From: Anaerolineales bacterium
Lineage (GTDB): Bacteria; Chloroflexota; Anaerolineae; Anaerolineales; E44-bin32
Reading direction: 5' to 3'
NCBI GenBank assembly: GCA_029210945.1
Contig: JARGGH010000004.1
Location: 50,454-114,453 of the forward strand
DNA length: 64,000 bases
Shown here one piece after another: positions 1-64,000 of the stretch. The translations under genes and the position numbers were made by a program. The notes under the pieces are model-generated. The model searched no databases. It was not told where the DNA came from and was given only the letters and a program-made list of their open reading frames with translations. How positions within the stretch are numbered: the stretch's first letter is position 1; each line of letters opens with the position of its first letter.

Positions 1-491
1 CAAAGGCCGCCTGGCGGAAATCATCCAGCAGGCGTTCGTAGCGCAGCCCGTTCACCGTTACGCGCAGGCCGCGGCGCAGCTCATCGACCCACCGCAGGTC
101 AATCCACAGCCGCTCTTCAGGCAGGATGGGTAGAATGCGTTCCGGCCATTCAATAACCATCGGGCCGCGACCGTCGAACAGCTCCTCGAGCCCAAGCAGC
201 ATCGCTTCGGTGGCGTTCTCAAGCCGGAACGCGTCGACGTGGTAGAACACGCCCCGATCGGCGCGGCGGTACTCATTGATCAGGACGTATGTAGGGCTGG
301 TGACCGGATCAAGCGCCCCCCAGCCCCTGGCGATACCCTGGACCATCGTGGTTTTCCCTGAACCGAGATCCCCGGCGAGACCCACAATATGCCCGGGCTC
401 CAGAAATTCGCCCAGGCGAACACCAAACCGCCGGGTTTGCTCCGGGCTGTGGCTCAGGAAATCGAGGCTCTGTCCTTCTAAAATCGGCATC
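1..491 (-). CDS. tsaE: tRNA threonylcarbamoyladenosine biosynthesis ATPase TsaE (YjeE); ORF runs off the window start
   Basis: Own minus-strand translation from the ATG at 489-491: MPILEGQSLDFLSH...VGLAGDLGSGKTT (P-loop)...YHVDAFRLE. The frame is open to position 1. It is absent from the ORF track because it has no stop in the window. Confidence 0.7.
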
Positions 492-587
492 TTGACCCGC
501 GATTATACGCCAGCGGATAGGGCCCTACAAGCAATGACGCCTGCAGTACTACTTCCATTCCACAGTGGAAAGTGTTAACATGTCCCC

Positions 588-1316
588 ATGCGCGTGCTCG
601 TCATCTCTGACATTCATGCAAACCTCACCGCGCTCGAAGCTGTGCTGGATGCGGCGCCAACTCATGACGCCGTCTGGTGCCTGGGCGATCTTGTGGGTTA
701 CGGACCCGACCCGAATGAGTGCGTGGAGCGTGTGAGCCGGCTGGAAGAACTGGTCTGCCTGATCGGAAACCACGACCAGGCCGCGATGGGACAGATCCCC
801 CGATCGAGGTTCAACCGCGATGCTGGATCCGTCATCGCATGGACCGAATCCGCACTGACCGATCAAACTCGCGCCTTCCTCGACACCCTCCCGAGCCGGG
901 TCACGATGGATAACTTCACGCTCGCCCACGGCAGCCCCAACCAACCCGTATGGGAATACATCCTCGATCCCGTCACGGCGGATCGCAATTTCGAGGCGAT
1001 GAAAACAGACTACGCGCTGGTCGGCCACTCACACCTTCCACTGATTTTTCAGCGGCCATTTGACACGTCCTACGCCTCGCTGCGCCCGATTCAATGGGAT
1101 GAAGCGATGCCGCTCTCCCCGCGCATGATCCTCAACCCGGGTTCGGTTGGCCAGCCGCGCGACGGCGACCCGCGCGCCTCGTTTGCCATGCTCGATACGG
1201 AGGATGAAACCTGGGAGATGTGCAGAGCGGAGTACAACGTTAACGAAGTGCAGCTGCGCATTCTTGAGGCTGGTTTACCCGAACGACAGGCGCTGCGGTT
1301 GATCGGCGGCTGGTAG
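588..1316 (+). CDS. calcineurin-like metallophosphoesterase (YfcE/MJ0936-like)
   Basis: The 242-aa ORF has the DIHAN...GDLVGYG...GNHD motifs typical of metallophosphatases. Confidence 0.75.
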   Translation: MRVLVISDIHANLTALEAVLDAAPTHDAVWCLGDLVGYGPDPNECVERVSRLEELVCLIGNHDQAAMGQIPRSRFNRDAGSVIAWTESALTDQTRAFLDTLPSRVTMDNFTLAHGSPNQPVWEYILDPVTADRNFEAMKTDYALVGHSHLPLIFQRPFDTSYASLRPIQWDEAMPLSPRMILNPGSVGQPRDGDPRASFAMLDTEDETWEMCRAEYNVNEVQLRILEAGLPERQALRLIGGW

Positions 1317-1389
1317 CCGGGAACAAATTTTCCCTTTTTCCCGTCTTTATGGGTAGCAGGTCAAACACTAAGATGGGAGTAGCCACACC

Positions 1390-2307
1390 ATGAAAAAAAT
1401 TCTACCGATCGTCTTGATAATCATCACAATGTTCGTCATCAGCGCCTGTGCAGGCGCATCCTATCCAGCCTCGGCCCCCGAGCTTGAGACCATGCCGGGC
1501 GTCGCCGTAAGCGACATGGCCTTTGAAGAATCGGCGGAACCAGGGCGTTCGACATTCAGCGCCGACCGCGCCTCCCAAAACCAGGTTGAGGAACGACTGG
1601 TCATCCGCAATGCTAACCTCACACTTGTTGTGGAGAGCCCCGCGGATTCTGTTGCAGAGATCAGCGCACTCGCCGAAACGATGGGCGGCTTCGTCGTCTC
1701 CTCAAACGTCTACGAATCAACATTCGATCAGGGTGTGCGCGCCACCCGCGCCAGCATCACGGTGCGCATCCCGGCTGAGCGATTGAACGAAGCGCTGTCT
1801 GAGATCAAAGCCGGCGCGGTCGAGGTACGCTCGGAAAACATCAGCGGGGAGGATGTCACCCAGGAGTACACGGACCTGCAGTCCCGCCTGCGAAACCTTG
1901 AAGCTGCAGAAGAGGAATTGCGCGAGATCATGGGCTCACTCACCAAAGCCGAAGATGTGCTGCGGGTTTACGAGAGCCTGCGCCAGGTGCGTGAGGAGAT
2001 CGAAATCATCAAGGGTCGCATGCAGTATTTCGAACAATCGGCGAGGCTTTCAGCCGTCACGATCGAGCTGCTGCCGGATGTCGTCTCGCAACCGCTGCAG
2101 ATCGGTCGCTGGCAGCCCGAAGGGACGGCAAAAGAAGCCTTCGAGACCGTCATCCGGGCGTTCCAATTTCTTGCCGACGCCGCAATCTGGTTTGTGATCC
2201 TTGTGCTCCCGATCCTCTTCCTGCTATCGCTGCCGTTCTGGGTTATCCGCTGGTTTGTCATCAAACGCCGAGCGCGCAAACAATCCCGGGGATCTGAAGA
2301 AGAATAG
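1390..2307 (+). CDS. DUF4349-like lipoprotein with C-terminal TM anchor
   Basis: N-terminal signal peptide with lipobox (VISAC), a coiled-coil middle region and a C-terminal hydrophobic helix (WFVILVLPILFLLSL). An AGGA-like RBS (ggagtag) precedes the ATG. Confidence 0.55.
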   Translation: MKKILPIVLIIITMFVISACAGASYPASAPELETMPGVAVSDMAFEESAEPGRSTFSADRASQNQVEERLVIRNANLTLVVESPADSVAEISALAETMGGFVVSSNVYESTFDQGVRATRASITVRIPAERLNEALSEIKAGAVEVRSENISGEDVTQEYTDLQSRLRNLEAAEEELREIMGSLTKAEDVLRVYESLRQVREEIEIIKGRMQYFEQSARLSAVTIELLPDVVSQPLQIGRWQPEGTAKEAFETVIRAFQFLADAAIWFVILVLPILFLLSLPFWVIRWFVIKRRARKQSRGSEEE

Positions 2308-2374
2308 GTCGAGATTTGCACAAACCAAAAGAGCCCGCGAAATCGCGGGCTCTTTGTTTCTAGTTTTACCTGAA

Positions 2375-3145
2375 TCATGTGCTCTGGATCGCGCCGCGCA
2401 CTTTCGCGGCTAAATCCCCGAACCTCCGCGTGTAGGTCAGCTCCAGAGATCTCGGCCGCGTGAGCCTGACCGAGAGGTCGAGCACGATCGAGGCGGGACG
2501 GGCGCTCAGGACCAGAACCCGGTCAGCGAGCAGAACGGCTTCAGATATCGAATGCGTGACCATCACGACGGTGCTCTTCGAAGCCTCCCAGATGCGCAGC
2601 AGCTCCGTCCCCATTCTTTCGCGGGTCAGCGCGTCCAGCTGACCGAATGGCTCGTCCATCAGCAGCAGATCCGGCTGGTGGGCGAGGGCGCGTGCGATCG
2701 CCACGCGCTGCGCCATCCCGCCCGATAAGTCGCGCGGCAAGCTCTCCTCAAACCCCACCAACCCGACCAGATCGATCAGTTCCTCACAGCGTTTTCGAAT
2801 AAACTCCGGCGAAGCTCCGGTTATCTCCAGCGGCAGGCAAATGTTGTCGACCGTCGACCGCCAGGGCATCAGGTTTGATTCCTGGAAGACAAAACCGATC
2901 CGGCGGCGTGGGCGCGCCAGAGCCTGGCCTTCGAAGATCACTGCGCCTCTGCTTGGCTCCAGCAATCCACCCAGGACCCGCAGCAAGGTCGTCTTTCCAC
3001 ATCCGGAAGGCCCCACGATGCATACAAATTCGTTCGCTTTCACATCGAAGGAAATATCTTCCAGGACGCGCAGACCAAGATCACCATCGGGGAAGGTGAC
3101 GTACAAGCTCTCAGCATGGAGGATCGCCGCGTTTGACGTCATCAC
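2375..3145 (-). CDS. ABC transporter ATP-binding protein, NitT/TauT (SsuB/ThiZ-like) family
   Basis: Walker A GPSGCGKTT, an LSGGM signature and Walker B LLLMDEPF. Confidence 0.85.
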   Translation of the reverse strand: MMTSNAAILHAESLYVTFPDGDLGLRVLEDISFDVKANEFVCIVGPSGCGKTTLLRVLGGLLEPSRGAVIFEGQALARPRRRIGFVFQESNLMPWRSTVDNICLPLEITGASPEFIRKRCEELIDLVGLVGFEESLPRDLSGGMAQRVAIARALAHQPDLLLMDEPFGQLDALTRERMGTELLRIWEASKSTVVMVTHSISEAVLLADRVLVLSARPASIVLDLSVRLTRPRSLELTYTRRFGDLAAKVRGAIQST

Positions 3146-4129
3146 TCAGGGAAGGTATTCATTTGTGAAAGCATCTTCCAACTGCAGCGGTTCGGTCAGC
3201 AGCCCCATATCCAGAAGTACAGTCTGCATGTTTTCCCAGGCAGCCGTATCGGAGAACCCGATCGTCTCGTTCTGCCAGAATGGCAAACTGCGCTCGAGGA
3301 TCGCGCGCTGAACATCGGTATTGGCTTCCGTCAGTCCCTCGACATAGAGACCACAGATCTCGTAAGCACCATCCGGATCGGCAATCGTCGCCTGAACACC
3401 CTGCGCGAGCGCGCTCACCATGCGCCGTACCAGGTCTGGCCGCTCACGCAGCGTTTTCTCGTTCGTGATGAGGCCGTTCGAAGCCAGGTGTACATAATCA
3501 GCGACCTTGATCACGTTTACAGGGATACCCAGCTCTTCAAGCTGCACCGGCTCGTTATTGGCGTAAATGACGACTGCATCGTCGAGCCCCTGCGACAGCG
3601 CTTCCACCTGTGTGTATCCAATCGAATCGAGTCGGACGTCATCCTCGGTGAGATCCGCCGAATCGAGCAAGGCTCGAAACCCGATATAGGAAGCGCCGAA
3701 AAGTCCCGGGATGCCCACGCGCTTGCCCTCGAGATCCCCCGGTTCGAGGATTCCGCTCTCCTTGGAAGCCGCGACGGCCACCGGGTAATCCTGCCACCAG
3801 GCCATGACATACACGACCGGCAAGCCCTGCGCCCGCGCCAGGAGGACCTGCTCTCCGGAGACGATTGCGAACTGCAGCTCATCAACGCCGACGAGCTGGA
3901 CCGCCTCCGTCTCCGCCAGGTGATTGAACTCGATCGCCAGACCTTCCTGCGCGGCGTACCCTTTCACGACCGCAACATACATCGGCGCGAATTGCACATC
4001 TGGCCGGTATCCCATCGTCAGGGTGACGGTCTCGAGCGGATCGGCTGCATCAACCAGTGGGGATCCGGACCCACAGGCCGCGAGCAGCTGCACGACGAGC
4101 AACATGGACAGATAGAAGATACGCCTCAT
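3146..4129 (-). CDS. ABC transporter substrate-binding lipoprotein, NMT1/THI5-like (SsuA/ThiY family)
   Basis: Signal peptide plus lipobox (LAACGS). Its stop abuts the ATPase start, so it forms an operon with the permease and ATPase. Confidence 0.75.
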   Translation of the reverse strand: MRRIFYLSMLLVVQLLAACGSGSPLVDAADPLETVTLTMGYRPDVQFAPMYVAVVKGYAAQEGLAIEFNHLAETEAVQLVGVDELQFAIVSGEQVLLARAQGLPVVYVMAWWQDYPVAVAASKESGILEPGDLEGKRVGIPGLFGASYIGFRALLDSADLTEDDVRLDSIGYTQVEALSQGLDDAVVIYANNEPVQLEELGIPVNVIKVADYVHLASNGLITNEKTLRERPDLVRRMVSALAQGVQATIADPDGAYEICGLYVEGLTEANTDVQRAILERSLPFWQNETIGFSDTAAWENMQTVLLDMGLLTEPLQLEDAFTNEYLP

Positions 4130-4142
4130 GATGGATTCCTTT

Positions 4143-4982
4143 CTAGTAACCTGCTGGTGGTTCCCGCCAGCGCAGGAACCACCACTCCAGCGCAGCGACG
4201 AACGTGAACAACGTTAGCGCCAGGACGACCAGCGTGATCACTGCGACATAGACCAGGGTCGTGTCGTAGACACCACGACCGACGTTGATCAAAAAACCAA
4301 GCCCTTGGTCGGCGCCGACCAATTCGCCCACAACCGCACCGATGACGGATAGCGTGGCACCGATTTTAAGACCACCGAGCAGGACCGGCATCGCAGCGGG
4401 TATCTCCAGCTTGGTGAAGATCTGCCAGCGCGTCGCCCGCAGCGATCGCATGAGATCGTACAGGTCCTGCGGAACAGATCGAACGCCGACGATGGTATTA
4501 ATCAGGATCGGGAAGAAGACGATCAACGCGCTGATCATGACCTTCGATATGCGTCCCGGCCCGAACCAGATCACGAGCAGTGGTGCGATCGCGACGACCG
4601 GGATCGACTGTGATGCGACGATGTAGGGTGATAGAATGCGCTCCACCGTTTTTGACTTAGCCAGCAGATAACCCAGCGATGTTGCGAAGATAAAACCCAG
4701 CGATAAGCCGCCAAGGATCTCTGCCAGGGTGGTGCTGGTATGGCGCAGCAGGCTGCCGTCCTGGAGGGCAGCCCACAACCTGCGCGCGACCGCCGCAGGC
4801 GCTGGCAGGATGAACGCCGGAAGGCCGCTCCACCGGCTGGCGGCTTCCCACAGTAAATAGGCACTCAAAATTGAGAGTGGGATCGTCCAGAGAGCATAAC
4901 GGATCTGGCGTTTGCCGTTCCGTGCCCCACTGACTGATTTTGAACGATGCTCCCAGATGGCCATAAAAGAACCCCGCAGCAT
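4143..4982 (-). CDS. ABC transporter permease (SsuC/TauC/ThiX-like)
   Basis: Multi-TM BPD_transp_1-type protein with an EAA-like loop (LRATRWQIFTKLEIPAA). The true start may be the internal Met (MAIWEH). Confidence 0.75.
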   Translation of the reverse strand: MLRGSFMAIWEHRSKSVSGARNGKRQIRYALWTIPLSILSAYLLWEAASRWSGLPAFILPAPAAVARRLWAALQDGSLLRHTSTTLAEILGGLSLGFIFATSLGYLLAKSKTVERILSPYIVASQSIPVVAIAPLLVIWFGPGRISKVMISALIVFFPILINTIVGVRSVPQDLYDLMRSLRATRWQIFTKLEIPAAMPVLLGGLKIGATLSVIGAVVGELVGADQGLGFLINVGRGVYDTTLVYVAVITLVVLALTLFTFVAALEWWFLRWREPPAGY

Positions 4983-5310
4983 TCACGGGGCAGGATCAGG
5001 AGATCATCATCTCCCAAAATAAACAGCTCCGAAGAAGAATATCTCCGGAGCATCACGTGGCGACCCGACGCGTTTATGCGCGGGTCGCTCGCCTTCTATC
5101 ATCCGGACTATACCGTCGGCCCCGGAGTTTCACCGGATCCTGCGCATTTCGCGCTCGCGGGCTCTCACCGCCGGTCGGGAATAAAGCGATCTGCTCGCAC
5201 CCTGCCCCGAAGGCTGATCAATTGGATTGTGATCCACATTATACGACACAACTGCAGGTAGGGGATCACAACCGGACACGCCAAACGTCACATCGCCTGA
5301 CAATCCCGTC

Positions 5311-5336
5311 AAATTAAAAAGACCCCGCAGGGTCTT
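5311..5336 (-). terminator. rho-independent terminator downstream of phoU
   Basis: Hairpin gaccc-cgca-gggtc at 5321-5334, read on the minus strand followed by TTTTTAATTT. Confidence 0.5.
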
Positions 5337-5363
5337 CTCATCACAAGCGGATCAGATCAGAAT

Positions 5364-6053
5364 TCAGACGTTCAGTTCTTCCACATCCCCAGTGCTCATG
5401 AACACGACCCGCTCGGCGATATTCGTGACCCGGTCGCCGATGCGCTCGAGGTTGTGCGCCGTCCAGAGCAGGTAGGTCGCCCGCTCGACACCCTGCGGAT
5501 TGCGAGCCATGATCTCCACGAGCTCCTCAAAGATGGCGCGATAGAGAAAATCCATCTCCTCATCACGCGGAGCAATCGCTTGGGCCGCCTCCGGGTCGAC
5601 GTCGACAAACGCCTTCAGGCTCCCGCGCAGCATTTCGACGGCCAGCTTCGCCATGCGGGGAATGTCAATCAAGGGTTTCAGCAACGGCTGGTCACCCATC
5701 CGGATCACCGTTTTGGCGATTCCTGATGCATGGTCTCCCATGCGTTCGAGATCGACGACGATGTTCATCGCGGCGATGACTGCCCGGAGGTCGCCGGCAG
5801 CTGGCTGTTGGGTAGCAATTAACGCCAGACAGGCTTCCTCAATTTCGAAGCGGAGCGCGTTCACTTCCGCATCACGCTCCACGACTTCCTGGGCCAGCGC
5901 GGTGTCCCGGTTCTGCAGGCTGTTGATCGCATTTTGAACTGCTTCCTCGATCATCGAACCCATCTTCAGGATCGCGTCAACGATCCCGCTGAAGGTTCGA
6001 TCGTATCGTGCACGTAGGCTGCTTTCCATGCTCGCCCCTTCCTCCAGGGTCAT
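5364..6053 (-). CDS. phoU: phosphate signalling/transport regulator PhoU
   Basis: 229 aa with two PhoU repeats ([13 protein letters not shown]... and ...[13 protein letters not shown]). It overlaps the pstB stop by 4 nt. Confidence 0.85.
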
Positions 6054-6826
6054 CCAATCCGGCCGGTCACATAAGCTTCGGTGCGTTCTTCTTCCGGTCT
6101 GGTGAAGATCTGCTTCGTTTTGTTGAACTCGACCAGTTCACCCAGCCAGAACAGCCCGGTCATATCCGACACCCGCGCCGCTTGCTGCATATTATGGGTA
6201 ACCACGACGATTGTGTAATCGTCCTTCAATCTGGTCATTAAGTTTTCGATCTCGAGCGTAGCGATCGGATCTAACGCAGAGGTCGGTTCGTCCATCAAGA
6301 TGATCTCAGGTTCGACGGCGAGCGCCCGTGCAATACATAAACGCTGCTGCTCACCTAGTGAGAGACCCAGAGCGTTATCCTGAAGGTGATCCTTTACATC
6401 ATCCCATAAGGCCGCCTGCTTCAAAGAAGCCTCCACACGCATCTCCTCATCCACATGTCCACGAACGAGCCCCATGATGCGAGGGCCGAAGGCGACGTTG
6501 TCATAGACGCTCTGTGGGAACGGATTTGGCTTTTGAAACACCATCCCCACCTTCTGCCGCAAGTCCACCGGATCAAGCCCCGTGGTGTAGATGTCCATAT
6601 CATCGATCAAGATCTGACCATCCAATTTTGTGCCCGGGATCGTGTCGTTCATGCGATTCAGACAGCGCAGGAAAGTCGATTTTCCACAGCCGGATGGCCC
6701 GATCAGGGCCGTAATCTCATGCTCGTGCATCTCCATGGAGATGGCACTGAGCGCCTTGACCTTGCCATAATAAAAGTCCAGATCCAGGACCTTGATTTTG
6801 GGAGTGTGGTTGTCCTCATTCATCAC
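6050..6826 (-). CDS. pstB: phosphate ABC transporter ATP-binding protein PstB (copy 1, divergent from pstSCAB)
   Basis: The PstB-typical N-terminus ([21 protein letters not shown]), Walker [10 protein letters not shown] and an LSGGQQQR-like signature. Confidence 0.9.
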
Positions 6827-6887
6827 CGCAGATTGTACACTATGAAGCGCAACTTAGATTACTGGCCCGGACAGCGGAGCACCGATG

Positions 6888-6916
6888 TTGAGCGATTCCC
6901 GACAGGCGCGTATAAT
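6888..6916 (+). promoter_or_regulatory. candidate sigma70-like promoter for pstS (TTGAGC-17-TATAAT); the ATG lies 8 nt after the -10 element, suggesting a leaderless mRNA
   Basis: A consensus TATAAT at 6911-6916 and TTGAGC at 6888-6893 with a 17-nt spacer. The lipoprotein-type start ATG is at 6924. Confidence 0.4.
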
Positions 6917-6923
6917 CATTGCC

Positions 6924-7817
6924 ATGCAACGCAGTCTGCCCTGGAAACTCGCTTTCCTCATTCTGATTCCAACACTGATCCTTTATGGTTGCTCCAATCC
7001 TTCGGATGGGGGGGCCGCCTCCGACGTCCCTTCAACGGGCATCGTCAACAAAGGTTCGGATACCATCGTAAACCTGGCGTTGGCCTGGGCGGAAGCCTAT
7101 CAGGTGCTGCACCCCGACGTGCGCATCTCCGTGACCGGCGGTGGATCCGGCACCGGCATCGCGGCACTTGTCAATGGCACGGTCGACATCGCCAACGCCT
7201 CCCGAGCGATGAAGGCTGAAGAAATTGACCAGGCGCTGTCTCAGGGCATCGACCCGGTTGAATTCGTGATCGCGCGTGACGCGATCGCAGTGATCGTAAA
7301 TCCCAATAACCCCGTCCGGCGTCTCACGCTCCAGCAGATCTCAGATATTTACAGCGGAAAGATTAACAACTGGCAAGAGGTTGGCGGTGAGGATCGCCCC
7401 ATCGTGCGCTTGTCACGCGAAACCAATTCGGGCACACATGTCTATTTCCTCGAGAATGTCCTCCGCATGGGTGAAAAAGAGAATCGCACGTTATTTTCCA
7501 GAGACACCCTGCTGCTCCCATCCTCAGAAGGGATCACCTCCGAGGTCCGCCAGAATCCAAATGCGATTGGCTACGATGGTTTAGGGTATGTCACCGAGGA
7601 GGTCAAAGTCATCGCGGTTGCATCCTTCTCCGGTGGCGACTATATTTTCCCTTCGGCGGAATCGGTTAACTCTAAAGAATATCCCATCGCCCGTGATCTC
7701 TACATGTACACAGCCGGCGAGCCCGAGGGCGATGTGGCGGTATTTCTGGAGTGGGTGCTCGGCGGTGAAGCTCAGGATATCGTCAAAGAACTCGGTTTCG
7801 TCCCAATAAGGCCTTGA
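6924..7817 (+). CDS. pstS: phosphate ABC transporter substrate-binding lipoprotein PstS
   Basis: MQRSLPWKLAFLILIPTLILYGCS signal peptide and lipobox. The periplasmic binding-protein fold has a TGGGSGTG motif. The track ORF starts 13 codons earlier at 6885, which is also possible. Confidence 0.85.
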   Translation: MQRSLPWKLAFLILIPTLILYGCSNPSDGGAASDVPSTGIVNKGSDTIVNLALAWAEAYQVLHPDVRISVTGGGSGTGIAALVNGTVDIANASRAMKAEEIDQALSQGIDPVEFVIARDAIAVIVNPNNPVRRLTLQQISDIYSGKINNWQEVGGEDRPIVRLSRETNSGTHVYFLENVLRMGEKENRTLFSRDTLLLPSSEGITSEVRQNPNAIGYDGLGYVTEEVKVIAVASFSGGDYIFPSAESVNSKEYPIARDLYMYTAGEPEGDVAVFLEWVLGGEAQDIVKELGFVPIRP

Positions 7818-7824
7818 GATAATC

Positions 7825-8718
7825 ATGCGACCGATTGGCTGGTCAGAAGTCATCATCACTGCTCTTATCAAGGTGGCCGGTTATTCTGCCATCATCTTCG
7901 TGACCTTGATCTTCACATTCCTGCTGCGCGAAGGCGCCCCAACGCTCTTCGAAGTGCCTCTGGAAGCGCTCGCTCAAACCCGCTGGTACCCGATCGAAGA
8001 TTACTACGGCATCCTGCCCCTGATCGGAGGAAGCCTGATCGTGACGTTCGGGGCGGCCCTCTTCGCAGTCCCGCTGGGCATCGCCACCGCGGTTTACATC
8101 GCTGAAATCGCCCCTCGCTGGGCGCGCGAAATTCTCAAACCGCTCGTTGAAATTCTCGGCGGTTTACCTTCCGTGATGCTTGGTTTTATCGGCATTCTCA
8201 TCATCGTGCCTTTCGTGCGCGAGGCGTTGGATATCCCCACAGGTCTCACCGCATTCACTGGAGCGTTGATCCTGGGCGGGATGGCAATCCCGACCATCGT
8301 GAGCGTCTCGGAGGACGCGCTCGACGCGGTCCCGAAAACGTATCGTGACGCATCCCTGGCGATGGGCGCGACGCCGTGGCAAACGATCTGGCGCGTCACC
8401 CTGCCTGCCGCTCGATCAGGTGTCTTGACCGGTGTGATGCTGGGTGTCGGCCGGGCGATCGGTGAAACGATGACGGTCATGATGGTCACCGGCAACGCGC
8501 CAGTCCTCCCGACCGGTCTGCGATCGCTCTTCTCACCCGTGCGCACGATGACGGCTACCATCGCCGCCGAGATGGGCGAAGTCGCTAACGGCAGCGTCCA
8601 CTACCATGTGCTCTTCTTTATCGGCATCGTCTTGTTTCTCATCTCGTTGATCGTCAACCTGACTGCTGCGAGCGTCGTATTCAAGCAGAGAAAACGTTCC
8701 GAGCGCATCCTGTCTTAG
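7825..8718 (+). CDS. pstC: phosphate ABC transporter permease PstC
   Basis: 6-TM permease with EAA motif region (ASLAMGATPWQTIWRVTLPAA). Confidence 0.9.
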   Translation: MRPIGWSEVIITALIKVAGYSAIIFVTLIFTFLLREGAPTLFEVPLEALAQTRWYPIEDYYGILPLIGGSLIVTFGAALFAVPLGIATAVYIAEIAPRWAREILKPLVEILGGLPSVMLGFIGILIIVPFVREALDIPTGLTAFTGALILGGMAIPTIVSVSEDALDAVPKTYRDASLAMGATPWQTIWRVTLPAARSGVLTGVMLGVGRAIGETMTVMMVTGNAPVLPTGLRSLFSPVRTMTATIAAEMGEVANGSVHYHVLFFIGIVLFLISLIVNLTAASVVFKQRKRSERILS

Positions 8719-8764
8719 CGCCTGGGGTATCGAAGAATGAATTCAGCATCCACATGGATCAGGC

Positions 8765-9643
8765 ATGGATAAGACCTTAAAGTTGGGGACCTCCTCAACA
8801 GCCAAGCGGCGCGTCCAGCGCCTGGGATACGGCCTGATGACGCTGGCCGCCCTCGTCACCGTGCTGCCGATCGTGCTGATCGTGGTTCATATCTATTCGC
8901 AGGGGCTTCCGGCGATCTCCTGGGAGTTCCTGACCGCGTTTCCGAGCGATGGTATGCGTGCAGGAGGCATCCTGCCTGCGTTGGTCGGGACGATCTGGCT
9001 GACGATCGGCACTGCCATCGTCTCGGTACCGCTTGGGATCGGCGCTGCAGTTTACCTCGCCGAATATGCGGCTGATAATCGCTGGACGCGCGCCATCCGG
9101 ATCGCGATCATCAACCTGGCCGGCATCCCCTCGGTGGTGTATGGTCTCTTCGGACTGGGCTTGTTTGTGCTCTTCTTGCAGTTCGGGACAAGTATCATCG
9201 CTGGATCGCTGACGCTGGCGATCATGACGCTGCCGGTGATCATCAGCACCACCGAGGAGGCACTTCGAGCGGTGCCCAACAGCTTCCGCGTGGTGAGCAT
9301 CTCGCTCGGGGGCACGCAGTGGCAGACCATCCGCCGCATCGTGCTCCCCCAGGCGCTCCCCGGGATGCTGACCGGCGTGATCCTCGGCCTCGAACGCGCC
9401 GCCGGCGAGACGGCCCCGATCCTTTTCACCGTCGCCGCGTTTTTCCTGCCGAGACTGCCCTCTTCGATCTTCGATTCAACGATGGCCCTGCCGTATCATC
9501 TCTTCGTGATCTCCACCCAGGTCCCCGGGATGCCGGTTAAGATCCAATACGGCACGGCGGTCGTGCTGCTCAGTTTTGTGCTTGGTATGAACATCATCGC
9601 GACGATCATCCGGTCCCGCGCCCGGGCGAGGAGGCAGTGGTGA
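8765..9643 (+). CDS. pstA: phosphate ABC transporter permease PstA
   Basis: Permease paralog with an SISLGGTQWQTIRRIVLPQALPG motif. Confidence 0.9.
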   Translation: MDKTLKLGTSSTAKRRVQRLGYGLMTLAALVTVLPIVLIVVHIYSQGLPAISWEFLTAFPSDGMRAGGILPALVGTIWLTIGTAIVSVPLGIGAAVYLAEYAADNRWTRAIRIAIINLAGIPSVVYGLFGLGLFVLFLQFGTSIIAGSLTLAIMTLPVIISTTEEALRAVPNSFRVVSISLGGTQWQTIRRIVLPQALPGMLTGVILGLERAAGETAPILFTVAAFFLPRLPSSIFDSTMALPYHLFVISTQVPGMPVKIQYGTAVVLLSFVLGMNIIATIIRSRARARRQW

Positions 9644-10476
9644 CCACAGCAGCCTCCCCCAACACACCTGCCGCAGGTCCGGGTCAAATGGAAAGCCAGG
9701 CTCCCAACGATCAATTTGAAGACACCAAGATCCGCATCCAGGGGTTGAGCGTAGGTTACTCCGACGGCACCGAATCGCTGCAGGATATCAGCCTCGACAT
9801 CCCCGCCAACCAGATTACCGTCCTGTTCGGGCCCTCCGGGGGTGGCAAGTCCACGCTCTTACGCACGATCAATCGCCTCAACGATCTCGCCGATGTCGTC
9901 TCGCTCGAAGGGCGTGTCCTCATCGACGGGGTCGACGTGCTGGACCCCAAACTGGATGTCATTGAACTCCGGCGGCGAGTCGGCATGGTGTTCGCCCGAC
10001 CGGTCGTGCTCCCGATGTCCATCCGCCAGAATCTGACTTACGGGTTGGAATTGAGCGGCGAGAAGGATCCGGGACAATTTGAGGAAGCAGTTGAACGAAG
10101 CCTGAAAGCATCTGCACTCTGGGAGGAAGTCTACGATCGATTGGACGATCCGGCGGTTTCACTCTCCGGTGGCCAACAGCAGCGTCTCTGCCTGGCGAGG
10201 GTGCTCGCGCTCGAACCCGATGTCATCTTGCTGGATGAGCCCACTTCGGGGCTCGATCCAATTTCGACCGGGAAAGTGGAGAGCTCCCTGCAGAAGCTGA
10301 AGCAGGAATATACAATCGTCCTCGTCCCGCACTCGGTTCAGCAAGCCGCCCGGGTTGCAGATTATGCCGCCTTCTTTCTTAACGGGCAGCTCGTCGAGTT
10401 CGGAATGGGCAAAGAACTCTTCGTACACCCGCAAGACTCACGCACCGAGGATTACATCGAAGGGCGCTTTGGCTAA
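9637..10476 (+). CDS. pstB: phosphate ABC transporter ATP-binding protein PstB (copy 2)
   Basis: Walker A GPSGGGKST and signature LSGGQQQRLCLARVLA. It overlaps the pstA stop. Confidence 0.9.
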   Translation: MVTTAASPNTPAAGPGQMESQAPNDQFEDTKIRIQGLSVGYSDGTESLQDISLDIPANQITVLFGPSGGGKSTLLRTINRLNDLADVVSLEGRVLIDGVDVLDPKLDVIELRRRVGMVFARPVVLPMSIRQNLTYGLELSGEKDPGQFEEAVERSLKASALWEEVYDRLDDPAVSLSGGQQQRLCLARVLALEPDVILLDEPTSGLDPISTGKVESSLQKLKQEYTIVLVPHSVQQAARVADYAAFFLNGQLVEFGMGKELFVHPQDSRTEDYIEGRFG

Positions 10477-10512
10477 CCCGCCTGTCCGTGAACAGCTTCC
10501 CCTGGCAAACTG

Positions 10513-11490
10513 ATGAGACGCACATCGGCCTGCATGAAATCGGAACAATGGGGAACACCAACCCGTTCACGATGTCTGAGCCCGCTGCGGGCCTGGCTGC
10601 TCATCCCGGTATTGCTGCTGGGATCCTGCGCGCAACCAGCGACCTCCGGCCAGAACCCGGAGGTCCCCACAAGCACCCAATTCGAGCCGACCGCTGAGGC
10701 GCCCGCCCCTGTAAACACCCTGACGCCAACCGCCGCCCCATCGGCCGCAACGCCCACCTCTCAACAAGATCAAGGATGCAGTGCAGAGGGCGGCACGATC
10801 GAAAGTCTGGTCGTTCAAAATTCCGAACTCTTCCGCGCCATGCCGGTGCGTGTGTATCTCCCGCCGTGCTACGCTGAGGGCCAGAGCCACAGCTATCCGA
10901 CGCTCTACCTGCTGCACGGGCTGCAATCGACGGACGACCAGTGGGATGAGCTCGGCATCGATGAAGCGGCTGATCGATTGATCTCCTCCGGCTCCCTGCC
11001 CCCGTTCATCATCGTCATGCCCTGGCACCGCACCGGGATCGATCTCACCACCGCCGTCCCCAAGGTCCTTGTTCCTTACATCGATTCGAACTTCGATACT
11101 CGTGCGAATCGCCGGCATCGTGCTGTCGGCGGTTTGTCCAGAGGCGGGGGGCAGGCTCTCGAGATCGGGCTGAACTATCCTGAACTGTTTGGCGCCGTGG
11201 GAATGCACAGCCCGGCGGTGCCCCATACCGATGCGACTATTCTCGATTGGACCCTCAGGGTCCCGATTGATCTCCGGCCTCGCTTATGGATCGATATCGG
11301 CTACCGCGATTCGCTCCATCCGGCCGCTCGATCGCTGGTTGAGGAACTCCAGGGCAACGCGGTGCCTATCACGATCCAGTTCGATGAAGGCGACCATCTG
11401 GCGTCCTACTGGGAGAGCCATCTCGAAGGCTATCTGCGCTGGTACGCACAGCAATGGGTACGAGCTTCATTCGAAGATACAGATTATTGA
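10513..11490 (+). CDS. putative esterase / alpha-beta hydrolase lipoprotein (esterase D/enterochelin-esterase-like family)
   Basis: Lipoprotein signal (LLLGSCAQ) and the PTLYLLHGL...DDQW motif, with a GGLSRGGGQAL nucleophile-elbow-like segment. Confidence 0.65.
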   Translation: MRRTSACMKSEQWGTPTRSRCLSPLRAWLLIPVLLLGSCAQPATSGQNPEVPTSTQFEPTAEAPAPVNTLTPTAAPSAATPTSQQDQGCSAEGGTIESLVVQNSELFRAMPVRVYLPPCYAEGQSHSYPTLYLLHGLQSTDDQWDELGIDEAADRLISSGSLPPFIIVMPWHRTGIDLTTAVPKVLVPYIDSNFDTRANRRHRAVGGLSRGGGQALEIGLNYPELFGAVGMHSPAVPHTDATILDWTLRVPIDLRPRLWIDIGYRDSLHPAARSLVEELQGNAVPITIQFDEGDHLASYWESHLEGYLRWYAQQWVRASFEDTDY

Positions 11491-11568
11491 ACTCGCATCA
11501 TAAGGCAGTTTTTCTTATCAAGAAGAAAGATCGACCGCGCCGGTCTCGTCCCACGGCCGGTTTAAATC

Positions 11569-11613
11569 CCGAACCCGTGCCTTGTGCTGCCATCACAATG
11601 CACGGGTTCGGGG
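11569..11613. repeat. 13-bp perfect inverted repeat (cccgaacccgtgc ... gcacgggttcggg) with a 19-nt loop; possible bidirectional terminator between the convergent esterase and tsaC genes
   Basis: Seen directly in the sequence. It lacks a clear U-tract on either side. Confidence 0.35.
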
Positions 11614-11689
11614 AGGAGAATGCAACTTTAATTATGCATCTCCGCATGAGAGGAACCTGAGCGTTCGCTTAACGTTTGATTAATAAGCC

Positions 11690-12361
11690 TCAGCTGCGGT
11701 CCAGCAGAGAAAAAATATCTTCAGGTGGGATCGGTCCTTCCCTCAACACCCTCGGCGGCTTTCTCGTGCAGTCGAGGACGGTGGATGGGTGCCCGCCGGG
11801 CGTCACACCACCATCGATGATCAGGTCAATCGAGCCTCTCAGCAAATGCGCAACCTGCGCCGGATCGTTCGCCTCCCGGGCTCCAGAGGGGTTCGCCGAG
11901 GTCACTGCGAGCGGTCCGGCAGCCTGCAGCAGCTCAAGCGCCACCGGATGGTCGGGGATGCGCACGCCGATCGTCCCGGTGCTGCTGACAATCGATGGTA
12001 CCGAAGCCTGCTTCTCCAGCACAAGCGTGAGTGCCCCGGGCCAGAATGCGTTAAGCAGCGCCTCCACCCAGCCAGGGACATTCTTCGCCACCCGATCGAG
12101 ATCACCTCTGGATCCAAACAGGATGGGGATCGCCTTCTCGATCGGACGCTCTTTCGCCTGATAAAGTCTTGCGACCGCTCCGGGCTGGAAGGGATCCGAT
12201 CCAATTCCGTAGACTGTGTCGGTGGGGAAGGCGACCACTCCGCCATCCGCAATCGTATCCACGGCACGTGTCAGCCAATGCTGGTCACCGGCGGATACGA
12301 TCTCGGTCTTCATAAACTCAAGCCTCCCTTTCAACGACGAGCACGCGGTCCAGACCTGCAA
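11690..12361 (-). CDS. tsaC: L-threonylcarbamoyladenylate synthase (YrdC/Sua5 family, short TsaC form)
   Basis: VVAFPTDTVYGIGSDPF and ...KERPIEKAIPILF motifs. Downstream of prmC in the minus-strand operon. Confidence 0.8.
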   Translation of the reverse strand: MQVWTACSSLKGRLEFMKTEIVSAGDQHWLTRAVDTIADGGVVAFPTDTVYGIGSDPFQPGAVARLYQAKERPIEKAIPILFGSRGDLDRVAKNVPGWVEALLNAFWPGALTLVLEKQASVPSIVSSTGTIGVRIPDHPVALELLQAAGPLAVTSANPSGAREANDPAQVAHLLRGSIDLIIDGGVTPGGHPSTVLDCTRKPPRVLREGPIPPEDIFSLLDRS

Positions 12362-13172
12362 GGTCTTTGTGGACCGCCGCCGGCCAATCGGGATGGAGCC
12401 TTTTCATCAACTCGATCACACGATCCCCCTGCGATTCATCGATCTCCAGGATCAGGCACCCGCCGGGCGCCAGGCATCTACCCGCATCCTGCAGCAAGCG
12501 CGAGATAAAGATCAGACCTTCCCCGCCTCCATCCAGCGCGATGTGCGGTTCGCGCTTGGCGACCTCCAATGAGCTTAATCGATCGCTTGGGATGTAGGGA
12601 AGGTTAGCACAGATCAGATCGAACGCACCCGAGATCGCGTTAAGCAAATCGCCCATCATAAAATTGACGAGATGTTCGACCCCATGTGTCTCAGCGTTCC
12701 GGCGGGCGATCCTGACCGCCTGGTGTGACCGGTCGATCGCGACCATCTGCAGATCGGGCGCCTCCGCGCAGAGGGTCACCGCGATGCACCCCGAACCTGT
12801 TCCAATATCGACTGCCCGCCTCCGATCCGGATTCGCACGCAGATAGTCGAGGGCTGTCTCAACCAAGAGCTCGGTCTCAGGGCGTGGAATGAGCACAGCT
12901 GGCTCAACAGAAAACGAACGCCCATAAAACCAGCGTTCACCGATTAGATACGGCAAGGCCTCTCCTTCCGCGGCGCGGGCGACAAGCCGGTCGAATTCCT
13001 GTATCGCGCGTTCGTCAAGCTGAACTTCCGGGTAGGCAAGCAGCCATGATCGTTCGCGATTGAGAACGTGGGAAAGTAAAACCTGGGCATCCAGATAGGG
13101 ATTCTCGGAGACGGCGCGCAGTTTCTGCGCTGCGGATTGGAGTGCTTGGTCCAGCCGGATCGGTCCAGCCAC
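12318..13172 (-). CDS. prmC: release factor glutamine N5-methyltransferase PrmC (HemK)
   Basis: SAM-binding DIGTGSGCIA and the catalytic NLPYIPS (NPPY-type) motif. Confidence 0.85.
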   Translation of the reverse strand: MAGPIRLDQALQSAAQKLRAVSENPYLDAQVLLSHVLNRERSWLLAYPEVQLDERAIQEFDRLVARAAEGEALPYLIGERWFYGRSFSVEPAVLIPRPETELLVETALDYLRANPDRRRAVDIGTGSGCIAVTLCAEAPDLQMVAIDRSHQAVRIARRNAETHGVEHLVNFMMGDLLNAISGAFDLICANLPYIPSDRLSSLEVAKREPHIALDGGGEGLIFISRLLQDAGRCLAPGGCLILEIDESQGDRVIELMKRLHPDWPAAVHKDLAGLDRVLVVEREA

Positions 13173-13173
13173 C

Positions 13174-14235
13174 TTATTCGCCTATGGCTTGCAGCCTCTC
13201 GGCTTCTTCCTGTGTAGCGAGCTCGTCAATGAACTCGTCCAGCTCACCATCGAGAACAACCGGCAGGTTGTGGGAGGTCATGCCAATTCGATGATCGGTA
13301 ACCCGGGATTGGGGGAAGTTGTAGGTCCGAATTTTCTCAGAGCGCTCGCCGGTACCCACCTGGGCACGGCGGCTGGCATCTTCGAGCTCATTTTGTTCAC
13401 GGACCGCAATCTCGTAAAGCCGGGCACGCAGGATGCTCATTGCGCGCATGCGGTTCTGGAGCTGTGAGCGTTCGTCCTGGCACTGCACAACCATGCCGGT
13501 GGGCAAATGGGTTAGACGCACCGCAGTCGAGTTTTTCTGCACGCTCTGCCCGCCGGCGCCACCGGAGCGGAAAACATCCATTTTGATGTCTCGTTCGGGG
13601 ATCTTAATTTCAACATCATCCGCTTCAGCAAGCACGGCGACCGTTGCGGTGGAAGTGTGGATGCGTCCCTGCGACTCTGTCTGCGGCACACGCTGGACAC
13701 GGTGAACGCCAGATTCGTACTTCAGGCGGGAAAACGCGCCGCGCCCTTCAACCCGGAAGGTGATCTCTTTGAACCCGCCAACGCCGGTGTCATTCTGTGA
13801 GAGCACCTCGGTCTTCCACCCCTGCTGTTCGGCATACCGGGCGTACATCCGGTATAGATCCGCAGCGAAGATTGTGGCTTCATCCCCCCCTGTGCCGGCG
13901 CGGATCTCGACGATAACGTTGCGGCGATCGCGCGGATCGCTGGGCAGCAACATGCGCTTGAGCTCTGCCTCACGTTTGTCAATCGAGGTTTCGAGCCGCT
14001 TGATCTCTTCTTGAGCCATCGCCTGCATTTCATCGTCGTCCGCGTCGAGCAGCTGCCTGGTTTGTTCCAGCTCCTCCTGCATCGAACAATATTCACGGAA
14101 TGTTTCGACGATCGGTTCGAGCTCGGCGCGCTCGCGCCCCAGCTCGGCGGCGCGTTGATAGTCCTCACCTACCTCGGTAAGTTCCTGACTGATCTCTTCG
14201 AAGCGCTCTTCGATACCCTTGAGTTTGTCTTCCAT
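13174..14235 (-). CDS. prfA: peptide chain release factor 1
   Basis: RF-1 family member with a GGQ motif region (SGGAGGQSVQKNSTAVRLTHLPTG) and a PxT-like tripeptide context. The prfA-prmC-tsaC order is conserved. Confidence 0.9.
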   Translation of the reverse strand: MEDKLKGIEERFEEISQELTEVGEDYQRAAELGRERAELEPIVETFREYCSMQEELEQTRQLLDADDDEMQAMAQEEIKRLETSIDKREAELKRMLLPSDPRDRRNVIVEIRAGTGGDEATIFAADLYRMYARYAEQQGWKTEVLSQNDTGVGGFKEITFRVEGRGAFSRLKYESGVHRVQRVPQTESQGRIHTSTATVAVLAEADDVEIKIPERDIKMDVFRSGGAGGQSVQKNSTAVRLTHLPTGMVVQCQDERSQLQNRMRAMSILRARLYEIAVREQNELEDASRRAQVGTGERSEKIRTYNFPQSRVTDHRIGMTSHNLPVVLDGELDEFIDELATQEEAERLQAIGE

Positions 14236-14387
14236 CGTTTACTCACACAATAATCTCCCACCAGGATCGGTGGGAGAACCGGGCTGATTATACCATGCAA
14301 GCGCCGGTCGGCTCGAATCGGGAACCTTTCTCCGGCCTCGAACGTCATGATGGTAAGAACGCATGCCGCGATCAAAAGGAGGCCATC

Positions 14388-16739
14388 ATGCGCACCTCAC
14401 GCCTGATATACCCGCTCGTACTGGCAGTTGTACTCACTCTTTCTCCGACGATGAGCGCCTCTGCGGATGGGATCATCATCCCGGAACCGCCCATTTGCCA
14501 GCCGGGGCCCTGCCCACATCCTGGGCCGATCACCCAACTGGCCATCGAGTACCACCACGTTGAGATCGAGATCGTCGACCAGGTTGCGACGACACGCGTC
14601 GACCAGGTCTTCCGCAATGACAATGATTGGACGGTGGAGGGCACATATATCTTCCCGATTCCGCGCGAGGCGGCAGTCGATGCGTTCACCTTATGGATCG
14701 ACGGTGAGCCCGTGGAAGGCGAAATCCTCGATCGGGATGAAGCGCGTGGTATCTACGAAGAGATTGTTCGCACGATGCGTGATCCGGCGCTGCTGGAGTA
14801 CGTCGATCGGCAAGCCGTCCAGGCTTCGATCTTTCCAATTCCGCCCGGTGGCGAACGCCGTATCCAGCTTCAGTACAGTCAGGTGCTGCCGGCCGACAAC
14901 GGGCTGATCCACTATCGCTACCCGCTCAACACGGAGAAATTCTCAACCGAGCCGCTGGAGAGCGTCATCATCAGCGTTTCAGTCGAATCGAACGCGCCCG
15001 TACGGACGGTTTACTCGCCTTCGCATGAGATCGCCGTCGACCGGCAAGGTCAGTTCGCTTTCAAAGCCGGCTACGAAGATTCGTTTGTCAAACCCGATCA
15101 AGACTTCGACCTGTTTTATACCCTCTCACCGGAAGAGATCGGTCTAAACCTGATGACCTACCGCGATCCCGAAGGCGACGACCCCGATGGGTTTTTCTTG
15201 CTGCTCGCCGCGCCCAGTGTGGAGGTCAGCGCGCAGCAGAGCATCGCCAAGGATGTCCTGGTCGTGCTGGACAAGTCCGGGAGCATGGACGGCGAGAAGT
15301 TCCGCCAGGCGCAGGATGCGCTGCGCTACATCCTCGAGAATCTCAACCCGGATGATCGCTTCAACCTGATCTCTTTCAGCACAGACGTCGTCGCATTTTC
15401 GCCAGAGATCCAACCCGCTGACGAAGCGGCGGAGGCGATCCGTTGGTCGCAATCGCTCGCCGCGGTCGGTTCAACCGACATCCACCGCGCCTTGATGGAA
15501 GCGATCGAAATGGCCAGCTCTACCCGGCCGACTATCCTGATCTTCCTGACCGACGGCCTTCCGACAGAAGGCGTCACGGACACACAGCGTATCCTGCAGG
15601 ACGTCGACAGCGCTGCCGGTGATCAGATCCGCCTGTTCAATTTCGGCGTGGGTTACGATGTCGATACCTATCTGCTGGACTCACTCGCCCAGAAAAATCG
15701 CGGCACGACGACGTACGTCACCCCGGATCAGGCCATCGATGAGGCTGTCTCGGGGTTCTTTGCCAAGGTTAACCTTCCGGTCCTCACCGATATCGAGTTG
15801 TCCTACGGCGAGGTGATCACCTTCGATACCTACCCCCAGGAGCTCCCCGACCTCTTCTCAGGCAGTCAGTTGATCGTCGTCGGACGCTACCGGAGTTCGG
15901 GCGTTGAAGATGTCGTCCTGCGCGGGGAGGTCGACGGGCAGAGGACGAGCTACCGCTACGAAGACCAGCGCTTCCGCTCTTCCGGAGGACCCGACTTCCT
16001 GCCCCGTCTCTGGGCGACCCGCAAGATCGGCGCGCTGCTCAACCAGGTGCGCTTGAACGGACCGGACGAGGAGACGATCGACCAGATCGTGCGTCTGAGC
16101 ATCAGGTATGGGATCGTGACGCCTTACACATCCTATCTCGTCACCGAACCGGACGCGATCGGTTTCCAGGCCCAGGATGAGATCGGCGATCAGGTCTTCG
16201 AGTTCATGAGTGAGGCGCCGATGGCGGTCACCGGTGAAGACGCGGTCGGGCGGGCAGCCGCCGAGTCCGATTTCCGGGAGGCAGAAGTCGCACCTTCGTT
16301 GGATAAAGACAGCGCGGAGGTAATCCGCTTCGCCGGGACGCACACCTTCAAGTGGATCGACGGTGTGTGGGTTGACACCGCGTTCGATCCCGAGAGCATG
16401 GAGACCTTGAAAGTGCCGTTCCTTTCTGATGATTACTTTGCGTTGGCAGCCAGCCAGAAGGAAATCGGCGCGGCGCTGGCGCTCGGGTCGCGGGTGATCG
16501 TGGTAGGAGACGGATTCGTCTATGAAATCGTCGACGAGAGCGAGGACGGTGACCGGCTGGTCCTGCCATCCCCAGAGCAAGAAGGCGAAGCGGAGATCGA
16601 GGGGGCTGTGCCGTCCGAACCAGCGGCCTCAGAAAACCTTGAAGATGGACGGGGCCTTAATATTCCCTGCTTCGGAGCCAGTATGCTCAGCTTGCTTCCG
16701 GTCGCTATAATTGGCTATCGGAAAATCAATCGAGGTTAG
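14388..16739 (+). CDS. secreted VIT (vault inter-alpha-trypsin) + von Willebrand factor A domain protein with a C-terminal hydrophobic/basic tail (possible cell-surface sorting signal)
   Basis: RBS aaaggagg 6 nt upstream of the ATG at 14388, then signal peptide MRTSRLIYPLVLAVVLTLSPTMSASA. VIT region (YHHVEIEIVDQVATTRV...). vWA MIDAS motif DKSGSMDG. The C-terminus ends in ...SMLSLLPVAIIGYRKINRG. The track ORF begins upstream at 14295. Confidence 0.8.
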   Translation: MRTSRLIYPLVLAVVLTLSPTMSASADGIIIPEPPICQPGPCPHPGPITQLAIEYHHVEIEIVDQVATTRVDQVFRNDNDWTVEGTYIFPIPREAAVDAFTLWIDGEPVEGEILDRDEARGIYEEIVRTMRDPALLEYVDRQAVQASIFPIPPGGERRIQLQYSQVLPADNGLIHYRYPLNTEKFSTEPLESVIISVSVESNAPVRTVYSPSHEIAVDRQGQFAFKAGYEDSFVKPDQDFDLFYTLSPEEIGLNLMTYRDPEGDDPDGFFLLLAAPSVEVSAQQSIAKDVLVVLDKSGSMDGEKFRQAQDALRYILENLNPDDRFNLISFSTDVVAFSPEIQPADEAAEAIRWSQSLAAVGSTDIHRALMEAIEMASSTRPTILIFLTDGLPTEGVTDTQRILQDVDSAAGDQIRLFNFGVGYDVDTYLLDSLAQKNRGTTTYVTPDQAIDEAVSGFFAKVNLPVLTDIELSYGEVITFDTYPQELPDLFSGSQLIVVGRYRSSGVEDVVLRGEVDGQRTSYRYEDQRFRSSGGPDFLPRLWATRKIGALLNQVRLNGPDEETIDQIVRLSIRYGIVTPYTSYLVTEPDAIGFQAQDEIGDQVFEFMSEAPMAVTGEDAVGRAAAESDFREAEVAPSLDKDSAEVIRFAGTHTFKWIDGVWVDTAFDPESMETLKVPFLSDDYFALAASQKEIGAALALGSRVIVVGDGFVYEIVDESEDGDRLVLPSPEQEGEAEIEGAVPSEPAASENLEDGRGLNIPCFGASMLSLLPVAIIGYRKINRG

Positions 16740-16766
16740 ACTGCTTGAAAGCACGTCAGTCGAAGG

Positions 16767-16796
16767 AGCCAGCTGAATCGCTGGCTTTTCCGATTT
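16767..16796 (+). terminator. rho-independent terminator after the VIT-vWA gene
   Basis: Hairpin agccagc-tgaatc-gctggct followed by TTTTCCGATTTT. Confidence 0.55.
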
Positions 16797-16850
16797 TCCC
16801 TGGACTTATGCTTAATCCTCGCGTCTCACTCCAGATAGGCAGGTACGTGA

Positions 16851-17720
16851 CTAGTCGCAATTTATTTCCGATGCCAACGTATACGCAAACGGGCCTGTCC
16901 AACTGGTTTGATTTCCGGCATTATCCTTTACCCTGAAGAATATATTGAAGGATTCTTTCTCAGAAACATCGCTGACCTCTATTGTTCCGGAGAAAGAACC
17001 GACCCAATTTGCACCGGCATCATACGAACCTGTACCAGAAAATGTAAAGTAATTATACGGCCCGGGTGTCCCACTTACGATCGAGTGCTTTGCTTCGACG
17101 CTGTCGACTCCATCGGAGTATGCAGGGTCTTTTACATCAACACTGAGAAGAATATCGCATTGATCCAGGTCAGGTCCTGGACTTGGGCTAAGTGATGTGG
17201 CTAGGATAACAGGATCTTTCGTGTCCGTTATCGCCGTCGGGGGTTTGGGTGTTTTTGTCGGCGCTGGAGGGCTCGTCTTCGTCGCAGACGGTTGAGGCGT
17301 CTTCGTCGCTGTCGGACGTGGGGTGTTTGTCGATGTGGATGTGGGCATCGGCGTACTTGTCGGAGTGGCGGTCTCGGTCGGGGTCGCCGTGAGCGGCGGG
17401 TTCCCCTCGTAGTCGAACGCTGTCGCCGTCGGCACGGAGCCTTCCATGACGACCTTCATCACGTTCTCCCGCTGGGACGCTTCTTTATCGCCGATTCCCA
17501 TATCGCGCAGCACATCCCCGATGATCGAAACCCGGAAGGCGCCCAGCGAGGCGGCTGTCTCCCCATAACGATAATCCGCCGAGAGGTTTGAGCGGATCAC
17601 CCAGGAAAACGGGAACCCGCCGGCCGAAGCGGGCATCAGCACAAGTGCGGCAGCGGCGACCAGCGCCAAGACGGCGATCAAGATCCCGAACCACGTCAAC
17701 CAATTCCGGCGGTCTTTCAT
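16851..17720 (-). CDS. membrane-anchored protein with Pro/Thr-rich linker and a C-terminal globular domain of lower GC
   Basis: N-terminal TM helix (LTWFGILIAVLALVAAAALVLM), a long PT-rich spacer (TATPTETATPTSTPMPTSTSTNTPRPTATKTPQP...), and a C-terminal ~130-aa domain encoded by ~45% GC DNA. Its ATG overlaps the stop of the cyclase gene (ATGA), implying translational coupling. Confidence 0.6.
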   Translation of the reverse strand: MKDRRNWLTWFGILIAVLALVAAAALVLMPASAGGFPFSWVIRSNLSADYRYGETAASLGAFRVSIIGDVLRDMGIGDKEASQRENVMKVVMEGSVPTATAFDYEGNPPLTATPTETATPTSTPMPTSTSTNTPRPTATKTPQPSATKTSPPAPTKTPKPPTAITDTKDPVILATSLSPSPGPDLDQCDILLSVDVKDPAYSDGVDSVEAKHSIVSGTPGPYNYFTFSGTGSYDAGANWVGSFSGTIEVSDVSEKESFNIFFRVKDNAGNQTSWTGPFAYTLASEINCD

Positions 17721-19624
17721 GATCGTTCTCCTTCAAGGTACAGGTCGGAACAATCGACGAGTTTAAATTCTCTGCCTTCCACCTCGTAAACGCCGATCTC
17801 CCGATCTTCGATCTCCGTCGAGATCTGCCCGTAGCGGCCGAATTTAAAATGCGCTCGGGCCTGGTTCAGATACCGATAAGTCCCATCATCGACGAGCACC
17901 GCCCCACCCCGCACACTCCGCGTGGCCTGTCCAATCCTGCGGGCGATGTTCACCGTCTTGCCGATGAACGTGTAGTACGAATGATCATCGCCACCGATCT
18001 CACCCGCCGCAACCCACCCAGTAGAAATGCCAACACCCAGATCGAGCGGGGGTTTGCCAACCGCCGTGCGGAACTCGTTGTGCTCGTGCACGAATTCCAG
18101 CGCCTCGAGCGCGGCGTGGGTCGCCTGCATCGAGCTGACCGGCATCGAGACCAATTTCGGCGAGACTCCAAAATGGATCCTGAATTCATCGCCGGAAACG
18201 GCCTCGACCTGCCCGTGGTGCCGGTCGATGATCTCGAGCAGCACACGATGCACGCGGTTGACCGATTCGATGACGGTCGCCGCATCGCCAGCCGCGCCAT
18301 CCATGACCAGGCCGCCAATGAAGATGTGCGCCACGCTGACCTTGACCATTTGCCCCCGCACGGCTGCCTGGCCGCTGGTGAGCGTGCGCCGCACCGACCG
18401 TGCGGGAGCAAACCCGTCACCCTGGGTGTGAATCCCATCCGCCATGCGGTAGAGCGTCTTGGCCAGCGTACCGATCTCATCACGCCGGGTCTCGGGCACC
18501 GGTCGCTGGGTAGGCAGCAACAGCGTATCCTGGGCCGCAGCGGTGAGCTCCTCAATCGGACGGGTGACCCAGTTCGATACCAGCAAACCGGTGCCCAGAA
18601 TCAGCACCAGCGCCAGCCCTCCGAATATCAACACATTGCGCATCTGCTCGTTCGATGATGCTGCAATCGTCTCCTCGAACTCGCCCCCGAGCAGCGAGAT
18701 GCCGAAAAGCCCCAGATCGACGCTCTGGTTGCGCACCCGGAATGGCGAGAGCACCTCCCCGTAGGTCTGTCCGGCGAGCTGGATCGTTCGATACGGCGCC
18801 CCGGAGGAATCCGGTTGGTAGGCAGCCTCGATAAGTTGTGGCGAGAGCGCCAGCGAGTTCGTTTCGGTCCCGCGCAGCTCCAGATCCGTCGCCACAAACT
18901 GACCCGTGTCGTGATCGTACACGCTGACATGTGCAGCGCCGATCCGGGCCAATTGTTCGAGCAAATTATCAAGGTACACACCGACGAGAACCGCGCCCAG
19001 CACGGTCCCCTGCTCGTCGTAAATTGGCCCTCCGACAAATACGATCCGGTATTCGTCCTCACCGATGAAAATCGTTTCCATCCCAGCCTGCTTCGCACCG
19101 ATCTCGTCCTCGTCGAGCGGGAGGTCTCCCAATTGCAGCAGCTTCTGAACGGCTTCCCATTCCCGGTAGTAGCCCTCGCCGCGTAATGCGATCAGGTCAC
19201 CCGGGGCGGGATCGGGGCCAGGTTTCCTCAGCGCAAGCAGGCTTGTCCCTTCCCGGTCCAGAACGACCGCCACGTCGACGTCGCTGTTGATCACGATCTG
19301 CAGGATGCGTGACCTCAGCGTCTCCGCATCACTGAGTGCGGCCGCTTCTGGCACGCCCTCCGTATTGGCGATCGCACGTTCGATCTCGAGCAGCCGGCTC
19401 TCGACGCGCACAACTTCATCGACCACCTGCTGGCCGCTATCCCGCAGCTGGCGCAGGAAGCGCAGTTCGTCCGCCTCGCCCTGCTGCCGCATGAGCAAGA
19501 TCGATAAGCCCGCGATCAACAACAGGGCGAGCGTGATGAATGGAAGGATGATCTTCCAGCGCAAGCTGAAAATGAAATGCGGCCCTTGCTCGCCTTCGTA
19601 TTCGTACGCGCTGTCGTTCTCCAT
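17717..19624 (-). CDS. membrane-bound class III adenylate/guanylate cyclase with extracytoplasmic sensor region and HAMP domain
   Basis: Two TM helices flank a ~300-aa periplasmic region. A HAMP-like segment follows (TRPIEELTAAAQDTL...), then a CYCc domain (FGVSPKL...GVGISTGWVAAGEIG...FIGKTVNIARRI). Confidence 0.8.
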   Translation of the reverse strand: MENDSAYEYEGEQGPHFIFSLRWKIILPFITLALLLIAGLSILLMRQQGEADELRFLRQLRDSGQQVVDEVVRVESRLLEIERAIANTEGVPEAAALSDAETLRSRILQIVINSDVDVAVVLDREGTSLLALRKPGPDPAPGDLIALRGEGYYREWEAVQKLLQLGDLPLDEDEIGAKQAGMETIFIGEDEYRIVFVGGPIYDEQGTVLGAVLVGVYLDNLLEQLARIGAAHVSVYDHDTGQFVATDLELRGTETNSLALSPQLIEAAYQPDSSGAPYRTIQLAGQTYGEVLSPFRVRNQSVDLGLFGISLLGGEFEETIAASSNEQMRNVLIFGGLALVLILGTGLLVSNWVTRPIEELTAAAQDTLLLPTQRPVPETRRDEIGTLAKTLYRMADGIHTQGDGFAPARSVRRTLTSGQAAVRGQMVKVSVAHIFIGGLVMDGAAGDAATVIESVNRVHRVLLEIIDRHHGQVEAVSGDEFRIHFGVSPKLVSMPVSSMQATHAALEALEFVHEHNEFRTAVGKPPLDLGVGISTGWVAAGEIGGDDHSYYTFIGKTVNIARRIGQATRSVRGGAVLVDDGTYRYLNQARAHFKFGRYGQISTEIEDREIGVYEVEGREFKLVDCSDLYLEGERS

Positions 19625-19749
19625 GATTCCCTGCTCAAGTTGCCATCATTGCGATGTTTAAACGTCAGAATACCCCTCGCATCACACCATACAAAGGGAT
19701 TTTGATTAATACTATAGGCTTTCCAGGCCAGTGAAGACTTTACAGTATC

Positions 19750-20664
19750 TTAACCGTCGACGAGTTCGCCGAAAACGACGATACGTTCGGTATCGACCAG
19801 GTAGGGGTAGCAGGAGATCAACGTCACGGTCGCCTTGGCGGTCGGCGACATCACGTTCACTTCGGTCGGGCTGACGATGCGCATGCCGGTCACGCGGTAG
19901 ACGTACTCCTGCATGGACGTCTGAACCCGGATTTCATCGCCGGGTTTGAGCTTATCCAGATCCCGGAACAGTTCGCCGAAGATGTCGTTATGAGCCGAGA
20001 GCACCATGTTGCCATTGCTGCCCGGATCGGCGGACCCGATATGCTGGCCAACCCCCTTCTTGAGCTGCTCCCACCCATCGCCCTGGACGACCGGCGCGGC
20101 GTCATTCCATAGTTTGGGGATGAAGATGCTGCGTGCCTGGGCTGGACCAGGAGTGGGCACGGAGAGCCCCGGCATCGATTGCACGATCGGGCGCAAATGC
20201 TCAGGAATTTCGGCCTCGTTCGGGCGGGCTCCACCAGGATCTGTCGGCGGGGTGTGGCCAGAGGGCAGCACGACCGCGGTGATCAGCGGAGTCGGCGACG
20301 CCTGACCAACCGAGAGCACTTCGGCGACCTCAGCGTTCAGCTGGCGCAGTGCCCCGGCACCGCTCAGCAGGATGTACGCGAACCCCACGACGGCCAGGAC
20401 TTCGACCGTGAGCAAAACGCGGTTGAACCACACCTTGCGTTTTCCATTGGTCTCCTCAGCCAGTTCCGTCTTCTGGCTCACACCCAGGGCATCCTCACGA
20501 CCGAGCTGAATTTCGGCATCCTCGCCGGCCTCAACCTGCAGGACGCGACCACTTCGGCGGAGTTGATCCAATCGACCCCGCCGTGCTTCGCGTTTCTTGC
20601 GCGCCAGGAGGATTTCTAACTCCTGGATGCTCAAATCTTTTGCAGGTCTTCGGTCATGCGCCAT
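19750..20664 (-). CDS. sortase family transpeptidase (class E-like) with charged N-terminal cytoplasmic extension and one TM helix
   Basis: Catalytic His (LSAHND), TLxTC Cys motif (VTLISCYPY) and a downstream Arg (DTERIVVFG). TM helix VLLTVEVLAVVGFAYILL. Confidence 0.75.
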   Translation of the reverse strand: MAHDRRPAKDLSIQELEILLARKKREARRGRLDQLRRSGRVLQVEAGEDAEIQLGREDALGVSQKTELAEETNGKRKVWFNRVLLTVEVLAVVGFAYILLSGAGALRQLNAEVAEVLSVGQASPTPLITAVVLPSGHTPPTDPGGARPNEAEIPEHLRPIVQSMPGLSVPTPGPAQARSIFIPKLWNDAAPVVQGDGWEQLKKGVGQHIGSADPGSNGNMVLSAHNDIFGELFRDLDKLKPGDEIRVQTSMQEYVYRVTGMRIVSPTEVNVMSPTAKATVTLISCYPYLVDTERIVVFGELVDG

Positions 20665-20875
20665 GTGGCTTTACCAGAACCGGTGAACTCGTGCCGGTTC
20701 GACACTCAGATGTTGCAGGATAAATGCCATCTCCCGCACTCCGGCGATTATACACGAAGGGTCAGAAGCGGCAGGGTTAGCCGGATATTAAGGTTGCTGT
20801 CCTTCATCGCCTAATGTATAAAACCATCACCGACGGCAAAAACGCCCTGCCCGTCTCCATGATTACGAGGTGACC

Positions 20876-22048
20876 ATGAACTACCGCTATGCCATCATTG
20901 GTTCCGGCCGTCAGGGTACGGCGGCCGCCTACGATCTCGGCAAGTTTGGCGAAGCCGAACACCTGCTCATGATCGATTCGGATCCGGAACAAGCCCGAAG
21001 CGCCGCCGGGAGAATAAACAGTCTGCTCGGGACAGATCTGGCCGAAGCACAGACCCTCGACGCCGGCGACGTCGATGCCGTCGCCACGTCACTCGAAGAA
21101 CATCGGATTGACGCCATCCTGAGCGGCACCCCGTATTTTCTGAACCTCGGGCTCACACGCGCCGCGATCCAAGCAGGTGCCGGCATGACCGACCTCGGCG
21201 GCAACAGCCAGGTGGTGCAGGACCAGCTGGCACTCGATCCACAAGCGCGTGCCGCAGGCGTCGCCATCGTCCCGGACTGCGGGCTCGGGCCCGGCATGAC
21301 GACCACGCTCGCACTCTACGCCATGGAACAGCTCGATGACCCCCGGGAAGTGTTTATCTGGGATTGCGGTTTGCCCCAGAACCCCGAACCGCCCTGGAAC
21401 TACCGCCTCACGTTCAGCATCGAAGGGCTGACCAATGAATACTACGGCGATTGTCTCTTTATCCGTGACGGGAAGACGACAGCCGTTCCGGCACTCGAAG
21501 AGCTGGAACTGCTCGACTTCCCCGAACCGATCGGGACACTCGAAGCGTTTACAACATCCGGTGGGTTGACCACGGCAGCAGATTCACTGACCGGGCAGTT
21601 GAAGACTCTGCAAAATAAGACCATGCGCTACCCGGGCCATTTTGAAGCTCTGAAAGTTATCCAGAGGCTGGGCTTGCTTGAACCCGACCCGGTGATCATA
21701 GAGGGTCAGCAAGTTAGTCCGCGATCGGTGCTGCATGCCCTCTGGGAACCGCAGATCCGCGCCGACGAGGACACTCGGGACCTGGCGATCATCCGCGTTC
21801 TCGCCAAAGGCAATAAGGCCGGTGAACCGGCGCATGCCCGGGTTGATCTTTACCTCTACTACGACGAAGAAACCGGCTTCAGCGCGATGGAAATGGGCAC
21901 GGGTTGGCACGCTGCCATCCTGACACATGCGGTTGCCTCTGGAACTGTGCCGGCAGGCGCGGTCCCATTGGAAAAAGCGATGGGCGGCTCGACCTTCGTC
22001 CGCGAGGCCGCGAAGCGTGGATTCGACGTCCAGCTGACGGTGAAATAA
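20876..22048 (+). CDS. saccharopine dehydrogenase-like NAD(P)-binding oxidoreductase
   Basis: Rossmann motif IIGSGRQGTAAA. Sacchrp_dh N- and C-domain-like. RBS gagg 5 nt upstream of the ATG; the track start at 20870 is a GTG alternative. Confidence 0.7.
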   Translation: MNYRYAIIGSGRQGTAAAYDLGKFGEAEHLLMIDSDPEQARSAAGRINSLLGTDLAEAQTLDAGDVDAVATSLEEHRIDAILSGTPYFLNLGLTRAAIQAGAGMTDLGGNSQVVQDQLALDPQARAAGVAIVPDCGLGPGMTTTLALYAMEQLDDPREVFIWDCGLPQNPEPPWNYRLTFSIEGLTNEYYGDCLFIRDGKTTAVPALEELELLDFPEPIGTLEAFTTSGGLTTAADSLTGQLKTLQNKTMRYPGHFEALKVIQRLGLLEPDPVIIEGQQVSPRSVLHALWEPQIRADEDTRDLAIIRVLAKGNKAGEPAHARVDLYLYYDEETGFSAMEMGTGWHAAILTHAVASGTVPAGAVPLEKAMGGSTFVREAAKRGFDVQLTVK

Positions 22049-22078
22049 ACGGACACCCTGGCACACCCGATCGTGCCT

Positions 22079-22126
22079 GAAACAAACAGTCCCGGGCTCA
22101 GATTTTCGCCCGGGACTGTTTGTTTC
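22079..22126. terminator. 18-bp perfect-stem hairpin; bidirectional terminator between convergent genes
   Basis: gaaacaaacagtcccgggc-tcagattttc-gcccgggactgtttgtttc, lying between the convergent genes ending at 22048 (+) and 22140 (-). Confidence 0.6.
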
Positions 22127-22139
22127 GGCATGCGGGCCG

Positions 22140-22487
22140 TTATGGCAGCAGGCCGTCCACATCCCCATTGATGACCATCTGCATCCGCAGCACCAACCGC
22201 TCCATCTGCTCGTGTGCGGCTTTCAGCTTCTTCAACGGCCCATCCGTCCCGGTCCCGAGCGTATCGCGGATGCCGCGCATCTGCGGGATCAACACGCCAT
22301 CGATGTATTTGAGCGCTTCTTCAGCCGAATCAAAATCCTTATCATGTGAGTATCGCAGCAGCGTGACATACTCAACCAGATCCTCCGTCACAGCCTCGAT
22401 CGCCGCCTCTAGCTCGGCAACAGACTTCAACTGCTCCCGCACACGTTCCAGCGCGTCCAATGTTTCGGGAAAGGTTAACATCGACAA
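22140..22487 (-). CDS. hypothetical protein (115 aa, acidic, helical)
   Basis: ORF with an upstream ggggg RBS-like stretch. I recognise no family. Confidence 0.4.
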   Translation of the reverse strand: MSMLTFPETLDALERVREQLKSVAELEAAIEAVTEDLVEYVTLLRYSHDKDFDSAEEALKYIDGVLIPQMRGIRDTLGTGTDGPLKKLKAAHEQMERLVLRMQMVINGDVDGLLP

Positions 22488-22621
22488 CCCCCTCTCAGCG
22501 TGGCCAGCCGCATTGAAGTTAAGTGCTCTCCGAATCCCGCACGATGACCAATCATAGCGTTAATCGTGATAACAGGTAAATGCCCAATTTGTTACCCGTT
22601 CAGCGATGATGGTAGGGAACA

Positions 22622-23173
22622 TCACGTCCCCTCATAGGCTTCAGGTTTCAATTCTGCGATAAACGGAAGCGTGCGGTGTTTGTCTGCAAAGTCCAGCCCG
22701 TACCCGACGACCCATACATCAGGGATGCTGAACCCAAGATAGTCGATCGGCACGTCCAGAGCATCGCGTTCCTTCTGCAACAGCACACAGGTGCGCAGTG
22801 TCGCCGGCCGCCGTCCCAGCAAGGTCTTATAGAGATAGGATAGGGTGTGCCCGCTGTCGACGATATCCTCGATAAGCAGGATGTTGCGGTCTTCAATCGG
22901 TTCACGCAGGTCCATCAGGATACGGACCGCACCGGTCGTCGTCGTCGTCTGACCGTAGCTCGATAGCGCCATGAAATCGACGATGTGAGGGACCTCCAAT
23001 TTTCTTGCCAGGTCGGCGAGAAAAATAAAAGCCCCTTTGAGGATGCCGATCATGTAAAGATCATCGCTGTCCGAATAGTCACGTGTAATTTGATCGGCCA
23101 GTTCTACTACGCGCTCCTGCAGTTTCTCCTCGGAGATCAGGACGCGTGCAAGATCCGGGTAAATGTCTCCCAT
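22622..23173 (-). CDS. hpt: hypoxanthine-guanine phosphoribosyltransferase
   Basis: PRPP-binding motif LLIEDIVDSGHTL and the conserved N-terminus of the HGPRT family. Confidence 0.9.
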   Translation of the reverse strand: MGDIYPDLARVLISEEKLQERVVELADQITRDYSDSDDLYMIGILKGAFIFLADLARKLEVPHIVDFMALSSYGQTTTTTGAVRILMDLREPIEDRNILLIEDIVDSGHTLSYLYKTLLGRRPATLRTCVLLQKERDALDVPIDYLGFSIPDVWVVGYGLDFADKHRTLPFIAELKPEAYEGT

Positions 23174-23288
23174 AGCTACCTACTCTCTCTGGGGGTCTGC
23201 ACTTCATAACCTCGTCTGGTTGAATTCTATCGACCTTCTGCCCGGCGCACAAATGTGAACGCCTTCCGGCTGAAGACAGATGCGACCA

Positions 23289-24641
23289 TCAAGCCCCGCC
23301 GCCAGTCCCCTGCTCCACCGCAGCATGCGCATCAATCCAGCGTACATACGCTTCGCACACATCCACCGTCGCGGCGAGCACATCTTCACGGATGATGTCG
23401 ATCGTATCTTCCGGCGTGTGGACATGCTCGATGTCGAATTGGGCCGGATCGGGGACGCGCAGGAGAAATGCCAGCGCGCGAGCCGGCCAGCTCAACTTCT
23501 TCGGGTTTTCGCGCAGCAGGGAGACGGCTTTTGAGAACCCCCTCTCGGCCCACTCGGCATGGTCCGAACTCCCACCCGAAATGGGCGATTCCCAGCTGCG
23601 CAGGTAAGCCACATCAAGCGCCTCGCAAATATCAATCAGCGCTGTTACGATCTCCGGGTCGGTCTTCCGGCGGAACATGACCCCCTGTCCGGTGTGGATC
23701 AACAGCTTCTCGCCGACACCGACGACGTCGGCGTTAACGATGTAGGTGCTGCCCTTATCGAGCCGTCCGCCGTACTGGCGTACAAACTGCCGCGATCCGT
23801 ACAGACCGAGCTCCTCGGCACCCCAGAACGCGAAAAACGTCTCCAGGTTGGCTGGTGGGGACTTCTTAAGCCGCTCGATCATCTCCAGCACCAGGGCCAC
23901 TCCCGAGCCGTTATCGTCCGCGCCCGGGCTGTCGCCGTGCTCGCGCAGGAGCAGATCAAGGATGTAGATCGTGATCAGGAGGAGCTGGGGTACGAATACG
24001 GCGACCATGATCCAGTAGCCGACCTTTATCCAGAACGTTGAAAGTGCCGTGAGCGCCTGCGATCCCACTCCGAAGAGCATATCCAGAAGGTTGAACACGC
24101 TCATCAGGAACAGCACGGCAAACAAGGTCAGCATTGTCATCGAAAGCAGCGGGCCTACAGATCTCATCTTCTTGATCATGCGCACAATCCAGCGCGGTAG
24201 GTTCTGGGGCGTATCGTAGTGGGCGCAGATCAGCAGCGTTGGCCTTTGCGGCTCATCGAGGTGCTCTGAAAATGGTTTCTCCAGACTGGCGAGGATGTTC
24301 TGGCTCCTGGTGCGGGCCAGCCGCAGCATCAGCCGGGGGTGGAGGCGGCTGGAGTAAAGCTGGTGGAGGACCACACCGCCGAGCACGATGATCGAATCCA
24401 GTTGCCGGCTGAAGAGCAAGAAGACGAACAGCGCCATGTTGCGCACCCAGGCGATCGCGTAGCGAACCAGTGGGCTCCCCAGGAAGGCGTACTCGCGCTC
24501 CTCCGCCAGAACACCCACCTCGCCCAGCACCCCAAGCAGCCATGCCCTGGCGCGCGCCTCCCCTGGCGTCCCCGCCCGCCTGGGACCGACTTCCGATTGA
24601 AGCCGCCGTAGATAACCGATCGCATCCATGCCATCCATCAT
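23289..24641 (-). CDS. M28-family zinc peptidase with a multi-TM insertion between its metal-ligand motifs
   Basis: CAHYDT...DDNGSGVALVLE...WGAEELGLYGS...DH motifs; three hydrophobic helices lie between HYD and DDNGSG. Confidence 0.7.
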   Translation of the reverse strand: MMDGMDAIGYLRRLQSEVGPRRAGTPGEARARAWLLGVLGEVGVLAEEREYAFLGSPLVRYAIAWVRNMALFVFLLFSRQLDSIIVLGGVVLHQLYSSRLHPRLMLRLARTRSQNILASLEKPFSEHLDEPQRPTLLICAHYDTPQNLPRWIVRMIKKMRSVGPLLSMTMLTLFAVLFLMSVFNLLDMLFGVGSQALTALSTFWIKVGYWIMVAVFVPQLLLITIYILDLLLREHGDSPGADDNGSGVALVLEMIERLKKSPPANLETFFAFWGAEELGLYGSRQFVRQYGGRLDKGSTYIVNADVVGVGEKLLIHTGQGVMFRRKTDPEIVTALIDICEALDVAYLRSWESPISGGSSDHAEWAERGFSKAVSLLRENPKKLSWPARALAFLLRVPDPAQFDIEHVHTPEDTIDIIREDVLAATVDVCEAYVRWIDAHAAVEQGTGGGA

Positions 24642-24736
24642 CCTTTACTAGCATTCAACAACGCGCCTGGCACGACGACATAACGTTAGGCCTTTTTATC
24701 TCGACATGCAAGAATGCTGAAAGTTTTTTTGCGAAC

Positions 24737-25609
24737 CTACGCCCACCGTCGCGGTCGGAACTGCAGCGCCTCGGCGAGATGGGTGGTCGCAATCTGGTCT
24801 TCACCCGCCAGGTCGGCGATCGTGCGCGCCAGCTTGAGTACGCGGTGGTAGCCGCGCGCCGAAAGGCCGATCTGCTTCATCGCTTGCCGGATGAGGGCTT
24901 TTCCGGTTTCGTCGGGGGAGGCGTAGAGGCCGATCTCTCCTGGCCCCATGTCGGCGTTGCACGCCAGCGGAGTGCCGTCGAAGCGGCCGTGCTGGCGCTC
25001 GCGGGCGCCTTCGACGCGCTCCCGCACCGCGGCGGAAGGCTCGCCCGCCCGGTCGGAGGACAGCTTCTCGAAATCGACGCGCGGCACCTCGACGTGGATG
25101 TCGATGCGATCGAGCAATGGGCCTGAGATGCGTTTCTGGTAGCGCGTGACCGTCGCCGGCGTGCAGGTGCACTCCCGTTTCGTATCGCCGAAGTAGCCGC
25201 ACGGGCAGGGGTTCATCGAAGCCACAAGCATGAAATTCGCCGGGAACGAGAGCGAGCCGCGCGCCCGGCTGATCGTGACGATCTTGTCCTCCAACGGCTG
25301 ACGCATGACCTCCAGCACCTGGCGGCCGAATTCGGGCAGCTCGTCAAGGAAGAGCACCCCCCGGTGGGCGAGCGAAATCTCGCCCGGGCGGGGCCAGTTT
25401 CCGCCGCCCACCAGGCCGGCGTTCGAGATTGTGTGATGGGGGGCCCGGAACGGGCGCGTTCGAATGAGCGGGGAATCCGGCGGCAGCTGGTCGGCGACGG
25501 AGTAGACGCGGGTCACATCGAGCGCTTCATCGAAGCGCATCGAGGGCAGGATCGAGGGCAAGGCACGCGCCAGCAGAGTCTTTCCCGCACCCGGGGGGCC
25601 GGTCATCAA
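24737..25609 (-). pseudogene. comM: comM/yifB (Mg-chelatase-like AAA+ competence protein) 3' fragment; the gene is interrupted by an insertion
   Basis: Translation begins inside the Walker A box (LMTGPPGAGKTLLARALP) and continues through the C-terminal Mg_chelatase_C region. There is an in-frame stop immediately upstream. The matching 5' half lies at 27752-28450. Confidence 0.8.
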
Positions 25610-26844
25610 CGTGACGTGATCGACTGCCTTTCACGCGGCGGATCGAACCATCCCTCTAGCCAGAGCTCCCCTTCTTCCGGAATGAATACTCGGACGTGCA
25701 GGAGCTCGAGAATCTTCCGCTTTTCCGGGGGAGAGAGGTCATCAGCTCCCTCGAGCTGCTCCCTGACCTCGCCGGCGAACGCCTCGATCGTCTCAAACTC
25801 TGGCGGAGCTGCCACTGACGCAAGCTGAGTGCGGATCTCATCGATCTCAGCGTCAAGCGTTTTCAGTTCATCCTCGATCGCTGTACGCTGCTGCAAATAT
25901 TCCGTCTTGGTCAACTGGATATCCGGATCGAGATAGGCGGTCATCAGGTTAGCCCCCTTCTTCTCGTGCTTCTGACGAGCTCGCTCGAGGGTCTCCAGCC
26001 GAAGCCTCTGCCGCTTGGTCGTAGCCTGCTGCTGCTCGAGCGATTCCTCATAGCCTTTCCGGAGGTTGTCCGGATCGAGCAGGACTTCGACAATCCGGCT
26101 CCAGACGACCGGGTCGACCTTGCGAGCCGATATGATCCGGTTCCTGCAATGACCCTCCCTCGACCGGTGCCGATACTGTGGAGCGTCGTTCTTCCGCCTG
26201 TGTTTGCCTGCCTTCTGCGTCTGGCAAGCGTAAGGACGGCCGCAATCGGGGCAGTAGACCATTCCACTCAGGAGGTAGAAGCGGCGAGGCTCCTGGCGGC
26301 GTACAGCCTTGTTGCGACGGAGCTTTTCCTGCACTTCTCGGAAGATCCGAGGATCAACGATCGGCGTCGTGTCGATCGGGATCCACTTCTCTCTGGCTCG
26401 CTGTTCTCGATCCTTCCCATTGCGCTTTGATTTGTTGTAGTAATTAGTACCGATATAGGTCTCGTTTCGGAGAATCTTCGTGATCGTCGACTTCCCCCAG
26501 GAGGACCGGCCAGTCGGCGAGGGGATATCATCATCTGTCAGGTGCTCTGCAATCCCCCGGATCGATAAACCTTCTCGAGCGTAGAGCTCGAAGATGTACC
26601 GGATGACATCGGCCTCATCCTCGACCACAGCCAGGCCGGCGGGAGCCTCCTCATCGAGTTCGTATCCGTACGGAGCTCGACCGCCGACGAATTTCCCCCG
26701 CTCCGCTTTCCCCCGCTTCCCGCGGAGTGATCGCTCTACTCGCTTGAGATTCTCCCATTTTGCAAAGGTTGCATCGAGATCCTTCCGAACCTCCCCCTCC
26801 GGAGAAGCAGGTTTCTCTAAACCGATTGTGAGGGCTTCGATCGA
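25606..26844 (-). pseudogene. large serine recombinase lacking its N-terminal catalytic (resolvase) domain
   Basis: The recombinase domain, Zn-ribbon (YCPDCGRPYAC...C) and coiled-coil are present. The open frame extends upstream only to 26844 (…DLDATFAKWENLKRVERSLRGKRGKAERGKFVGGRAPYGY, an alpha-E/linker remnant). A stop follows there and no Ser-nucleophile region appears in any frame. The stop codon overlaps the comM junction. Confidence 0.75.
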
Positions 26845-26991
26845 TCATCGGGAGAGCGGCCTCCTCTGTTGTTGTTCATCCTGGTAGGCTCCTCTCCTCG
26901 TCTCGGGGGATGATCTTCCGTGGTCTCTCTTCGTCGATCTCTTAGCTCCAACAGGAGCATATAGACGGACGCCAGGGGGGAAGGAGAACGA

Positions 26992-27198
26992 CTAATTCGC
27001 ATCGCCGCTCTCCTGAAAAACCGATATCGGCTCGACGGATTCGATGAGTTCGTTTCCCCTTTGATGGATTGCTTCCCTGATGAGAAAATGCAAATGATCC
27101 CGAGGGGTGCGATCGGAGGCTTTCGCGTCAAGCGCAAGAAATTCTGCCTCCCTCGGAAGGAGGCTGATCATCACTCGGATGGACCTCTCCTCAACCAT
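26992..27198 (-). CDS. ribbon-helix-helix (CopG/Arc-like) DNA-binding protein
   Basis: 68 aa with an N-terminal beta-strand plus two helices pattern (IRVMISLLPREAEFLALDAKASDRTPRDHLHFLIREAI). Immediately upstream of the recombinase remnant. Confidence 0.5.
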   Translation of the reverse strand: MVEERSIRVMISLLPREAEFLALDAKASDRTPRDHLHFLIREAIHQRGNELIESVEPISVFQESGDAN

Positions 27199-27280
27199 GT
27201 ACTTAAGATCCCACAGATCGGAGGGACAAAAAAGACCCCAAATTTCTTTGGGGTCATGATTTGCTTGAGTATTCAGGTGT

Positions 27281-27631
27281 CTATTGATCCAAGCGGTTTA
27301 TCGCCCTTTTCACACCCTTGCGTATCGTCTTCTTAGGATCCTCATAGAATTGCGCCCCAGGTTTGTTCCGAAAGATATCTTCAACAACTGCATTAAGATC
27401 CCTATCACCATAAACCACCTGTTTTGCTCCCCACTCATACCATTTATCTCGCGGTCGTCCTGGTCCGGATTGAGGGGGATCCCACTCAGGCCAGAATCGA
27501 ACTATCCCCGCCTTCTGCTCGGCCTCAAGAAACTCAATTACAGCGTGCTCTTTCGGAGTTGTCTCAAGAGGCTCGTTGGGTCCCTTCTTCCATTCGAGCT
27601 TGCCTGAGATCCTTCCATCCGTAATATCCAT
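27281..27631 (-). CDS. hypothetical protein (116 aa) in low-GC DNA
   Basis: ORF in a ~45% GC segment. Trp-rich (FWPEWDPPQSGPGRPRDKWYEWGAKQ). I recognise no family. Confidence 0.4.
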   Translation of the reverse strand: MDITDGRISGKLEWKKGPNEPLETTPKEHAVIEFLEAEQKAGIVRFWPEWDPPQSGPGRPRDKWYEWGAKQVVYGDRDLNAVVEDIFRNKPGAQFYEDPKKTIRKGVKRAINRLDQ

Positions 27632-27751
27632 AACAAAGCCGCCTTGCAGTCGATGCAGGCGGCTGTATAATTACCTTTGCCATGCCGCCATCATCGGCTG
27701 GCCATAGCCGGGAGCCCTACGCTCGCCGGCTTTTCTCTGCGTGATTATAGA

Positions 27752-28450
27752 CTACCGAACCGCAAACTCCAAGCTGAGTGTGAATGGCTGTCGTTCAATC
27801 CATGAAACGTTGTGCCCGCCCGCAGCCGCCACTTCCAGCGCGCGCTTGGCATGCTCCTGCCCTTTTACATCCTGAAAATCGAGCGGCCATTCAAAGTCAA
27901 CGTCGGTCAGTGAAACCGAGTCGACCGGTTCAAGCGGGACGACGCCTGTCAGGTGATTGACCAGCGCGGTGAGATTCTCAACCGGGTAAACCGTGAGACC
28001 CTCCACGACCGCCGCTTCCGGCGCGTCATCGGCGGGGACGTACATCGCCTCCACGCCGTGGTCCCTGGCCTGGACCGCCATGGGCAGCACGCCGCGAATG
28101 TGGCGCACGGTGCCGTCGAGTGACAGCTCCCCGACCGCCATGATATCCCTCAGCCAATCACGCTTGATTTGCCCGCTGGCAGCCAGCACACCCAGCGCGA
28201 TGGGCAGGTCATAGGCCGGGCCTTCTTTGCGCAGGTCAGCTGGTGCGAGGTTGACGATCACACGCCCGCGCGGGAAGATCAAGCCGGCGTTCTTAATTGC
28301 CGCCATGACCCGTTCTTTGCTTTCCTGAACGGCAGCATCCGGCAGCCCTACGATCGGGAAGGAGGGGAGCCCGCGCGCTGTGTCCACTTCCACTTCGACG
28401 ATCTCCCCCTCCAGCCCAACGACGGCTGCAGCGTGGACCCGTGCGAGCAT
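27752..28450 (-). pseudogene. comM: comM/yifB 5' fragment (Lon-like/ChlI N-domain up to just before Walker A)
   Basis: MLARVHAAAVVGLEG...FQDVKGQEHAKRALEVAAAGGHNV, then 17 unrelated residues and a stop. Confidence 0.8.
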
Positions 28451-28627
28451 GTCTGAAGTCTACGCCCGGAAGGGTAAAAGGTCAAACGATGAAAAAACAG
28501 CAATTTGCGTAACGGCCCACGGCTTACAGCATCCTGGGGCTCACTTCCCCCCATCTGACTGACGACATGTAATAATTGGAATAATGTGTGTATGATTGCC
28601 GCATGACTTATCTCTCATCTTGCCGAA

Positions 28628-29005
28628 TTGACAGATATGTATGATAGTATGTACCATGCAGTAGCTAGGAGGGTAGGGGGTTTTCCCTCGAGTATGGTCA
28701 ATGATGACGATATCTTCATCTTTACTGCGCAAGACCCAAGAGGAATTAACGTACGATGTACGGAAAATCGTTGGGTCAATCACATCTTAGACAGTCATCC
28801 TTTTCTGTATGGATGGGAGGATGATGTCAGAAAAACCATTGAGCACCCCCATTTTATAGGTGAAGATGCAACTTTTCCAGACCGACAGGTGTATTATCGC
28901 CGAGATGGTCGCAGGTATATTAAAGTCGTTATAAGAGTGGCAGATGATACAAATGCCGAGGTGTGGCATATCTCACAGACTCGGGAAAATCTGGTGAGAC
29001 AATAA
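28628..29005 (+). CDS. hypothetical protein, DUF4258-like (candidate toxin of a two-gene module)
   Basis: 125 aa in a low-GC islet. It ends in a hydrophobic strand (RYIKVVIRVADD). Family assignment is from memory and tentative. Confidence 0.4.
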   Translation: MTDMYDSMYHAVARRVGGFPSSMVNDDDIFIFTAQDPRGINVRCTENRWVNHILDSHPFLYGWEDDVRKTIEHPHFIGEDATFPDRQVYYRRDGRRYIKVVIRVADDTNAEVWHISQTRENLVRQ

Positions 29006-29006
29006 T

Positions 29007-29438
29007 ATGGATGCCATAGAGCGCCTAATGCAAACAGCAGACCTAAAGATGACATTGTTTGAGGAAGCGACCAGCAGGGGCAGACCTGCGTTCTTCAATT
29101 ACAACGCAGATGTCGATATGCTGATGTTCCTAATCGTGGCACCTACTGAAGAATTTATCGCACACTACTTGGATGAACACGTTGCGCTGCTATATTTAGC
29201 CAAGTCCAATGAAGTTGTTGGTTTGCAGGTTGAAGCATTTGAAAAGAGTTTCTTGCCGAGATATTCTTCCTTGCAGAAAGCTTGGAGATTGAGTGACGCG
29301 TGTGATGAACTTGAAGATATGGGAGATTTGGCGATCGTTATTCAACAAAAGGAACCTGAGGTTGCCCAAGAGGTCATCCGCATCGCGCAAGGCATTCTGG
29401 GGTACTCACCAAACAATTTGCACGCAGTTCCTGCCTAA
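29007..29438 (+). CDS. hypothetical protein, DUF2283-like (candidate antitoxin partner)
   Basis: 143 aa, starting 1 nt after the upstream stop. The ...YNADVDMLMFLI...VVGLQVEAF pattern resembles DUF2283. Confidence 0.4.
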   Translation: MDAIERLMQTADLKMTLFEEATSRGRPAFFNYNADVDMLMFLIVAPTEEFIAHYLDEHVALLYLAKSNEVVGLQVEAFEKSFLPRYSSLQKAWRLSDACDELEDMGDLAIVIQQKEPEVAQEVIRIAQGILGYSPNNLHAVPA

Positions 29439-29469
29439 CATATATAATGTCTACACAGCTTGACGAGAC

Positions 29470-29505
29470 AACCGCCTGAGTTCCCACCAGGCGGTTTTGC
29501 TTTCT
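29470..29505 (+). terminator. rho-independent terminator after the DUF2283-like gene
   Basis: aaccgcctg-agttcccac-caggcggtt followed by TTGCTTTCT. Confidence 0.55.
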
Positions 29506-29558
29506 GTGATCAGCCCACTGGCAGAAGCCCAGCTGGAAAAACAGACTTGCCGCGATGA

Positions 29559-31160
29559 TTAACCGCTCACGATGCTCTCCGGCAGCCAGATGCCACGCTC
29601 CTCCAGCGCCCATGCCGGGTAACCTGTTTTATCCAGGAAGCGCGCCGCGTAGAGATCGGCGATCTTTGCATAAACTTCACCCGCTCCGTTGGCCAGATCC
29701 AGCAGGAGCAGCACCGTCGCGGCGTCGGCGAGCGAACGCAGCAGATCCTTGGCGCCCCACTGAACCTCCGCAGCTGACTTCTTCTCCAGATCCGATAGAC
29801 CCAGCTTGATGATTTCCAGGGCCCGTTTCCCCGTTGGGCTTCCTCCATGTTCTGAGAACGCGTCCAGGAACATCTCATGGGCACCCTTCTTCTGCATCGC
29901 CTCGAGCATGTCCAACGCCTGAATATTGCTGGTACCCTCCCAGATCGAGGTCACCAGCGCCTCACGGTGCAGGCGCGGCAGCGGGCACTCATCCATAAAG
30001 CCCAGGCCGCCAAACAGCTCCATCGCCAATTGGGTCACATACGCAGCGTGCTCTGCCGTGCGGTTCTTGATCAGGTGTGAGAAGAAACGGGCATAATGAT
30101 ATTCTGGAGTGTAAGGCGGCTGCGCCTTCCAGGCCCGATCGAACAGCAGGATCCCGTGGAACGCCAGCCCCAGGCTGCCCGTCGTGCGCACGGCGATATC
30201 GGTCAGGTCCTGACGCACGAGCGGGTGTTCGTGCAGCCGGACACCGAACGCCTCCCGCTGGTTGGAGCGCAGCACGGCCTCGAACTGCGCTTTGCGCGCC
30301 AGGCCGACCGCGCCGATCGCGTTGGCCAATCTCGAAACCGTCAGCGTTTCCAATGTGTAGTAGATGCCCCGCTCGGCCTGGCCGATGAGATAGCCCTCGC
30401 TGGCATGAAGCTCGACTTCTGCGGTAGGTACGGCCCGTGTGGCGCTCTTCAATTTAAGTCTGCGGATCAGGAAATTCAGGTTTCCCTGGCGGTCGAGTCG
30501 CGGCACCAGGTAGAGGGCCAACCCTTTCGGCCCTTCCGGGGCGCCTCGGGGTCGTGCTGTGACCAGCGCCGCGTCCGCCAACCCGGCGTTGCTGGCGAAA
30601 TATTTCTCGGTGCCCTGCAACCGCCAGAGATCGCCTTTACGCTCGGCGGTCGTTACGTTCGCCCCCAGATCGCTGCCTCCCTGCGTCTCGGTCATCCAGG
30701 TCGCCCCCCAGCGCTCCCCGCTTAAGAGCGGATCGATCCACTCGTGCAGTTCCGGTGCGTATTTGTGGAGGGCGTAGATCGTCTGGTTTGTGACGATCAA
30801 TGAGCAGTACAATCCGGGATCGGCGAGCAGGTACGCGTAGGCAAAATGTTCTTGCCAGGACCGACCCTCATACGGCGGCCGGTTGATGAAAGCCAGATCT
30901 TTCAGCAGCGAGGCATGCTCGGGGCACAGCTCGACGCGATCGACACGCTTCCCGTCCAGGTCATGCATGATCAACCTTGGATGCGTCTCTCGGTCGACAT
31001 GCGCGGCGACCTGGTAGGCGCGCCCGCCGCCGAGTCTCCCGACGGCGTGCAGGTTCTCATCCCAGTCTGCATTATCCGCCGAACTCCAGGCGAGCACAGC
31101 GCTCAGATCCGGATCGATCTGGAAGTGGTCTCTACCGTAGGCGTAAGATTCGTACTGCAT
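29559..31160 (-). CDS. acyl-CoA dehydrogenase family protein (AidB-like, with C-terminal extension)
   Basis: 533 aa with ACAD N-terminal, middle (WMTETQGGSDL) and C-terminal domains. Confidence 0.8.
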   Translation of the reverse strand: MQYESYAYGRDHFQIDPDLSAVLAWSSADNADWDENLHAVGRLGGGRAYQVAAHVDRETHPRLIMHDLDGKRVDRVELCPEHASLLKDLAFINRPPYEGRSWQEHFAYAYLLADPGLYCSLIVTNQTIYALHKYAPELHEWIDPLLSGERWGATWMTETQGGSDLGANVTTAERKGDLWRLQGTEKYFASNAGLADAALVTARPRGAPEGPKGLALYLVPRLDRQGNLNFLIRRLKLKSATRAVPTAEVELHASEGYLIGQAERGIYYTLETLTVSRLANAIGAVGLARKAQFEAVLRSNQREAFGVRLHEHPLVRQDLTDIAVRTTGSLGLAFHGILLFDRAWKAQPPYTPEYHYARFFSHLIKNRTAEHAAYVTQLAMELFGGLGFMDECPLPRLHREALVTSIWEGTSNIQALDMLEAMQKKGAHEMFLDAFSEHGGSPTGKRALEIIKLGLSDLEKKSAAEVQWGAKDLLRSLADAATVLLLLDLANGAGEVYAKIADLYAARFLDKTGYPAWALEERGIWLPESIVSG

Positions 31161-31202
31161 GGCTTTCTCCTGCGTCGATTCCCAAGCGGTTGATTAATTG
31201 AA

Positions 31203-31235
31203 CGCACAAAATCGCCCCGCATCGGATACGGGGCG
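31203..31235 (-). terminator. hairpin terminator downstream of the roadblock/LC7 gene
   Basis: cgccccg-catcggata-cggggcg; the minus-strand read is followed by ATTTTGTG. Confidence 0.4.
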
Positions 31236-31244
31236 ACGGGTGTT

Positions 31245-31634
31245 TTATGCCGAAAAACGCATCTTCAATGTCTTCAGGATCTCCGGGACCTTCTCGCTGA
31301 GCGGACCGAAGATCTGGTGTGTTTGAACATGGGGTTTGAAGCCGAGCGAGAGGGTGCGTTCGCTATCCATCGCGACGGCGATCAACTGGCGTTTCGAACC
31401 GGCCACCGCCGCAAATCGAAAACTGCCGCCGTCTACCTCCCCCGTCACGCGCTGTGCGGCGGCCGTTGTCGTCACGGTCATCGCCGCGATCTGATCGGTT
31501 GAGATCACGGGTGCGTCAGGTACGCAGGCGATCAGGAGGCCATCATTGTCGATGATCGCCGCCCAGATCGGTTCCGGCAAATCCACGGCCAATCCAGAAA
31601 GCAGTCTCTCCAGTTCAGATTCTCGCGTGACCAT
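31245..31634 (-). CDS. roadblock/LC7 (MglB-like) domain protein
   Basis: 129-aa alpha-beta sandwich pattern (AIIDNDGLLIACV...). Confidence 0.6.
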   Translation of the reverse strand: MVTRESELERLLSGLAVDLPEPIWAAIIDNDGLLIACVPDAPVISTDQIAAMTVTTTAAAQRVTGEVDGGSFRFAAVAGSKRQLIAVAMDSERTLSLGFKPHVQTHQIFGPLSEKVPEILKTLKMRFSA

Positions 31635-31809
31635 TGAGTGACCTCATTCGCAGCTAGACCAGCATAGATCTAGCGTATCCTTCTTCCTCCGGCATGGCAA
31701 GGGCCGCTTCGTCGATCACGGCGGACCGGAGCGATGGGCGGAGGTTTCTGGATGTGCGCGCAGCGATCACGTTTGGCTGTGTTTCTTTCTTGGGATACAA
31801 TCGCGGGCG

Positions 31810-33339
31810 ATGGAACGAGTCCCATATTCACGACGAACTGGATTCATCGCTCTCGCCGGCCTCACAATCTGCGCCGGCCTGTACGCGTTTCTTTTTTCCA
31901 GAACCGGACAATCCACCCTGCAAGGGCCGTTCTTCACATTGGTCTGGGTCCTCTCTGTAGCCGCCCTGTTAGGGTTGCTGGCGCTCAGCCTGGAAATCCT
32001 GCGTTTCGGCGCCCCGTCAACGGGTCAATGGCTGGGTATGATCAGCCGGTTCGTAGTGCTCGCCGCATGGCTCTCGTCTCACCTGGTCTTCCTCAGCAGC
32101 CCTGAAGAAAACTGGCTCTACCGCAATATCCTCACCGATCTGGATCTAGGCTTGTTGATGACGCTCACGATGATCGGGATCACCGCACAATTTGTGCTCC
32201 CGGTCGAGACGATCGGGGACCGTCTGGCGGCCATCCGGCGTCTGCTCGGGCACGCCCTCGGGGAGCGCGGGCCGGTCATGTACATTCATGAAGGCCGTGC
32301 AATCGAAGCGCATGGGGAGAGTGAGCGCGCCGGACCGGGGGTATTCCTCGTGGACCAAGCCAGCGCCGTCGTTTTCCGCACTGACACAGCCTTTACACGG
32401 GCGGCGGGCCCCGGGGTCATCTTCACGAAACCAGGGGAGCGACTGGCGGAAGCGCTCGACCTTCGCCGGCAGGAGAGACGGATCTCCCCGGGTGCGCTGC
32501 TTCCGGACGATGAAAATGGCAGCGAGGGCCGGCTCAACCGCTCCCGGGCGATCACCCGCGATGGCATCCCGGTCAGCGCGGAGATCACCGTGGAATTCAT
32601 GCTGGATCCCGGTCATGAAGCCGAGCCGCGCGAAGGCCGCAACCCGGAAAAGCCGCCTTTCGAGTTCCACCGCGAATCCGTTGAAAGGGCAGTATACGGG
32701 CACGTCTTCAGCGAATTCGAGGATGTCCCCTGGGCTGAACTCCCCCTTCGAATGGTCGTCGATCTGTGGCGCGAAGAGGTGAAACGCTGGAACCTCGACG
32801 ACTTGCTTGAGCATGACGGCCGCCGGAGCGCGTTGGAACAGATCCAGGCGACCATCCTCGGGAAAATCCTGACAGGCAGTGAGCCGGCCGGATCTGGCGA
32901 AGGAGAACAAACCACGGGCCGGGAGGCGGCCATCCTGCAATCACGCGGCATCCGGGTCCTGGATGTCCATCTGCGCAATTTGCGTGTCCCGCCGGAAATC
33001 CAGGCTGAACGGCAGCTGCAGTGGCGTGAACGCTGGTCCGGCGCAGTACAGGATGCCCTCAACGATGCCAGTGAGGAGGTTGAGCGTTACCGCCGACGAG
33101 GCAACCAGGAAGCCAACCAGCTCCTGCTGCAAAAACTGACCGCTTCACTCAGCGACCTGCTTGAAGCCGGCCAGCGCCCGACACGCCGCGACACATTGAA
33201 TGTCCTTCTCGCCGACGCCATCCGCTTGCTCAACGATGATGACCTCAATCCAGAGGCCCGCAGACTGGCTTCCAGGCTTCAGTTGATCGTCGACACATTA
33301 AGCAGCATGGATGCAAACTGCCAGGAGCTTGAACGGTAA
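31810..33339 (+). CDS. membrane protein with 4 N-terminal TM helices and an SPFH/band-7-like domain (paralog 1)
   Basis: The SPFH beta region (GPGVFLVDQASAVVF...GPGVIFTKPGE...VSAEITVEFML) and the helical segment ...SRGIRVLDVHLRNLRVPPEIQAERQLQWRE match the stomatin/flotillin pattern. A long C-terminal coiled-coil follows. Confidence 0.6.
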   Translation: MERVPYSRRTGFIALAGLTICAGLYAFLFSRTGQSTLQGPFFTLVWVLSVAALLGLLALSLEILRFGAPSTGQWLGMISRFVVLAAWLSSHLVFLSSPEENWLYRNILTDLDLGLLMTLTMIGITAQFVLPVETIGDRLAAIRRLLGHALGERGPVMYIHEGRAIEAHGESERAGPGVFLVDQASAVVFRTDTAFTRAAGPGVIFTKPGERLAEALDLRRQERRISPGALLPDDENGSEGRLNRSRAITRDGIPVSAEITVEFMLDPGHEAEPREGRNPEKPPFEFHRESVERAVYGHVFSEFEDVPWAELPLRMVVDLWREEVKRWNLDDLLEHDGRRSALEQIQATILGKILTGSEPAGSGEGEQTTGREAAILQSRGIRVLDVHLRNLRVPPEIQAERQLQWRERWSGAVQDALNDASEEVERYRRRGNQEANQLLLQKLTASLSDLLEAGQRPTRRDTLNVLLADAIRLLNDDDLNPEARRLASRLQLIVDTLSSMDANCQELER

Positions 33340-33343
33340 CCTG

Positions 33344-34840
33344 ATGGAGAAATGGTCGCACGATCCTCTCGAAGATTTCATCCAATCACTCCGGCAAACT
33401 GCTCGGGATCTGATCCTGGGGCGTGATACGACCGCCGCGATCGTGCGTTTCCTCATCTGGGGCGCGTTGGTGGCATTCTACTGGCTGGCGCTCGTCGTGC
33501 GCTTCGATTTTCCAGGAGAACTCCCGGCCGCATGGGTTCAGGCTCTCCCCCCGGCGGTCTTTTTGCTCATGAACATCGTGGCGACGTTCTTCCACCCGGA
33601 CGTCTTGCTCCACCTGCTGCCAGTCCTCGCCGGGTCTCTCGCGGGTTTGTTCCTGGGTGGAATTTACATCAGTGACCTCTTCGAGCTCGAATCGATCTGG
33701 ATTGGCATGAAGTATTTACTGGGCGCCCTCTTCGGTTTGAGCTACCCGCGCCTGAAAATCGATCGGGGAGACGTCGAAACGCTGCACCCCTCCAACCCGA
33801 TTAAACGCATTGGAGGCCCTGGCTACATTCAGACCCATCTCGGATACGCGGCCGTCTTCGAGGACCGTGACGGTAAGCCGCGTGTCTACGCCCTCTCTGG
33901 GGTCGGGGATCCAACGCCAGCTGAGGGCGAAGATGAAAGCCGTCAGCGTGGACGGAAGCAATCAACCTACTTCATCGAAGGGTTCGAGCAGCTGCGGGAT
34001 GTGATCGATCTGCGCGACCGCCTGGTCCAGGTCAACGAAATCCCGGCCGAAACCCGGGATGGCGTGGAGGTGATCGCCCGGGATGCCCAGATGCTCTTCC
34101 GGGTTTTCACGGATGTCGAGCAGCGCAGCCTGGATGATCCCTATCCCTTCAGCGAGGAGAGCCTGCGCCGGCTGGTTTATGGCCGCGCCGTCACCCGTTC
34201 CGGACTGCCTGCGCCGGAGGAAGTCCTGACGCGTATCCTCGAGCAAGAAGTCCAATCATTCGTGTCCCGCTATACGCTGGAGGACTTTCTGGCGATGCAG
34301 CCCTACGGTGAAGAACGAGACTCATCGAGCGCTCAAAGCCAGCCGGGGCGGACACCGGTCGAGCAGCAGTTCCAGATCACCCGCCGTGAGCTTACCGAGC
34401 GCTTTCACACCGCTGAACTCATAGGGCGGTTGAAGGACCGCGGTCTGGCGTTAGCCTGGGTAGGTGTCGGAGCCTGGGAAATCGGCGCGCCCGGGACGGC
34501 GCGGCCGGAAGCCTACGTTGGTCCCGAGCAAACTCTCTTAGAGACATGGCGCAATTATCAAAGGCTGCAGCTTTACCGATCGCCCGCGTTCCTGCAGCGG
34601 CAGCGCACCACCCGCTTTCAAGAACGCATCACGGAAATACCGCGTGCATGGGTACAGGTCTGGCAATCGGGCGATCTCCCCAGAGAACACCGCTGCTACG
34701 AATTGCTGACGCTGCTCCTTCGCCAGTTGAACTCATTGAGACACTCGGAGACCCCGTTCGCCTCCGAACACACCGAGACCCTCCGCCGCATCGAACAACA
34801 CCTGGAACGTCTCGTTCAGCCGGATATCCTCGGAGGTTGA
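33344..34840 (+). CDS. membrane SPFH/band-7-like protein (paralog 2)
   Basis: Same architecture: TMs, then GGPGYIQTHLGYAAVFE...DLRDRLVQVNEIPAETRDGVEVIARDAQMLFRV. The ATG at 33344 lies 5 nt after the paralog-1 stop; the track's longer ORF starts at 33311 and overlaps paralog 1. Confidence 0.6.
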   Translation: MEKWSHDPLEDFIQSLRQTARDLILGRDTTAAIVRFLIWGALVAFYWLALVVRFDFPGELPAAWVQALPPAVFLLMNIVATFFHPDVLLHLLPVLAGSLAGLFLGGIYISDLFELESIWIGMKYLLGALFGLSYPRLKIDRGDVETLHPSNPIKRIGGPGYIQTHLGYAAVFEDRDGKPRVYALSGVGDPTPAEGEDESRQRGRKQSTYFIEGFEQLRDVIDLRDRLVQVNEIPAETRDGVEVIARDAQMLFRVFTDVEQRSLDDPYPFSEESLRRLVYGRAVTRSGLPAPEEVLTRILEQEVQSFVSRYTLEDFLAMQPYGEERDSSSAQSQPGRTPVEQQFQITRRELTERFHTAELIGRLKDRGLALAWVGVGAWEIGAPGTARPEAYVGPEQTLLETWRNYQRLQLYRSPAFLQRQRTTRFQERITEIPRAWVQVWQSGDLPREHRCYELLTLLLRQLNSLRHSETPFASEHTETLRRIEQHLERLVQPDILGG

Positions 34841-35790
34841 TGCGCATGACTGAGTTCGAACCGCGCCAGGGACCATTTCTGGTAATTGGGTCCTCTGGTC
34901 TGGACGTGGTTGTGCGCGCCCGCAAAGATCTGCGCAGCGGCACGTCCAATCCGGGCATCTTCCGGGTCTCTCCGGGCGGCGTAGCGCGCAATGTCGCCGA
35001 AAACCTGGCCCGCCTGGGCGAGGAAGTGATCCTCCTTACCGCCATCGGCGAGGATGACCAGGGCGACCAGATCCTCGATCACACACGGGCTTGCGGTGTC
35101 GATGTCTCCCATGTAATCCGCACGCCGGACCACCCCACCGGCAGCTATCTGGCGATCCTGGATGGGCGCGGAAATTTACATCTCGGCATGGATGACATGG
35201 GCATCATCTCGAGAGTCCGCCCGGAGGATATTAAAGCTGAGGGAGAATTGTTCGATGCCGCAGCTGCGGTTTTCGTCGACGCGAACCTGGCAGAGGACAC
35301 ACTGCAGGCTGTGATCGACCTGGCCCACGAGAAAGAAATACCGGTCGCGGCAGATCCCACCTCCGCAAACCTGGCGCCGGTATTCTGTAATTTCCTGGAC
35401 CGGCTCTGGTTGGTCGTCCCCAATGAAAGCGAAGCAGAGATGCTCTGCCCCCATCCGGTTTCACACGCCGATCGAGACCAGGCGATCGATGCCGCCCGCT
35501 ATCTGGTCTCGAAAGGTGTCGGGATCGCGATCGTCACGATGGCCGAATTTGGAGTGGGTTATGCAAGCGCCGACGGCAGCGGTCATGTCCCGGCGCTTAA
35601 AACCGAGGTGATCGATCCCACCGGCGCAGGTGATGCTTTTACGGCGGCGGTAATTTTCGCCCTGCACAACGAGATCCCGCTGGATGAGGCCGTGCTGCTG
35701 GGGGTCTCAGCGGCCTCGCTTACACTGCGTTCGCCCGGCACGGTTGCATCCGATCTTTCCTTGGAACGCCTCTATGACGCGCTGCCGTAA
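34840..35790 (+). CDS. psuK: PfkB-family sugar kinase, likely pseudouridine kinase
   Basis: Ribokinase-fold motifs (GGVARNVA...DPTGAGDAFTAAVIFAL). The ATG overlaps the paralog-2 stop (TGATG). Immediately upstream of psuG. Confidence 0.65.
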   Translation: MRMTEFEPRQGPFLVIGSSGLDVVVRARKDLRSGTSNPGIFRVSPGGVARNVAENLARLGEEVILLTAIGEDDQGDQILDHTRACGVDVSHVIRTPDHPTGSYLAILDGRGNLHLGMDDMGIISRVRPEDIKAEGELFDAAAAVFVDANLAEDTLQAVIDLAHEKEIPVAADPTSANLAPVFCNFLDRLWLVVPNESEAEMLCPHPVSHADRDQAIDAARYLVSKGVGIAIVTMAEFGVGYASADGSGHVPALKTEVIDPTGAGDAFTAAVIFALHNEIPLDEAVLLGVSAASLTLRSPGTVASDLSLERLYDALP

Positions 35791-35841
35791 GTCACGATCC
35801 ACAGCCTTCGGCCTGACGTCAATCCGTCCTGGTCAGAGCAA

Positions 35842-36783
35842 GTGACAGGATCAAGCCTCATGCCGTCAAATAAGATCCGCTGGCTTGATCTGCACCCCCG
35901 GGTCGCCGGAGCCTTGCACGCCGAAGAACCGGTGGTCGCGCTGGAATCGACCGTCCTTACCCATGGCCTGCCCCGACCGATCAACCTCGAGTTGGCCCGG
36001 CGCGCCGAGGCTGAAATCCGGGCCGAACAGGCCGTCCCGGCGACCGTCGCCATTTACAAGGGTTCCGTGAAAGTCGGGTTGAACGATGTCGAACTCGAAC
36101 GCCTGGCATTAGAACCCGATGCGATCAAGGTCAGCCGGCGCGATCTGGCCGTCGCGACCACCGGCGTGCGCAGCGGAGGCACGACCGTCGCGGCGACGAT
36201 GTACATCGCGGGCGCGGCCGGGATCCGGGTCTTTGCCACCGGCGGGATTGGCGGCGTGCATCGCGGCGATAGCGGGGACATCTCTGCCGACCTGCCGGAA
36301 CTGCGTCAGACTCCGGTGGCGGTTGTGTGCGCTGGAGCGAAATCGATCCTCGATCTTCCGCGCACGCTGGAATGGCTGGAGACCGGCGGCATCCCGGTGC
36401 TTGGCTGGCAAACGGACACCTTTCCGGCGTTCTTCTCGCGCAGCAGCGGGCTGCCCATCCACACGCGCGTGGACACCGTCGGCGAAGCGGCTGCGATTAT
36501 CCTGCGGCACTGGCAGCTCGGGCTGCAATCGGGTGTTCTGCTCTGCGTGCCCTGCCCGGAGGAGACGTCCATCCCATTTAAAGAAGCGGAAGCGGCCATT
36601 CAAGAGGCGGAAGAAGAGGCGCAGCGGAGGTCCATCCGGGGAAAGACGCTGACGCCGTTTCTGCTGGATTACCTCGCCGAGAAGACAGGAGGGGCCACCC
36701 TGCAGTCCAATCTGGCACTGCTGCGGCAGAATGCCCGCATCGCCGCGCACCTGGCGAACGCGATCAAAATCCAGAGCCGATAA
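35842..36783 (+). CDS. psuG: pseudouridine-5'-phosphate glycosidase (IndA family)
   Basis: Conserved ALESTVLTHGLP...GGTTVAATM...FATGGIGGVHRG motifs. Confidence 0.85.
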   Translation: MTGSSLMPSNKIRWLDLHPRVAGALHAEEPVVALESTVLTHGLPRPINLELARRAEAEIRAEQAVPATVAIYKGSVKVGLNDVELERLALEPDAIKVSRRDLAVATTGVRSGGTTVAATMYIAGAAGIRVFATGGIGGVHRGDSGDISADLPELRQTPVAVVCAGAKSILDLPRTLEWLETGGIPVLGWQTDTFPAFFSRSSGLPIHTRVDTVGEAAAIILRHWQLGLQSGVLLCVPCPEETSIPFKEAEAAIQEAEEEAQRRSIRGKTLTPFLLDYLAEKTGGATLQSNLALLRQNARIAAHLANAIKIQSR

Positions 36784-36942
36784 GTGCAAGCACAGGAATC
36801 AGAACCCCGTTCATAGTCATGTAGTGATTTTCCTGTCGTAGGAGATACCGGCAGCTTACCTCTTATTTCAACCTTCAAAGTCGTTCATTTGAGTCGAATT
36901 TACGGCAGACATATAGACGGGGTCTGCAGGGGAATTTGACAC

Positions 36943-36973
36943 TTGACAAGTGTACGCCATTGGCGTACACTTG
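36943..36973 (+). promoter_or_regulatory. TA-operon promoter (TTGACA-17-TACACT) overlapped by a 27-bp perfect palindrome (13-bp arms); probable HigA-type operator
   Basis: The palindrome caagtgtacgcca-t-tggcgtacacttg at 36947-36973. -35 TTGACA at 36943-36948 and -10 at 36966-36971. Confidence 0.55.
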
Positions 36974-37003
36974 TGTGGAGTAGAGAGAATCGGGCATCCC
37001 GCC

Positions 37004-37321
37004 GTGGTCATAATCGAGACATCCATTTTCACCAGGCAAGTGGAGAACTTATTACAGGACGAGGAGTATCGCAAGCTTCAAGCGGCATTGATAGGTAAGC
37101 CGGACCTTGGCCAGCTTATTAAGGGCAGCGGCGGACTACGGAAAGTGCGATGGGGATTACCCGGACGAGGAAAGAGCGGAGGAGTGAGAGTAATCTACTA
37201 CTGGGTAGTCGACGAGGACCAACTGTTCATGCTATTTATGTACATAAAATCTGAACAAGAAGACTTAGCTCCGGCGCAGATGAAGGTTTTGAAGAAGATC
37301 GTAAAGGATGAGTTTAAATGA
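37004..37321 (+). CDS. higB: type II toxin, HigB-2-like (RelE/ParE superfamily, PF09907-like)
   Basis: ...GGLRKVRWGLPGRGKSGGVRVIYYWVVDEDQLFMLFMYIKSEQEDL matches the HigB-2 pattern. The start is set to the GTG at 37004 because the track ORF (36950) would begin inside the promoter/operator. Confidence 0.65.
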   Translation: MVIIETSIFTRQVENLLQDEEYRKLQAALIGKPDLGQLIKGSGGLRKVRWGLPGRGKSGGVRVIYYWVVDEDQLFMLFMYIKSEQEDLAPAQMKVLKKIVKDEFK

Positions 37322-37635
37322 AGGTTGAAATGTTTGACGAACTTGTGGAAAGCATTCGAGAGGCTGGGGCGATTCGCCGAGGGCAACGATCTCCATCTCG
37401 AGCGTTTGTTGTCGACAGTGCTAGCATTCGGCAAATTCGTTCAATTTACGACCTAACGCAGAAGCAGTTTGCGGCCATGTTAGGGATTAGTGTTGGAACT
37501 CTTCGCAATTGGGAACAAGGCCGCCGCACTCCAGAGGGACCCGCTCGAGTTCTTCTACAGATTGCAGCGAGCCACCCCGAAGCAATTTTGGATGTTGTCC
37601 GACCCATCAAAGAAGGCGAATCAGTCCCTGGTTAG
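37318..37635 (+). CDS. higA: HTH (XRE-family) antitoxin, HigA-2-like
   Basis: HTH LTQKQFAAMLGISVGTLRNWEQGRRTP. It overlaps the toxin stop by 4 nt. Confidence 0.65.
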   Translation: MKVEMFDELVESIREAGAIRRGQRSPSRAFVVDSASIRQIRSIYDLTQKQFAAMLGISVGTLRNWEQGRRTPEGPARVLLQIAASHPEAILDVVRPIKEGESVPG

Positions 37636-38097
37636 ATTCGAGCAACACGGATAAATACGTTAAGTAGGGTTACCTAAGCATTGCTAAAGCGGAATTACCA
37701 AGTTGAAGGATCCAAGAATGAGCCTGGTGGTTAGACGCCAGGCTTAATCATTAATAAGCAGAAGTGGTGTCACTTTGTATGAAAACACTAAGTAGAGAAA
37801 ATCAATCCTATCTCAAACAACAATTTCCGTGTTAAGTTGCCGTTGGTCATTGATTGGTACGATAGAGGCAGCCAAGGATGCTTCGGATCCATAAACTTGA
37901 AATAGCAATACACAGGGCAGGTAGCAGTATTACTCTCTAGCTCAATGCTGGCAAGGGGTTTGACCGATTAACCGACAGAACCAGAAATGCGCTCATCCCG
38001 CGGATCGCCGCGGGTGTGACTCTAATGATCCACACCCTTGGCCATCAGTGACCGTGGATTCGAGGTTGCTACAGTGGCTTCGCTGCTGCGGGTCGAG

Positions 38098-40248
38098 CTA
38101 CCCTCCGCCGATCCGCACGCGCACATCCAATGCCCATGCGCCGCCATCGCCCGGCATCACCCGCAGCGGGTTGATTTCGAGTTCGTCAACCACCTCGAGC
38201 GTCTCCGCCAGCTGACTCATGCGCAGGATAGTCTCCACAACCGCCTCTCGATCGACGGCGGTTAATCCACGAAAACCACGCAGACGCCGGCCGGCCCATG
38301 TGCCTTCAATCAGCCGTTCCGCCTCTGAAGGCGCCAGCGGCGTGAGCTCGAAGGCTACATCTTGAAGCGCTTCAACCTCCACTCCCCCCGCCCCGAACAT
38401 CACCAGAGGTCCAAACTGCTCATCACGCACAAACCCGAGGATCACCTCCTGCCCTTCTGCGAGATAGGGCTGCAGGATGACCCCGTCCATGCTGAGCGAA
38501 GGCGCCGCGCCCGCAACTCTCTCGACGAGCCCTCGATACGCCGCCCGCACGGCCTCTTGCGACTGCAGGTTCAACGCCAACGCCCCCAGGTCGGACTTGT
38601 GGACGAGCTCTGTCGCCTCGACTTTCATCACGACCGGAAACCCGATCGCCAGGGCCGCCTCGCACGCCTCGTCCTCGCTTGTCGCGCGCCGCTGGTCCGG
38701 GACCGGAATCCCAAAACAGGCTGCTACCTCCGCCGACACGGAGGGAAGCAGAAAGCCGTGCTTGTCCACCCCGGCGCCGTCGAACGCGGCGCGCGCCTGC
38801 TCGACACGCACGTCATCAAATTCAACCGGATCCGACTGGACCTGTTCCAATTGGAGGGCGCGCTGGTGGAGCACCCTCAGTGCGGAGGCGGCGCGTTCGG
38901 GAAAGCGGTAATCGGGGATGCGCGCGCCCCGGAACAGGCGCGCCGCATGGGCAATTAGTTCCTCCCCCATCAGCGCCACGACGACCGGTTTCTGCACAGA
39001 TTGGATCAACGGGATCAGCGCCCCGGCCACTTCAGCGGCCGTCGTCACCGGAGGTGGCGGGAGGATCACGATCACACCGTCAACGTTCTCATCCTCTAGC
39101 AGCACCCGCAGGCAATCCGCATATTCACGCGGCCCGGCACCCGCCAGCATATCGATCGGATTTTTCAGGCTTGCCGCCTCGGGCAGCAGTCCAGCCAGCG
39201 CCTCCACGCTTGTGGGTGCCAACCGGGCCAGGCGCAGCCCGTTTGCAGCGAGCGCGTCGGCTGCGATCGCGCCTGGCCCACCCGCGTTGGTCAAGACCGC
39301 CATCTCGGGTCCGTCCGGCAGCGGGCACCAGGCGAGCGCCCTCGCCCAATCGAACATCTCCTCGCTGTGCCGGGCCCGGATCACACCTGCCTTGCGAAAT
39401 GCGGCGTCGAACGCATCGTCGCTGCCAGCCATCGCGCCGGTATGCGAGGCGACGGCGGCACGGCCTGCTTTAGATTGTCCGACCTTGATCGCCACGACCG
39501 GGATGCGCCCGGTCACTTTGCGCGCTTGCTCGATGAAGTTCCGGCCCTCCCCGATCCCTTCAAGATACATCGCCACGACGCGCGTGTTGGGATCGTCGGC
39601 CGTCGGCGGTAGCAGCTCACCCTCGTTTAGGTCCATCTGGTTGCCCAGGCTGACCAGCCGTGAGAGACCGAAACCCTGACCGCGCGCCCAATCGATCACC
39701 GCTTCGCAGATCGCACCCGAATGAGAAAGGAAAGCGATCTCACCCTGGATCGGACCGGGGAGCGGCAGGAATGACGTGTCGATCGGCAGATGGGTATCCA
39801 GATAGCCGATGCAGTTCGGTCCAAGCACCCGCACCCCAGCATTGCGCGCGGCCGCTAATGCCCGCTCTTCCAGCATACGCCCGTCCTCACCGGTTTCACG
39901 GAAACCCCCGGCGCCTACGATGGCAAAGTGGATCCCCCGCTTCCCGCAGTCGGTGAGCACTTCCGGAACTGCCGGTGCCGGGATCATGATCACGGCCAGA
40001 TCGACCGGATCGGGAACGGAAGCGAGATCATGGTGAAGCGGGCGATCGAACAAGCGCCCACCGCGCGGATTGACGAAATGAATGGCCCCCGGGTAACCAG
40101 AGACCACAAGATTCCTCGCCACACCATAACCGAGCTTGGTTGGGTTTAGAGACGCTCCGACGACGGCGACGCCCCGGGGAGAGAACAAACCTTCGAACAT
40201 CGACTGGCCTCCAGGACGGATCAAGTGCTGCGGTCGGATGGATGACAC
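38098..40248 (-). CDS. ADP-forming acetyl-CoA synthetase / acyl-CoA synthetase (NDP-forming), fused alpha-beta
   Basis: CoA-binding N-domain (VAVVGASLNPTKLGY), succinyl-CoA-synthetase-like ligase domain and a C-terminal ATP-grasp (FPVVMKVEATELVHKSDLGA). Confidence 0.8.
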   Translation of the reverse strand: MSSIRPQHLIRPGGQSMFEGLFSPRGVAVVGASLNPTKLGYGVARNLVVSGYPGAIHFVNPRGGRLFDRPLHHDLASVPDPVDLAVIMIPAPAVPEVLTDCGKRGIHFAIVGAGGFRETGEDGRMLEERALAAARNAGVRVLGPNCIGYLDTHLPIDTSFLPLPGPIQGEIAFLSHSGAICEAVIDWARGQGFGLSRLVSLGNQMDLNEGELLPPTADDPNTRVVAMYLEGIGEGRNFIEQARKVTGRIPVVAIKVGQSKAGRAAVASHTGAMAGSDDAFDAAFRKAGVIRARHSEEMFDWARALAWCPLPDGPEMAVLTNAGGPGAIAADALAANGLRLARLAPTSVEALAGLLPEAASLKNPIDMLAGAGPREYADCLRVLLEDENVDGVIVILPPPPVTTAAEVAGALIPLIQSVQKPVVVALMGEELIAHAARLFRGARIPDYRFPERAASALRVLHQRALQLEQVQSDPVEFDDVRVEQARAAFDGAGVDKHGFLLPSVSAEVAACFGIPVPDQRRATSEDEACEAALAIGFPVVMKVEATELVHKSDLGALALNLQSQEAVRAAYRGLVERVAGAAPSLSMDGVILQPYLAEGQEVILGFVRDEQFGPLVMFGAGGVEVEALQDVAFELTPLAPSEAERLIEGTWAGRRLRGFRGLTAVDREAVVETILRMSQLAETLEVVDELEINPLRVMPGDGGAWALDVRVRIGGG

Positions 40249-40344
40249 CAGAGACCTAAATTACAGTAGCATGGGGTGCTTAGCAAGTTTGAGACCATGT
40301 TATAATCCCGTCAACTTCGGACCGGTGAGTTGGAGGCTTGGCGG

Positions 40345-40872
40345 ATGGTAGAAGTTGAAATAGACAGTATCCGCGTCAGTTTAATGTCGCAGCAGCGCAT
40401 CGTGATACTACGAGAGCGCGATTCCGAGCGCTTCCTCCCGATCTGGATCGGCCCTTATGAGGCTGAAGCGATCACGCTCAGTCTGAACGAAGTTGAGGTT
40501 GTCCGCCCGCTAACCCACGACCTTCTGCGCAACATCATCAACGACCTCGGCGCACAGGTCATGCGCGTTAACATCACCGAACTGCGCGATGATGTCTTCT
40601 ACGCCCGCATCATCCTGCAGGTTGACGGTCAGGAAATGGCTGTAGATTCACGCCCCTCCGACGCCCTGGCGCTGGCTGTACGTGTGCATGTTCCCGTGTT
40701 TGTCGACGAAGAGGTGATGGAAACCGCTTCGACTGAACCTGAAGAGGATATCGAGGCGGAGCTGCCCGAAGGCGAAGAATCCGAAGAGCGCCTGGAGGTG
40801 TTCAAGGATTTTGTCGAATCGCTTGACCTCGGCAAACTCGACGATGAGGAAGGCACCGAGGACGAGGAATAG
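40345..40872 (+). CDS. bifunctional nuclease (BFN/DUF151) family protein with acidic C-terminal tail
   Basis: [13 protein letters not shown]...RPLTHDL...[12 protein letters not shown]. ggagg RBS 8 nt upstream. Confidence 0.65.
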
Positions 40873-41025
40873 CCCGCATTCCCGTATCAACGGCGCCCTC
40901 ACCAAACGACCGGCAATCACGTTCGACGAAGTTCACACAACCGGTACGGATATTGTCTTCCACTTTCTGCGTTCTCCTTCTATGATGATGAAGGAGATCT
41001 TTTAGCCTAAAGCGATGGCCAGTGC

Positions 41026-42414
41026 ATGAGCGATTTCCCATTTTCACCCGCCGATAACCCTCCTTCAGGCGACGGTCGTTCGACTCGGGAGCTGCCCCAC
41101 GATCGCCAGGCGGAAGAGGCTGTGCTCGGCGCCATCATGGTCAACCCCGAAGTCTATTATGATGTCGCCCACTTCCTGACCGCGGAGGATTTCTTCCTGC
41201 ACCGCAACCGCTGGGTATGGGAGGCGTTCGCCGCACTGCACGACCAGCGCCTACCGGTGGACATTCTGACTGTCTCGGAAGAACTTGAGCGCCAGAGCCG
41301 GCTCGACGAAGTCGGCGGTCCGGCTTACCTCACGTCGCTGATCAATAACGTGCCCTCCTCACTGCACGCCGAGGCCTACGCACGCACGGTGGAGGAGACC
41401 GCCACCCGGCGCCGCTTGCTATCGGCGGCGAACACAATCGCCCGGCTCGCTTACCAGACCAGTTCGACGATCGAAGAGGTCGTCAACGACTCCGAGAAAT
41501 CGATTTTCGGCGTGAGCGAGCACCGCCTGACCCACCAACTGCAGCCGATCAAACATGTTCTCTCGGAATATTATGACCGCATCGATTATCTCGCCCGGCA
41601 CCGGGATGAGACGATTGGCGTTCCTACCGGGTTCATCGATCTGGACCGGCTGCTGGGCGGGCTGCAATCGAGCGATCTGCTGATCATCGCCGGCCGGCCC
41701 GGTCAGGGCAAATCAGGCTTCTGCCTTTCTGTGGCGAAGAACGCCAGCCAGATCCACAAGAAGCACGTGGCGCTCTTCTCGCTCGAGATGTCCAACGAAC
41801 AGCTCGTACAGCGCCTCGTCGCACAGGAAACCGGAATTGACTCACAGCGCCTGCGCCTGGCAAACCTGCAGGATGACGAATGGCCAATCTTCACGCAGGC
41901 GGTCAGCTCGATGAGCGAGACCCATATTTACCTCGACGACACGCCGGCGATCACGCCGCTGCAGCTGCGCACCAAATGCCGCCGGCTGCACATGGAGGTC
42001 GGGCTCGATTTGATCGTGATCGACTACCTGCAGCTCATGACGGGCGACAGCCGCATCGACAACCGCGTCCAGGAGGTCTCCTACATCTCCCGCAACCTGA
42101 AAGCGCTGGCGCGCGAACTGAACGTCCCGGTGCTCGCCGCTGCACAACTCTCACGCGCTGTCGAATCCCGCCGGCCGCCGCGACCGATCCTCTCCGACTT
42201 GCGCGAATCGGGCAGCCTCGAGCAGGATGCCGACGTGGTGCTGTTCATCTACCGCCCGGACCAGTACGAAGACGACACGCTCAAGCAGAACATCGCCGAG
42301 ATCATCGTCGCCAAACACCGCAATGGCCCGGTGGGCGTCGTCGAACTGGTCTTCCGCCAATCGCTGGCGAAGTTCGAGAACGCCGCAACCCGCATGGCGG
42401 TCGAGCATGAGTAA
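41026..42414 (+). CDS. dnaB: replicative DNA helicase DnaB
   Basis: N-terminal domain (AEEAVLGAIM), Walker A GRPGQGKS, and H2/H3/H4 motifs (SLEMS...IDYLQLM...AAAQLSR). Confidence 0.9.
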   Translation: MSDFPFSPADNPPSGDGRSTRELPHDRQAEEAVLGAIMVNPEVYYDVAHFLTAEDFFLHRNRWVWEAFAALHDQRLPVDILTVSEELERQSRLDEVGGPAYLTSLINNVPSSLHAEAYARTVEETATRRRLLSAANTIARLAYQTSSTIEEVVNDSEKSIFGVSEHRLTHQLQPIKHVLSEYYDRIDYLARHRDETIGVPTGFIDLDRLLGGLQSSDLLIIAGRPGQGKSGFCLSVAKNASQIHKKHVALFSLEMSNEQLVQRLVAQETGIDSQRLRLANLQDDEWPIFTQAVSSMSETHIYLDDTPAITPLQLRTKCRRLHMEVGLDLIVIDYLQLMTGDSRIDNRVQEVSYISRNLKALARELNVPVLAAAQLSRAVESRRPPRPILSDLRESGSLEQDADVVLFIYRPDQYEDDTLKQNIAEIIVAKHRNGPVGVVELVFRQSLAKFENAATRMAVEHE

Positions 42415-42451
42415 ATGGCATTATGGCTGCTGAAGCGATCTTCGGACGCCT

Positions 42452-43165
42452 ATGAAGGATCATCCTGGTTTCTCCGGTTTTCCTGCAGGCCGTCTGCCGC
42501 TGACGCCGGTCCCGAACCTTTTCTTCAGCGAGCTGCTCCCGCAGATCGACCATCTCGGCGAGCTGAAAATCACGCTCTACGCCTTCTGGGCCCTGGCCAA
42601 GAAACCGCCCGAGCAGCGCTATCTGACGCTGGAGGGCCTGCAGGCAGACGAGCGCCTGCTGCAGGCATTCGCAGATCCTGATCTCAGCGAGATTGAAGGT
42701 CTGCAGGAAGCGCTTGAACGCGCCGTGGCACGCGGCACGTTGCTCAAAGTCACGGTTGACGATCAAGAGGGACAGGCATATTTCTTCATCAACTCAGCCA
42801 GGGGACGGGCTGCGGTCGAAGGGATCGTGTCCGGAGAGTGGCATCCGAGCGGTGATCCAGAATCGCCGATCTCCCTGGCACATGAGCGCCCCAACATCTA
42901 TACTCTCTACGAGCAAAATATCGGCCCGCTGACGCCGATGATCGCCGAAGAGCTGCGGGATGCAGAGAAGGAATACCCGCCAGACTGGATCGAGGACAGC
43001 ATCCGCATCGCGGTTGAGAACAACGTCAGGAAATGGCGCTACGTCGAGGCCATCCTGGAAGATTGGAAGAGTCGAGGCAGGGATGAGCGAGAAGATCGAG
43101 GAGACACTGAAAAGGCTCGCCGCAGGTACATCCAGGGAAAATTCGCAGACCTCTGGGACTCCTGA
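42452..43165 (+). CDS. DnaD-domain replication initiation protein
   Basis: C-terminal DnaD-like region (IAEELRDAEKEYPPDWIEDSIRIAVENNVRKWRYVEAILEDW). Located between dnaB and the loader gene. Confidence 0.6.
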   Translation: MKDHPGFSGFPAGRLPLTPVPNLFFSELLPQIDHLGELKITLYAFWALAKKPPEQRYLTLEGLQADERLLQAFADPDLSEIEGLQEALERAVARGTLLKVTVDDQEGQAYFFINSARGRAAVEGIVSGEWHPSGDPESPISLAHERPNIYTLYEQNIGPLTPMIAEELRDAEKEYPPDWIEDSIRIAVENNVRKWRYVEAILEDWKSRGRDEREDRGDTEKARRRYIQGKFADLWDS

Positions 43166-44483
43166 GGCCGGCCGTCAGAACAGCGACCGCGCTGGCGATC
43201 CAAACTGCCCGCACTGCCAGGGTACAGGTTACTTGCGCGACGATCTACCCCTTGGCCACCCGGAGTTCGGGCGCCTGCGGATCTGTGTGTGCCGTCAGCC
43301 CGAGCTGCATTCACGCATCCGCGACCGGCTCTTCAGCCTGAGCCAGCTCGACAAGCTTGAGCACCTCACATTTGAGTCGTTCAACCCGCGCGGGCGCGTC
43401 GGCCTGGGGACCCAACAGCAGGAATCGATCGCGAAAGCCTTCAACCTGGCGCAGTCTTTCGCTGAAGAGCGCAGCGGTTGGCTGCTGCTGCTCGGCGGCT
43501 ACGGCGTCGGGAAAACCCACCTGGCGGCGGCCGTTGCCAACCGGGCCGTCGATGAGGGGGTTCCAACGCTCTTTCTCACCGTTCCGGATTTGCTTGATCA
43601 GCTGCGTTTCGCATACGGTTCCGAGGATGAAACCTTCGAAGCGCGCTTTGAACGGGTCCGCACCGCGCCGCTCCTGATCATGGATGATTTCGGCACGCAA
43701 AGCGCCACGCCCTGGGCGCGCGAGAAGCTGTTCCAGATCCTTAACTACCGCTATGTGAATCACCTGCCGACTGTCGTGACGACGAACCTAGCCCTCGAGC
43801 AGATTGAAGGGCGCATGCGCTCGCGGCTTTCGGATCCGGATCTCGTCGCGCTGGTGACGATTAACGCCCCGGATTTTCGCCGGCCGACCGATGACAGCGG
43901 CCAGCACGAGCTCTCCACCCTGTCGCTGCATGCCAGCCAGACTTTTGGCACCTTCAGCCTGCGCAAAGACGAAGGTCTTTCCAGGACCGATCTCAAAACG
44001 CTCGACAATGCTTTTAAGGTCGCCCAGGGGTTCGCCGAGAAACCACAGGGTTGGCTGGTGCTGATGGGACCTTATGGCTCGGGCAAGACCCACCTGGCCT
44101 CCGCCATTGCGAACTACCGCGCCAGCCAGGGCTTCCCGGTGATGTTCGTCGTCGTGCCCGATATGCTCGACCACCTGCGGGCGACCTTCAACCCGAACAG
44201 CGAAACATCTTATGATCGCCGCTTCGACGAGATTCGTACGGCGCCGTTATTGATCCTCGACGACATGGGCTCGCAGGCCGCCAAACCCTGGGTGCAGGAA
44301 AAGCTTTACCAGCTCTACAACTACCGCTACAACGCCGAACTTCCCACGGTCATCACCACCGCGGACGCACTCGAAGAGATCGACCCGCGCCTGCGGGCAA
44401 GACTGATGGACCGCCGTCTGGTGCGCATCGCCCCGATCACCGTGCCTGCCTTCAGGGGAGGTCCAACCAAAACCCGGCGTTGA
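43083..44483 (+). CDS. helicase-loader ATPase with TWO tandem DnaC/DnaI-type AAA+ modules and an N-terminal Cys-cluster (Zn-ribbon-like)
   Basis: CPHCQGTGY...ICVC. Module 1 has GGYGVGKTHLA...LLIMDDFG; module 2 has GPYGSGKTHLA...LLILDDMG. The modules share roughly 45% identity by eye. The start is placed at ATG 43083 and overlaps the DnaD-like gene. Confidence 0.7.
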   Translation: MSEKIEETLKRLAAGTSRENSQTSGTPEAGRQNSDRAGDPNCPHCQGTGYLRDDLPLGHPEFGRLRICVCRQPELHSRIRDRLFSLSQLDKLEHLTFESFNPRGRVGLGTQQQESIAKAFNLAQSFAEERSGWLLLLGGYGVGKTHLAAAVANRAVDEGVPTLFLTVPDLLDQLRFAYGSEDETFEARFERVRTAPLLIMDDFGTQSATPWAREKLFQILNYRYVNHLPTVVTTNLALEQIEGRMRSRLSDPDLVALVTINAPDFRRPTDDSGQHELSTLSLHASQTFGTFSLRKDEGLSRTDLKTLDNAFKVAQGFAEKPQGWLVLMGPYGSGKTHLASAIANYRASQGFPVMFVVVPDMLDHLRATFNPNSETSYDRRFDEIRTAPLLILDDMGSQAAKPWVQEKLYQLYNYRYNAELPTVITTADALEEIDPRLRARLMDRRLVRIAPITVPAFRGGPTKTRR

Positions 44484-44509
44484 CCGGCGCGACCCCTCAA
44501 TGGTACAAT
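44480..44509 (+). promoter_or_regulatory. candidate promoter for tRNA-Glu (TTGACC-18-TGgTACAAT)
   Basis: Seen in sequence, ending ~10 nt before the tRNA 5' end. Confidence 0.45.
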
Positions 44510-44519
44510 CTCTCCCGCT

Positions 44520-44595
44520 GCCCCCATCGTCTAGGGGACCAGGACGTAGGCCTTTCAAGCCTAAAACGGGGGTTCGAATCCCCCTGGGGGCACCA
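44520..44595 (+). tRNA. tRNA-Glu (anticodon UUC), CCA encoded
   Basis: Cloverleaf folded by hand: acceptor GCCCCCA/UGGGGGC, D-stem GUC/GAC, anticodon stem UAGGC/GCCUA, loop CUUUCAA, T-arm GGGGG-UUCGAAU-CCCCC. It parallels E. coli tRNA-Glu. Confidence 0.85.
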
Positions 44596-44600
44596 CAAAA

Positions 44601-44633
44601 CCGGTCAGCGAGATGCTGGCCGGTTTATATATT
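44601..44633 (+). terminator. rho-independent terminator after tRNA-Glu
   Basis: ccggtcagc-gagat-gctggccgg (9 bp with one G-U pair) followed by TTTATATATT. Confidence 0.55.
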
Positions 44634-44924
44634 CGCCGATGCATTTGCACTGGCGTATGCACAGCGCAGACTTCAGCCCGGATGACTCCGTCCAAATCCC
44701 GCCGAGCGCTGGCTCGGCCGCCTCCCGCTCTGTACATCTGCTGGCGGCGGTTGATGCCGTCGATGTGCCGGATCCTCCGCCCCCTCGTACCAACTTCACG
44801 GATCGCTCATCCTTCAGCGAAAAACCCGGCGATCTCAACCGGACCACCCAAACAACACATTCCGAATCCCTGAGAACCTCAACACAGCGAGGGCTCAAAC
44901 AACACCATGCAACTTTATAAAACC

Positions 44925-44953
44925 TTGACAATATGTGGATAAAGAGATAGCAT
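44925..44953 (+). promoter_or_regulatory. candidate sigma70-like promoter (TTGACA-17-TAGCAT) upstream of the B12-photoreceptor regulator gene
   Basis: Consensus -35 with 17-nt spacing; the ATG is 80 nt downstream. Confidence 0.4.
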
Positions 44954-45034
44954 TGGATCAGATTAGCTCGCTGGATCGGAAGCTCCTTTCTTGCGACAGC
45001 TAGCTGCCCGACAGATGATTTTCTACAGGCGTCC

Positions 45035-46375
45035 ATGGAGCAGATGATGGTCAACCAGTTTAAAAACGAGCCCACATATAACTTGAAGGCGGTCGTCAAG
45101 GAGACCGGTATCAAGCCGGACACGCTGCGGGCCTGGGAACGCCGTTACGGCTTGCCGCAACCCGAGCGCACAGAAGGCGGCCACCGCATCTTCACCCAGC
45201 GGGACATCGAGACATTGAAATGGCTTTCAGCCCGCCAGGAGGAGGGGCTCAGCATCAGCCGCGCCGTCGACCTCTGGCACAAATTCGAGTCTGAAGGTCA
45301 GGATCCGCTGCTCTCCCTGGATTACGATACGGGTCCAGCGACAGAACCGCTTAAGGTTCTCTCGGGCAAGACGATCGATGAATCGCGTAAGGCGTGGGTC
45401 GCGGCCTGTTCCGAATTTGATGAAGACCTGGCCGAGCAAATTCTAAATCAAGCATTCGCCCAATTTTCTCCCGAGACTGTTGTGCTCGAAGTGTTGGTTA
45501 AAGGGCTGCATTCGATTGGAGAGGGCTGGTATCGAGGTGAGATCACCGTGCAGCAGGAGCATTTTGCCTCTTCACTGGCGCTGCGCCGGCTCGACGCGCT
45601 GATCGCCGCTTCGCCCACCCCGACCCGGAAAAGAACGGTCCTGATCGCCTGCCCTCCCGAAGACGAACACACCTTCAGCTCGCTCGTGCTCACCTACCTC
45701 CTCAGGCGTCGCGGACGCCGGGCGTTGTTCCTCGGCGCCAACGTGCCTTTCGCCCAATTCAGCGATGCGCTGGATCAAACGAAACCCGCGCTTGTGGTCA
45801 TGACTGCCCAGGATCTGCATACCGCCGCTCAACAGCTGCCATTTTCTGATCTGCTCGCCGAACGCGGAATCCCGTTTGCGTTTGGAGGGTTGGTCTTCAA
45901 CCTCAGGCCCGGCCTGCACGAACATATCCGGGGTCACCTGTTGGGGGAAACCCTGGCCGAGGTGCCGGATGCCGTGGAGCGGTTGATCGCCGCCGGCGCA
46001 AAGCCTCCTGAGGTCGAGCCCATCCCGGACGAATACCTCAACGCGATCGATGCCCTCAAAGTGAAAGAGAACGCGGTCATCGCCGGGCTATCACACTTCC
46101 TCCAGGATACCAGCATGGACAACTGTCATATGGCGCTGGCCAACCTCCATCTGACACGCGGTGTGCTCGCCGCCCTTAAACTCGGGGAACTCGACTACTT
46201 GAACCAGGATATCCTCTGGGCGCAGGGTTTGATCGAGAATTATCAGATCCCGCCGGAAAGCTTGATTGACTACCTCAGGACCTACGGCGAGGTCATTCAG
46301 AATACCCTTGGTGACGTCGGTCAGCCCATCACCGAAGCGATGCAATCGCTGATCGAGGAACTGAACGCAGGCTGA
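45035..46375 (+). CDS. MerR-family transcriptional regulator with cobalamin-binding domains (CarH/LitR-type photoreceptor) plus ~115-aa C-terminal extension
   Basis: MerR HTH (YNLKAVVKETGIKPDTLRAWERRYGL). Four-helix B12-binding_2 with the W-x9-EH motif (WYRGEITVQQEH). Rossmann B12 domain with ExH (PPEDEHTF). Confidence 0.8.
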   Translation: MEQMMVNQFKNEPTYNLKAVVKETGIKPDTLRAWERRYGLPQPERTEGGHRIFTQRDIETLKWLSARQEEGLSISRAVDLWHKFESEGQDPLLSLDYDTGPATEPLKVLSGKTIDESRKAWVAACSEFDEDLAEQILNQAFAQFSPETVVLEVLVKGLHSIGEGWYRGEITVQQEHFASSLALRRLDALIAASPTPTRKRTVLIACPPEDEHTFSSLVLTYLLRRRGRRALFLGANVPFAQFSDALDQTKPALVVMTAQDLHTAAQQLPFSDLLAERGIPFAFGGLVFNLRPGLHEHIRGHLLGETLAEVPDAVERLIAAGAKPPEVEPIPDEYLNAIDALKVKENAVIAGLSHFLQDTSMDNCHMALANLHLTRGVLAALKLGELDYLNQDILWAQGLIENYQIPPESLIDYLRTYGEVIQNTLGDVGQPITEAMQSLIEELNAG

Positions 46376-46405
46376 AACCGGCACGCTAATAAATGGGAGG
46401 TCGCG

Positions 46406-47347
46406 ATGATTTACATTACTGGTGGTTCAGGTTTCTTGGGCAGTCATATCGTGGAGCACCTCACCTCCAAGGGAAGCGAGGTGCGCGTCCTTGTTCGCGA
46501 CCGGGAACGAGCCCTGCAAGAAGGCCGACTGGCCGGCCTGGAGATCGATTGGGTCGATGGCGATGTCACCAGGCCCGAATCGCTGGCCGCTGGACTGGAA
46601 GGTGTCGATCAGATCATTCACACCGCCGCAATCGCCATCGAGAAGGGCCAAGCGACCTACGAAGAGGTCAACTTCCAGGGCACCGTCAACCTGGTGGATG
46701 CCGCAAAGGAAGCGGGCATCAAACGCTTTATCAACATTTCCCAACTGGGCGCCTCGCCCGAGTTGCCCTACCGCTTCCTGGCGTCAAAAGGGCGCGCCCA
46801 GGCCTATGTCGCCCGCTCCGGCCTGGACTGGACCGCATTCCGCCCGTCCGTGATCTGGGGTCCGGAAGATGAGTTTGCCAACACGTTCGCACGTCTCGTG
46901 CCAATCACGCCGATCATCTTCCCCGTTATCGGCGGCGAAGAGGCACGCTTTCAACCGGTATGGGTTGAGGACGTTGCCAGTGCCGCGATCGGCGCATTAG
47001 ACGACCCGGGCACATGGCAGAAAGAATTCGAACTTGGCGGTCCCGAGGTATTGACACTCGAGCAGATTGAACGCCGCGTGATGCAAGCTATCGATGCGAA
47101 GCGCTTGATGGTGCGCTTCCCAATGCCACTGCTCCGCTTTGCGGTCAAAATGATGGAACTGGCGCTGCCCAACCCACCGGTGACGAGCAGTCTGCTGGAA
47201 CTACTGCAGGTCGAAAATGTGACCAGCGACAACGCGTTGAACCGATTTGTCGAATCACCGCGTGCGTTTGATCCCGAATATCTCGCTGCCTACATGAAAG
47301 ACTTCACGGTCAGGGACACGCTGCGCAGCTTCATGGGTCGAGTTTGA
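46406..47347 (+). CDS. NAD(P)-binding NmrA/epimerase-like (NDUFA9-like) protein
   Basis: ITGGSGFLGSHIV Rossmann motif. Confidence 0.7.
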   Translation: MIYITGGSGFLGSHIVEHLTSKGSEVRVLVRDRERALQEGRLAGLEIDWVDGDVTRPESLAAGLEGVDQIIHTAAIAIEKGQATYEEVNFQGTVNLVDAAKEAGIKRFINISQLGASPELPYRFLASKGRAQAYVARSGLDWTAFRPSVIWGPEDEFANTFARLVPITPIIFPVIGGEEARFQPVWVEDVASAAIGALDDPGTWQKEFELGGPEVLTLEQIERRVMQAIDAKRLMVRFPMPLLRFAVKMMELALPNPPVTSSLLELLQVENVTSDNALNRFVESPRAFDPEYLAAYMKDFTVRDTLRSFMGRV

Positions 47348-47371
47348 ATTCAGTCCATAAAGCGATCCACC

Positions 47372-47833
47372 ATGGAACATCAAAGCCAATTCACGGTAAA
47401 TGCACCGGTCGAGGCAGTCAGGCAGTTTCACCAATCGGCCAACAGCCTGCAGGAGATCACGCCGCCTCTGATCCCGATGACGGCGGTGGATGCCCCGGAC
47501 CCATTAACCGAGGGGGCTCAAATAGCATTCACGCTCTGGTTCGGACCGCTGCCGGTGCGCTGGACAGCCCGGATCGAGGATCTCGATCCAAATGGTTTTG
47601 TGGATCGCCAGGCTTCAGGCCCTTTCGCTTCCTGGGTCCACCGGCACGTGTTCACCGCCCTCGATCGGAACAAGACTCGCGTCGATGATCACGTGACATA
47701 CAAACTGAAATCAAACCCATTCTGGTGGCTCGTGGGTGGAACGATGGCGATCGGGCTGCCGCTCCTGTTCCGCTACCGCGCTTATAAGACCCGACAAATC
47801 CTCACAGGAAACCTCGAAGGATATGGAAGCTAA
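47372..47833 (+). CDS. SRPBCC (Bet v1/START-like) domain protein with C-terminal TM helix
   Basis: 153 aa; polyketide_cyc2-like pattern; C-terminal FWWLVGGTMAIGLPLLF. Confidence 0.5.
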   Translation: MEHQSQFTVNAPVEAVRQFHQSANSLQEITPPLIPMTAVDAPDPLTEGAQIAFTLWFGPLPVRWTARIEDLDPNGFVDRQASGPFASWVHRHVFTALDRNKTRVDDHVTYKLKSNPFWWLVGGTMAIGLPLLFRYRAYKTRQILTGNLEGYGS

Positions 47834-48339
47834 TTGGGAGCGAACACTCTCAATGTCGTTTCCCGGGTCGCATTCATGGGTGTTCGATTCGCAGCAACCG
47901 CGACACAACCCGCTTGCTTCAGACCAGCCTGGCTTTAGTGGTCAAGGTTTTTACAATGGACATCCTTGCTGCGGCCGCGTCGCGTGTGCCTGCAAACCGG
48001 GATCAGACTGGCGACGTTCATACGCTTCACCCGCAGGGAATGGGGTTGGGTCGGGGGTTTCCCGCAGACAAACTTGTTCCGCACATAGGAACCGCGGCTG
48101 GCAGAGGATCTATGGATGGTCGGGGACAGCATTTTTCCCGGCCAATCGACAGGGGCGGTGGCACTGGGCGGGCTGCGCGTCGCACACACGATCCTGGCTC
48201 GCGATCCGGTTCTCCACGGCACCAATAGCGGCGCGCCCGTTGAAAAAGAGCTGGCGGAGTCAATCCCGGCCGCCCGCCAGGATGCCGGCGATCGAGTTTT
48301 GGATTTCTAACAGCGCGCTCCTGGAAGGATGAGGTCTGA

Positions 48340-49755
48340 ATGACGACGATCTGGTGGATACGGCGCGACCTGAGGCTGCACGACAACCAGGCACTCAGTG
48401 CCGCCCTGCAGGCCGGCACGCCGGTCGCTCCAGTCTTCATCCTCGACTCGAACCTGCTCGCTTCTGATTACGTTGGCGAAAAGCGTCTCGCATTCCTCTT
48501 CGCGTCACTGCGCGAGCTTGACGCAGATCTCGCTAGGCTCGGAAGCGGCTTGATCGTCCGGCGCGGAGATCCCAAACAGGTGCTGGGTGAACTGTTCACG
48601 GAATTGGACGCCGCTGGGATATACGCCGAAGAGGATTATTCGCCTTACGCTCGTCAACGCGATGCGGCGATCGAGCGATCGCTGCCATTGCACCTGCAGC
48701 AGGGGTTGACCATGTTTCCACCGGGCACGGTTGAGAAGAAATCCGGCGGTCCGTATACCGTCTACACGCCCTTCCGCAAATCATGGGAGGCGCTAGCACC
48801 ACCGGCGCGCAGCAGCCTGCTCCCGGCGCCCTCCCGCCTTGGAAGCGCCGCCGATATCAAGGCCGAATCCATCCCTGATACCCCGCAATGGCCCGAAGAG
48901 AGCGACTTTCCAGCCGGCGAACGGGCCGCACGCAACCGGCTGATGGAGTTCACCCACGGCGACGATGCGCCGGTCTATGCCTATAAGGACCTGCGCAATC
49001 AGGTCGCCCGGGACGGCACATCCATGCTCTCCCCCTACCTGCGTTTCGGCATGCTCTCGCTGCGCGAGGCCATCATTCACGCTCTCGAAGCGCGCCAGGC
49101 CGCACCGAATACGAAGGCTCGCCAGGGAGCCCAAACATGGCTTCAGGAATTGATCTGGCGCGATTTTTTTATCAACATTCTCTTCCACTTCCCGGATGTC
49201 ATGAAGCACAGCTTCAGGGAGGATTATCGCCTTATTCGCTGGCGAAATGACAATGAGGATTTCCGCGCCTGGACTGAAGGTCAGACCGGCCACCCGATCG
49301 TCGACGCTGCCATGCGGCAGCTGCTGGAAACAGGCTGGATGCACAACCGCGCCCGCATGGTCGTGGCTTCATTTCTGGTCAAGGACTTGCTGATCGACTG
49401 GCGCTGGGGTGAACGCTGGTTCATGCAGCAATTGATCGATGGCGACCCTGCATCAAACAACGGCGGGTGGCAGTGGAGCGCCGGAACCGGCACCGACGCG
49501 GCCCCTTACTTCCGCATATTCAACCCGGCCCTGCAAGGAAAGAAGCACGACCCGCAGGGCATCTACATCCGTCGCTGGGTCCCTGAATTGAGGGGGTTGC
49601 CGGACACATATCTCCACGCGCCATGGGAAACACCACCGGCCGTCCAAAAAGAATCAAGCGTGAAAATCGGCGTAGATTATCCAGAACCGATCGTTGAACA
49701 CAGCCTTGCACGTGAGCGCACGCTCGATGCATATAGCCGAGCCAGAAAAGGATAA
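48340..49755 (+). CDS. phr: deoxyribodipyrimidine (CPD) photolyase
   Basis: N-terminal photolyase alpha/beta domain (IWWIRRDLRLHDNQAL) and FAD-binding domain (TGHPIVDAAMRQL...WMHNRARM). Confidence 0.9.
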   Translation: MTTIWWIRRDLRLHDNQALSAALQAGTPVAPVFILDSNLLASDYVGEKRLAFLFASLRELDADLARLGSGLIVRRGDPKQVLGELFTELDAAGIYAEEDYSPYARQRDAAIERSLPLHLQQGLTMFPPGTVEKKSGGPYTVYTPFRKSWEALAPPARSSLLPAPSRLGSAADIKAESIPDTPQWPEESDFPAGERAARNRLMEFTHGDDAPVYAYKDLRNQVARDGTSMLSPYLRFGMLSLREAIIHALEARQAAPNTKARQGAQTWLQELIWRDFFINILFHFPDVMKHSFREDYRLIRWRNDNEDFRAWTEGQTGHPIVDAAMRQLLETGWMHNRARMVVASFLVKDLLIDWRWGERWFMQQLIDGDPASNNGGWQWSAGTGTDAAPYFRIFNPALQGKKHDPQGIYIRRWVPELRGLPDTYLHAPWETPPAVQKESSVKIGVDYPEPIVEHSLARERTLDAYSRARKG

Positions 49756-51233
49756 TGATGATAAACAAACCTGAAGGGCCAGTTGTCGTAACAGGTGCCA
49801 CCGGATACATCGGTGGTCGTTTAGTGCCGCGTCTGATTGACGAGGGATACCCGGTGCGCGTCATCGCGCGTGACCCCTCGAGGCTCGCAGGGCGCGATTG
49901 GTACGAACAGGTTGAAATTTTTCAGGGCGACGCGTTGAAGCCGGAGACGCTGCAAGCTGCGCTGCAGGGCGCCTTCGCAGCCTAATACCTGATCCACAGC
50001 ATGATGGACGGAAGCGACTTCCATGAACGGGATCAAAAAGCCGCCTGTGGATTCTCCGGTGAAGCCCATCGAGCGGGCCTGCGGCGCATAATTTACCTGG
50101 GTGGACTCGGTGACCCGGATGCCGAGCTATCGGCTCACTTACGCTCACGCCAGGATACCGGGGCATATCTGCGCGAATCTGGCGTGCCGGTCACCGAGTG
50201 TCGCGCCGGCATCGTCGTGGGCGCCGGCAGCATCTCTTTCGAGATGATCCGCTACCTGACCGAACGCGTCCCGATCATGATCGCCCCTCGCTGGGTCTAC
50301 ACACGCACTCAGCCGATCAGCATCCGCAACGTGCTCGATTACCTGGTCGCCGGCCTGCAGCTGAACGCGTCTGAATCTCAGATTTTCGAAATCGGGGGGC
50401 CGGAGGTCATGAGCTACGGCGATATGCTGTTGGGCTACGCGCAGGTGCGCGGGCTACGCCGCTGGATCGTGCCCGTACCGGTCCTGACTCCGAGGCTCTC
50501 CTCCTACTGGGTGCACTGGGTGACGCCTATACCGGCCACAATTGCCCGCCCACTGATCGAAGGTCTGCGCAGCGAGGTGATCGTTCGCACCGATAACGCA
50601 CACCAGCGGTTCGGTCAGATCGAGTTGATCCCCTACCCCACAGCGGTCTCAGATGCGCTTTCGAACCTCGAAGCCCGCCAGGTTGAAACTGCCTGGAGTG
50701 ATGCGTTAGTGACCACTCAAGGGGACGAGGCTCCTGTCCAGCTCACGACTCAGGAAGGGATGATCATCGAACAGCGCCGGATGGAGATCGAGCCATCCCC
50801 GGAAAAAACCTTCCATGCGTTTACGACACTCGGCGGAGAGACCGGCTGGCTGTATGCCAATTGGGCCTGGTGGCTGCGCGGTTGGATCGACCGGCTCGTG
50901 GGAGGGGTGGGATTCCGGCGCGGGCGGCGCGATCCGGTCGCGCTGCGCGTGGGCGACGCGGTTGATTTCTGGCGTGTCGAACGCCTCATCGAGTACGAGC
51001 AGATCCTGCTGCGGGCAGAGATGAAGCTGCCGGGGAAAGCCTGGCTTCAATTCGAAGCCCAGCCAAAGGACGATGGAGGTGCACTTCTCACTCAAACAGC
51101 CTACTTCGCGCCGAAGGGGCTGTTCGGCTTACTGTACTGGTACGGGCTCTATCCGATCCATGCCTGGATCTTCTCAGGGTTGATCCGCGAGGTCGCGAAG
51201 ATGGCTGCGGATATCGAAGCCCCCCCACCCTGA
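49755..51233 (+). pseudogene. YbjT-like NAD(P)H-binding + DUF2867 protein interrupted by an in-frame TAA at 49983-49985
   Basis: The two track ORFs (49755..49985 and 50001..51233) are in the same frame. Translation across the stop gives ...LQGAFAA*YLIHSMMDG, where the stop replaces the Tyr of the family's AYYLxHSM block. Confidence 0.55.
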
Positions 51234-51371
51234 ACCAGGAGCCGTCAGGGCCAAGATGAAAATCTCCTGGCTGGGAGACTTTTTCAGTCTCCCACCACCT
51301 CACGGTCGGCTTCGTGTCGGAGGCGGATCGTCTGCAAGATTATTCTCGCCCTCCTGGTCCACAACACACAA

Positions 51372-52061
51372 TCAACTGCCCAGGGAATCGACGCCAGCCA
51401 GCTCGCGCAAGGCCCTCTCGTCGGTGATATTCAAGTCAGCTCGCGTCACCTCCAAAATGCCCTCTTCTGAGAACCGGTGAAGCAGCTTGCAAACCATGAC
51501 GCCGGTTGTTCCAATCATGGTGGCGATCTCATTCAATGTCATATCCCGACGCATGAGCGGTCTATCGACACCCTGACTTCCTTCGAGGATAAGCCGTGCC
51601 AGGCGGGACGCGACAGGTTGAAAGGCCATCTCCTCGATGTACCCGCTCGCTTGCCTCATGCGCCGCACAAACCACGCACACATCGCCCACATCGCCTCCG
51701 GGTTATTCTTTATCCCTCGGAGAACATCGTCACGATGCCACAGGTATACACTGGTCGGCGTGCTGAGAGATAGAGATGCTGGCAGTCCCCAATCGTCGAT
51801 GATGGTTGGGCTGATGAAAAGTTCACCAACCGATATTTTCGCAGCGCCGAGCATGCGGCCTTCGGTTGATGTTTTAACCAAATTGATCTGTCCTTCCTCC
51901 ACAAGGCAGAGGTATGGCCATCGTTCCCCAGCGAGGGCGATGAAGTCGCCGCGTCCATATTCTCTCTGGGACGCACGCTGCAACAAGTGCTCGCGCTCGA
52001 GCCCATGGATTTGTTGAAACAGTTCAATGGGAGTAGTGACGAGGTTTTCAAGGTTCATCAT
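51372..52061 (-). CDS. Crp/Fnr-family transcriptional regulator
   Basis: cNMP-binding beta-roll plus a C-terminal HTH (LTLNEIATMIGTTGVMVCKLLHRFSEEGIL). Confidence 0.8.
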   Translation of the reverse strand: MMNLENLVTTPIELFQQIHGLEREHLLQRASQREYGRGDFIALAGERWPYLCLVEEGQINLVKTSTEGRMLGAAKISVGELFISPTIIDDWGLPASLSLSTPTSVYLWHRDDVLRGIKNNPEAMWAMCAWFVRRMRQASGYIEEMAFQPVASRLARLILEGSQGVDRPLMRRDMTLNEIATMIGTTGVMVCKLLHRFSEEGILEVTRADLNITDERALRELAGVDSLGS

Positions 52062-52287
52062 GTCTCCTTCCCATCGGAGATCTCAAGTTCAATTTGACAT
52101 CTTTGGGTAGCAAACAATCGGGCGTCGATCAAAGCCCCTTACGACAAAATCGGTCAACTCTACCAGGCACGTTACCGTGCATCCGTGGAATCGATTTTAC
52201 CAAAAGGAAATGACACCCATCGTTCTGCGTGCTACATAATCTTCAGACACATAGCTCATCGAACGATATCCAAGAGGAGAGTGAAGC

Positions 52288-53145
52288 ATGCAGTCATCTG
52301 ATTTTTCCCAACGAAGCCGAGTTATCATGATGGGCATCGCATTGGTGATGGGTGCCTTTCTCGTGATCGTAGCCCCAATTTTGATTCAAGCAACGCTTAG
52401 CGGGCTGATGGAGGAAATCGCCACGCTTCTCCCTGAACAGCCCGGCATGCGGATGCCCACGATCCTTCTCCCCATTTGGTTCTTCATTTTTCGCGGCCTG
52501 GCCGTGCTGGCGGGGGTCACGTTGTTGGTCACAGCAGGTGAAATACGCAAGGGTAGATCATGGTCGTGGCCACTCTGCCTGACGTGCCTTTCAATCCCAG
52601 CACTTACAGGAGTGTTCATTAGCTTGCCATACTTAGTCCAATTCGGCAAACCTGCGCCAGCGGCACTCGTCCTGGTTCTGTCGCTTATCGCCTATTTCTG
52701 GGTACTACTCTTGAAAATTGAGGATCGCGTGACAAAGGTAGCTCGCGTGGTCACCTTCGCTTTGCTCGGAATAGTTCCAGCTCACGTCATCGTATTGGTC
52801 AACCATGGCATCAAGGAGTTGATTGTCCGCCCGGAACACCCACTGTTCTCTGATCCGATGACGACAATCTACGGATTTGAAACGCCGTTAAATTTCTTCG
52901 TTTTTCTCTTCTGTGTTGCGGCGATCCCACTATTGGCAGCAGGGAAGGAAGCAGATTGGTGGTTGGGATTGATCGCCGGTGTTACGGCGGTGATCGCCAA
53001 CTACCCCACACACTTCATTCGGATGCAGACCTCCGACTTCTTTGTTGGCGGGACGCTCGGACTGCTATTGGTAATATCACTTGTCTATCCGGGGTTCCGG
53101 CGAAGGATCGGCGTATTTTCGGAGCAGGATCGCACGGCTGCGTAG
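52288..53145 (+). CDS. polytopic membrane protein (about 8 TM), unknown function
   Basis: Hydrophobicity pattern; RBS gaggagag. Confidence 0.5.
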   Translation: MQSSDFSQRSRVIMMGIALVMGAFLVIVAPILIQATLSGLMEEIATLLPEQPGMRMPTILLPIWFFIFRGLAVLAGVTLLVTAGEIRKGRSWSWPLCLTCLSIPALTGVFISLPYLVQFGKPAPAALVLVLSLIAYFWVLLLKIEDRVTKVARVVTFALLGIVPAHVIVLVNHGIKELIVRPEHPLFSDPMTTIYGFETPLNFFVFLFCVAAIPLLAAGKEADWWLGLIAGVTAVIANYPTHFIRMQTSDFFVGGTLGLLLVISLVYPGFRRRIGVFSEQDRTAA

Positions 53146-53224
53146 TCAGGCGACTCGCGTGGGAGCTACTCAGTGGTCTAAAAGCTGAGACGTCGCATTC
53201 ATCATTAGCCCGATCGACAAATCA

Positions 53225-53259
53225 CCCGCTGCCGTGGTGCCGGCAGCGGGACTTTTCTG
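53225..53259 (+). terminator. rho-independent terminator after the membrane protein gene
   Basis: cccgctgccg-tggtgc-cggcagcggg followed by ACTTTTCTG. Confidence 0.5.
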
Positions 53260-53651
53260 TGACTAGACACAGCCCTCCCGACGGAAGAGTCTGAGAAATG
53301 GATCACCATCCCACGCACTTCTGAGCCCGGATCGAATTACCCGGCGGACCCTTCAAAGAAACCATCGGCTTGCCCCTGAGTGTCCGCGCAGGTGTCAGTA
53401 CGCTGCGTGTAGGTGGCCGAACCTCGGAAAAGCAGCCCGACGGGAGAATTATGGGACGTCGTCGAAAGCCGGAGGCGTTATCGTTCAGCAACGCCGCCCG
53501 CAATCCGGTATGGTGCGGGTCTTGCAGCACTTCCCGATCAGCAGCGATGCGTACTATTTGGGGATTGAACTCGAGCGTCATGCTCCGGTATTGTCGGGGT
53601 CAAGACGGATTGGATGGGAAGCGTGTGTTCGGCAAGGAGAAAGGCAAACTT

Positions 53652-54022
53652 TGAGGCATCTGATCCTGGTTGTGGATGACGAATACGCTTTCTGCGAGGT
53701 CGTCTGCGAAATCCTGGAGGCGGCAGGTTACCGCGCCCGAAAAGCTTCGCACGTGCGTGAAGCTTACCGGTGCCTGGAAGAGGAAACCCCCGATCTCATT
53801 CTCACAGATGTGATGATGCCGGAGATTGATGGGCTGTCATTCGTCCGCGCACTCCGGGAGCAATCAAAGTACGCGACGATACCGGTCGTCGTCGTGAGCG
53901 CTAAGACGAGCCCAAGCGATCAGCAGGATGCATTCAAAGCCGGTGCCACGCAGATCCTTGCAAAACCATTCTCATCCACCAACCTTGAGACGCTCGTCAG
54001 CTCCCTACTTGACGGCGGTTAA
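53652..54022 (+). CDS. single-domain response regulator (CheY-like receiver)
   Basis: Canonical DD pair, phospho-Asp (LILTDVMMP), Thr/Ser (VVVVSAKT) and Lys (ILAKPF). Start set to TTG 53652, 7 nt after RBS aaggagaaagg; the track ORF begins at 53510. Confidence 0.7.
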
Positions 54023-54143
54023 CCTGGTCCGCGGATGCCTCCGGGGCCGATCGCGCTCAGACTCACGAGAGAATTCTTGACGCATAGATTTGGCTGGGAT
54101 AGAATGCCCCGGTATCAACCTTCGCTAAAAGGAGAGTAAACGG

Positions 54144-54341
54144 ATGACAGCTCGTCGCGTCATCAATTGGGTTGTCTCGCTGTCCGCTGGTCTCATCAGC
54201 ACGGTTGTCATCATCCAGCTGTTCAACACAACCCTGGATAAATTCACTCTGGGAAACGCGATCATGGTATTTCTCTCAATCGCCGCGATCGTCTTTATCT
54301 GGCTGGATTTCATCCTCAGGACGGACTACCTCCGGAACTAA
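54144..54341 (+). CDS. small membrane protein (65 aa, two predicted TM helices)
   Basis: Strong RBS aaaggagag 7 nt upstream of the ATG. Hydrophobic segments VVSLSAGLISTVVIIQLF and IMVFLSIAAIVFIWLDFIL. Confidence 0.4.
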   Translation: MTARRVINWVVSLSAGLISTVVIIQLFNTTLDKFTLGNAIMVFLSIAAIVFIWLDFILRTDYLRN

Positions 54342-54444
54342 AGCCCTACCCTTCAGACAGACATCCAACCTCTGTGGGTGGGTCCGCAATCGCAATTAAA
54401 AAAACGCCCCGTGCCTGGGGGCGTCTGCGAGCCAACCGTTAAGT

Positions 54445-54813
54445 TTAACGCGCCGCCAGTTCCTCAATTTTTCGAATCAACTCTTGCGAATCCAATTCCT
54501 TCAGCAGGTACGTCACCGCTCCTGCACGCGCTGCCGCCTGCTCCTCCCAGCTTTTCTGGTAACTGGTCAGCACGACCAGATGGGGTGCTTCAGGCATGGA
54601 GGCAATCTGACGGGTGAGTTCCAGCCCCATCCCATCTTTACGTTTGACCTCGATTAATACGATATCCGGCCTCAGATCAGAGATCGCTTCAACTGCCTCC
54701 TCATAAACCGAGGCGTGCCCAACAACTGAAAGGCTCGCCGATTGATCGAGTCGCTCAGCCAGAGCCTTTCTGACGGGTTCATATTCGTCAACGATGAAAA
54801 GTCGGGTACTCAT
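54445..54813 (-). CDS. atypical single-domain receiver protein with Glu at the phospho-acceptor position
   Basis: Aligning ...DIVLIEVKRKDGMGLEL with the CheY D57 region (FVISDWNMPNMDGLEL) puts E where D is expected. The acidic pocket (VDEYEP), the Thr (VVLTSY) and the Lys (YLLKE) are retained. Confidence 0.65.
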   Translation of the reverse strand: MSTRLFIVDEYEPVRKALAERLDQSASLSVVGHASVYEEAVEAISDLRPDIVLIEVKRKDGMGLELTRQIASMPEAPHLVVLTSYQKSWEEQAAARAGAVTYLLKELDSQELIRKIEELAAR

Positions 54814-54961
54814 CCGCCTCGGGTTCCACTTCTGCTACAACCAGTATAGATGTCGGAACCGCAGCGGCGAAGTGACCTACTTCCTTACACGATTCGCAAC
54901 CTGTCATGCGCAGGAATACGCATCAGCCGGACAGTTTTTGTAATCGATGTGCTGGGTGGGA

Positions 54962-56674
54962 TTATTCTCCGGCGGGGAAACGGACCGTGATGGTCGTGCC
55001 CTGTCCGGGACTGGAATCGACGTCGAATTCGCCACCGACCTTCTTTGCCCGTTGAGCCATATTCGAAAGTCCATGGCCCAACAATTCGGTCTCCGCTTCA
55101 ACTTCAAACCCGAGGCCGTTATCAATAATCTGAAGGGTGACCATTTTCGGAGTGACCTCACGCAGGCTTACCAGCACACGTGTGGCCTCCGCGTGTTTGG
55201 CGGCGTTCGCCAGCGCTTCACGAGCGATGTGGAAAAGCTCTGTCGTGGCTTTATCCGCAATGCGTTGGACGATGTGATCTTCAATGATCAGGTCTGTGTC
55301 CACGAGCGTATTGGCTTTAAATTCGCGCACCAACACTTCCAGAGCTTTTTCGATATCATCGGTGGCGATCGTCGACGGCTGGAGGTCGAGGATATAGGTA
55401 CGTAAATCACGGATCGCCTTGTTCAGTCCCTCAATCGCCCGGTCGATCTTCTCGACTGCTTCGGGCACTTGATCCTGAACCAGCAAACGTGTGTAGTCCA
55501 TCGTGAGACCGACGGCGTAGATCGATTGGATGATACCGTCGTGCAGATCCATGCCGATACGCTCGCGTTCCTCAAGCACAGCCAGGCGGCGAGCTTGCCG
55601 GTACAAGCGTGCATTTTCGACCGCAATGCCGACTCCTGCACCGATCGCCCTCAACAAGCCGACTTCGCGCTCGCCGATCGCACGCCTGCGTTTCAGCGCG
55701 AAGCTGAGCACACCCGGGACCTTTCCCGGGGCGTTGAGCGGCACGGCGACGATCGTCTGGAAGCCTCTTTCTAAAACTGACCGGCGCAGGAAGTTGATCT
55801 TGCTGTCTGAATTGTCTGTCCACTGCGCTTCGCCACGCTGGGCGACCCACCCGATCAAGCCCTCACCCAATCTGAAGGAGTCTACTTCCCAGAATGCTTC
55901 CGGGGCTTCCCCCAGATGGATCGCTTTGCGGTAGATACCTTCTGATTCATCCAGTAGAAAGATCTCGCCTGCTTCGGCCTCAAAGAGTGACATCACTCGC
56001 TCGAGCATGTCTTCTAACAACCGGTCGAGATCACGCGGCAGGCCGACTGCGGTGGCGAGCGAGTACATCAAACCGAGTTCCTCGTTGCGCTTGCTGAGCT
56101 TTGTCTCGCTGTCAGATATTTTTTGATACAGTTTGGCGTTCTCGATCGCGGAAGCTGCGTGCGAGGCGAGCATTTCTATGAAGCGTTGGTCCTCAAGCGA
56201 AAATGCGGGGGCGTCAATTTTGTCTGTGAGATAAATATGGCCCAGCCGATGACCATATGCGGCGATCGGAACACCCAGAAATGAATGCATCTCCGGATGA
56301 CCCGCTGGGAAACCGACCGAACGTGAATCTTCAAGGATATCGGGAATGCGGATCGATTTTCCGGTGCGCAACATTTCTCCGATCAACCCCTCACCCACCG
56401 GACGGTGTTCGATTTGCTTGACGTCTTCTTCCGAGAGCCCTAAGGTCAGAAATGTCTCCAACCCCCCGGAATCAGACGGGATCCCGAGCGCGCCGTACTT
56501 CGCATTGGTCAATTCCTTCGCGGCTTGCAGAATACGTTGAAGCACACCTTCCAGGGAAAGGTCAGAAACTATGCTTAGCGTCGCGCGGTGCAGAGCGACG
56601 ATATCAGAATGCAGGTCCGCGTATTTTTCCAAAGATTCTTCCGTTTGCTGGAGTTCAATCGCCTGAGTGCTCAT
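54962..56674 (-). CDS. sensor histidine kinase with three GAF domains, HisKA_3 dimerisation/phosphoacceptor and HATPase_c (NarL/LuxR-partner type)
   Basis: H-box ERERIGMDLHDGIIQSIY; N/G boxes in the C-terminus (IIDNGLGF...GHGLSNMAQRA). Confidence 0.85.
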   Translation of the reverse strand: MSTQAIELQQTEESLEKYADLHSDIVALHRATLSIVSDLSLEGVLQRILQAAKELTNAKYGALGIPSDSGGLETFLTLGLSEEDVKQIEHRPVGEGLIGEMLRTGKSIRIPDILEDSRSVGFPAGHPEMHSFLGVPIAAYGHRLGHIYLTDKIDAPAFSLEDQRFIEMLASHAASAIENAKLYQKISDSETKLSKRNEELGLMYSLATAVGLPRDLDRLLEDMLERVMSLFEAEAGEIFLLDESEGIYRKAIHLGEAPEAFWEVDSFRLGEGLIGWVAQRGEAQWTDNSDSKINFLRRSVLERGFQTIVAVPLNAPGKVPGVLSFALKRRRAIGEREVGLLRAIGAGVGIAVENARLYRQARRLAVLEERERIGMDLHDGIIQSIYAVGLTMDYTRLLVQDQVPEAVEKIDRAIEGLNKAIRDLRTYILDLQPSTIATDDIEKALEVLVREFKANTLVDTDLIIEDHIVQRIADKATTELFHIAREALANAAKHAEATRVLVSLREVTPKMVTLQIIDNGLGFEVEAETELLGHGLSNMAQRAKKVGGEFDVDSSPGQGTTITVRFPAGE

Positions 56675-56903
56675 ATGCTCTTTTCCCCTGTGGGATTTTA
56701 CCGCAGGCCACGCCCAGCCGCCAATCCACCCTCAATCGGTCCCCAATCCTGGCGCGCATGGCTTTACATAAACTTATAGTGCCCGGTCCCCGCTCTTTCC
56801 CCGCCTGCCGGACATCAAAATCATAAAACTGATAGTTTTTGCCAGCCAGAAGCGCTTATGAATCTACCCGGCACACGAAAATCAGCGTTAACAGGATATC
56901 CCT

Positions 56904-58199
56904 TTGAGCCGATCATCACGACTTCCAGGTTTCTACCGGCTTTCCCGGACAGAGCGAATTGAGAAACTGATTGAGGCCTCCGCGTTAGACCCGGATCAGG
57001 CCTCCCTCTTCGATCTTCCGGGTGGGTTGAGCTACGAACAAGCCGAACACATGATTGAAAATGTAGTCGGGACATTCGCTTTGCCGCTCGGAATCGCCAC
57101 CAATTTCGTGATCAACGGCCGTGAAGTGTTGATACCCATGGCGGTGGAGGAACCCTCCATCGTCGCGGGCGCGTCATATATGGCCAAGCTCGCCCGCCAG
57201 GGAGGCGGTTTCGAGGCATCGACAACCGAGCCAGAGATGATCGGTCAGATCCAGGTTCTCGATCTATCCGACCCGCATGCAGCGGTCGAGAGTCTTACCA
57301 CCCGCCGCTCCGAACTGCTCGAAATTGCAAACACGGCGGATCCATTGCTGGTTGAGCTCGGCGGTGGCGCCCGGGAGCTCGAGTTCCGTATTTTCGAAGA
57401 TACCCCGGCAGGACCGATGCTGGTCGTGCATTTGATCTTCGACACGCGCGATGCGATGGGTGCAAACGCCATCAACACCGCCCTTGAGCGCATGGGTCCG
57501 GACATTGAGCGATTAACCGCCGGGCGCGTGCATCTCCGGATCCTATCGAATCTGGCTGACCGCCGGCTCGCCAGGGCGACCTGCCGTATTCCGGCGGATG
57601 CATTTGCCGCTGAAGACACGGATGGGGAAACCATCATCCGGGGCGTTGCTGAAGCATGGGCATTTGCCGCCGTCGACCCCTACCGTGCCGCGACTCATAA
57701 CAAAGGGATCATGAACGGGATCGATGCAGTCGCGGTCGCGACCGGAAACGATTGGCGCGCCATCGAAGCCGGTGCGCATGCGTATGCCGCGCGCGGGGAT
57801 CGCTACACCGCTCTAAGCCGGTGGCAGGTGAATGATGACAGCCAGCTCGAAGGCTCACTGGAACTGCCGCTGGCGGTCGGCACCGTCGGGGGCGCAACCA
57901 GAGTGCACCCGTTAGCCCAGGCAAACCTGCGCCTGATGGATATTTCGAGCGCCCGCGAACTGGCGGAGATCATCGCCGCGGTCGGGCTGGCCCAGAATCT
58001 CGCTGCGTTGCGCGCCCTCGCGACCGAAGGCATTCAGCGCGGTCACATGGCGCTGCATGCCCGCCAGGTCGCGATCACTGCCGGCGCCCAAGCCGGGGAC
58101 ATCGACCGCATCGCACAATTAATGGTCGCAGCAGATAGAATTAACGTAGCCTTCGCCCGGCAGTTGCTGGGCGGACACGAACCTACTGAAGACCGCTAA
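56904..58199 (+). CDS. hmgA: class II hydroxymethylglutaryl-CoA reductase
   Basis: TTG start; FYRLSRTERIEKL N-terminus. Conserved EEPSIVAGAS, DAMGANAIN and GTVGG blocks. Confidence 0.85.
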   Translation: MSRSSRLPGFYRLSRTERIEKLIEASALDPDQASLFDLPGGLSYEQAEHMIENVVGTFALPLGIATNFVINGREVLIPMAVEEPSIVAGASYMAKLARQGGGFEASTTEPEMIGQIQVLDLSDPHAAVESLTTRRSELLEIANTADPLLVELGGGARELEFRIFEDTPAGPMLVVHLIFDTRDAMGANAINTALERMGPDIERLTAGRVHLRILSNLADRRLARATCRIPADAFAAEDTDGETIIRGVAEAWAFAAVDPYRAATHNKGIMNGIDAVAVATGNDWRAIEAGAHAYAARGDRYTALSRWQVNDDSQLEGSLELPLAVGTVGGATRVHPLAQANLRLMDISSARELAEIIAAVGLAQNLAALRALATEGIQRGHMALHARQVAITAGAQAGDIDRIAQLMVAADRINVAFARQLLGGHEPTEDR

Positions 58200-58256
58200 C
58201 GGTACTCTCCTCCATGAACGGAGCCCGTCAGGCGGTCACGCTGTCGGAAAGGCAGA

Positions 58257-59333
58257 ATGATGGAAACACCACAGATTAATCGCATGCTGAAACCGGATCG
58301 CGGGGTGGGCATCGTCGGCTACGGAGCATACATCCCCCGTTTCCGGCTCCCCGCCAGCGAGGTTTCACGTGTCTGGAGAGGTGGCTCCGGTGGAGTGCCG
58401 ATCGAAGAGAAAGCCGTCGCAGGGCTGGATGAAGATGTCATCACGATGTCGGTCGAGGCGGCGCGCAACGCCCTCGCCCGTTCAGGGATCCATCCCGGAC
58501 ACATCCGGGCTGTTTGGATCGGCTCAGAGTCCCATCCATATTCCGTCAAACCGAGCTCAACGATTGTGGCGGAGGCGATCGGCGCCACCCCGCACACGCT
58601 GGCTGCCGACTGGGAATTTGCCTGTAAAGCGGGCACCGAGGCTTTCCAGGCTGCCGTCGGGTTTGTCGGCTCGAGGATGGCTGATTATGCGCTTGCGATC
58701 GGCATGGATACCGCCCAGGGGCGACCCGGCGACGCGTTAGAATACACCGCTGGAGCCGGTGGCGCAGCCTTCATCCTCGGTCCGGAGAAACAATCGCTGG
58801 TCGCGGTGGAGGGCTCCTATTCATTTGCGACCGATACGCCGGATTTCTGGCGCCGGGCCGACGAGAAATACCCGGAGCACGGGGAGCGGTTCACCGGTGA
58901 ACCGGCCTACTTCCGCCACATCACCAGCGCCGCGCAGACGCTGATGGAGTCGCTGGACGCCAAGCCCAGCGACTACCAGTTCGCGGTCTTTCACCAGCCG
59001 AACACGAAATTCCCGCAGCGCGTCGCCCGGGATCTGGGCTTCTCCGGGGAACAGATCCAAGCCGGTCTGCTCGTCCCGCGCATTGGCAACGTGTACGCCG
59101 GCTCCGCGCTCGTCGGCCTGACGGCGATCCTCGACATCGCCAATCCGGGCGATCGCATCCTGCTGGTTTCCTACGGTTCCGGAGCAGGGTCAGACGCGAT
59201 GAGTTTGCGGGTTACCGAGCACCTCACCAGTCGCCGGGAAGCCGCCCCCAGCACGGAAAGCTACATCGCCCGAAGGACGGAAATTGATTATGCAACTTAC
59301 GCACGCTACCGTGGAAAGCTGACACTGCAATGA
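58257..59333 (+). CDS. HMG-CoA synthase, short archaeal type
   Basis: 358 aa; Cys-nucleophile region ([13 protein letters not shown]). The gene overlaps the downstream thiolase by 4 nt. Confidence 0.8.
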
Positions 59334-60517
59334 CGAATTCGAATTTCCCACCCAGCGACATCTACATCATCGGTGTAGGCATGACCCCCGCGGGCGAGCA
59401 CTGGGAGAAATCGCTGCGCGAGCTTGCGCTCGAGGCGATCATCCAGGCCCGCCAGGAAGCCGGCGAGATCACCCCCGGGGCGCTCTACGTGGCGAACATG
59501 CTCGCGCCGGTCCTCTCACGCCAATCACATTTGGGCGCGCTCCTGGCCGACTTCGCCGGCATGCGCGGCATCGAAGCGGTGACGCTCGAAGCTGCCGGCG
59601 CGTCAGGCGGCATGGCGCTCCGGCACGCAGTCATGGCGATCGCCTCCGGGCTGGTGCAGTCCGTGCTGGTCGTCGGCGTTGAAAAATTCTCTGAGCGGGT
59701 GAGCGCCGAGATTGAGGCAGCGCTTTCCACAAGCGGAGATGCCGATTTTGAAGCGATTCACGGGGTCACTCAGACCGCCCTCGCGGCGATGCTGATGCGC
59801 CGTTACCAGTTCGAGTACGCCGTTCCAGAGGGTGCCTTCGCCGGCTTCAGTGTCAACGCCCACGCCAACGGCGCTGGCAACCCGCGCGCCATGTTCCAAC
59901 GACCGATCAAACCCGAGACCTATCAGCGTGCTGCCATGCTCAGCGAACCGTTAAATATGTTCGACGCGGCACCGCTAGCGGATGGCGCCGCCGCGCTGAT
60001 GCTTGCCAGCGGGGATGCGATCCCGGCTGATTCAAGCTACCCAAAAATTCGCATCGCCGGCTCCAGCGCAGCTGTCGACGCCGTCGCGCTGCACGACCGC
60101 CGCGACCCGCTCTACTTCTCCGCCGTACAGGATTCAACCGCAGAGGCCCTCTCCCAGGCCGGGCTTAATCGCGATCAGATCAGTCTCTTCGAGCTGCACG
60201 ACCGCTACACAATCTACTCCGCACTGGCATTGGAAGCGGCGGGCTTTGCTGAACGCGGCCAGGGTTGGAAATTGGGTCAGGACGGGAACATCACCCGCAA
60301 GGGAAGCTTGCCGATCACCACATTTGGCGGCTCAAAGGCGCGCGGCGATACGGGAGGTGCAAACGGCGTCTATCAGGCGGCAGAGGCGGTGCTGCAGCTC
60401 CAGGGCCGTGCCGGAGAAGCTCAGGTTGAAAACGCTCGATTCGCGATGATTCAGGCGCTGGGCGGCACCGGCGCCACCGCAGTTACGCATATTCTGTCCG
60501 GTTCTGAGACCCCTTGA
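59330..60517 (+). CDS. thiolase-fold acetyl-CoA C-acetyltransferase (archaeal-type partner of HMG-CoA synthase)
   Basis: 395-aa thiolase-like fold with an ...[13 protein letters not shown] region. Confidence 0.75.
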
Positions 60518-60605
60518 TAGCGGCCTGATAGTTCTTGATAGTCTCGCTCACATAGACTGTACAACGAGATTCAACGGTGCTACCAACAAGCAGAGGTGTC
60601 CTTCT

Positions 60606-61007
60606 ATGGAAGTTTCTAGCCATTGGCGAGTAAGACAACAACGGTATGCGCTGGTCGGTGAGGTTTGCCCGTCCTGTGAAGTAAAAATCTTCCCCCCGCG
60701 CGACGTGTGCCCGGAATGCGGCGACGAAGCCAAAACCCACTTTCAGTTCAGCGGACGGGGTGAAGTCTATTCCTATACGACGCTTTTTGATGCCCCCCAG
60801 GGACACGAAGCACAGCTGCCCTACACGCTTGCACTGGTGAAACTGGAGGAAGGCCCCCTCGTCACAGCACAGCTGACCGACGTGAACGGCACAAAACTCG
60901 AGGTCGGCATGCCGGTTGAGATGGTCACACGGAAACTTCGTTCCGATGGCGATCGGGGGATGCTCGTCTACGGGTATAAATTCCGGCCCCGATTACAGGC
61001 CGCCTGA
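60606..61007 (+). CDS. DUF35 OB-fold/Zn-ribbon protein (scaffold of the thiolase/HMG-CoA synthase complex)
   Basis: CPSC...CPEC Zn-ribbon followed by an OB-fold pattern. Confidence 0.75.
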   Translation: MEVSSHWRVRQQRYALVGEVCPSCEVKIFPPRDVCPECGDEAKTHFQFSGRGEVYSYTTLFDAPQGHEAQLPYTLALVKLEEGPLVTAQLTDVNGTKLEVGMPVEMVTRKLRSDGDRGMLVYGYKFRPRLQAA

Positions 61008-61032
61008 TTTGAATAACCCGCTCCGACGAGGG

Positions 61033-61071
61033 CCGGGTCCGGAGAAATTACGGACCCGGTTCGTTTTCATT
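61033..61071 (+). terminator. rho-independent terminator closing the mevalonate-upper-pathway operon
   Basis: ccgggtccg-gagaaatta-cggacccgg followed by TTCGTTTTCATT. Confidence 0.6.
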
Positions 61072-61139
61072 AATTTCTACAATCTTCTACAATGACCAAT
61101 GACCATGATTTTTCGAATGGATGTGGCCTGGCTGTCTGC

Positions 61140-61168
61140 TTGACGCACCCAAACAGCTGTGCTACTAT
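61140..61168 (+). promoter_or_regulatory. candidate promoter TTGACG-17-TACTAT for the LysM lipoprotein gene
   Basis: Seen in sequence; about 60 nt upstream of the ATG at 61228. Confidence 0.4.
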
Positions 61169-61227
61169 GCGCGCTTGATGGTTGCTTCAGGGCCTGAATA
61201 GGACCCTGGCGAACCAAGGAGGAGCAC

Positions 61228-61890
61228 ATGTCTACGTTGCGCCCTAGAACGATTATTCTTACCGCGTTGCTTTTGGTTGTCCTGCTGTTAACCGGATGCA
61301 CCCGCTCCGCATCTACCCCGCCACCAGCGGAGGAGGAGGGTGCTCCAACTGGTTCACAGTCTGAGACGCAAGCTACGATGGACGCGGTGCGATCGGCGAT
61401 CCTTACCCAGACCGCCCAGGCGCTGGAAGGTGGCGCAGCGACGGCCACCGCTACGCCCGAACCAACCACAGAATCAGCCGCGACCGCGACGCCGGCCGAA
61501 GCTGAAGAGACCAGCACTGACGAAGTACAGTCAGACTTCATCGAGTACACCGTTCAGCCCGGCGATTGGATCTTCAAGATTGCCCGCGACTACGGCATCG
61601 ACCCTCAGGCGATCATCGACGCCAATGATCTGGCAGCACCGAACGCCCTGGAAGTCGGCATGGTCTTGAAAATTCCTGTCTCGGGCGAGGCTCCATCCGA
61701 AGAGACGGAGGAAGCCGCTGAGGACGACGCCACGACCGTTGCCGGAGGGACAACACACGTTGTCAAACCCGGTGAATGGATCTGGCAGATTGCCCGCCTG
61801 TACGGCGTCGACCCGCAGGAGATCATCGACGCCAACAACCTGACCTCTCCAGCGACGATCTATCCAGGCCAGGAATTAATCATCCCCTAG
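61228..61890 (+). CDS. lipoprotein with two LysM peptidoglycan-binding domains
   Basis: Lipobox LLTGCT. Two LysM repeats (YTVQPGDWIFKIARDYGIDPQAIIDAN and HVVKPGEWIWQIARLYGVDPQEIIDAN). Confidence 0.75.
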   Translation: MSTLRPRTIILTALLLVVLLLTGCTRSASTPPPAEEEGAPTGSQSETQATMDAVRSAILTQTAQALEGGAATATATPEPTTESAATATPAEAEETSTDEVQSDFIEYTVQPGDWIFKIARDYGIDPQAIIDANDLAAPNALEVGMVLKIPVSGEAPSEETEEAAEDDATTVAGGTTHVVKPGEWIWQIARLYGVDPQEIIDANNLTSPATIYPGQELIIP

Positions 61891-61959
61891 GACACGGGCG
61901 AGAGACATTCTACGGGGCGGCTGATGCAGCCGCCCCGTTTTTCATCCAAAGGACCGAAG

Positions 61960-62490
61960 ATGGACTACGAAACAATTGAGAGCGAATCTGTGTTCCAGGG
62001 TCGAATTTTCGACGTGCAGATCGACCGCGTGCGCACCCCCGATGGTTCGGTAATGCGGGTTGATGTCGTCGCACACAACGGCGCGGTGGCGATCATCGCA
62101 ATCGACGCCCGGGATAATTTCCTACTTGTGCGCCAATACCGGCACCCGGCTGGCAGGGTCCTGCTGGAACTGCCCGCCGGTACGCTCCACCCGGGAGAAG
62201 AGCCGCAAGCCTGCGCCCGAAGAGAGAGCCGGGAGGAGATCGGGCTGGAGCCTGGCGAGCTAATCCATTTGGGGGGAGCTTTTATGGCGCCCGGATACTC
62301 GACCGAGTTTATCCATTTCTTCCTTGCGCGCGATCTGAAATCCGCCCCTCTTCCCCAGGACCCGGACGAGGACATCGAGTTGGTGCGCGTGCCCCGCGCC
62401 GAAATGCAGGCCTGCGTTGCCACCGGGCAGATCGAGGATGTAAAAACTATCGCCGGGATCAGTCTGGCTGAAGCCTATCTTGCTGGATAA
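61960..62490 (+). CDS. NUDIX hydrolase (ADP-ribose pyrophosphatase-like)
   Basis: Nudix box GTLHPGEEPQACARRESREEIGL. Start at ATG 61960 with RBS aaagga; the track ORF starts at 61924. Confidence 0.75.
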   Translation: MDYETIESESVFQGRIFDVQIDRVRTPDGSVMRVDVVAHNGAVAIIAIDARDNFLLVRQYRHPAGRVLLELPAGTLHPGEEPQACARRESREEIGLEPGELIHLGGAFMAPGYSTEFIHFFLARDLKSAPLPQDPDEDIELVRVPRAEMQACVATGQIEDVKTIAGISLAEAYLAG

Positions 62491-62626
62491 AGTGATCGCC
62501 GGATAAATTGAATTCCTATCTAGACGACCCACCGTTCGCTATGGTATACTTTTTCTCCGCCGCCCAGCTCGAACGGGCGGCAGATCATGTGTAATGCAAT
62601 TATCGAACTAAGGATGGATGGTTGTC

Positions 62627-62974
62627 ATGGATGACCTATTGAAAAGCGTACAAGCGCCAGTTAACACCGACCTCCCGGACATCCGTACGGGCGATTCGGT
62701 TTCGGTCCACTTCCGCATCCTCGAAGGCGAGCGTGAGCGTGTCCAGGAATTTAAAGGGACCGTCATCGCCGTCCGTCGTGGCGCCAATTCGGCCAACTTC
62801 ACCGTGCGCAGGACCGCCAGCCACGGCATCGGGGTCGAGCGCACATTCCCGCTCCGTTCCCCGCGCATTGAGAAGGTGGAAGTACACCGCCGTGCTCACG
62901 TGCGCCGCTCCAAGCTTTATTACCTGCGAGAGCGCAGCGGTAAGAAGGCCCGCTTGAAGGAAAAGCGGAGCTGA
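62627..62974 (+). CDS. rplS: 50S ribosomal protein L19
   Basis: ...[45 protein letters not shown]... Confidence 0.9.
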
Positions 62975-63083
62975 CAACACCCTGATTGTTAAAAGCGCAG
63001 CGATCATCGCTGCGCTTTCTCTTTTAACCCGCCACCGTCGATCGACGTGCTCTTTTGCTGGTTGGATGGTGTAAGATTAAGCG

Positions 63084-63923
63084 ATGAGCACAAAACAACC
63101 GATCGGACTGTTCGACTCGGGGGTCGGCGGCCTCTCGATCTTGAAAGAGATCCACACCCTGCTCCCGGCAGAAGATATGCTTTATTTTGCGGATCAGGCG
63201 CATGTGCCTTACGGCTCACGCTCTCTTGAAGACGTGCGGATGTTTTCTGAGGAGATTACCCGATTCCTGCTCGCGCACGGTGCCAAAATCATCGTGCTGG
63301 CGTGCAACACCGCCTCTGCGGCCAGCCTGCATTACCTGCGAGCGGTTTTTCCGGATGTCCGCTTCATCGGCATGGAACCGGCGATCAAACCCGCCGCGCA
63401 GCGGACAAAGTCCGGCATCGTCGGTGTGCTTGCCACACCGGCCACATTCCAGGGCGAGCTTTTCGCCTCCGTCGTCGATCGCTTTGCTGACGGGGTTCAG
63501 GTCCTTCAGTCCACCCTTCCCGGCCTGGTCGAACGAGTCGAAAAGGGCGATGTCGACAGCCCTCAGGTCGAGCAGATCCTCAATCGCGGCCTCGAACCGC
63601 TCATCGAGCGGGGTGCGGACACGCTCGTGCTCGGCTGCACCCATTTCCCATTCGTGCTTCCGATGATCGAAGCGTTGAGCGGGGAGCGGATCGAGGTGAT
63701 CGACCCATCTCCAGCGATCGCCCGGCGCACGCAGCAGGTGCTCAGAGAAGAGCAGGTGCGCAGCTCCATTGAGGAGACCGGAAAGATACGCTATCTGACC
63801 TCCGGCGATCTGGAGCCATTTAAACGAACGCTTGAACGTCTGGCAATGCCGGCCGGGGATGTAGATCAAGCGATCTGGAAGGATCTGCACCTGGCACCGG
63901 TTGCGGGAGGCTCTCAAGGATGA
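63084..63923 (+). CDS. murI: glutamate racemase
   Basis: IGLFDSGVGGLS and LACNTAS catalytic-Cys motifs, and the second catalytic Cys in LGCTHFP. Confidence 0.9.
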   Translation: MSTKQPIGLFDSGVGGLSILKEIHTLLPAEDMLYFADQAHVPYGSRSLEDVRMFSEEITRFLLAHGAKIIVLACNTASAASLHYLRAVFPDVRFIGMEPAIKPAAQRTKSGIVGVLATPATFQGELFASVVDRFADGVQVLQSTLPGLVERVEKGDVDSPQVEQILNRGLEPLIERGADTLVLGCTHFPFVLPMIEALSGERIEVIDPSPAIARRTQQVLREEQVRSSIEETGKIRYLTSGDLEPFKRTLERLAMPAGDVDQAIWKDLHLAPVAGGSQG

Positions 63924-64000
63924 ATCGGGATAGGGGAGGGCCTCACGGCCCTACCCCTCCCACACCACCGGACATGCGGGTCCGCATCCGGCGGTTCGGC

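Follow-up and report, generated by a model that had tools for sequence, protein, structure and literature searches.

Mobile elements in competence genes

Competence genes are enriched among the targets of large serine recombinases (LSRs) (Durrant et al. 2022, Nat Biotechnol, PMC10083194), and 12.4% of predicted site-specific LSRs target homologs of Mg-chelatase/ATP-dependent protease (PMC10083194). In Acinetobacter baumannii, interruption of comM has a well-documented outcome, the loss of ComM-dependent transformation (PMC11472951).

In the 64-kb stretch of DNA analyzed here (the window), comM, which encodes the Mg-chelatase-like AAA+ competence helicase ComM/YifB, is present as two open reading frames (ORFs) 2.2 kb apart. 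A first-pass annotation had read the locus as comM cut by an LSR remnant that lacks its catalytic domain, and Pfam, tblastn, and a resolvase HMM bear this out. Our favored account, which we hold with considerable confidence, is that a comM-specific LSR element inserted, that an internal deletion followed, and that comM is now a fixed and recent two-piece pseudogene. The features are given in Table 1.

Table 1. Features of the interrupted comM locus, in the direction of comM
Feature	Position	Strand	Description
comM 5' fragment	27806..28450	-	Codons 1-216; ChlI/Lon-like N-domain and Mg_chelatase 1-25; ends AAAGGHNV
Left junction attL	27786..27805	-	Lone T (27805), then far-end arm P' (CATGGATTGAACGACAGCC, 27804-27786)
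Structured non-coding leader	27632..27734	-	Upstream of orf116; three hairpins, conserved
orf116	27281..27631	-	Cargo gene
orf68	26992..27198	-	Small, putatively RHH-like cargo protein
Spacer	26809..26991	-	Ends at deletion breakpoint 26809/26808
LSR remnant	25606..26808	-	Residues 132-531 of intact relatives
Right junction attR	25608..25628	-	Arm P (GGCAGTCGATCACGTCACG, 25628-25610) and core TT (25609-25608)
comM 3' fragment	24737..25609	-	LMTGPPGAGKT... to natural stop; Walker A, remaining AAA+ core, Mg_chelatase_C lid

A split comM gene

The three expected Pfam domains, ChlI (PF13541), Mg_chelatase (PF01078), and Mg_chelatase_C (PF13335), are all present in the order seen in orthologs, but not in one polypeptide. 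ChlI and Mg_chelatase profile positions 1-25 fall in the ORF at 27752-28450(-), while positions 26-206 and Mg_chelatase_C fall in the ORF at 24737-25609(-), placing the split between positions 25 and 26. Past AAAGGHNV, the first ORF runs on through the element arm, adding 17 junk codons before it stops at 27752; its residues 1-215 share 86-89% amino acid identity with the intact orthologs L041 and L042, and DNA similarity to intact comM genes ends at 27807. The 3' fragment shares 88-90% identity with intact orthologs over 289 residues, free of frameshifts. The comM gene here is a split pseudogene of the ComM/YifB family. Its closest orthologs, at 87-89% identity, are undivided genes of 505 aa that read GGHNVLMTGPPGAGKT, and uninterrupted orthologs read GGHNVLMTGPPG across the split site; the intact locus is syntenic, with the order acyl-CoA DH, comM, HPRT.

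The disruption is probably recent in evolutionary terms, since neither half shows an excess of substitutions: the halves carry one unique substitution, compared with 1-5 in 38 orthologs. The dN/dS of the 3' fragment (∼0.04-0.07, calculated with the out-of-frame L001 slice left out) equals that between intact orthologs, and neither half contains a frameshift or stop. Selection on the split pieces may contribute to this constraint signal, which cannot be distinguished from that of a recent insertion. We infer that the transformation-associated function of ComM is lost, so that ComM probably does not assist the integration of heterologous DNA in this organism.

A recombinase without its catalytic domain

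The ORF at 25606-26628(-) matches the Pfam recombinase domain across the full profile (PF07508, E 1.9e-23, positions 1-102) and the Zn-ribbon (PF13408, E 2e-9, positions 1-57), and the resolvase domain with the Ser nucleophile (PF00239) is absent from it. The remnant consists of the end of helix alpha-E, the recombinase domain (26622-26311), the Zn-ribbon (26274-26092), and a coiled-coil/C-terminal region, the coiled coil being likely from the collinear 76-81% identity with full-length relatives. Amino acid identity is 81% to P0002, 78.5% to P0003, and 75.5% to P0004, each of which has PF00239. In tblastn, the full-length P0002 matches the window over residues 132-531 only, and DNA similarity to relatives begins exactly at 26808 (codon 132) in three independent comparisons. 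The window gene is a remnant of an LSR, not a functional one, and it cannot catalyze its own excision.

The first-pass annotation had the reading frame ending 35 codons upstream of the recombinase domain. The frame is in fact open from 26844, with homology from 26808, ∼62-74 codons above the Pfam domain; the first possible start is GTG at 26628. The same annotation reported no resolvase domain in nearby frames, and an HMM of the resolvase domain, made from 12 relatives, agrees, finding nothing in the six-frame translation of the window (all E>0.7). There is no other LSR within the 64 kb. The spacer has no similarity to the relatives L001, L043, and L044 in blastn or tblastx, and the resolvase HMM finds no resolvase-like coding in any of its frames. 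The stretch VRLYAPVGAKRS upstream of the breakpoint, considered as a resolvase remnant for its likeness by eye to "IYARVSTDDQ," was rejected after blastn, tblastx, tblastn, and the domain HMM were all negative. In annotation terms, comM should become a two-part pseudogene and the 340-aa "recombinase family protein" a remnant.

Insert boundaries and attachment sites

The foreign DNA comprises 27804..25610 (2,195 bp) and one 2-bp core, for a total of ∼2,197 bp (∼2.20 kb, replacing an earlier figure of 2.18 kb). It contains an att arm at each end, a two-gene cargo module (orf116 and orf68), and the truncated LSR, and base composition shifts smoothly over it. The 19-nt arm P at attR occurs in identical register in L001, L043, and L044, and comM picks up again after the attR core with GATGACC. 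The residues "HVT" before LMTGPPG, previously assigned to comM, belong to the att arm of the element, which mimics comM. The recombinase stop straddles the junction, as first noted: TGA (25608-25606) is made of the second core T and GA of comM, and overlaps the comM Met codon as TGATG.

At the other end, arm P' repeats the recombinase-proximal arm P in inverted, imperfect form; P and the reverse complement of P' are identical at 13/19 positions in register and at 2/20 if shifted by one. The attL core apparently has one T where two are expected beyond codon GTT, suggesting that 1 nt is missing from the T-run. An ACGT(T) motif had been pointed out at both junctions and does occur there as ACGTT (27810-27806 and 25612-25608), but only its terminal TT is likely the crossover; the rest is similarity between attP and attB. 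Twenty-five junctions of the family share the arm register, and their core occupies positions 1 and 2 of the second codon past GGHN. The predicted attP is GGCAGTCGATCACGTCACG-TT-CATGGATTGAACGACAGCC and the predicted comM attB is GGGCACAACGTT-TT-GATGACCGGCCCC. The register rules out ACGT/CG as a palindromic crossover behind both insertion orientations: the cores among the 25 are CT, TT, or AT, and only the AT cases are palindromic. Database and metagenome searches recovered neither attP nor a same-species attB. Likewise, scanning metagenome contigs for the attB pattern yielded no same-species empty site; the 18 loci that it picked out are all intact, with no more than 64-75% identity across the body of comM.

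Cargo module

The leader, orf116, and orf68 were missing from the first-pass annotation. The leader has a minimum free energy of -57.4 kcal/mol (z = -3.35), and its last hairpin is terminator-like, followed by UUUGUU-AUG. It shares ∼70% DNA identity with L045 1012-1114, where the stems are kept and the loops vary; against Rfam it gave a sub-threshold chance match only, and none that was credible. Among 5.8 billion proteins, orf116 has one homolog (P0242, 64% identity), found away from comM on a contig of 1.7 kb. It has no match in Pfam or PHROG and no credible one in PADLOC, and its AlphaFold model is of low confidence (pLDDT 68) with no fold match in the PDB by Foldseek. A hairpin resembling an intrinsic terminator (27255-27234) lies just 3' of orf116.

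The orf68 product may be an RHH-like DNA-binding regulator, judged by sequence pattern. In L045, a 58% identical homolog lies directly 3' of the orf116 homolog, and orf68 is also weakly similar (E 0.002, pairwise) to the ORF that takes the corresponding far-end place in the 7-kb element of L032. There are no family matches for orf68 in Pfam or PHROGs, and a HMMER search of 1.84 billion representatives gave nothing usable on the function of either ORF.

A family of comM-targeting recombinases

The recombinase belongs to a family found in Anaerolineae, in which the LSR 3' end abuts comM at the same codon in ∼22 of 34 genome loci. The first-pass annotation had named comM as a recurrent integration target in other bacteria, in keeping with published work (PMC10083194, PMC11472951) and with the relatives in other Anaerolineae, 530-545 aa long and complete with PF00239, that occupy this comM codon. 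Insertions of the family occur in both orientations, and their core dinucleotides are complementary between the two, a pattern derived in this analysis and not from PMC10083194. Levilinea and Bellilinea are among the genera with family members. In a sister branch, the target has shifted to the codons for the GGQ motif in an RF-1-domain gene.

Complete family elements measure from 7 kb to >10 kb, which marks the window copy as an internal-deletion remnant. The complete 7-kb element of L032 carries a far-end RHH-like gene, a primase, an AAA_25/DnaB-like helicase, an HTH protein, and the LSR; cargo among complete relatives includes primase/helicase, methyltransferase-helicase, tyrosine integrase, and STAND-like genes. 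A full-length copy of the window element was not found among relatives or in database searches. The family bears no phage signature: the cargo has no PHROG matches, and IMG/VR contains no family member. The LSR is 81% identical to that of L001 while the host comM genes are 68.5% identical; because the LSR is closer than the host gene, and the nearest hosts (87-90% in comM) are uninterrupted, horizontal acquisition is indicated. Decay recurs in the family: the LSR of L046 is frameshifted, L047 contains a nonsense codon, and the comM AAA+ core is deleted in the L001-L007 lineage.

The ∼25 independent junctions at one comM codon are a natural data set for a single LSR family. They show two insertion orientations set by complementary core dinucleotides, and illustrate both the choice of conserved motif-coding DNA by serine integrases and the decay of such elements.

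Proposed history and rival readings

In the history that we favor, a small integrative element with a comM-specific LSR would have entered comM just upstream of the Walker A box, at the core TT that begins TTG, the second codon past GGHN. The LSR gene is the rightmost part of the element; it reads across attR and takes its stop codon from comM. A later internal deletion (or replacement) from the far-end cargo module (leader, orf116, orf68) to recombinase codon 131 would have taken out the resolvase domain with its Ser nucleophile, along with whatever replication or accessory genes there were, leaving the two ends of the element fused. Since attL seems to be one T short, comM would stay out of frame even if attL and attR recombined precisely. 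An earlier view, that the element decayed in place and locked comM in a disrupted state, holds as regards self-excision. However, with the comM halves and the recombinase frame still open, the decay cannot be old, and it appears to have taken the form of this fusion.

The breakpoint and the 1-nt T deficit rest on a single assembly, a metagenome-assembled contig seen once, so it is fair to ask whether the contig collapses or mis-joins a full-length element, in which case the resolvase and T losses would not be biological. The T deficit lies within a homopolymer run, and the 340-aa ORF clusters as one member from one contig. We nonetheless regard an artifact as improbable: there is no detectable repeat at the breakpoint, composition is smooth throughout, the orf116/orf68 module adjoins a bona fide P' arm as the end of an element should, and other family members have independently lost the N-terminus or been inactivated. 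We give a slimmer chance still to the insert being a functional regulatory switch, like the skin, SPbeta, and phi10403S elements discussed below, excised on cue by a related recombinase in trans to restore comM. Both att arms are kept, related LSRs are common in Anaerolineae, and the comM halves and the DNA-binding part of the recombinase are intact ORFs with no relaxed constraint. Yet the catalytic domain is absent in cis, no second LSR lies in the 64 kb, and rejoining B-core-B' in the register fixed by arm symmetry would give CAC AAC GTT TGA, a frameshift; the relatives noted above are also plainly decaying.

It is similarly very doubtful that the split gene is alive, with its AAA+ half translated by stop-start coupling (UGAUG) and working alone or with the N-terminal fragment. 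The Walker A box is intact, both halves look constrained, and the TGA overlaps the comM ATG (25606-25604), as in L043 and L044. However, the Leu-Met codons that comM conserves at the crossover make the TGATG overlap automatic, the L001-L007 lineage does without the AAA+ core entirely, and the constraint is not separable from recent insertion. Split forms of ComM are not known to function. A related conjecture, to which we attach very little weight, is that "sense" insertions couple the AAA+ half to the recombinase frame and that the dead stump is kept as an att-site-binding protein; if true, this would explain why the comM halves and the stump are undecayed. Least credible of all, with next to no probability, is a comM that is naturally two genes in this lineage, or an insert that is an intein or intron. 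The split does fall at the P-loop, a classic intein site, but nothing further favors these readings, and they are ruled out by several results. The best 120 comM homologs are all single proteins of ∼505 aa (five of them 87-89% identical), so orthologs are not naturally split. The frame of the N-terminal fragment stops 17 codons into the insert and those of the halves are not joined, and the insert has no intron-family Rfam match.

Comparison with known systems

The AbaR/AbGRI (Tn7-like) islands and other mobile elements of A. baumannii interrupt the same gene in the same MgCh domain (PMC11472951), but the island machinery is of the TniABC type rather than a serine recombinase, and the insertion position and host phylum also differ. 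Listeria phages A118 and phi10403S, which reside in comK ("active lysogeny"), likewise place an LSR inside the coding sequence of a competence gene with the integrase beside an att site. They are complete prophages whose integrase is active and whose excision is precise and regulated, whereas the window element is a 2.2-kb stump that lacks the catalytic domain. The skin (SpoIVCA) and SPbeta (SprA) elements of Bacillus subtilis and the fdxN element of Anabaena (XisF) are also gene-interrupting LSR carriers, some of them degenerate remnants of prophages that persist within a host gene. These retain a catalytically competent recombinase and restore the host gene in development, which the window copy cannot do. 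By comparison with skin, SPbeta, and phi10403S, there is no active recombinase here, and the predicted excision product would be out of frame.

The closest likeness is to the LSR elements in Mg-chelatase-like/ComM genes (PMC10083194). The relatives of the window element have the same PF00239, PF07508, and PF13408 architecture, and the elements share a target family, a position within coding sequence, and a recombinase at the edge beside att. The window copy differs in lacking the catalytic domain and most cargo, and its family comes from metagenome-assembled genomes of Anaerolineae. Nothing here overturns current understanding: LSR targeting of Mg-chelatase-like and competence genes is already published, and the window element is an ordinary, decayed further example of it.

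comM is interrupted by a truncated recombinase element

We found that the competence gene comM (ComM/YifB, Mg-chelatase-like AAA+) is indeed split by the insert, as the first-pass annotation had proposed, with its Pfam domains divided between two ORFs (see table). When the fragments were joined as ...GGHNV+LMTGPPG... and the 505-aa product was used as query, all 120 best matches were single proteins of ∼505 aa, five of them with 87-89% identity to the joined ComM. The closest orthologues are therefore single intact genes, which rules out a naturally two-gene comM. Two of those five, L041 and L042, read AAAGGHNVLMTGPPGAGKT at the split site, so the HVT once ascribed to the 3' half belongs to the insert. 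L041 is also syntenic with the window (acyl-CoA dehydrogenase, comM, phosphoribosyltransferase). Some metagenomic organisms have two comM paralogues (L060; L050/L063 on one contig); those of L060 are in tandem, ∼2.2 kb apart, and both contain the attB-like GGGCACAACGTNYTGATGACCGG.

The 340-aa recombinase ORF is identical to the NCBI entry 'MAG: recombinase family protein [Anaerolineales bacterium]'. Full-length large serine recombinase (LSR) relatives of 530-545 aa have a Resolvase domain; the window protein is 81%, 79%, and 76% identical to three of them, P0002, P0003, and P0004, respectively. DNA and protein homology to these three starts exactly at base 26808, codon 132 of the relatives, inside helix alpha-E. 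Upstream of 26808, no frame encodes resolvase-like sequence, and a resolvase-domain HMM had no match in the whole 64-kb window. The reported loss of the catalytic domain thus holds, with no in-frame copy nearby. The gene is a remnant with frame loss upstream, as first described, except that the frame limit was misplaced: the frame is open over 412 codons (26844-25609). Because the catalytic-domain test fails, the window gene is not a functional LSR; what remains is a truncated copy from an LSR family dedicated to comM.

Coordinates of features in the window
Feature	Coordinates	Strand	Details
FMN riboswitch	5087-5218	minus	95.5 bits; ordinary feature
M28-family peptidase gene	23289-24641	minus	between comM and phosphoribosyltransferase gene
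comM 3' ORF	25609-24737	minus	Mg_chelatase positions 26-206, Mg_chelatase_C (Pfam)
Recombinase stop TGA	25608-25606		second core T plus GA of comM
Core TT	25609-25608
P arm (recombinase-proximal)	25628-25610
Recombinase ORF	26628-25606	minus	Recombinase (PF07508), Zn_ribbon_recom (PF13408); no Resolvase domain (Pfam)
orf116 leader	27632-27734	minus	1012-1114 in L045
P' arm (far end)	27804-27786
comM 5' ORF	28450-27752	minus	ChlI, Mg_chelatase positions 1-25 (Pfam)
Low-GC island	28451-29558		44-49% GC
tRNA gene	44520-44592	plus	ordinary feature
Group II intron (RF00029)	63924-63996	minus	Rfam, 45.5 bits, above gathering; very end of window

Junctions and orientation

All junctions were placed in a common register, with the core at positions 1-2 of the second codon after GGHN, and in this register the recombinase-proximal arm aligns gap-free across the family. 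The window crossover is probably TT rather than the ACGT motif first noted at both junctions, and the recombinase stop does overlap the junction. The P' arm matches the reverse complement of P at 13/19 positions in register and at 2/20 if shifted by one. The comM codon GTT ends at 27806, leaving a single T (27805) for the core, and therefore attL, the 5'-comM junction, appears to be 1 nt short, at a homopolymer position in one MAG assembly; rejoining would then yield CAC AAC GTT TGA. Adding one core to the 2,195 bp of foreign DNA revises the size of the insert from 2.18 to 2.20 kb.

The recombinase lies in comM sense against the 3' half in type A loci (window, L014, L017, L022, L024, L031, L035, L038, L039, L043, L044, L046, and L047) and antisense against the 5' half in type B loci (L001-7, L008, L010-13, L015, L016, L018, L026, L028, L029, L032, and L036). 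Taken in the direction of the recombinase gene, type A cores are CT, TT, or AT and type B cores AG, AA, or AT; taken in the direction of comM, every core is one of CT, TT, and AT. In serine integrases such as Bxb1 and phiC31, the central dinucleotide alone sets polarity. The observed pattern fits this rule as well as a quasi-palindromic attB, CAYAAY...ATGAYC.

The recombinase family and its cargo

Scanning one genome per species, we found 34 loci with this LSR family, all in Chloroflexota/Anaerolineae, and in ∼22 the recombinase 3' end abuts comM. A comM fragment adjoins P0002 in L001-L006, P0003 in L044, and, judged by 3' junction sequence, P0004 in L043. The recombinase closest to the window's, in the P0002 lineage (L001-L007), is intact, in the opposite orientation, and has a palindromic AT core; there the comM AAA+ core (∼198 codons) is deleted, leaving the N-fragment and C-terminal lid. 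Decay is common in the family: besides this loss from comM in L001-L007, the L046 recombinase is frameshifted, L047 has a nonsense codon, and the L048 recombinase has its N-terminus replaced at residue 141. A sister branch (L019, L020, L021 from Levilinea saccharolytica, L023 from Bellilinea caldifistulae, and L030) abuts a truncated RF-1-domain (ArfB-like) gene, broken right after the SSGPGGQNVN motif, suggesting that the target shifted between two conserved sites that encode motifs.

Both ends are available for a single family element, the ∼7-kb one of L032, which carries, counted from the far end, an RHH-like ORF, a primase (Zn-ribbon and Toprim), an AAA_25/DnaB-like helicase, small ORFs, an HTH protein, and the recombinase. 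At other family loci, the second comM half is absent within 10 kb, and the cargo genes encode, among other products, a methyltransferase-helicase, a tyrosine integrase, and a STAND-like protein. IMG/VR yielded no member of the LSR family, and a PHROG search gave no matches. All the cargo left in the window is a far-end module, namely a structured leader (z = -3.35), orf116, a terminator, and RHH-like orf68, joined by 183 bp of unassigned DNA to recombinase codon 132. The insert is an internal-deletion remnant, the main caveat being the single MAG assembly.

The leader and orf116-orf68 pair recur once elsewhere, in the 1.7-kb metagenome contig L045, downstream of a cytidylyltransferase-like gene and outside comM; the module is therefore portable, travelling independently of the comM element. 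The leader is conserved and non-coding and has three hairpins. Its two known copies keep the stems but vary in the loops, and the third hairpin, which is terminator-like, directly precedes the orf116 start codon. It matches no Rfam family and could be an attenuator, a riboswitch-like element, or a small RNA.

Surrounding features

The low-GC island, 1.1 kb long, separates the comM start from the acyl-CoA dehydrogenase gene; its two ORFs, both on the plus strand, encode 125 and 143 aa and lack family matches. L041 has only ∼170 bp there, so the island looks like a second small insertion adjoining comM. The M28-family peptidase gene is also largely missing from L041; in that locus, no more than ∼390 bp of intergenic sequence can be aligned with the gene, at its 3' end.

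History and comparison with known systems

At columns that are otherwise invariant, the window comM carries a single substitution, compared with 1-5 in each of 38 orthologues. Its dN/dS against L041 and L042 (∼0.04-0.07) equals that between the intact genes, though this estimate is crude because dS is saturated. A recent split is the most probable reading; continued selection on the pieces is less likely. Between the window and L001, the recombinases are 81% similar and the hosts' comM 68.5%, and the nearest hosts have an uninterrupted comM; the element was therefore gained horizontally, not inherited with the clade. The most likely mechanism is site-specific LSR integration into comM and then an internal deletion.

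The locus is not a switch of the skin or phi10403S type. According to Durrant et al. (PMC10083194), Mg-chelatase/ATP-dependent-protease homologues are targeted by 12.4% of predicted site-specific LSRs, and LSR targets show an enrichment of competence genes. Interruption of comM in its MgCh domain by mobile genetic elements, the likeness to our locus, is well documented in Acinetobacter (PMC11472951). Thus, the initial reading of a decayed LSR element in comM is supported, with boundaries, crossover, and frame limits corrected, and the window locus is a decayed example of a documented phenomenon.

What the first reader, a model, noticed from the sequence alone, without database searches (positions are those of the whole stretch)
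41026..44483. dnaB followed by a DnaD-like gene and a single polypeptide with two tandem DnaC/DnaI AAA+ loader modules
The loader ORF contains two complete, diverged ATPase modules after an N-terminal CxxC...CxC cluster. Module 1 is GGYGVGKTHLA / LLIMDDFG / TVVTTN. Module 2 is GPYGSGKTHLA / LLILDDMG / TVITTA. Helicase loaders normally act as homo-oligomers of single-module subunits. An internally duplicated loader implies a built-in pseudo-dimer. The combination with a DnaD-domain protein is a Firmicute-style primosome arrangement in a genome that is otherwise not Firmicute-like. The start of the loader overlaps the DnaD-like gene by about 80 nt.
Basis: seen in the sequence. Interest (0 to 1): 0.55.

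Follow-up and report, generated by a model that had tools for sequence, protein, structure and literature searches.

The report
Two-module helicase loader of Anaerolineae
In this Anaerolineales (Chloroflexota) chromosome, the protein that should load the replicative DnaB helicase carries two fused DnaC/DnaI-type ATPase modules, one intact and one that lacks residues needed for hydrolysis, and hundreds of related species share this unreported design.

Summary
Three genes form an operon-like cluster: dnaB (41026-42414), a DnaD-family gene (42452-43165) and a loader gene (true start 43083, stop 44483, 466 aa).

The loader has a four-cysteine zinc ribbon followed by two DnaC/DnaI-type AAA+ modules. 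The modules are 49% identical in protein (E=7e-61) and match only in patches of DNA, so this is not an assembly artefact.

At least 587 hits in a scan of species-representative genomes encode relatives. The best 80 are all full-length two-module proteins, nearly all labelled Anaerolineales, Anaerolineaceae or Chloroflexota. In 75-80 of them the gene order BFN-dnaB-dnaD-loader is kept. Two-module forms also occur in Dehalococcoidia and SAR202. Rare relatives have three or four modules. The best 80 relatives on viral contigs are all single-module.

That is not quite right:
- Module 1 keeps every catalytic residue.
- Module 2 keeps Walker A, Walker B, the arginine finger and the ssDNA-contact residues. 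It has lost the sensor I asparagine (0 of 79 species) and usually the sensor II arginine.

The spacing between modules is fixed. The ~83-nt overlap with the DnaD gene is conserved.

Best reading: a covalent pseudo-dimer loader with one active and one hydrolysis-dead ATP site. A stoichiometry of three chains per DnaB hexamer is inferred only. I rate it a new variant of a known kind.

The parts
40330..40872 (+). Bifunctional-nuclease-domain (BFN) gene. It is the conserved upstream neighbour of dnaB.
   Evidence: PF02577 at 3.2e-41. Found upstream of dnaB in 75 of 80 related loci.
41026..42414 (+). dnaB, the replicative DNA helicase (462 aa).
   Evidence: TIGR00665 at 543 bits (cut-off 385) and NF004384 at 528 bits (cut-off 525). 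Pfam DnaB_C 8.9e-102 and DnaB N-terminal domain 1.2e-30.
42452..43165 (+). DnaD-family gene (237 aa). It has a predicted winged-helix-like N-terminal domain (aa 20-126, 42509-42829), a DDBH2 domain (aa 149-213, 42896-43090) with YxxxIxxxW at 43040-43066, and a conserved basic/aromatic C-terminal tail (43091-43162).
   Evidence: PF07261 3e-12 and TIGR01446 1.5e-12. PDB sequence hits 2zc2, 2i5u and 8ojj, all DnaD. Y197, I201 and W205 are invariant in 25 homologues. AF2 pLDDT 78. The only significant Foldseek hit is full-length DnaD, 9a5c_B, E=3.6e-4; the other hits are winged-helix regulators. A 100% identical protein is named 'DnaD domain protein [Anaerolineales bacterium]'.
43083..43165 (+). 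83-nt out-of-frame overlap between the end of the DnaD-like gene and the start of the loader gene. Both reading frames are conserved.
   Evidence: Sequence read directly. The overlap is 62-95 nt in the 55 of 80 related loci where a homologous ATG was found, and in most loci no alternative start lies before the zinc ribbon. The DnaD tail and the loader N-terminal helix are both conserved in alignments. An 86-nt overlap is also present in a Dehalococcoidia locus.
43083..44483 (+). Tandem helicase-loader gene (466 aa plus stop). Layout: N-terminal helix, low-complexity linker, Cys4 zinc ribbon, AAA+ module 1, short fixed linker, AAA+ module 2.
   Evidence: Closest solved relatives by sequence are DnaI 2w58 (4.7e-19), 5he8 and 4m4w; A. 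aeolicus DnaC 3ec2; E. coli DnaC 6qel; and IstB 5bq5. Foldseek single-module matches are 6qem_G (DnaC) and 2w58_A (DnaI).
43194..43298 (+). Zinc ribbon CPHC-x22-CVC. This is the presumed helicase-binding domain.
   Evidence: C42, C45, C68 and C70 are invariant in 79 of 79 species. By analogy, the zinc-binding N-terminal domain of DnaI mediates helicase binding (abstracts of PMC1636449 and PMC2673437).
43338..43880 (+). AAA+ module 1, with a full catalytic residue set: Walker A 43494-43517; Walker B 43671-43694; sensor I N235 at 43785-43787; Arg coupler/finger R244/R248 at 43812-43826; sensor II R266 at 43878-43880.
   Evidence: K144, D201, R244, R248 and R266 are present in 79 of 79 species; D202 and N235 in 78 of 79. 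The ssDNA-contact equivalents are also kept: R175, W211 and an aromatic at 178 (T209 is 78 of 79).
43881..43910 (+). Inter-module linker (RPTDDSGQHE). It is conserved in length and partly in sequence.
   Evidence: There are 69 residues from the module 1 sensor II Arg to the module 2 Walker A Lys in 69 of 79 species (range 63-71). P268 is kept in 77 of 79.
43911..44456 (+). AAA+ module 2, degenerate: Walker A 44067-44090; Walker B 44247-44270; sensor I position is Ala (A427, 44361-44363); Arg coupler/finger R436/R440 at 44388-44402; sensor II position R458 at 44454-44456, variable among relatives.
   Evidence: K335 and D393 in 79 of 79, D394 in 77 of 79, R440 in 77 of 79, R436 in 74 of 79. Position 427 is A35/S28/T6 and others, never Asn. 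Position 458 is Arg in only 30 of 79. The same pattern holds in 25 cluster representatives at 50% identity. Mean pairwise identity is 0.60, against 0.65 for module 1.
44520..44595 (+). tRNA-Glu(ttc) immediately downstream. It marks the end of the cluster.
   Evidence: ARAGORN. A promoter-like site lies at 44480-44509.

Best explanation
This is the chromosomal dnaB-dnaD-loader replication-initiation cluster of an Anaerolineales bacterium.

The loader is a DnaC/DnaI-type helicase loader whose AAA+ module was duplicated and fused long ago. One chain now carries one zinc-ribbon helicase-binding domain, one fully catalytic AAA+ module (M1) and one degenerate module (M2).

M2 still has what it needs to bind ATP (Walker A and B), to touch ssDNA, and to donate an arginine finger to a neighbouring ATP site. 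It has lost the sensor I Asn and usually the sensor II Arg, which are needed to hydrolyse its own ATP.

Proposed mechanism (inferred, not shown):
- The chain is a covalent head-to-tail pseudo-dimer.
- Several chains assemble on the DnaB ring into the usual ATP-dependent loader spiral. Three chains per hexamer is the simplest arithmetic.
- Hydrolysing M1 sites, each completed by an M2 arginine finger, then alternate with non-hydrolysing M2 sites that act as ATP-dependent glue.
- The ring is opened and ssDNA is admitted, as in E. coli DnaB-DnaC.
- The DnaD-like protein is made in a fixed ratio with the loader through the conserved overlap. It probably bridges the origin or DnaA to the loader, as DDBH proteins do in Bacillus.
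For: Shown here:
- Two modules at 49% identity, E=7e-61, with diverged DNA.
- Family assignment to DnaC/DnaI/IstB AAA+.
- The Arg coupler plus Arg finger, spaced four residues apart, is present in both modules. PMC8213410 reports the coupler as nearly invariant in DnaC/DnaI and not clearly present in IstB.
- The architecture is conserved: at least 587 genome hits, and the best 80 are all full-length two-module proteins.
- The gene order BFN-dnaB-dnaD-loader is kept in 75-80 of 80 loci, among housekeeping genes, with no transposase among the genes scanned.
- Residue asymmetry is consistent: M1 keeps all six catalytic positions in 78-79 of 79 species. M2 has sensor I Asn in 0 of 79 and sensor II Arg in 30 of 79, but Walker A in 79 of 79 and Arg finger in 77 of 79. 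The pattern repeats in 25 diverse representatives.
- M2 is under constraint: 0.60 mean pairwise identity and 24 invariant positions.
- Inter-module spacing is fixed.
- M1 and M2 of the core family split into separate groups in 100 of 100 bootstraps, so the duplication predates that family.
- A Dehalococcoidia locus shows the same dnaB, DDBH2 protein, tandem loader order with an 86-nt overlap.

From the literature:
- N203A, R220D and R237D each abolish E. coli DnaC ATPase activity (PMC8213410).
- DnaI sits on the helicase as a trimer of dimers whose two members contact it differently (PMC3791466).
- Chloroflexi genomes carry a domesticated dna[CI] and no dciA (PMC5109545).
- The C-terminal tail of B. 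subtilis DnaB (a DDBH protein) binds the DnaI AAA+ domain (PMC13326638).
Against: - There is no biochemical evidence at all. ATP binding, hydrolysis, DnaB binding and stoichiometry are all inferred.
- The AF2 model has pTM 0.44 and low confidence in the linker, so the relative orientation of the modules is unknown. I could not inspect coordinates to see which arginine finger faces which site.
- One helicase-binding domain per two AAA+ modules would leave three of six DnaB sites unoccupied. Known DnaC and DnaI complexes are 6:6.
- Relatives with four modules (P0121) and three modules (P0123) exist. Four modules do not divide a hexamer evenly, so a strict three-chains-per-hexamer rule cannot hold for all relatives.
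- Some AAA+ proteins hydrolyse ATP with non-canonical sensor residues. Ser or Thr at position 427 might partly substitute.
- Only one 64-kb window was examined. A second loader or a DciA elsewhere in this genome is not excluded.
Confidence: 0.68

Rival explanations
1. Six chains bind the six DnaB sites through their six zinc-ribbon domains, as in canonical 6:6 complexes. Only the M1 modules form the loader spiral. M2 is a peripheral pseudo-ATPase, for example an adaptor for the DnaD-like protein or DnaA, an autoinhibitory partner of M1, or part of a longer 12-module filament on ssDNA.
For: Known DnaC and DnaI complexes use one helicase-binding domain per DnaB subunit. Variants with three and four modules fit an open-ended filament or accessory role better than a closed hexamer count. 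In B. subtilis the tail of a DDBH protein binds the AAA+ domain of DnaI, and here the DnaD-like tail is strongly conserved.
Against: M2 keeps the arginine finger (77 of 79), the arginine coupler (74 of 79) and the ssDNA-contact residues (R366, F369 and W403 in 79 of 79). These only make sense if M2 sits inside an AAA+ oligomer on ssDNA. The fixed short linker argues for tight packing next to M1.
Confidence: 0.22
2. The gene belongs to a mobile element. It would be an IstB-like transposition helper or a prophage replication module that happens to lie next to a phage-type dnaB.
For: The best Pfam hit is IstB_IS21. DnaC/DnaI loaders are thought to derive from phages (PMC5109545). Single-module relatives are common on viral contigs.
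Against: The four-gene order is conserved in 75-80 of 80 species, and the genes scanned on both sides (29559-40248 and 45035-49755) are housekeeping or ordinary chromosomal genes, with no transposase, integrase or phage structural gene among them. The dnaB passes the equivalog cut-offs for the replicative helicase. An Arg coupler is present, whereas PMC8213410 reports no clear coupler homologue in IstB, where the position holds a small residue. None of the best 80 viral relatives is tandem.
Confidence: 0.03
3. The tandem is an artefact: a mis-assembled repeat, or two adjacent loader genes fused by a sequencing or frame error.
For: None beyond the a priori possibility in metagenome-assembled sequence.
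Against: The DNA of the two modules matches only in 72-76% patches. The same uninterrupted ORF of about 466 aa is found on thousands of independent contigs from many sources. The junction sequence itself is conserved.
Confidence: 0.01

Closest known systems
DnaI of Bacillota (B. subtilis, G. kaustophilus, S. aureus; PDB 2w58, 4m4w, 5he8)
   Same: Both have a zinc-binding N-terminal domain followed by a DnaC/DnaI-type AAA+ module. DnaI is the best solved sequence relative (2w58, 4.7e-19). Both are partnered with a DDBH-family protein. In the crystal complex DnaI sits on the helicase as three asymmetric dimers.
   Different: DnaI has one AAA+ module per chain and binds 6:6. Here two modules are fused and the second has lost sensor I and sensor II. 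Homology of the zinc ribbon to the DnaI N-terminal domain was not shown. The helicase gene lies in the same cluster.
E. coli DnaC (PDB 6qel/6qem)
   Same: The AAA+ initiator-clade motifs match position by position, including the Arg coupler and Arg finger four residues apart and the ssDNA-contact tetrad. 6qem_G is a Foldseek match for a single module.
   Different: DnaC has a helical N-terminal domain without zinc and a single module, and all six sites are equivalent. The M2 state here mimics the engineered ATPase-dead N203A mutant.
Single-module Zn-ribbon DnaC-like proteins of Chloroflexota, Clostridia and phages (NCBIfam PRK08116 / PRK06835 type)
   Same: The zinc ribbon plus AAA+ layout and the best NCBIfam hits are shared. 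Relatives of about 280 aa exist in Dehalococcoidia and Chloroflexota (P0256) and on viral contigs. They are 47-49% identical to M2.
   Different: These proteins have one module with a complete motif set: sensor I Asn in 9 of 11 and sensor II Arg in 10 of 11.
IstB, the IS21 transposition helper (PDB 5bq5)
   Same: Same AAA+ subfamily. IstB_IS21 is the top Pfam model.
   Different: No IstA is found nearby and the Arg coupler is present. IstB also has a single module.
Heteromeric AAA+ loaders with degenerate sites (clamp loader/RFC, ORC-Cdc6) and type II tandem AAA+ proteins (p97, NSF)
   Same: The concept is shared: a loader ring or spiral in which only some ATP sites hydrolyse while others bind nucleotide structurally. 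p97-type chains also carry two AAA+ modules.
   Different: In RFC and ORC the different sites sit on separate paralogous subunits. In p97 and NSF the two modules stack as two rings and belong to the classic clade. Foldseek alignments to p97/Cdc48 have rmsd 15-18 A and TM about 0.25, so the similarity is only that both chains have two AAA+ folds.
DnaD and B. subtilis DnaB (DDBH family)
   Same: The partner gene has a DDBH2 domain with YxxxIxxxW, a basic C-terminal tail and a predicted winged-helix N-terminal domain.
   Different: Sequence similarity is confined to DDBH2. The N-terminal domain gives no Pfam hit. In the one Dehalococcoidia locus examined the homologue is a 109-aa DDBH2-only protein.

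Membership tests
DnaC/DnaI-type AAA+ helicase loader | AAA+ initiator-clade module with Walker A, Walker B, sensor I, Arg finger and sensor II | tested here: met
   Module 1 keeps all of them in 78-79 of 79 species. Profile hits PF01695, NF005992 and NF006505 (DnaI). Module 2 fails on sensor I (0 of 79 Asn) and sensor II (30 of 79 Arg).
DnaC/DnaI-type AAA+ helicase loader | Conserved Arg coupler four residues upstream of the Arg finger (nearly invariant in DnaC/DnaI; no clear homologue in IstB; PMC8213410) | tested here: met
   R244/R248 in 79 of 79. R436 in 74 of 79 and R440 in 77 of 79. Rule taken.
DnaC/DnaI-type AAA+ helicase loader | N-terminal helicase-binding domain | tested here: inconclusive
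   An invariant Cys4 zinc ribbon sits at the N-terminus, comparable to the zinc-binding domain of DnaI. No sequence or fold match to the DnaI N-terminal domain was obtained. AF2 confidence in this region is 50-63.
DnaC/DnaI-type AAA+ helicase loader | Genomic and functional association with the replicative helicase DnaB | tested here: met
   The gene lies two genes downstream of an equivalog-level dnaB. This order is kept in 79 of 80 loci and also in Dehalococcoidia.
DnaC/DnaI-type AAA+ helicase loader | One AAA+ module per polypeptide, acting as a homo-oligomer at 6:6 with DnaB | tested here: not met
   There are two modules per chain. Relatives have one, two, three or four. Stoichiometry cannot be tested here.
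DnaC/DnaI-type AAA+ helicase loader | ATP-dependent opening and loading of DnaB onto ssDNA | not testable with these tools
   This needs biochemistry.
IstB (IS21 helper ATPase) | Encoded next to an IstA transposase within an IS element | tested here: not met
   The scanned neighbours are BFN, dnaB, dnaD, tRNA-Glu and housekeeping genes. The order is conserved across species. NF038214 scores 150 bits, below its cut-off of 200.
DnaD / DDBH family (partner gene 42452-43165) | DDBH2 domain with the YxxxIxxxW motif | tested here: met
   PF07261 3e-12 and TIGR01446 1.5e-12. Y197, I201 and W205 are invariant. Motif definition from PMC2978336.
DnaD / DDBH family (partner gene 42452-43165) | N-terminal DDBH1 winged-helix oligomerisation domain | tested here: inconclusive
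   No Pfam hit. AF2 predicts a confident helix and beta-hairpin domain (pLDDT 85-95). The top Foldseek hit is full-length DnaD (9a5c_B, E=3.6e-4) but with low TM (0.28). The other hits are winged-helix regulators at E>0.02.
Type II (stacked double-ring) tandem AAA+ proteins (p97, NSF, ClpB) | Two classic-clade AAA+ modules with lid domains forming stacked D1 and D2 rings | tested here: not met
   Foldseek alignments to p97/Cdc48 have TM 0.23-0.29 and rmsd 12-18 A. Sequence hits are only weak partial matches within module 2 (query residues 318-401), at E about 1e-4. Both modules match DnaC/DnaI instead.

The most novel reading that the evidence does not exclude
Anaerolineae and some Dehalococcoidia load their replicative helicase with a natural covalent hetero-oligomer. 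Three two-module chains would form a six-module spiral on DnaB using only three helicase-binding domains, with catalytic M1 sites strictly alternating with non-hydrolysing, ATP-binding M2 sites. This would be a bacterial single-gene counterpart of the mixed active and degenerate sites of RFC or ORC-Cdc6. The number of modules per chain (one to four) would be evolvable.
Probability: 0.35. Interest if true: 0.72.

Novelty: new variant of a known kind. Interest (0 to 1): 0.57.

Why it matters
Bacterial helicase loading has been worked out on homo-oligomeric loaders (DnaC, DnaI), where all six ATP sites are chemically identical. Asymmetry in those systems has to be inferred or engineered.

A widespread natural loader that hard-wires two non-equivalent AAA+ modules into one chain gives a direct handle on several open questions:
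- How many loader ATP sites must hydrolyse?
- How many helicase-binding domains does a DnaB hexamer need?
- Is the 'trimer of dimers' seen in older DnaB-DnaC and DnaI structures a functional unit?

The finding also documents how the dna[CI] loader acquired by Chloroflexota diversified afterwards. It flags that automatic annotation ('ATP-binding protein', 'DnaC') hides the architecture.

Tried and rejected
1. The longest-ORF start at 42960 is rejected. Homologues begin at the ATG equivalent to 43083, and the upstream extension is an Arg/Ser/Thr-rich read of the DnaD frame.

2. Assembly artefact is rejected.

3. Mobile element or IstB is rejected on gene order and motifs.

4. AF2 of the whole loader from a 17-sequence alignment gave good modules but pTM 0.44 and a disordered linker. 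It says nothing reliable about how M1 and M2 pack. Model coordinates are not exposed, so I could not check which arginine finger faces which site.

5. Foldseek with the two-module model mostly returned p97/Cdc48 chains. These hits arise only because both proteins have two AAA+ folds (rmsd 15-18 A) and are uninformative.

6. A deep phylogeny of modules did not resolve. A neighbour-joining tree suggested two things. The window-type family would have a canonical M1 and a diverged M2. A Dehalococcoidia/SAR202 group would have a diverged M1 instead. Neither deep grouping had bootstrap support (0 of 100 for exact clades; my first distance formula also produced NaNs). One duplication versus several across the phylum is therefore unresolved. 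Only the separation of M1 from M2 within the core Anaerolineales family is solid (100 of 100).

7. Literature searches for a tandem or two-AAA+ helicase loader, or for Anaerolineae replication proteins, found nothing describing this architecture. The library is incomplete, so this is absence of evidence only.

Full report
**What is in the sequence**

Between 40330 and 44595 the + strand carries the following, in order:
- a bifunctional-nuclease-domain gene (40330-40872);
- dnaB (41026-42414; TIGR00665 at 543 bits, above its cut-off of 385);
- a 237-aa DnaD-domain gene (42452-43165; PF07261/TIGR01446 at aa 149-213);
- a long ORF ending at 44483 that matches IstB/DnaC/DnaI-type AAA+ profiles in two separate stretches;
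- a tRNA-Glu at 44520-44595.

No intrinsic-terminator-like site lies on the + strand between dnaB and the end of the loader.

The surrounding genes scanned are ordinary chromosomal genes: an acyl-CoA dehydrogenase, a PfkB kinase, an indigoidine-synthase-A-like protein, an ADP-forming acyl-CoA synthetase, a MerR/B12 regulator and a photolyase.

A protein 100% identical to the DnaD-like product is on record as 'DnaD domain protein [Anaerolineales bacterium]'. The window therefore comes from an Anaerolineales genome.

**The duplication is real**

The loader halves align at 49% identity over 182 residues (E=7e-61). Their DNA matches only in patches of 72-76% identity.

The start shared with homologues is ATG 43083 (MSEKIEE...), preceded by GAGG. 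It is not the longest-ORF start at 42960. The product is 466 aa.

**The overlap with the DnaD gene is conserved**

The start at 43083 overlaps the DnaD gene by 83 nt. The overlap is not a local accident:
- In 55 of 80 related loci a homologous ATG gives an overlap of 62-95 nt (mode 80-86).
- In most loci there is no ATG, GTG or TTG between the dnaD stop and the first cysteine codon of the zinc ribbon.
- Both products are conserved across the overlap.

**Distribution**

- A word-indexed search returned 7,999 relatives. The best 120 are all 388-481 aa, 62-98% identical, and named 'ATP-binding protein' or 'DnaC' from Anaerolineales or Chloroflexota.
The best 80 are all full-length two-module genes. 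They include Anaerolinea thermophila and MAGs labelled Leptolinea, Longilinea, Brevefilum and Thermanaerothrix.
- The order BFN-dnaB-dnaD-loader is kept in 75, 79, 80 and 80 of those 80 loci respectively.
- An exhaustive HMMER search of 50%-identity representatives found 698 clusters at E<=1e-30. Most of the best 150 have two modules, many with a recognisable zinc ribbon. One has three modules and one has four.
- Named members of distant clusters are Dehalococcoidia and SAR202.
- A Dehalococcoidia contig shows dnaB, then a 109-aa ORF, then a tandem loader with an 86-nt overlap. The small ORF is a DDBH2-only homologue of the DnaD-like protein (36% identity, E=3e-11).
- The four-module protein lies in the same kind of locus. 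Its modules are 39-66% identical in protein, so it is also not an artefact.
- Single-module relatives with a zinc ribbon exist in Dehalococcoidia and Chloroflexota.
- The best 80 relatives on viral contigs are all single-module, with matches of 786 nt or less.

**The two modules are not equivalent**

I used the E. coli DnaC residue map from Puri et al. 2021 (PMC8213410): Walker A K112, Walker B E170, sensor I N203, Arg coupler R216, Arg finger R220, sensor II R237, and the ssDNA tetrad K143/F146/S177/Y179. I scored 79 species for each position.

| Position | Module 1 | Module 2 |
|---|---|---|
| Walker A Lys | K144, 79/79 | K335, 79/79 |
| Walker B first Asp | D201, 79/79 | D393, 79/79 |
| Walker B second Asp | D202, 78/79 | D394, 77/79 |
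| Sensor I Asn | N235, 78/79 | position 427: Ala 35, Ser 28, Thr 6, others 10; Asn 0/79 |
| Arg coupler | R244, 79/79 | R436, 74/79 |
| Arg finger | R248, 79/79 | R440, 77/79 |
| Sensor II Arg | R266, 79/79 | position 458: Arg 30/79 |
| ssDNA contacts | R175, W211 and aromatic 178 kept; T209 78/79 | R366, F369 and W403, 79/79 |

The same asymmetry holds in 25 diverse cluster representatives. There, M2 has sensor I Asn in 1 of 25 and sensor II Arg in 8 of 25.

In E. coli DnaC, N203A or R237D alone abolishes ATPase activity. M2 is therefore predicted to bind ATP without hydrolysing it, while still able to activate a neighbouring site and to contact ssDNA.

M2 is not decaying. Its mean pairwise identity is 0.60, against 0.65 for M1, and it has 24 invariant positions.

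The distance from the M1 sensor II Arg to the M2 Walker A Lys is 69 residues in 69 of 79 species. This argues for a fixed geometry between the modules.

Within the core family, M1 sequences and M2 sequences separate in 100 of 100 bootstraps. The duplication therefore predates that radiation. Deeper relationships, including whether Dehalococcoidia duplicated independently, are unresolved.

**The partner protein**

- The DnaD-like protein has the DDBH2 signature YxxxIxxxW (Y197, I201, W205, invariant in 25 homologues).
- It has PDB sequence hits to DnaD C-terminal domains and to full-length B. subtilis DnaD.
- Its basic and aromatic tail is conserved.
- AF2 (pLDDT 78) predicts a confident N-terminal helix and beta-hairpin domain.
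- The only Foldseek hit below E=0.001 is full-length DnaD (9a5c_B). The next hits are winged-helix regulators.

I therefore read it as a two-domain DnaD-family protein. The N-terminal homology remains tentative.

**Mechanism**

What is shown is the anatomy and its conservation. What follows is inferred.
- The chain is a covalent pseudo-dimer of loader protomers.
- In any alternating assembly, each hydrolysis-competent M1 site is completed by an M2 arginine finger. Each M2 site, with bound but unhydrolysed ATP, is contacted by an M1 arginine finger.
- The simplest count is three chains per DnaB hexamer. This echoes the 'trimer of dimers' in which the two DnaI protomers of each dimer contact the helicase differently (PMC3791466).

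The main rival keeps six chains per hexamer and puts M2 in an accessory or extended-filament role. The three- and four-module relatives fit that rival somewhat better.

I could not test module packing.

**Comparison with what is known**

Brezellec et al. 2016 already record one domesticated dna[CI] and no dciA in Chloroflexi, including Anaerolinea thermophila (E8N2B4). The presence of a DnaC/DnaI-type loader in this phylum is therefore known.

Neither that paper nor any paper found in four full-text searches mentions a tandem loader.

The protein fails one defining trait of DnaC/DnaI, which is a single module acting as a homo-oligomer. It meets the others that could be tested. It is not IstB, and it is not a p97-type double-ring ATPase.

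**Verdict**

This is a new variant of a known kind. It is of real interest to people who study helicase loading, because it offers a natural asymmetric loader. It is not a new category of system.

Noticed in passing
window 43083-43165, and the equivalent region in L001-L080 and L081: There is a long out-of-frame overlap of about 83 nt between the DnaD-like gene and the loader gene, and both reading frames encode conserved peptide. It is kept in Anaerolineales and in a Dehalococcoidia locus (86 nt). This suggests obligatory translational coupling.
   Followed up: partly
L083:2433-7484: A relative with four AAA+ modules (827 aa; zinc ribbon, three canonical modules, then one degenerate terminal module; modules 39-66% identical). 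It follows a DnaB_2 (DnaD-like) gene and a 608-aa dnaB with an intein-splicing domain hit (PF14890). A three-module relative (P0123, 792 aa) also exists.
   Followed up: partly
L081:3349-6350 (Dehalococcoidia GCA_045562675.1): dnaB is followed by a 109-aa DDBH2-only protein with no N-terminal domain, and then by a tandem loader. In several representatives of this group both modules lack the sensor I Asn.
   Followed up: partly
window 40330-40872: A bifunctional-nuclease-domain (PF02577) gene with an acidic C-terminal tail lies directly upstream of dnaB in 75 of 80 related species. Its link to replication is unexplained.
   Followed up: no
window 44480-44595: A tRNA-Glu(ttc) lies 37 nt after the loader stop codon. 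A sigma-70-like promoter match (TTGACC, 18 nt, TACAAT) overlaps the loader stop.
   Followed up: no
window 45035-49755: A possible light-response cluster: a CarH-like MerR plus B12-binding regulator (45035-46375), an NmrA/NAD(P)-binding protein (46406-47347) and a DNA photolyase (48340-49755).
   Followed up: no
window 31810-34840: Two adjacent 509-aa ORFs (31810-33339 and 33311-34840) have no Pfam match at E<=1e-5.
   Followed up: no
window 36950-37321: A small ORF with a RelE-toxin-family hit (PF06296, 2.3e-7) lies between the indigoidine-synthase-A-like gene and the acyl-CoA synthetase gene.
   Followed up: no
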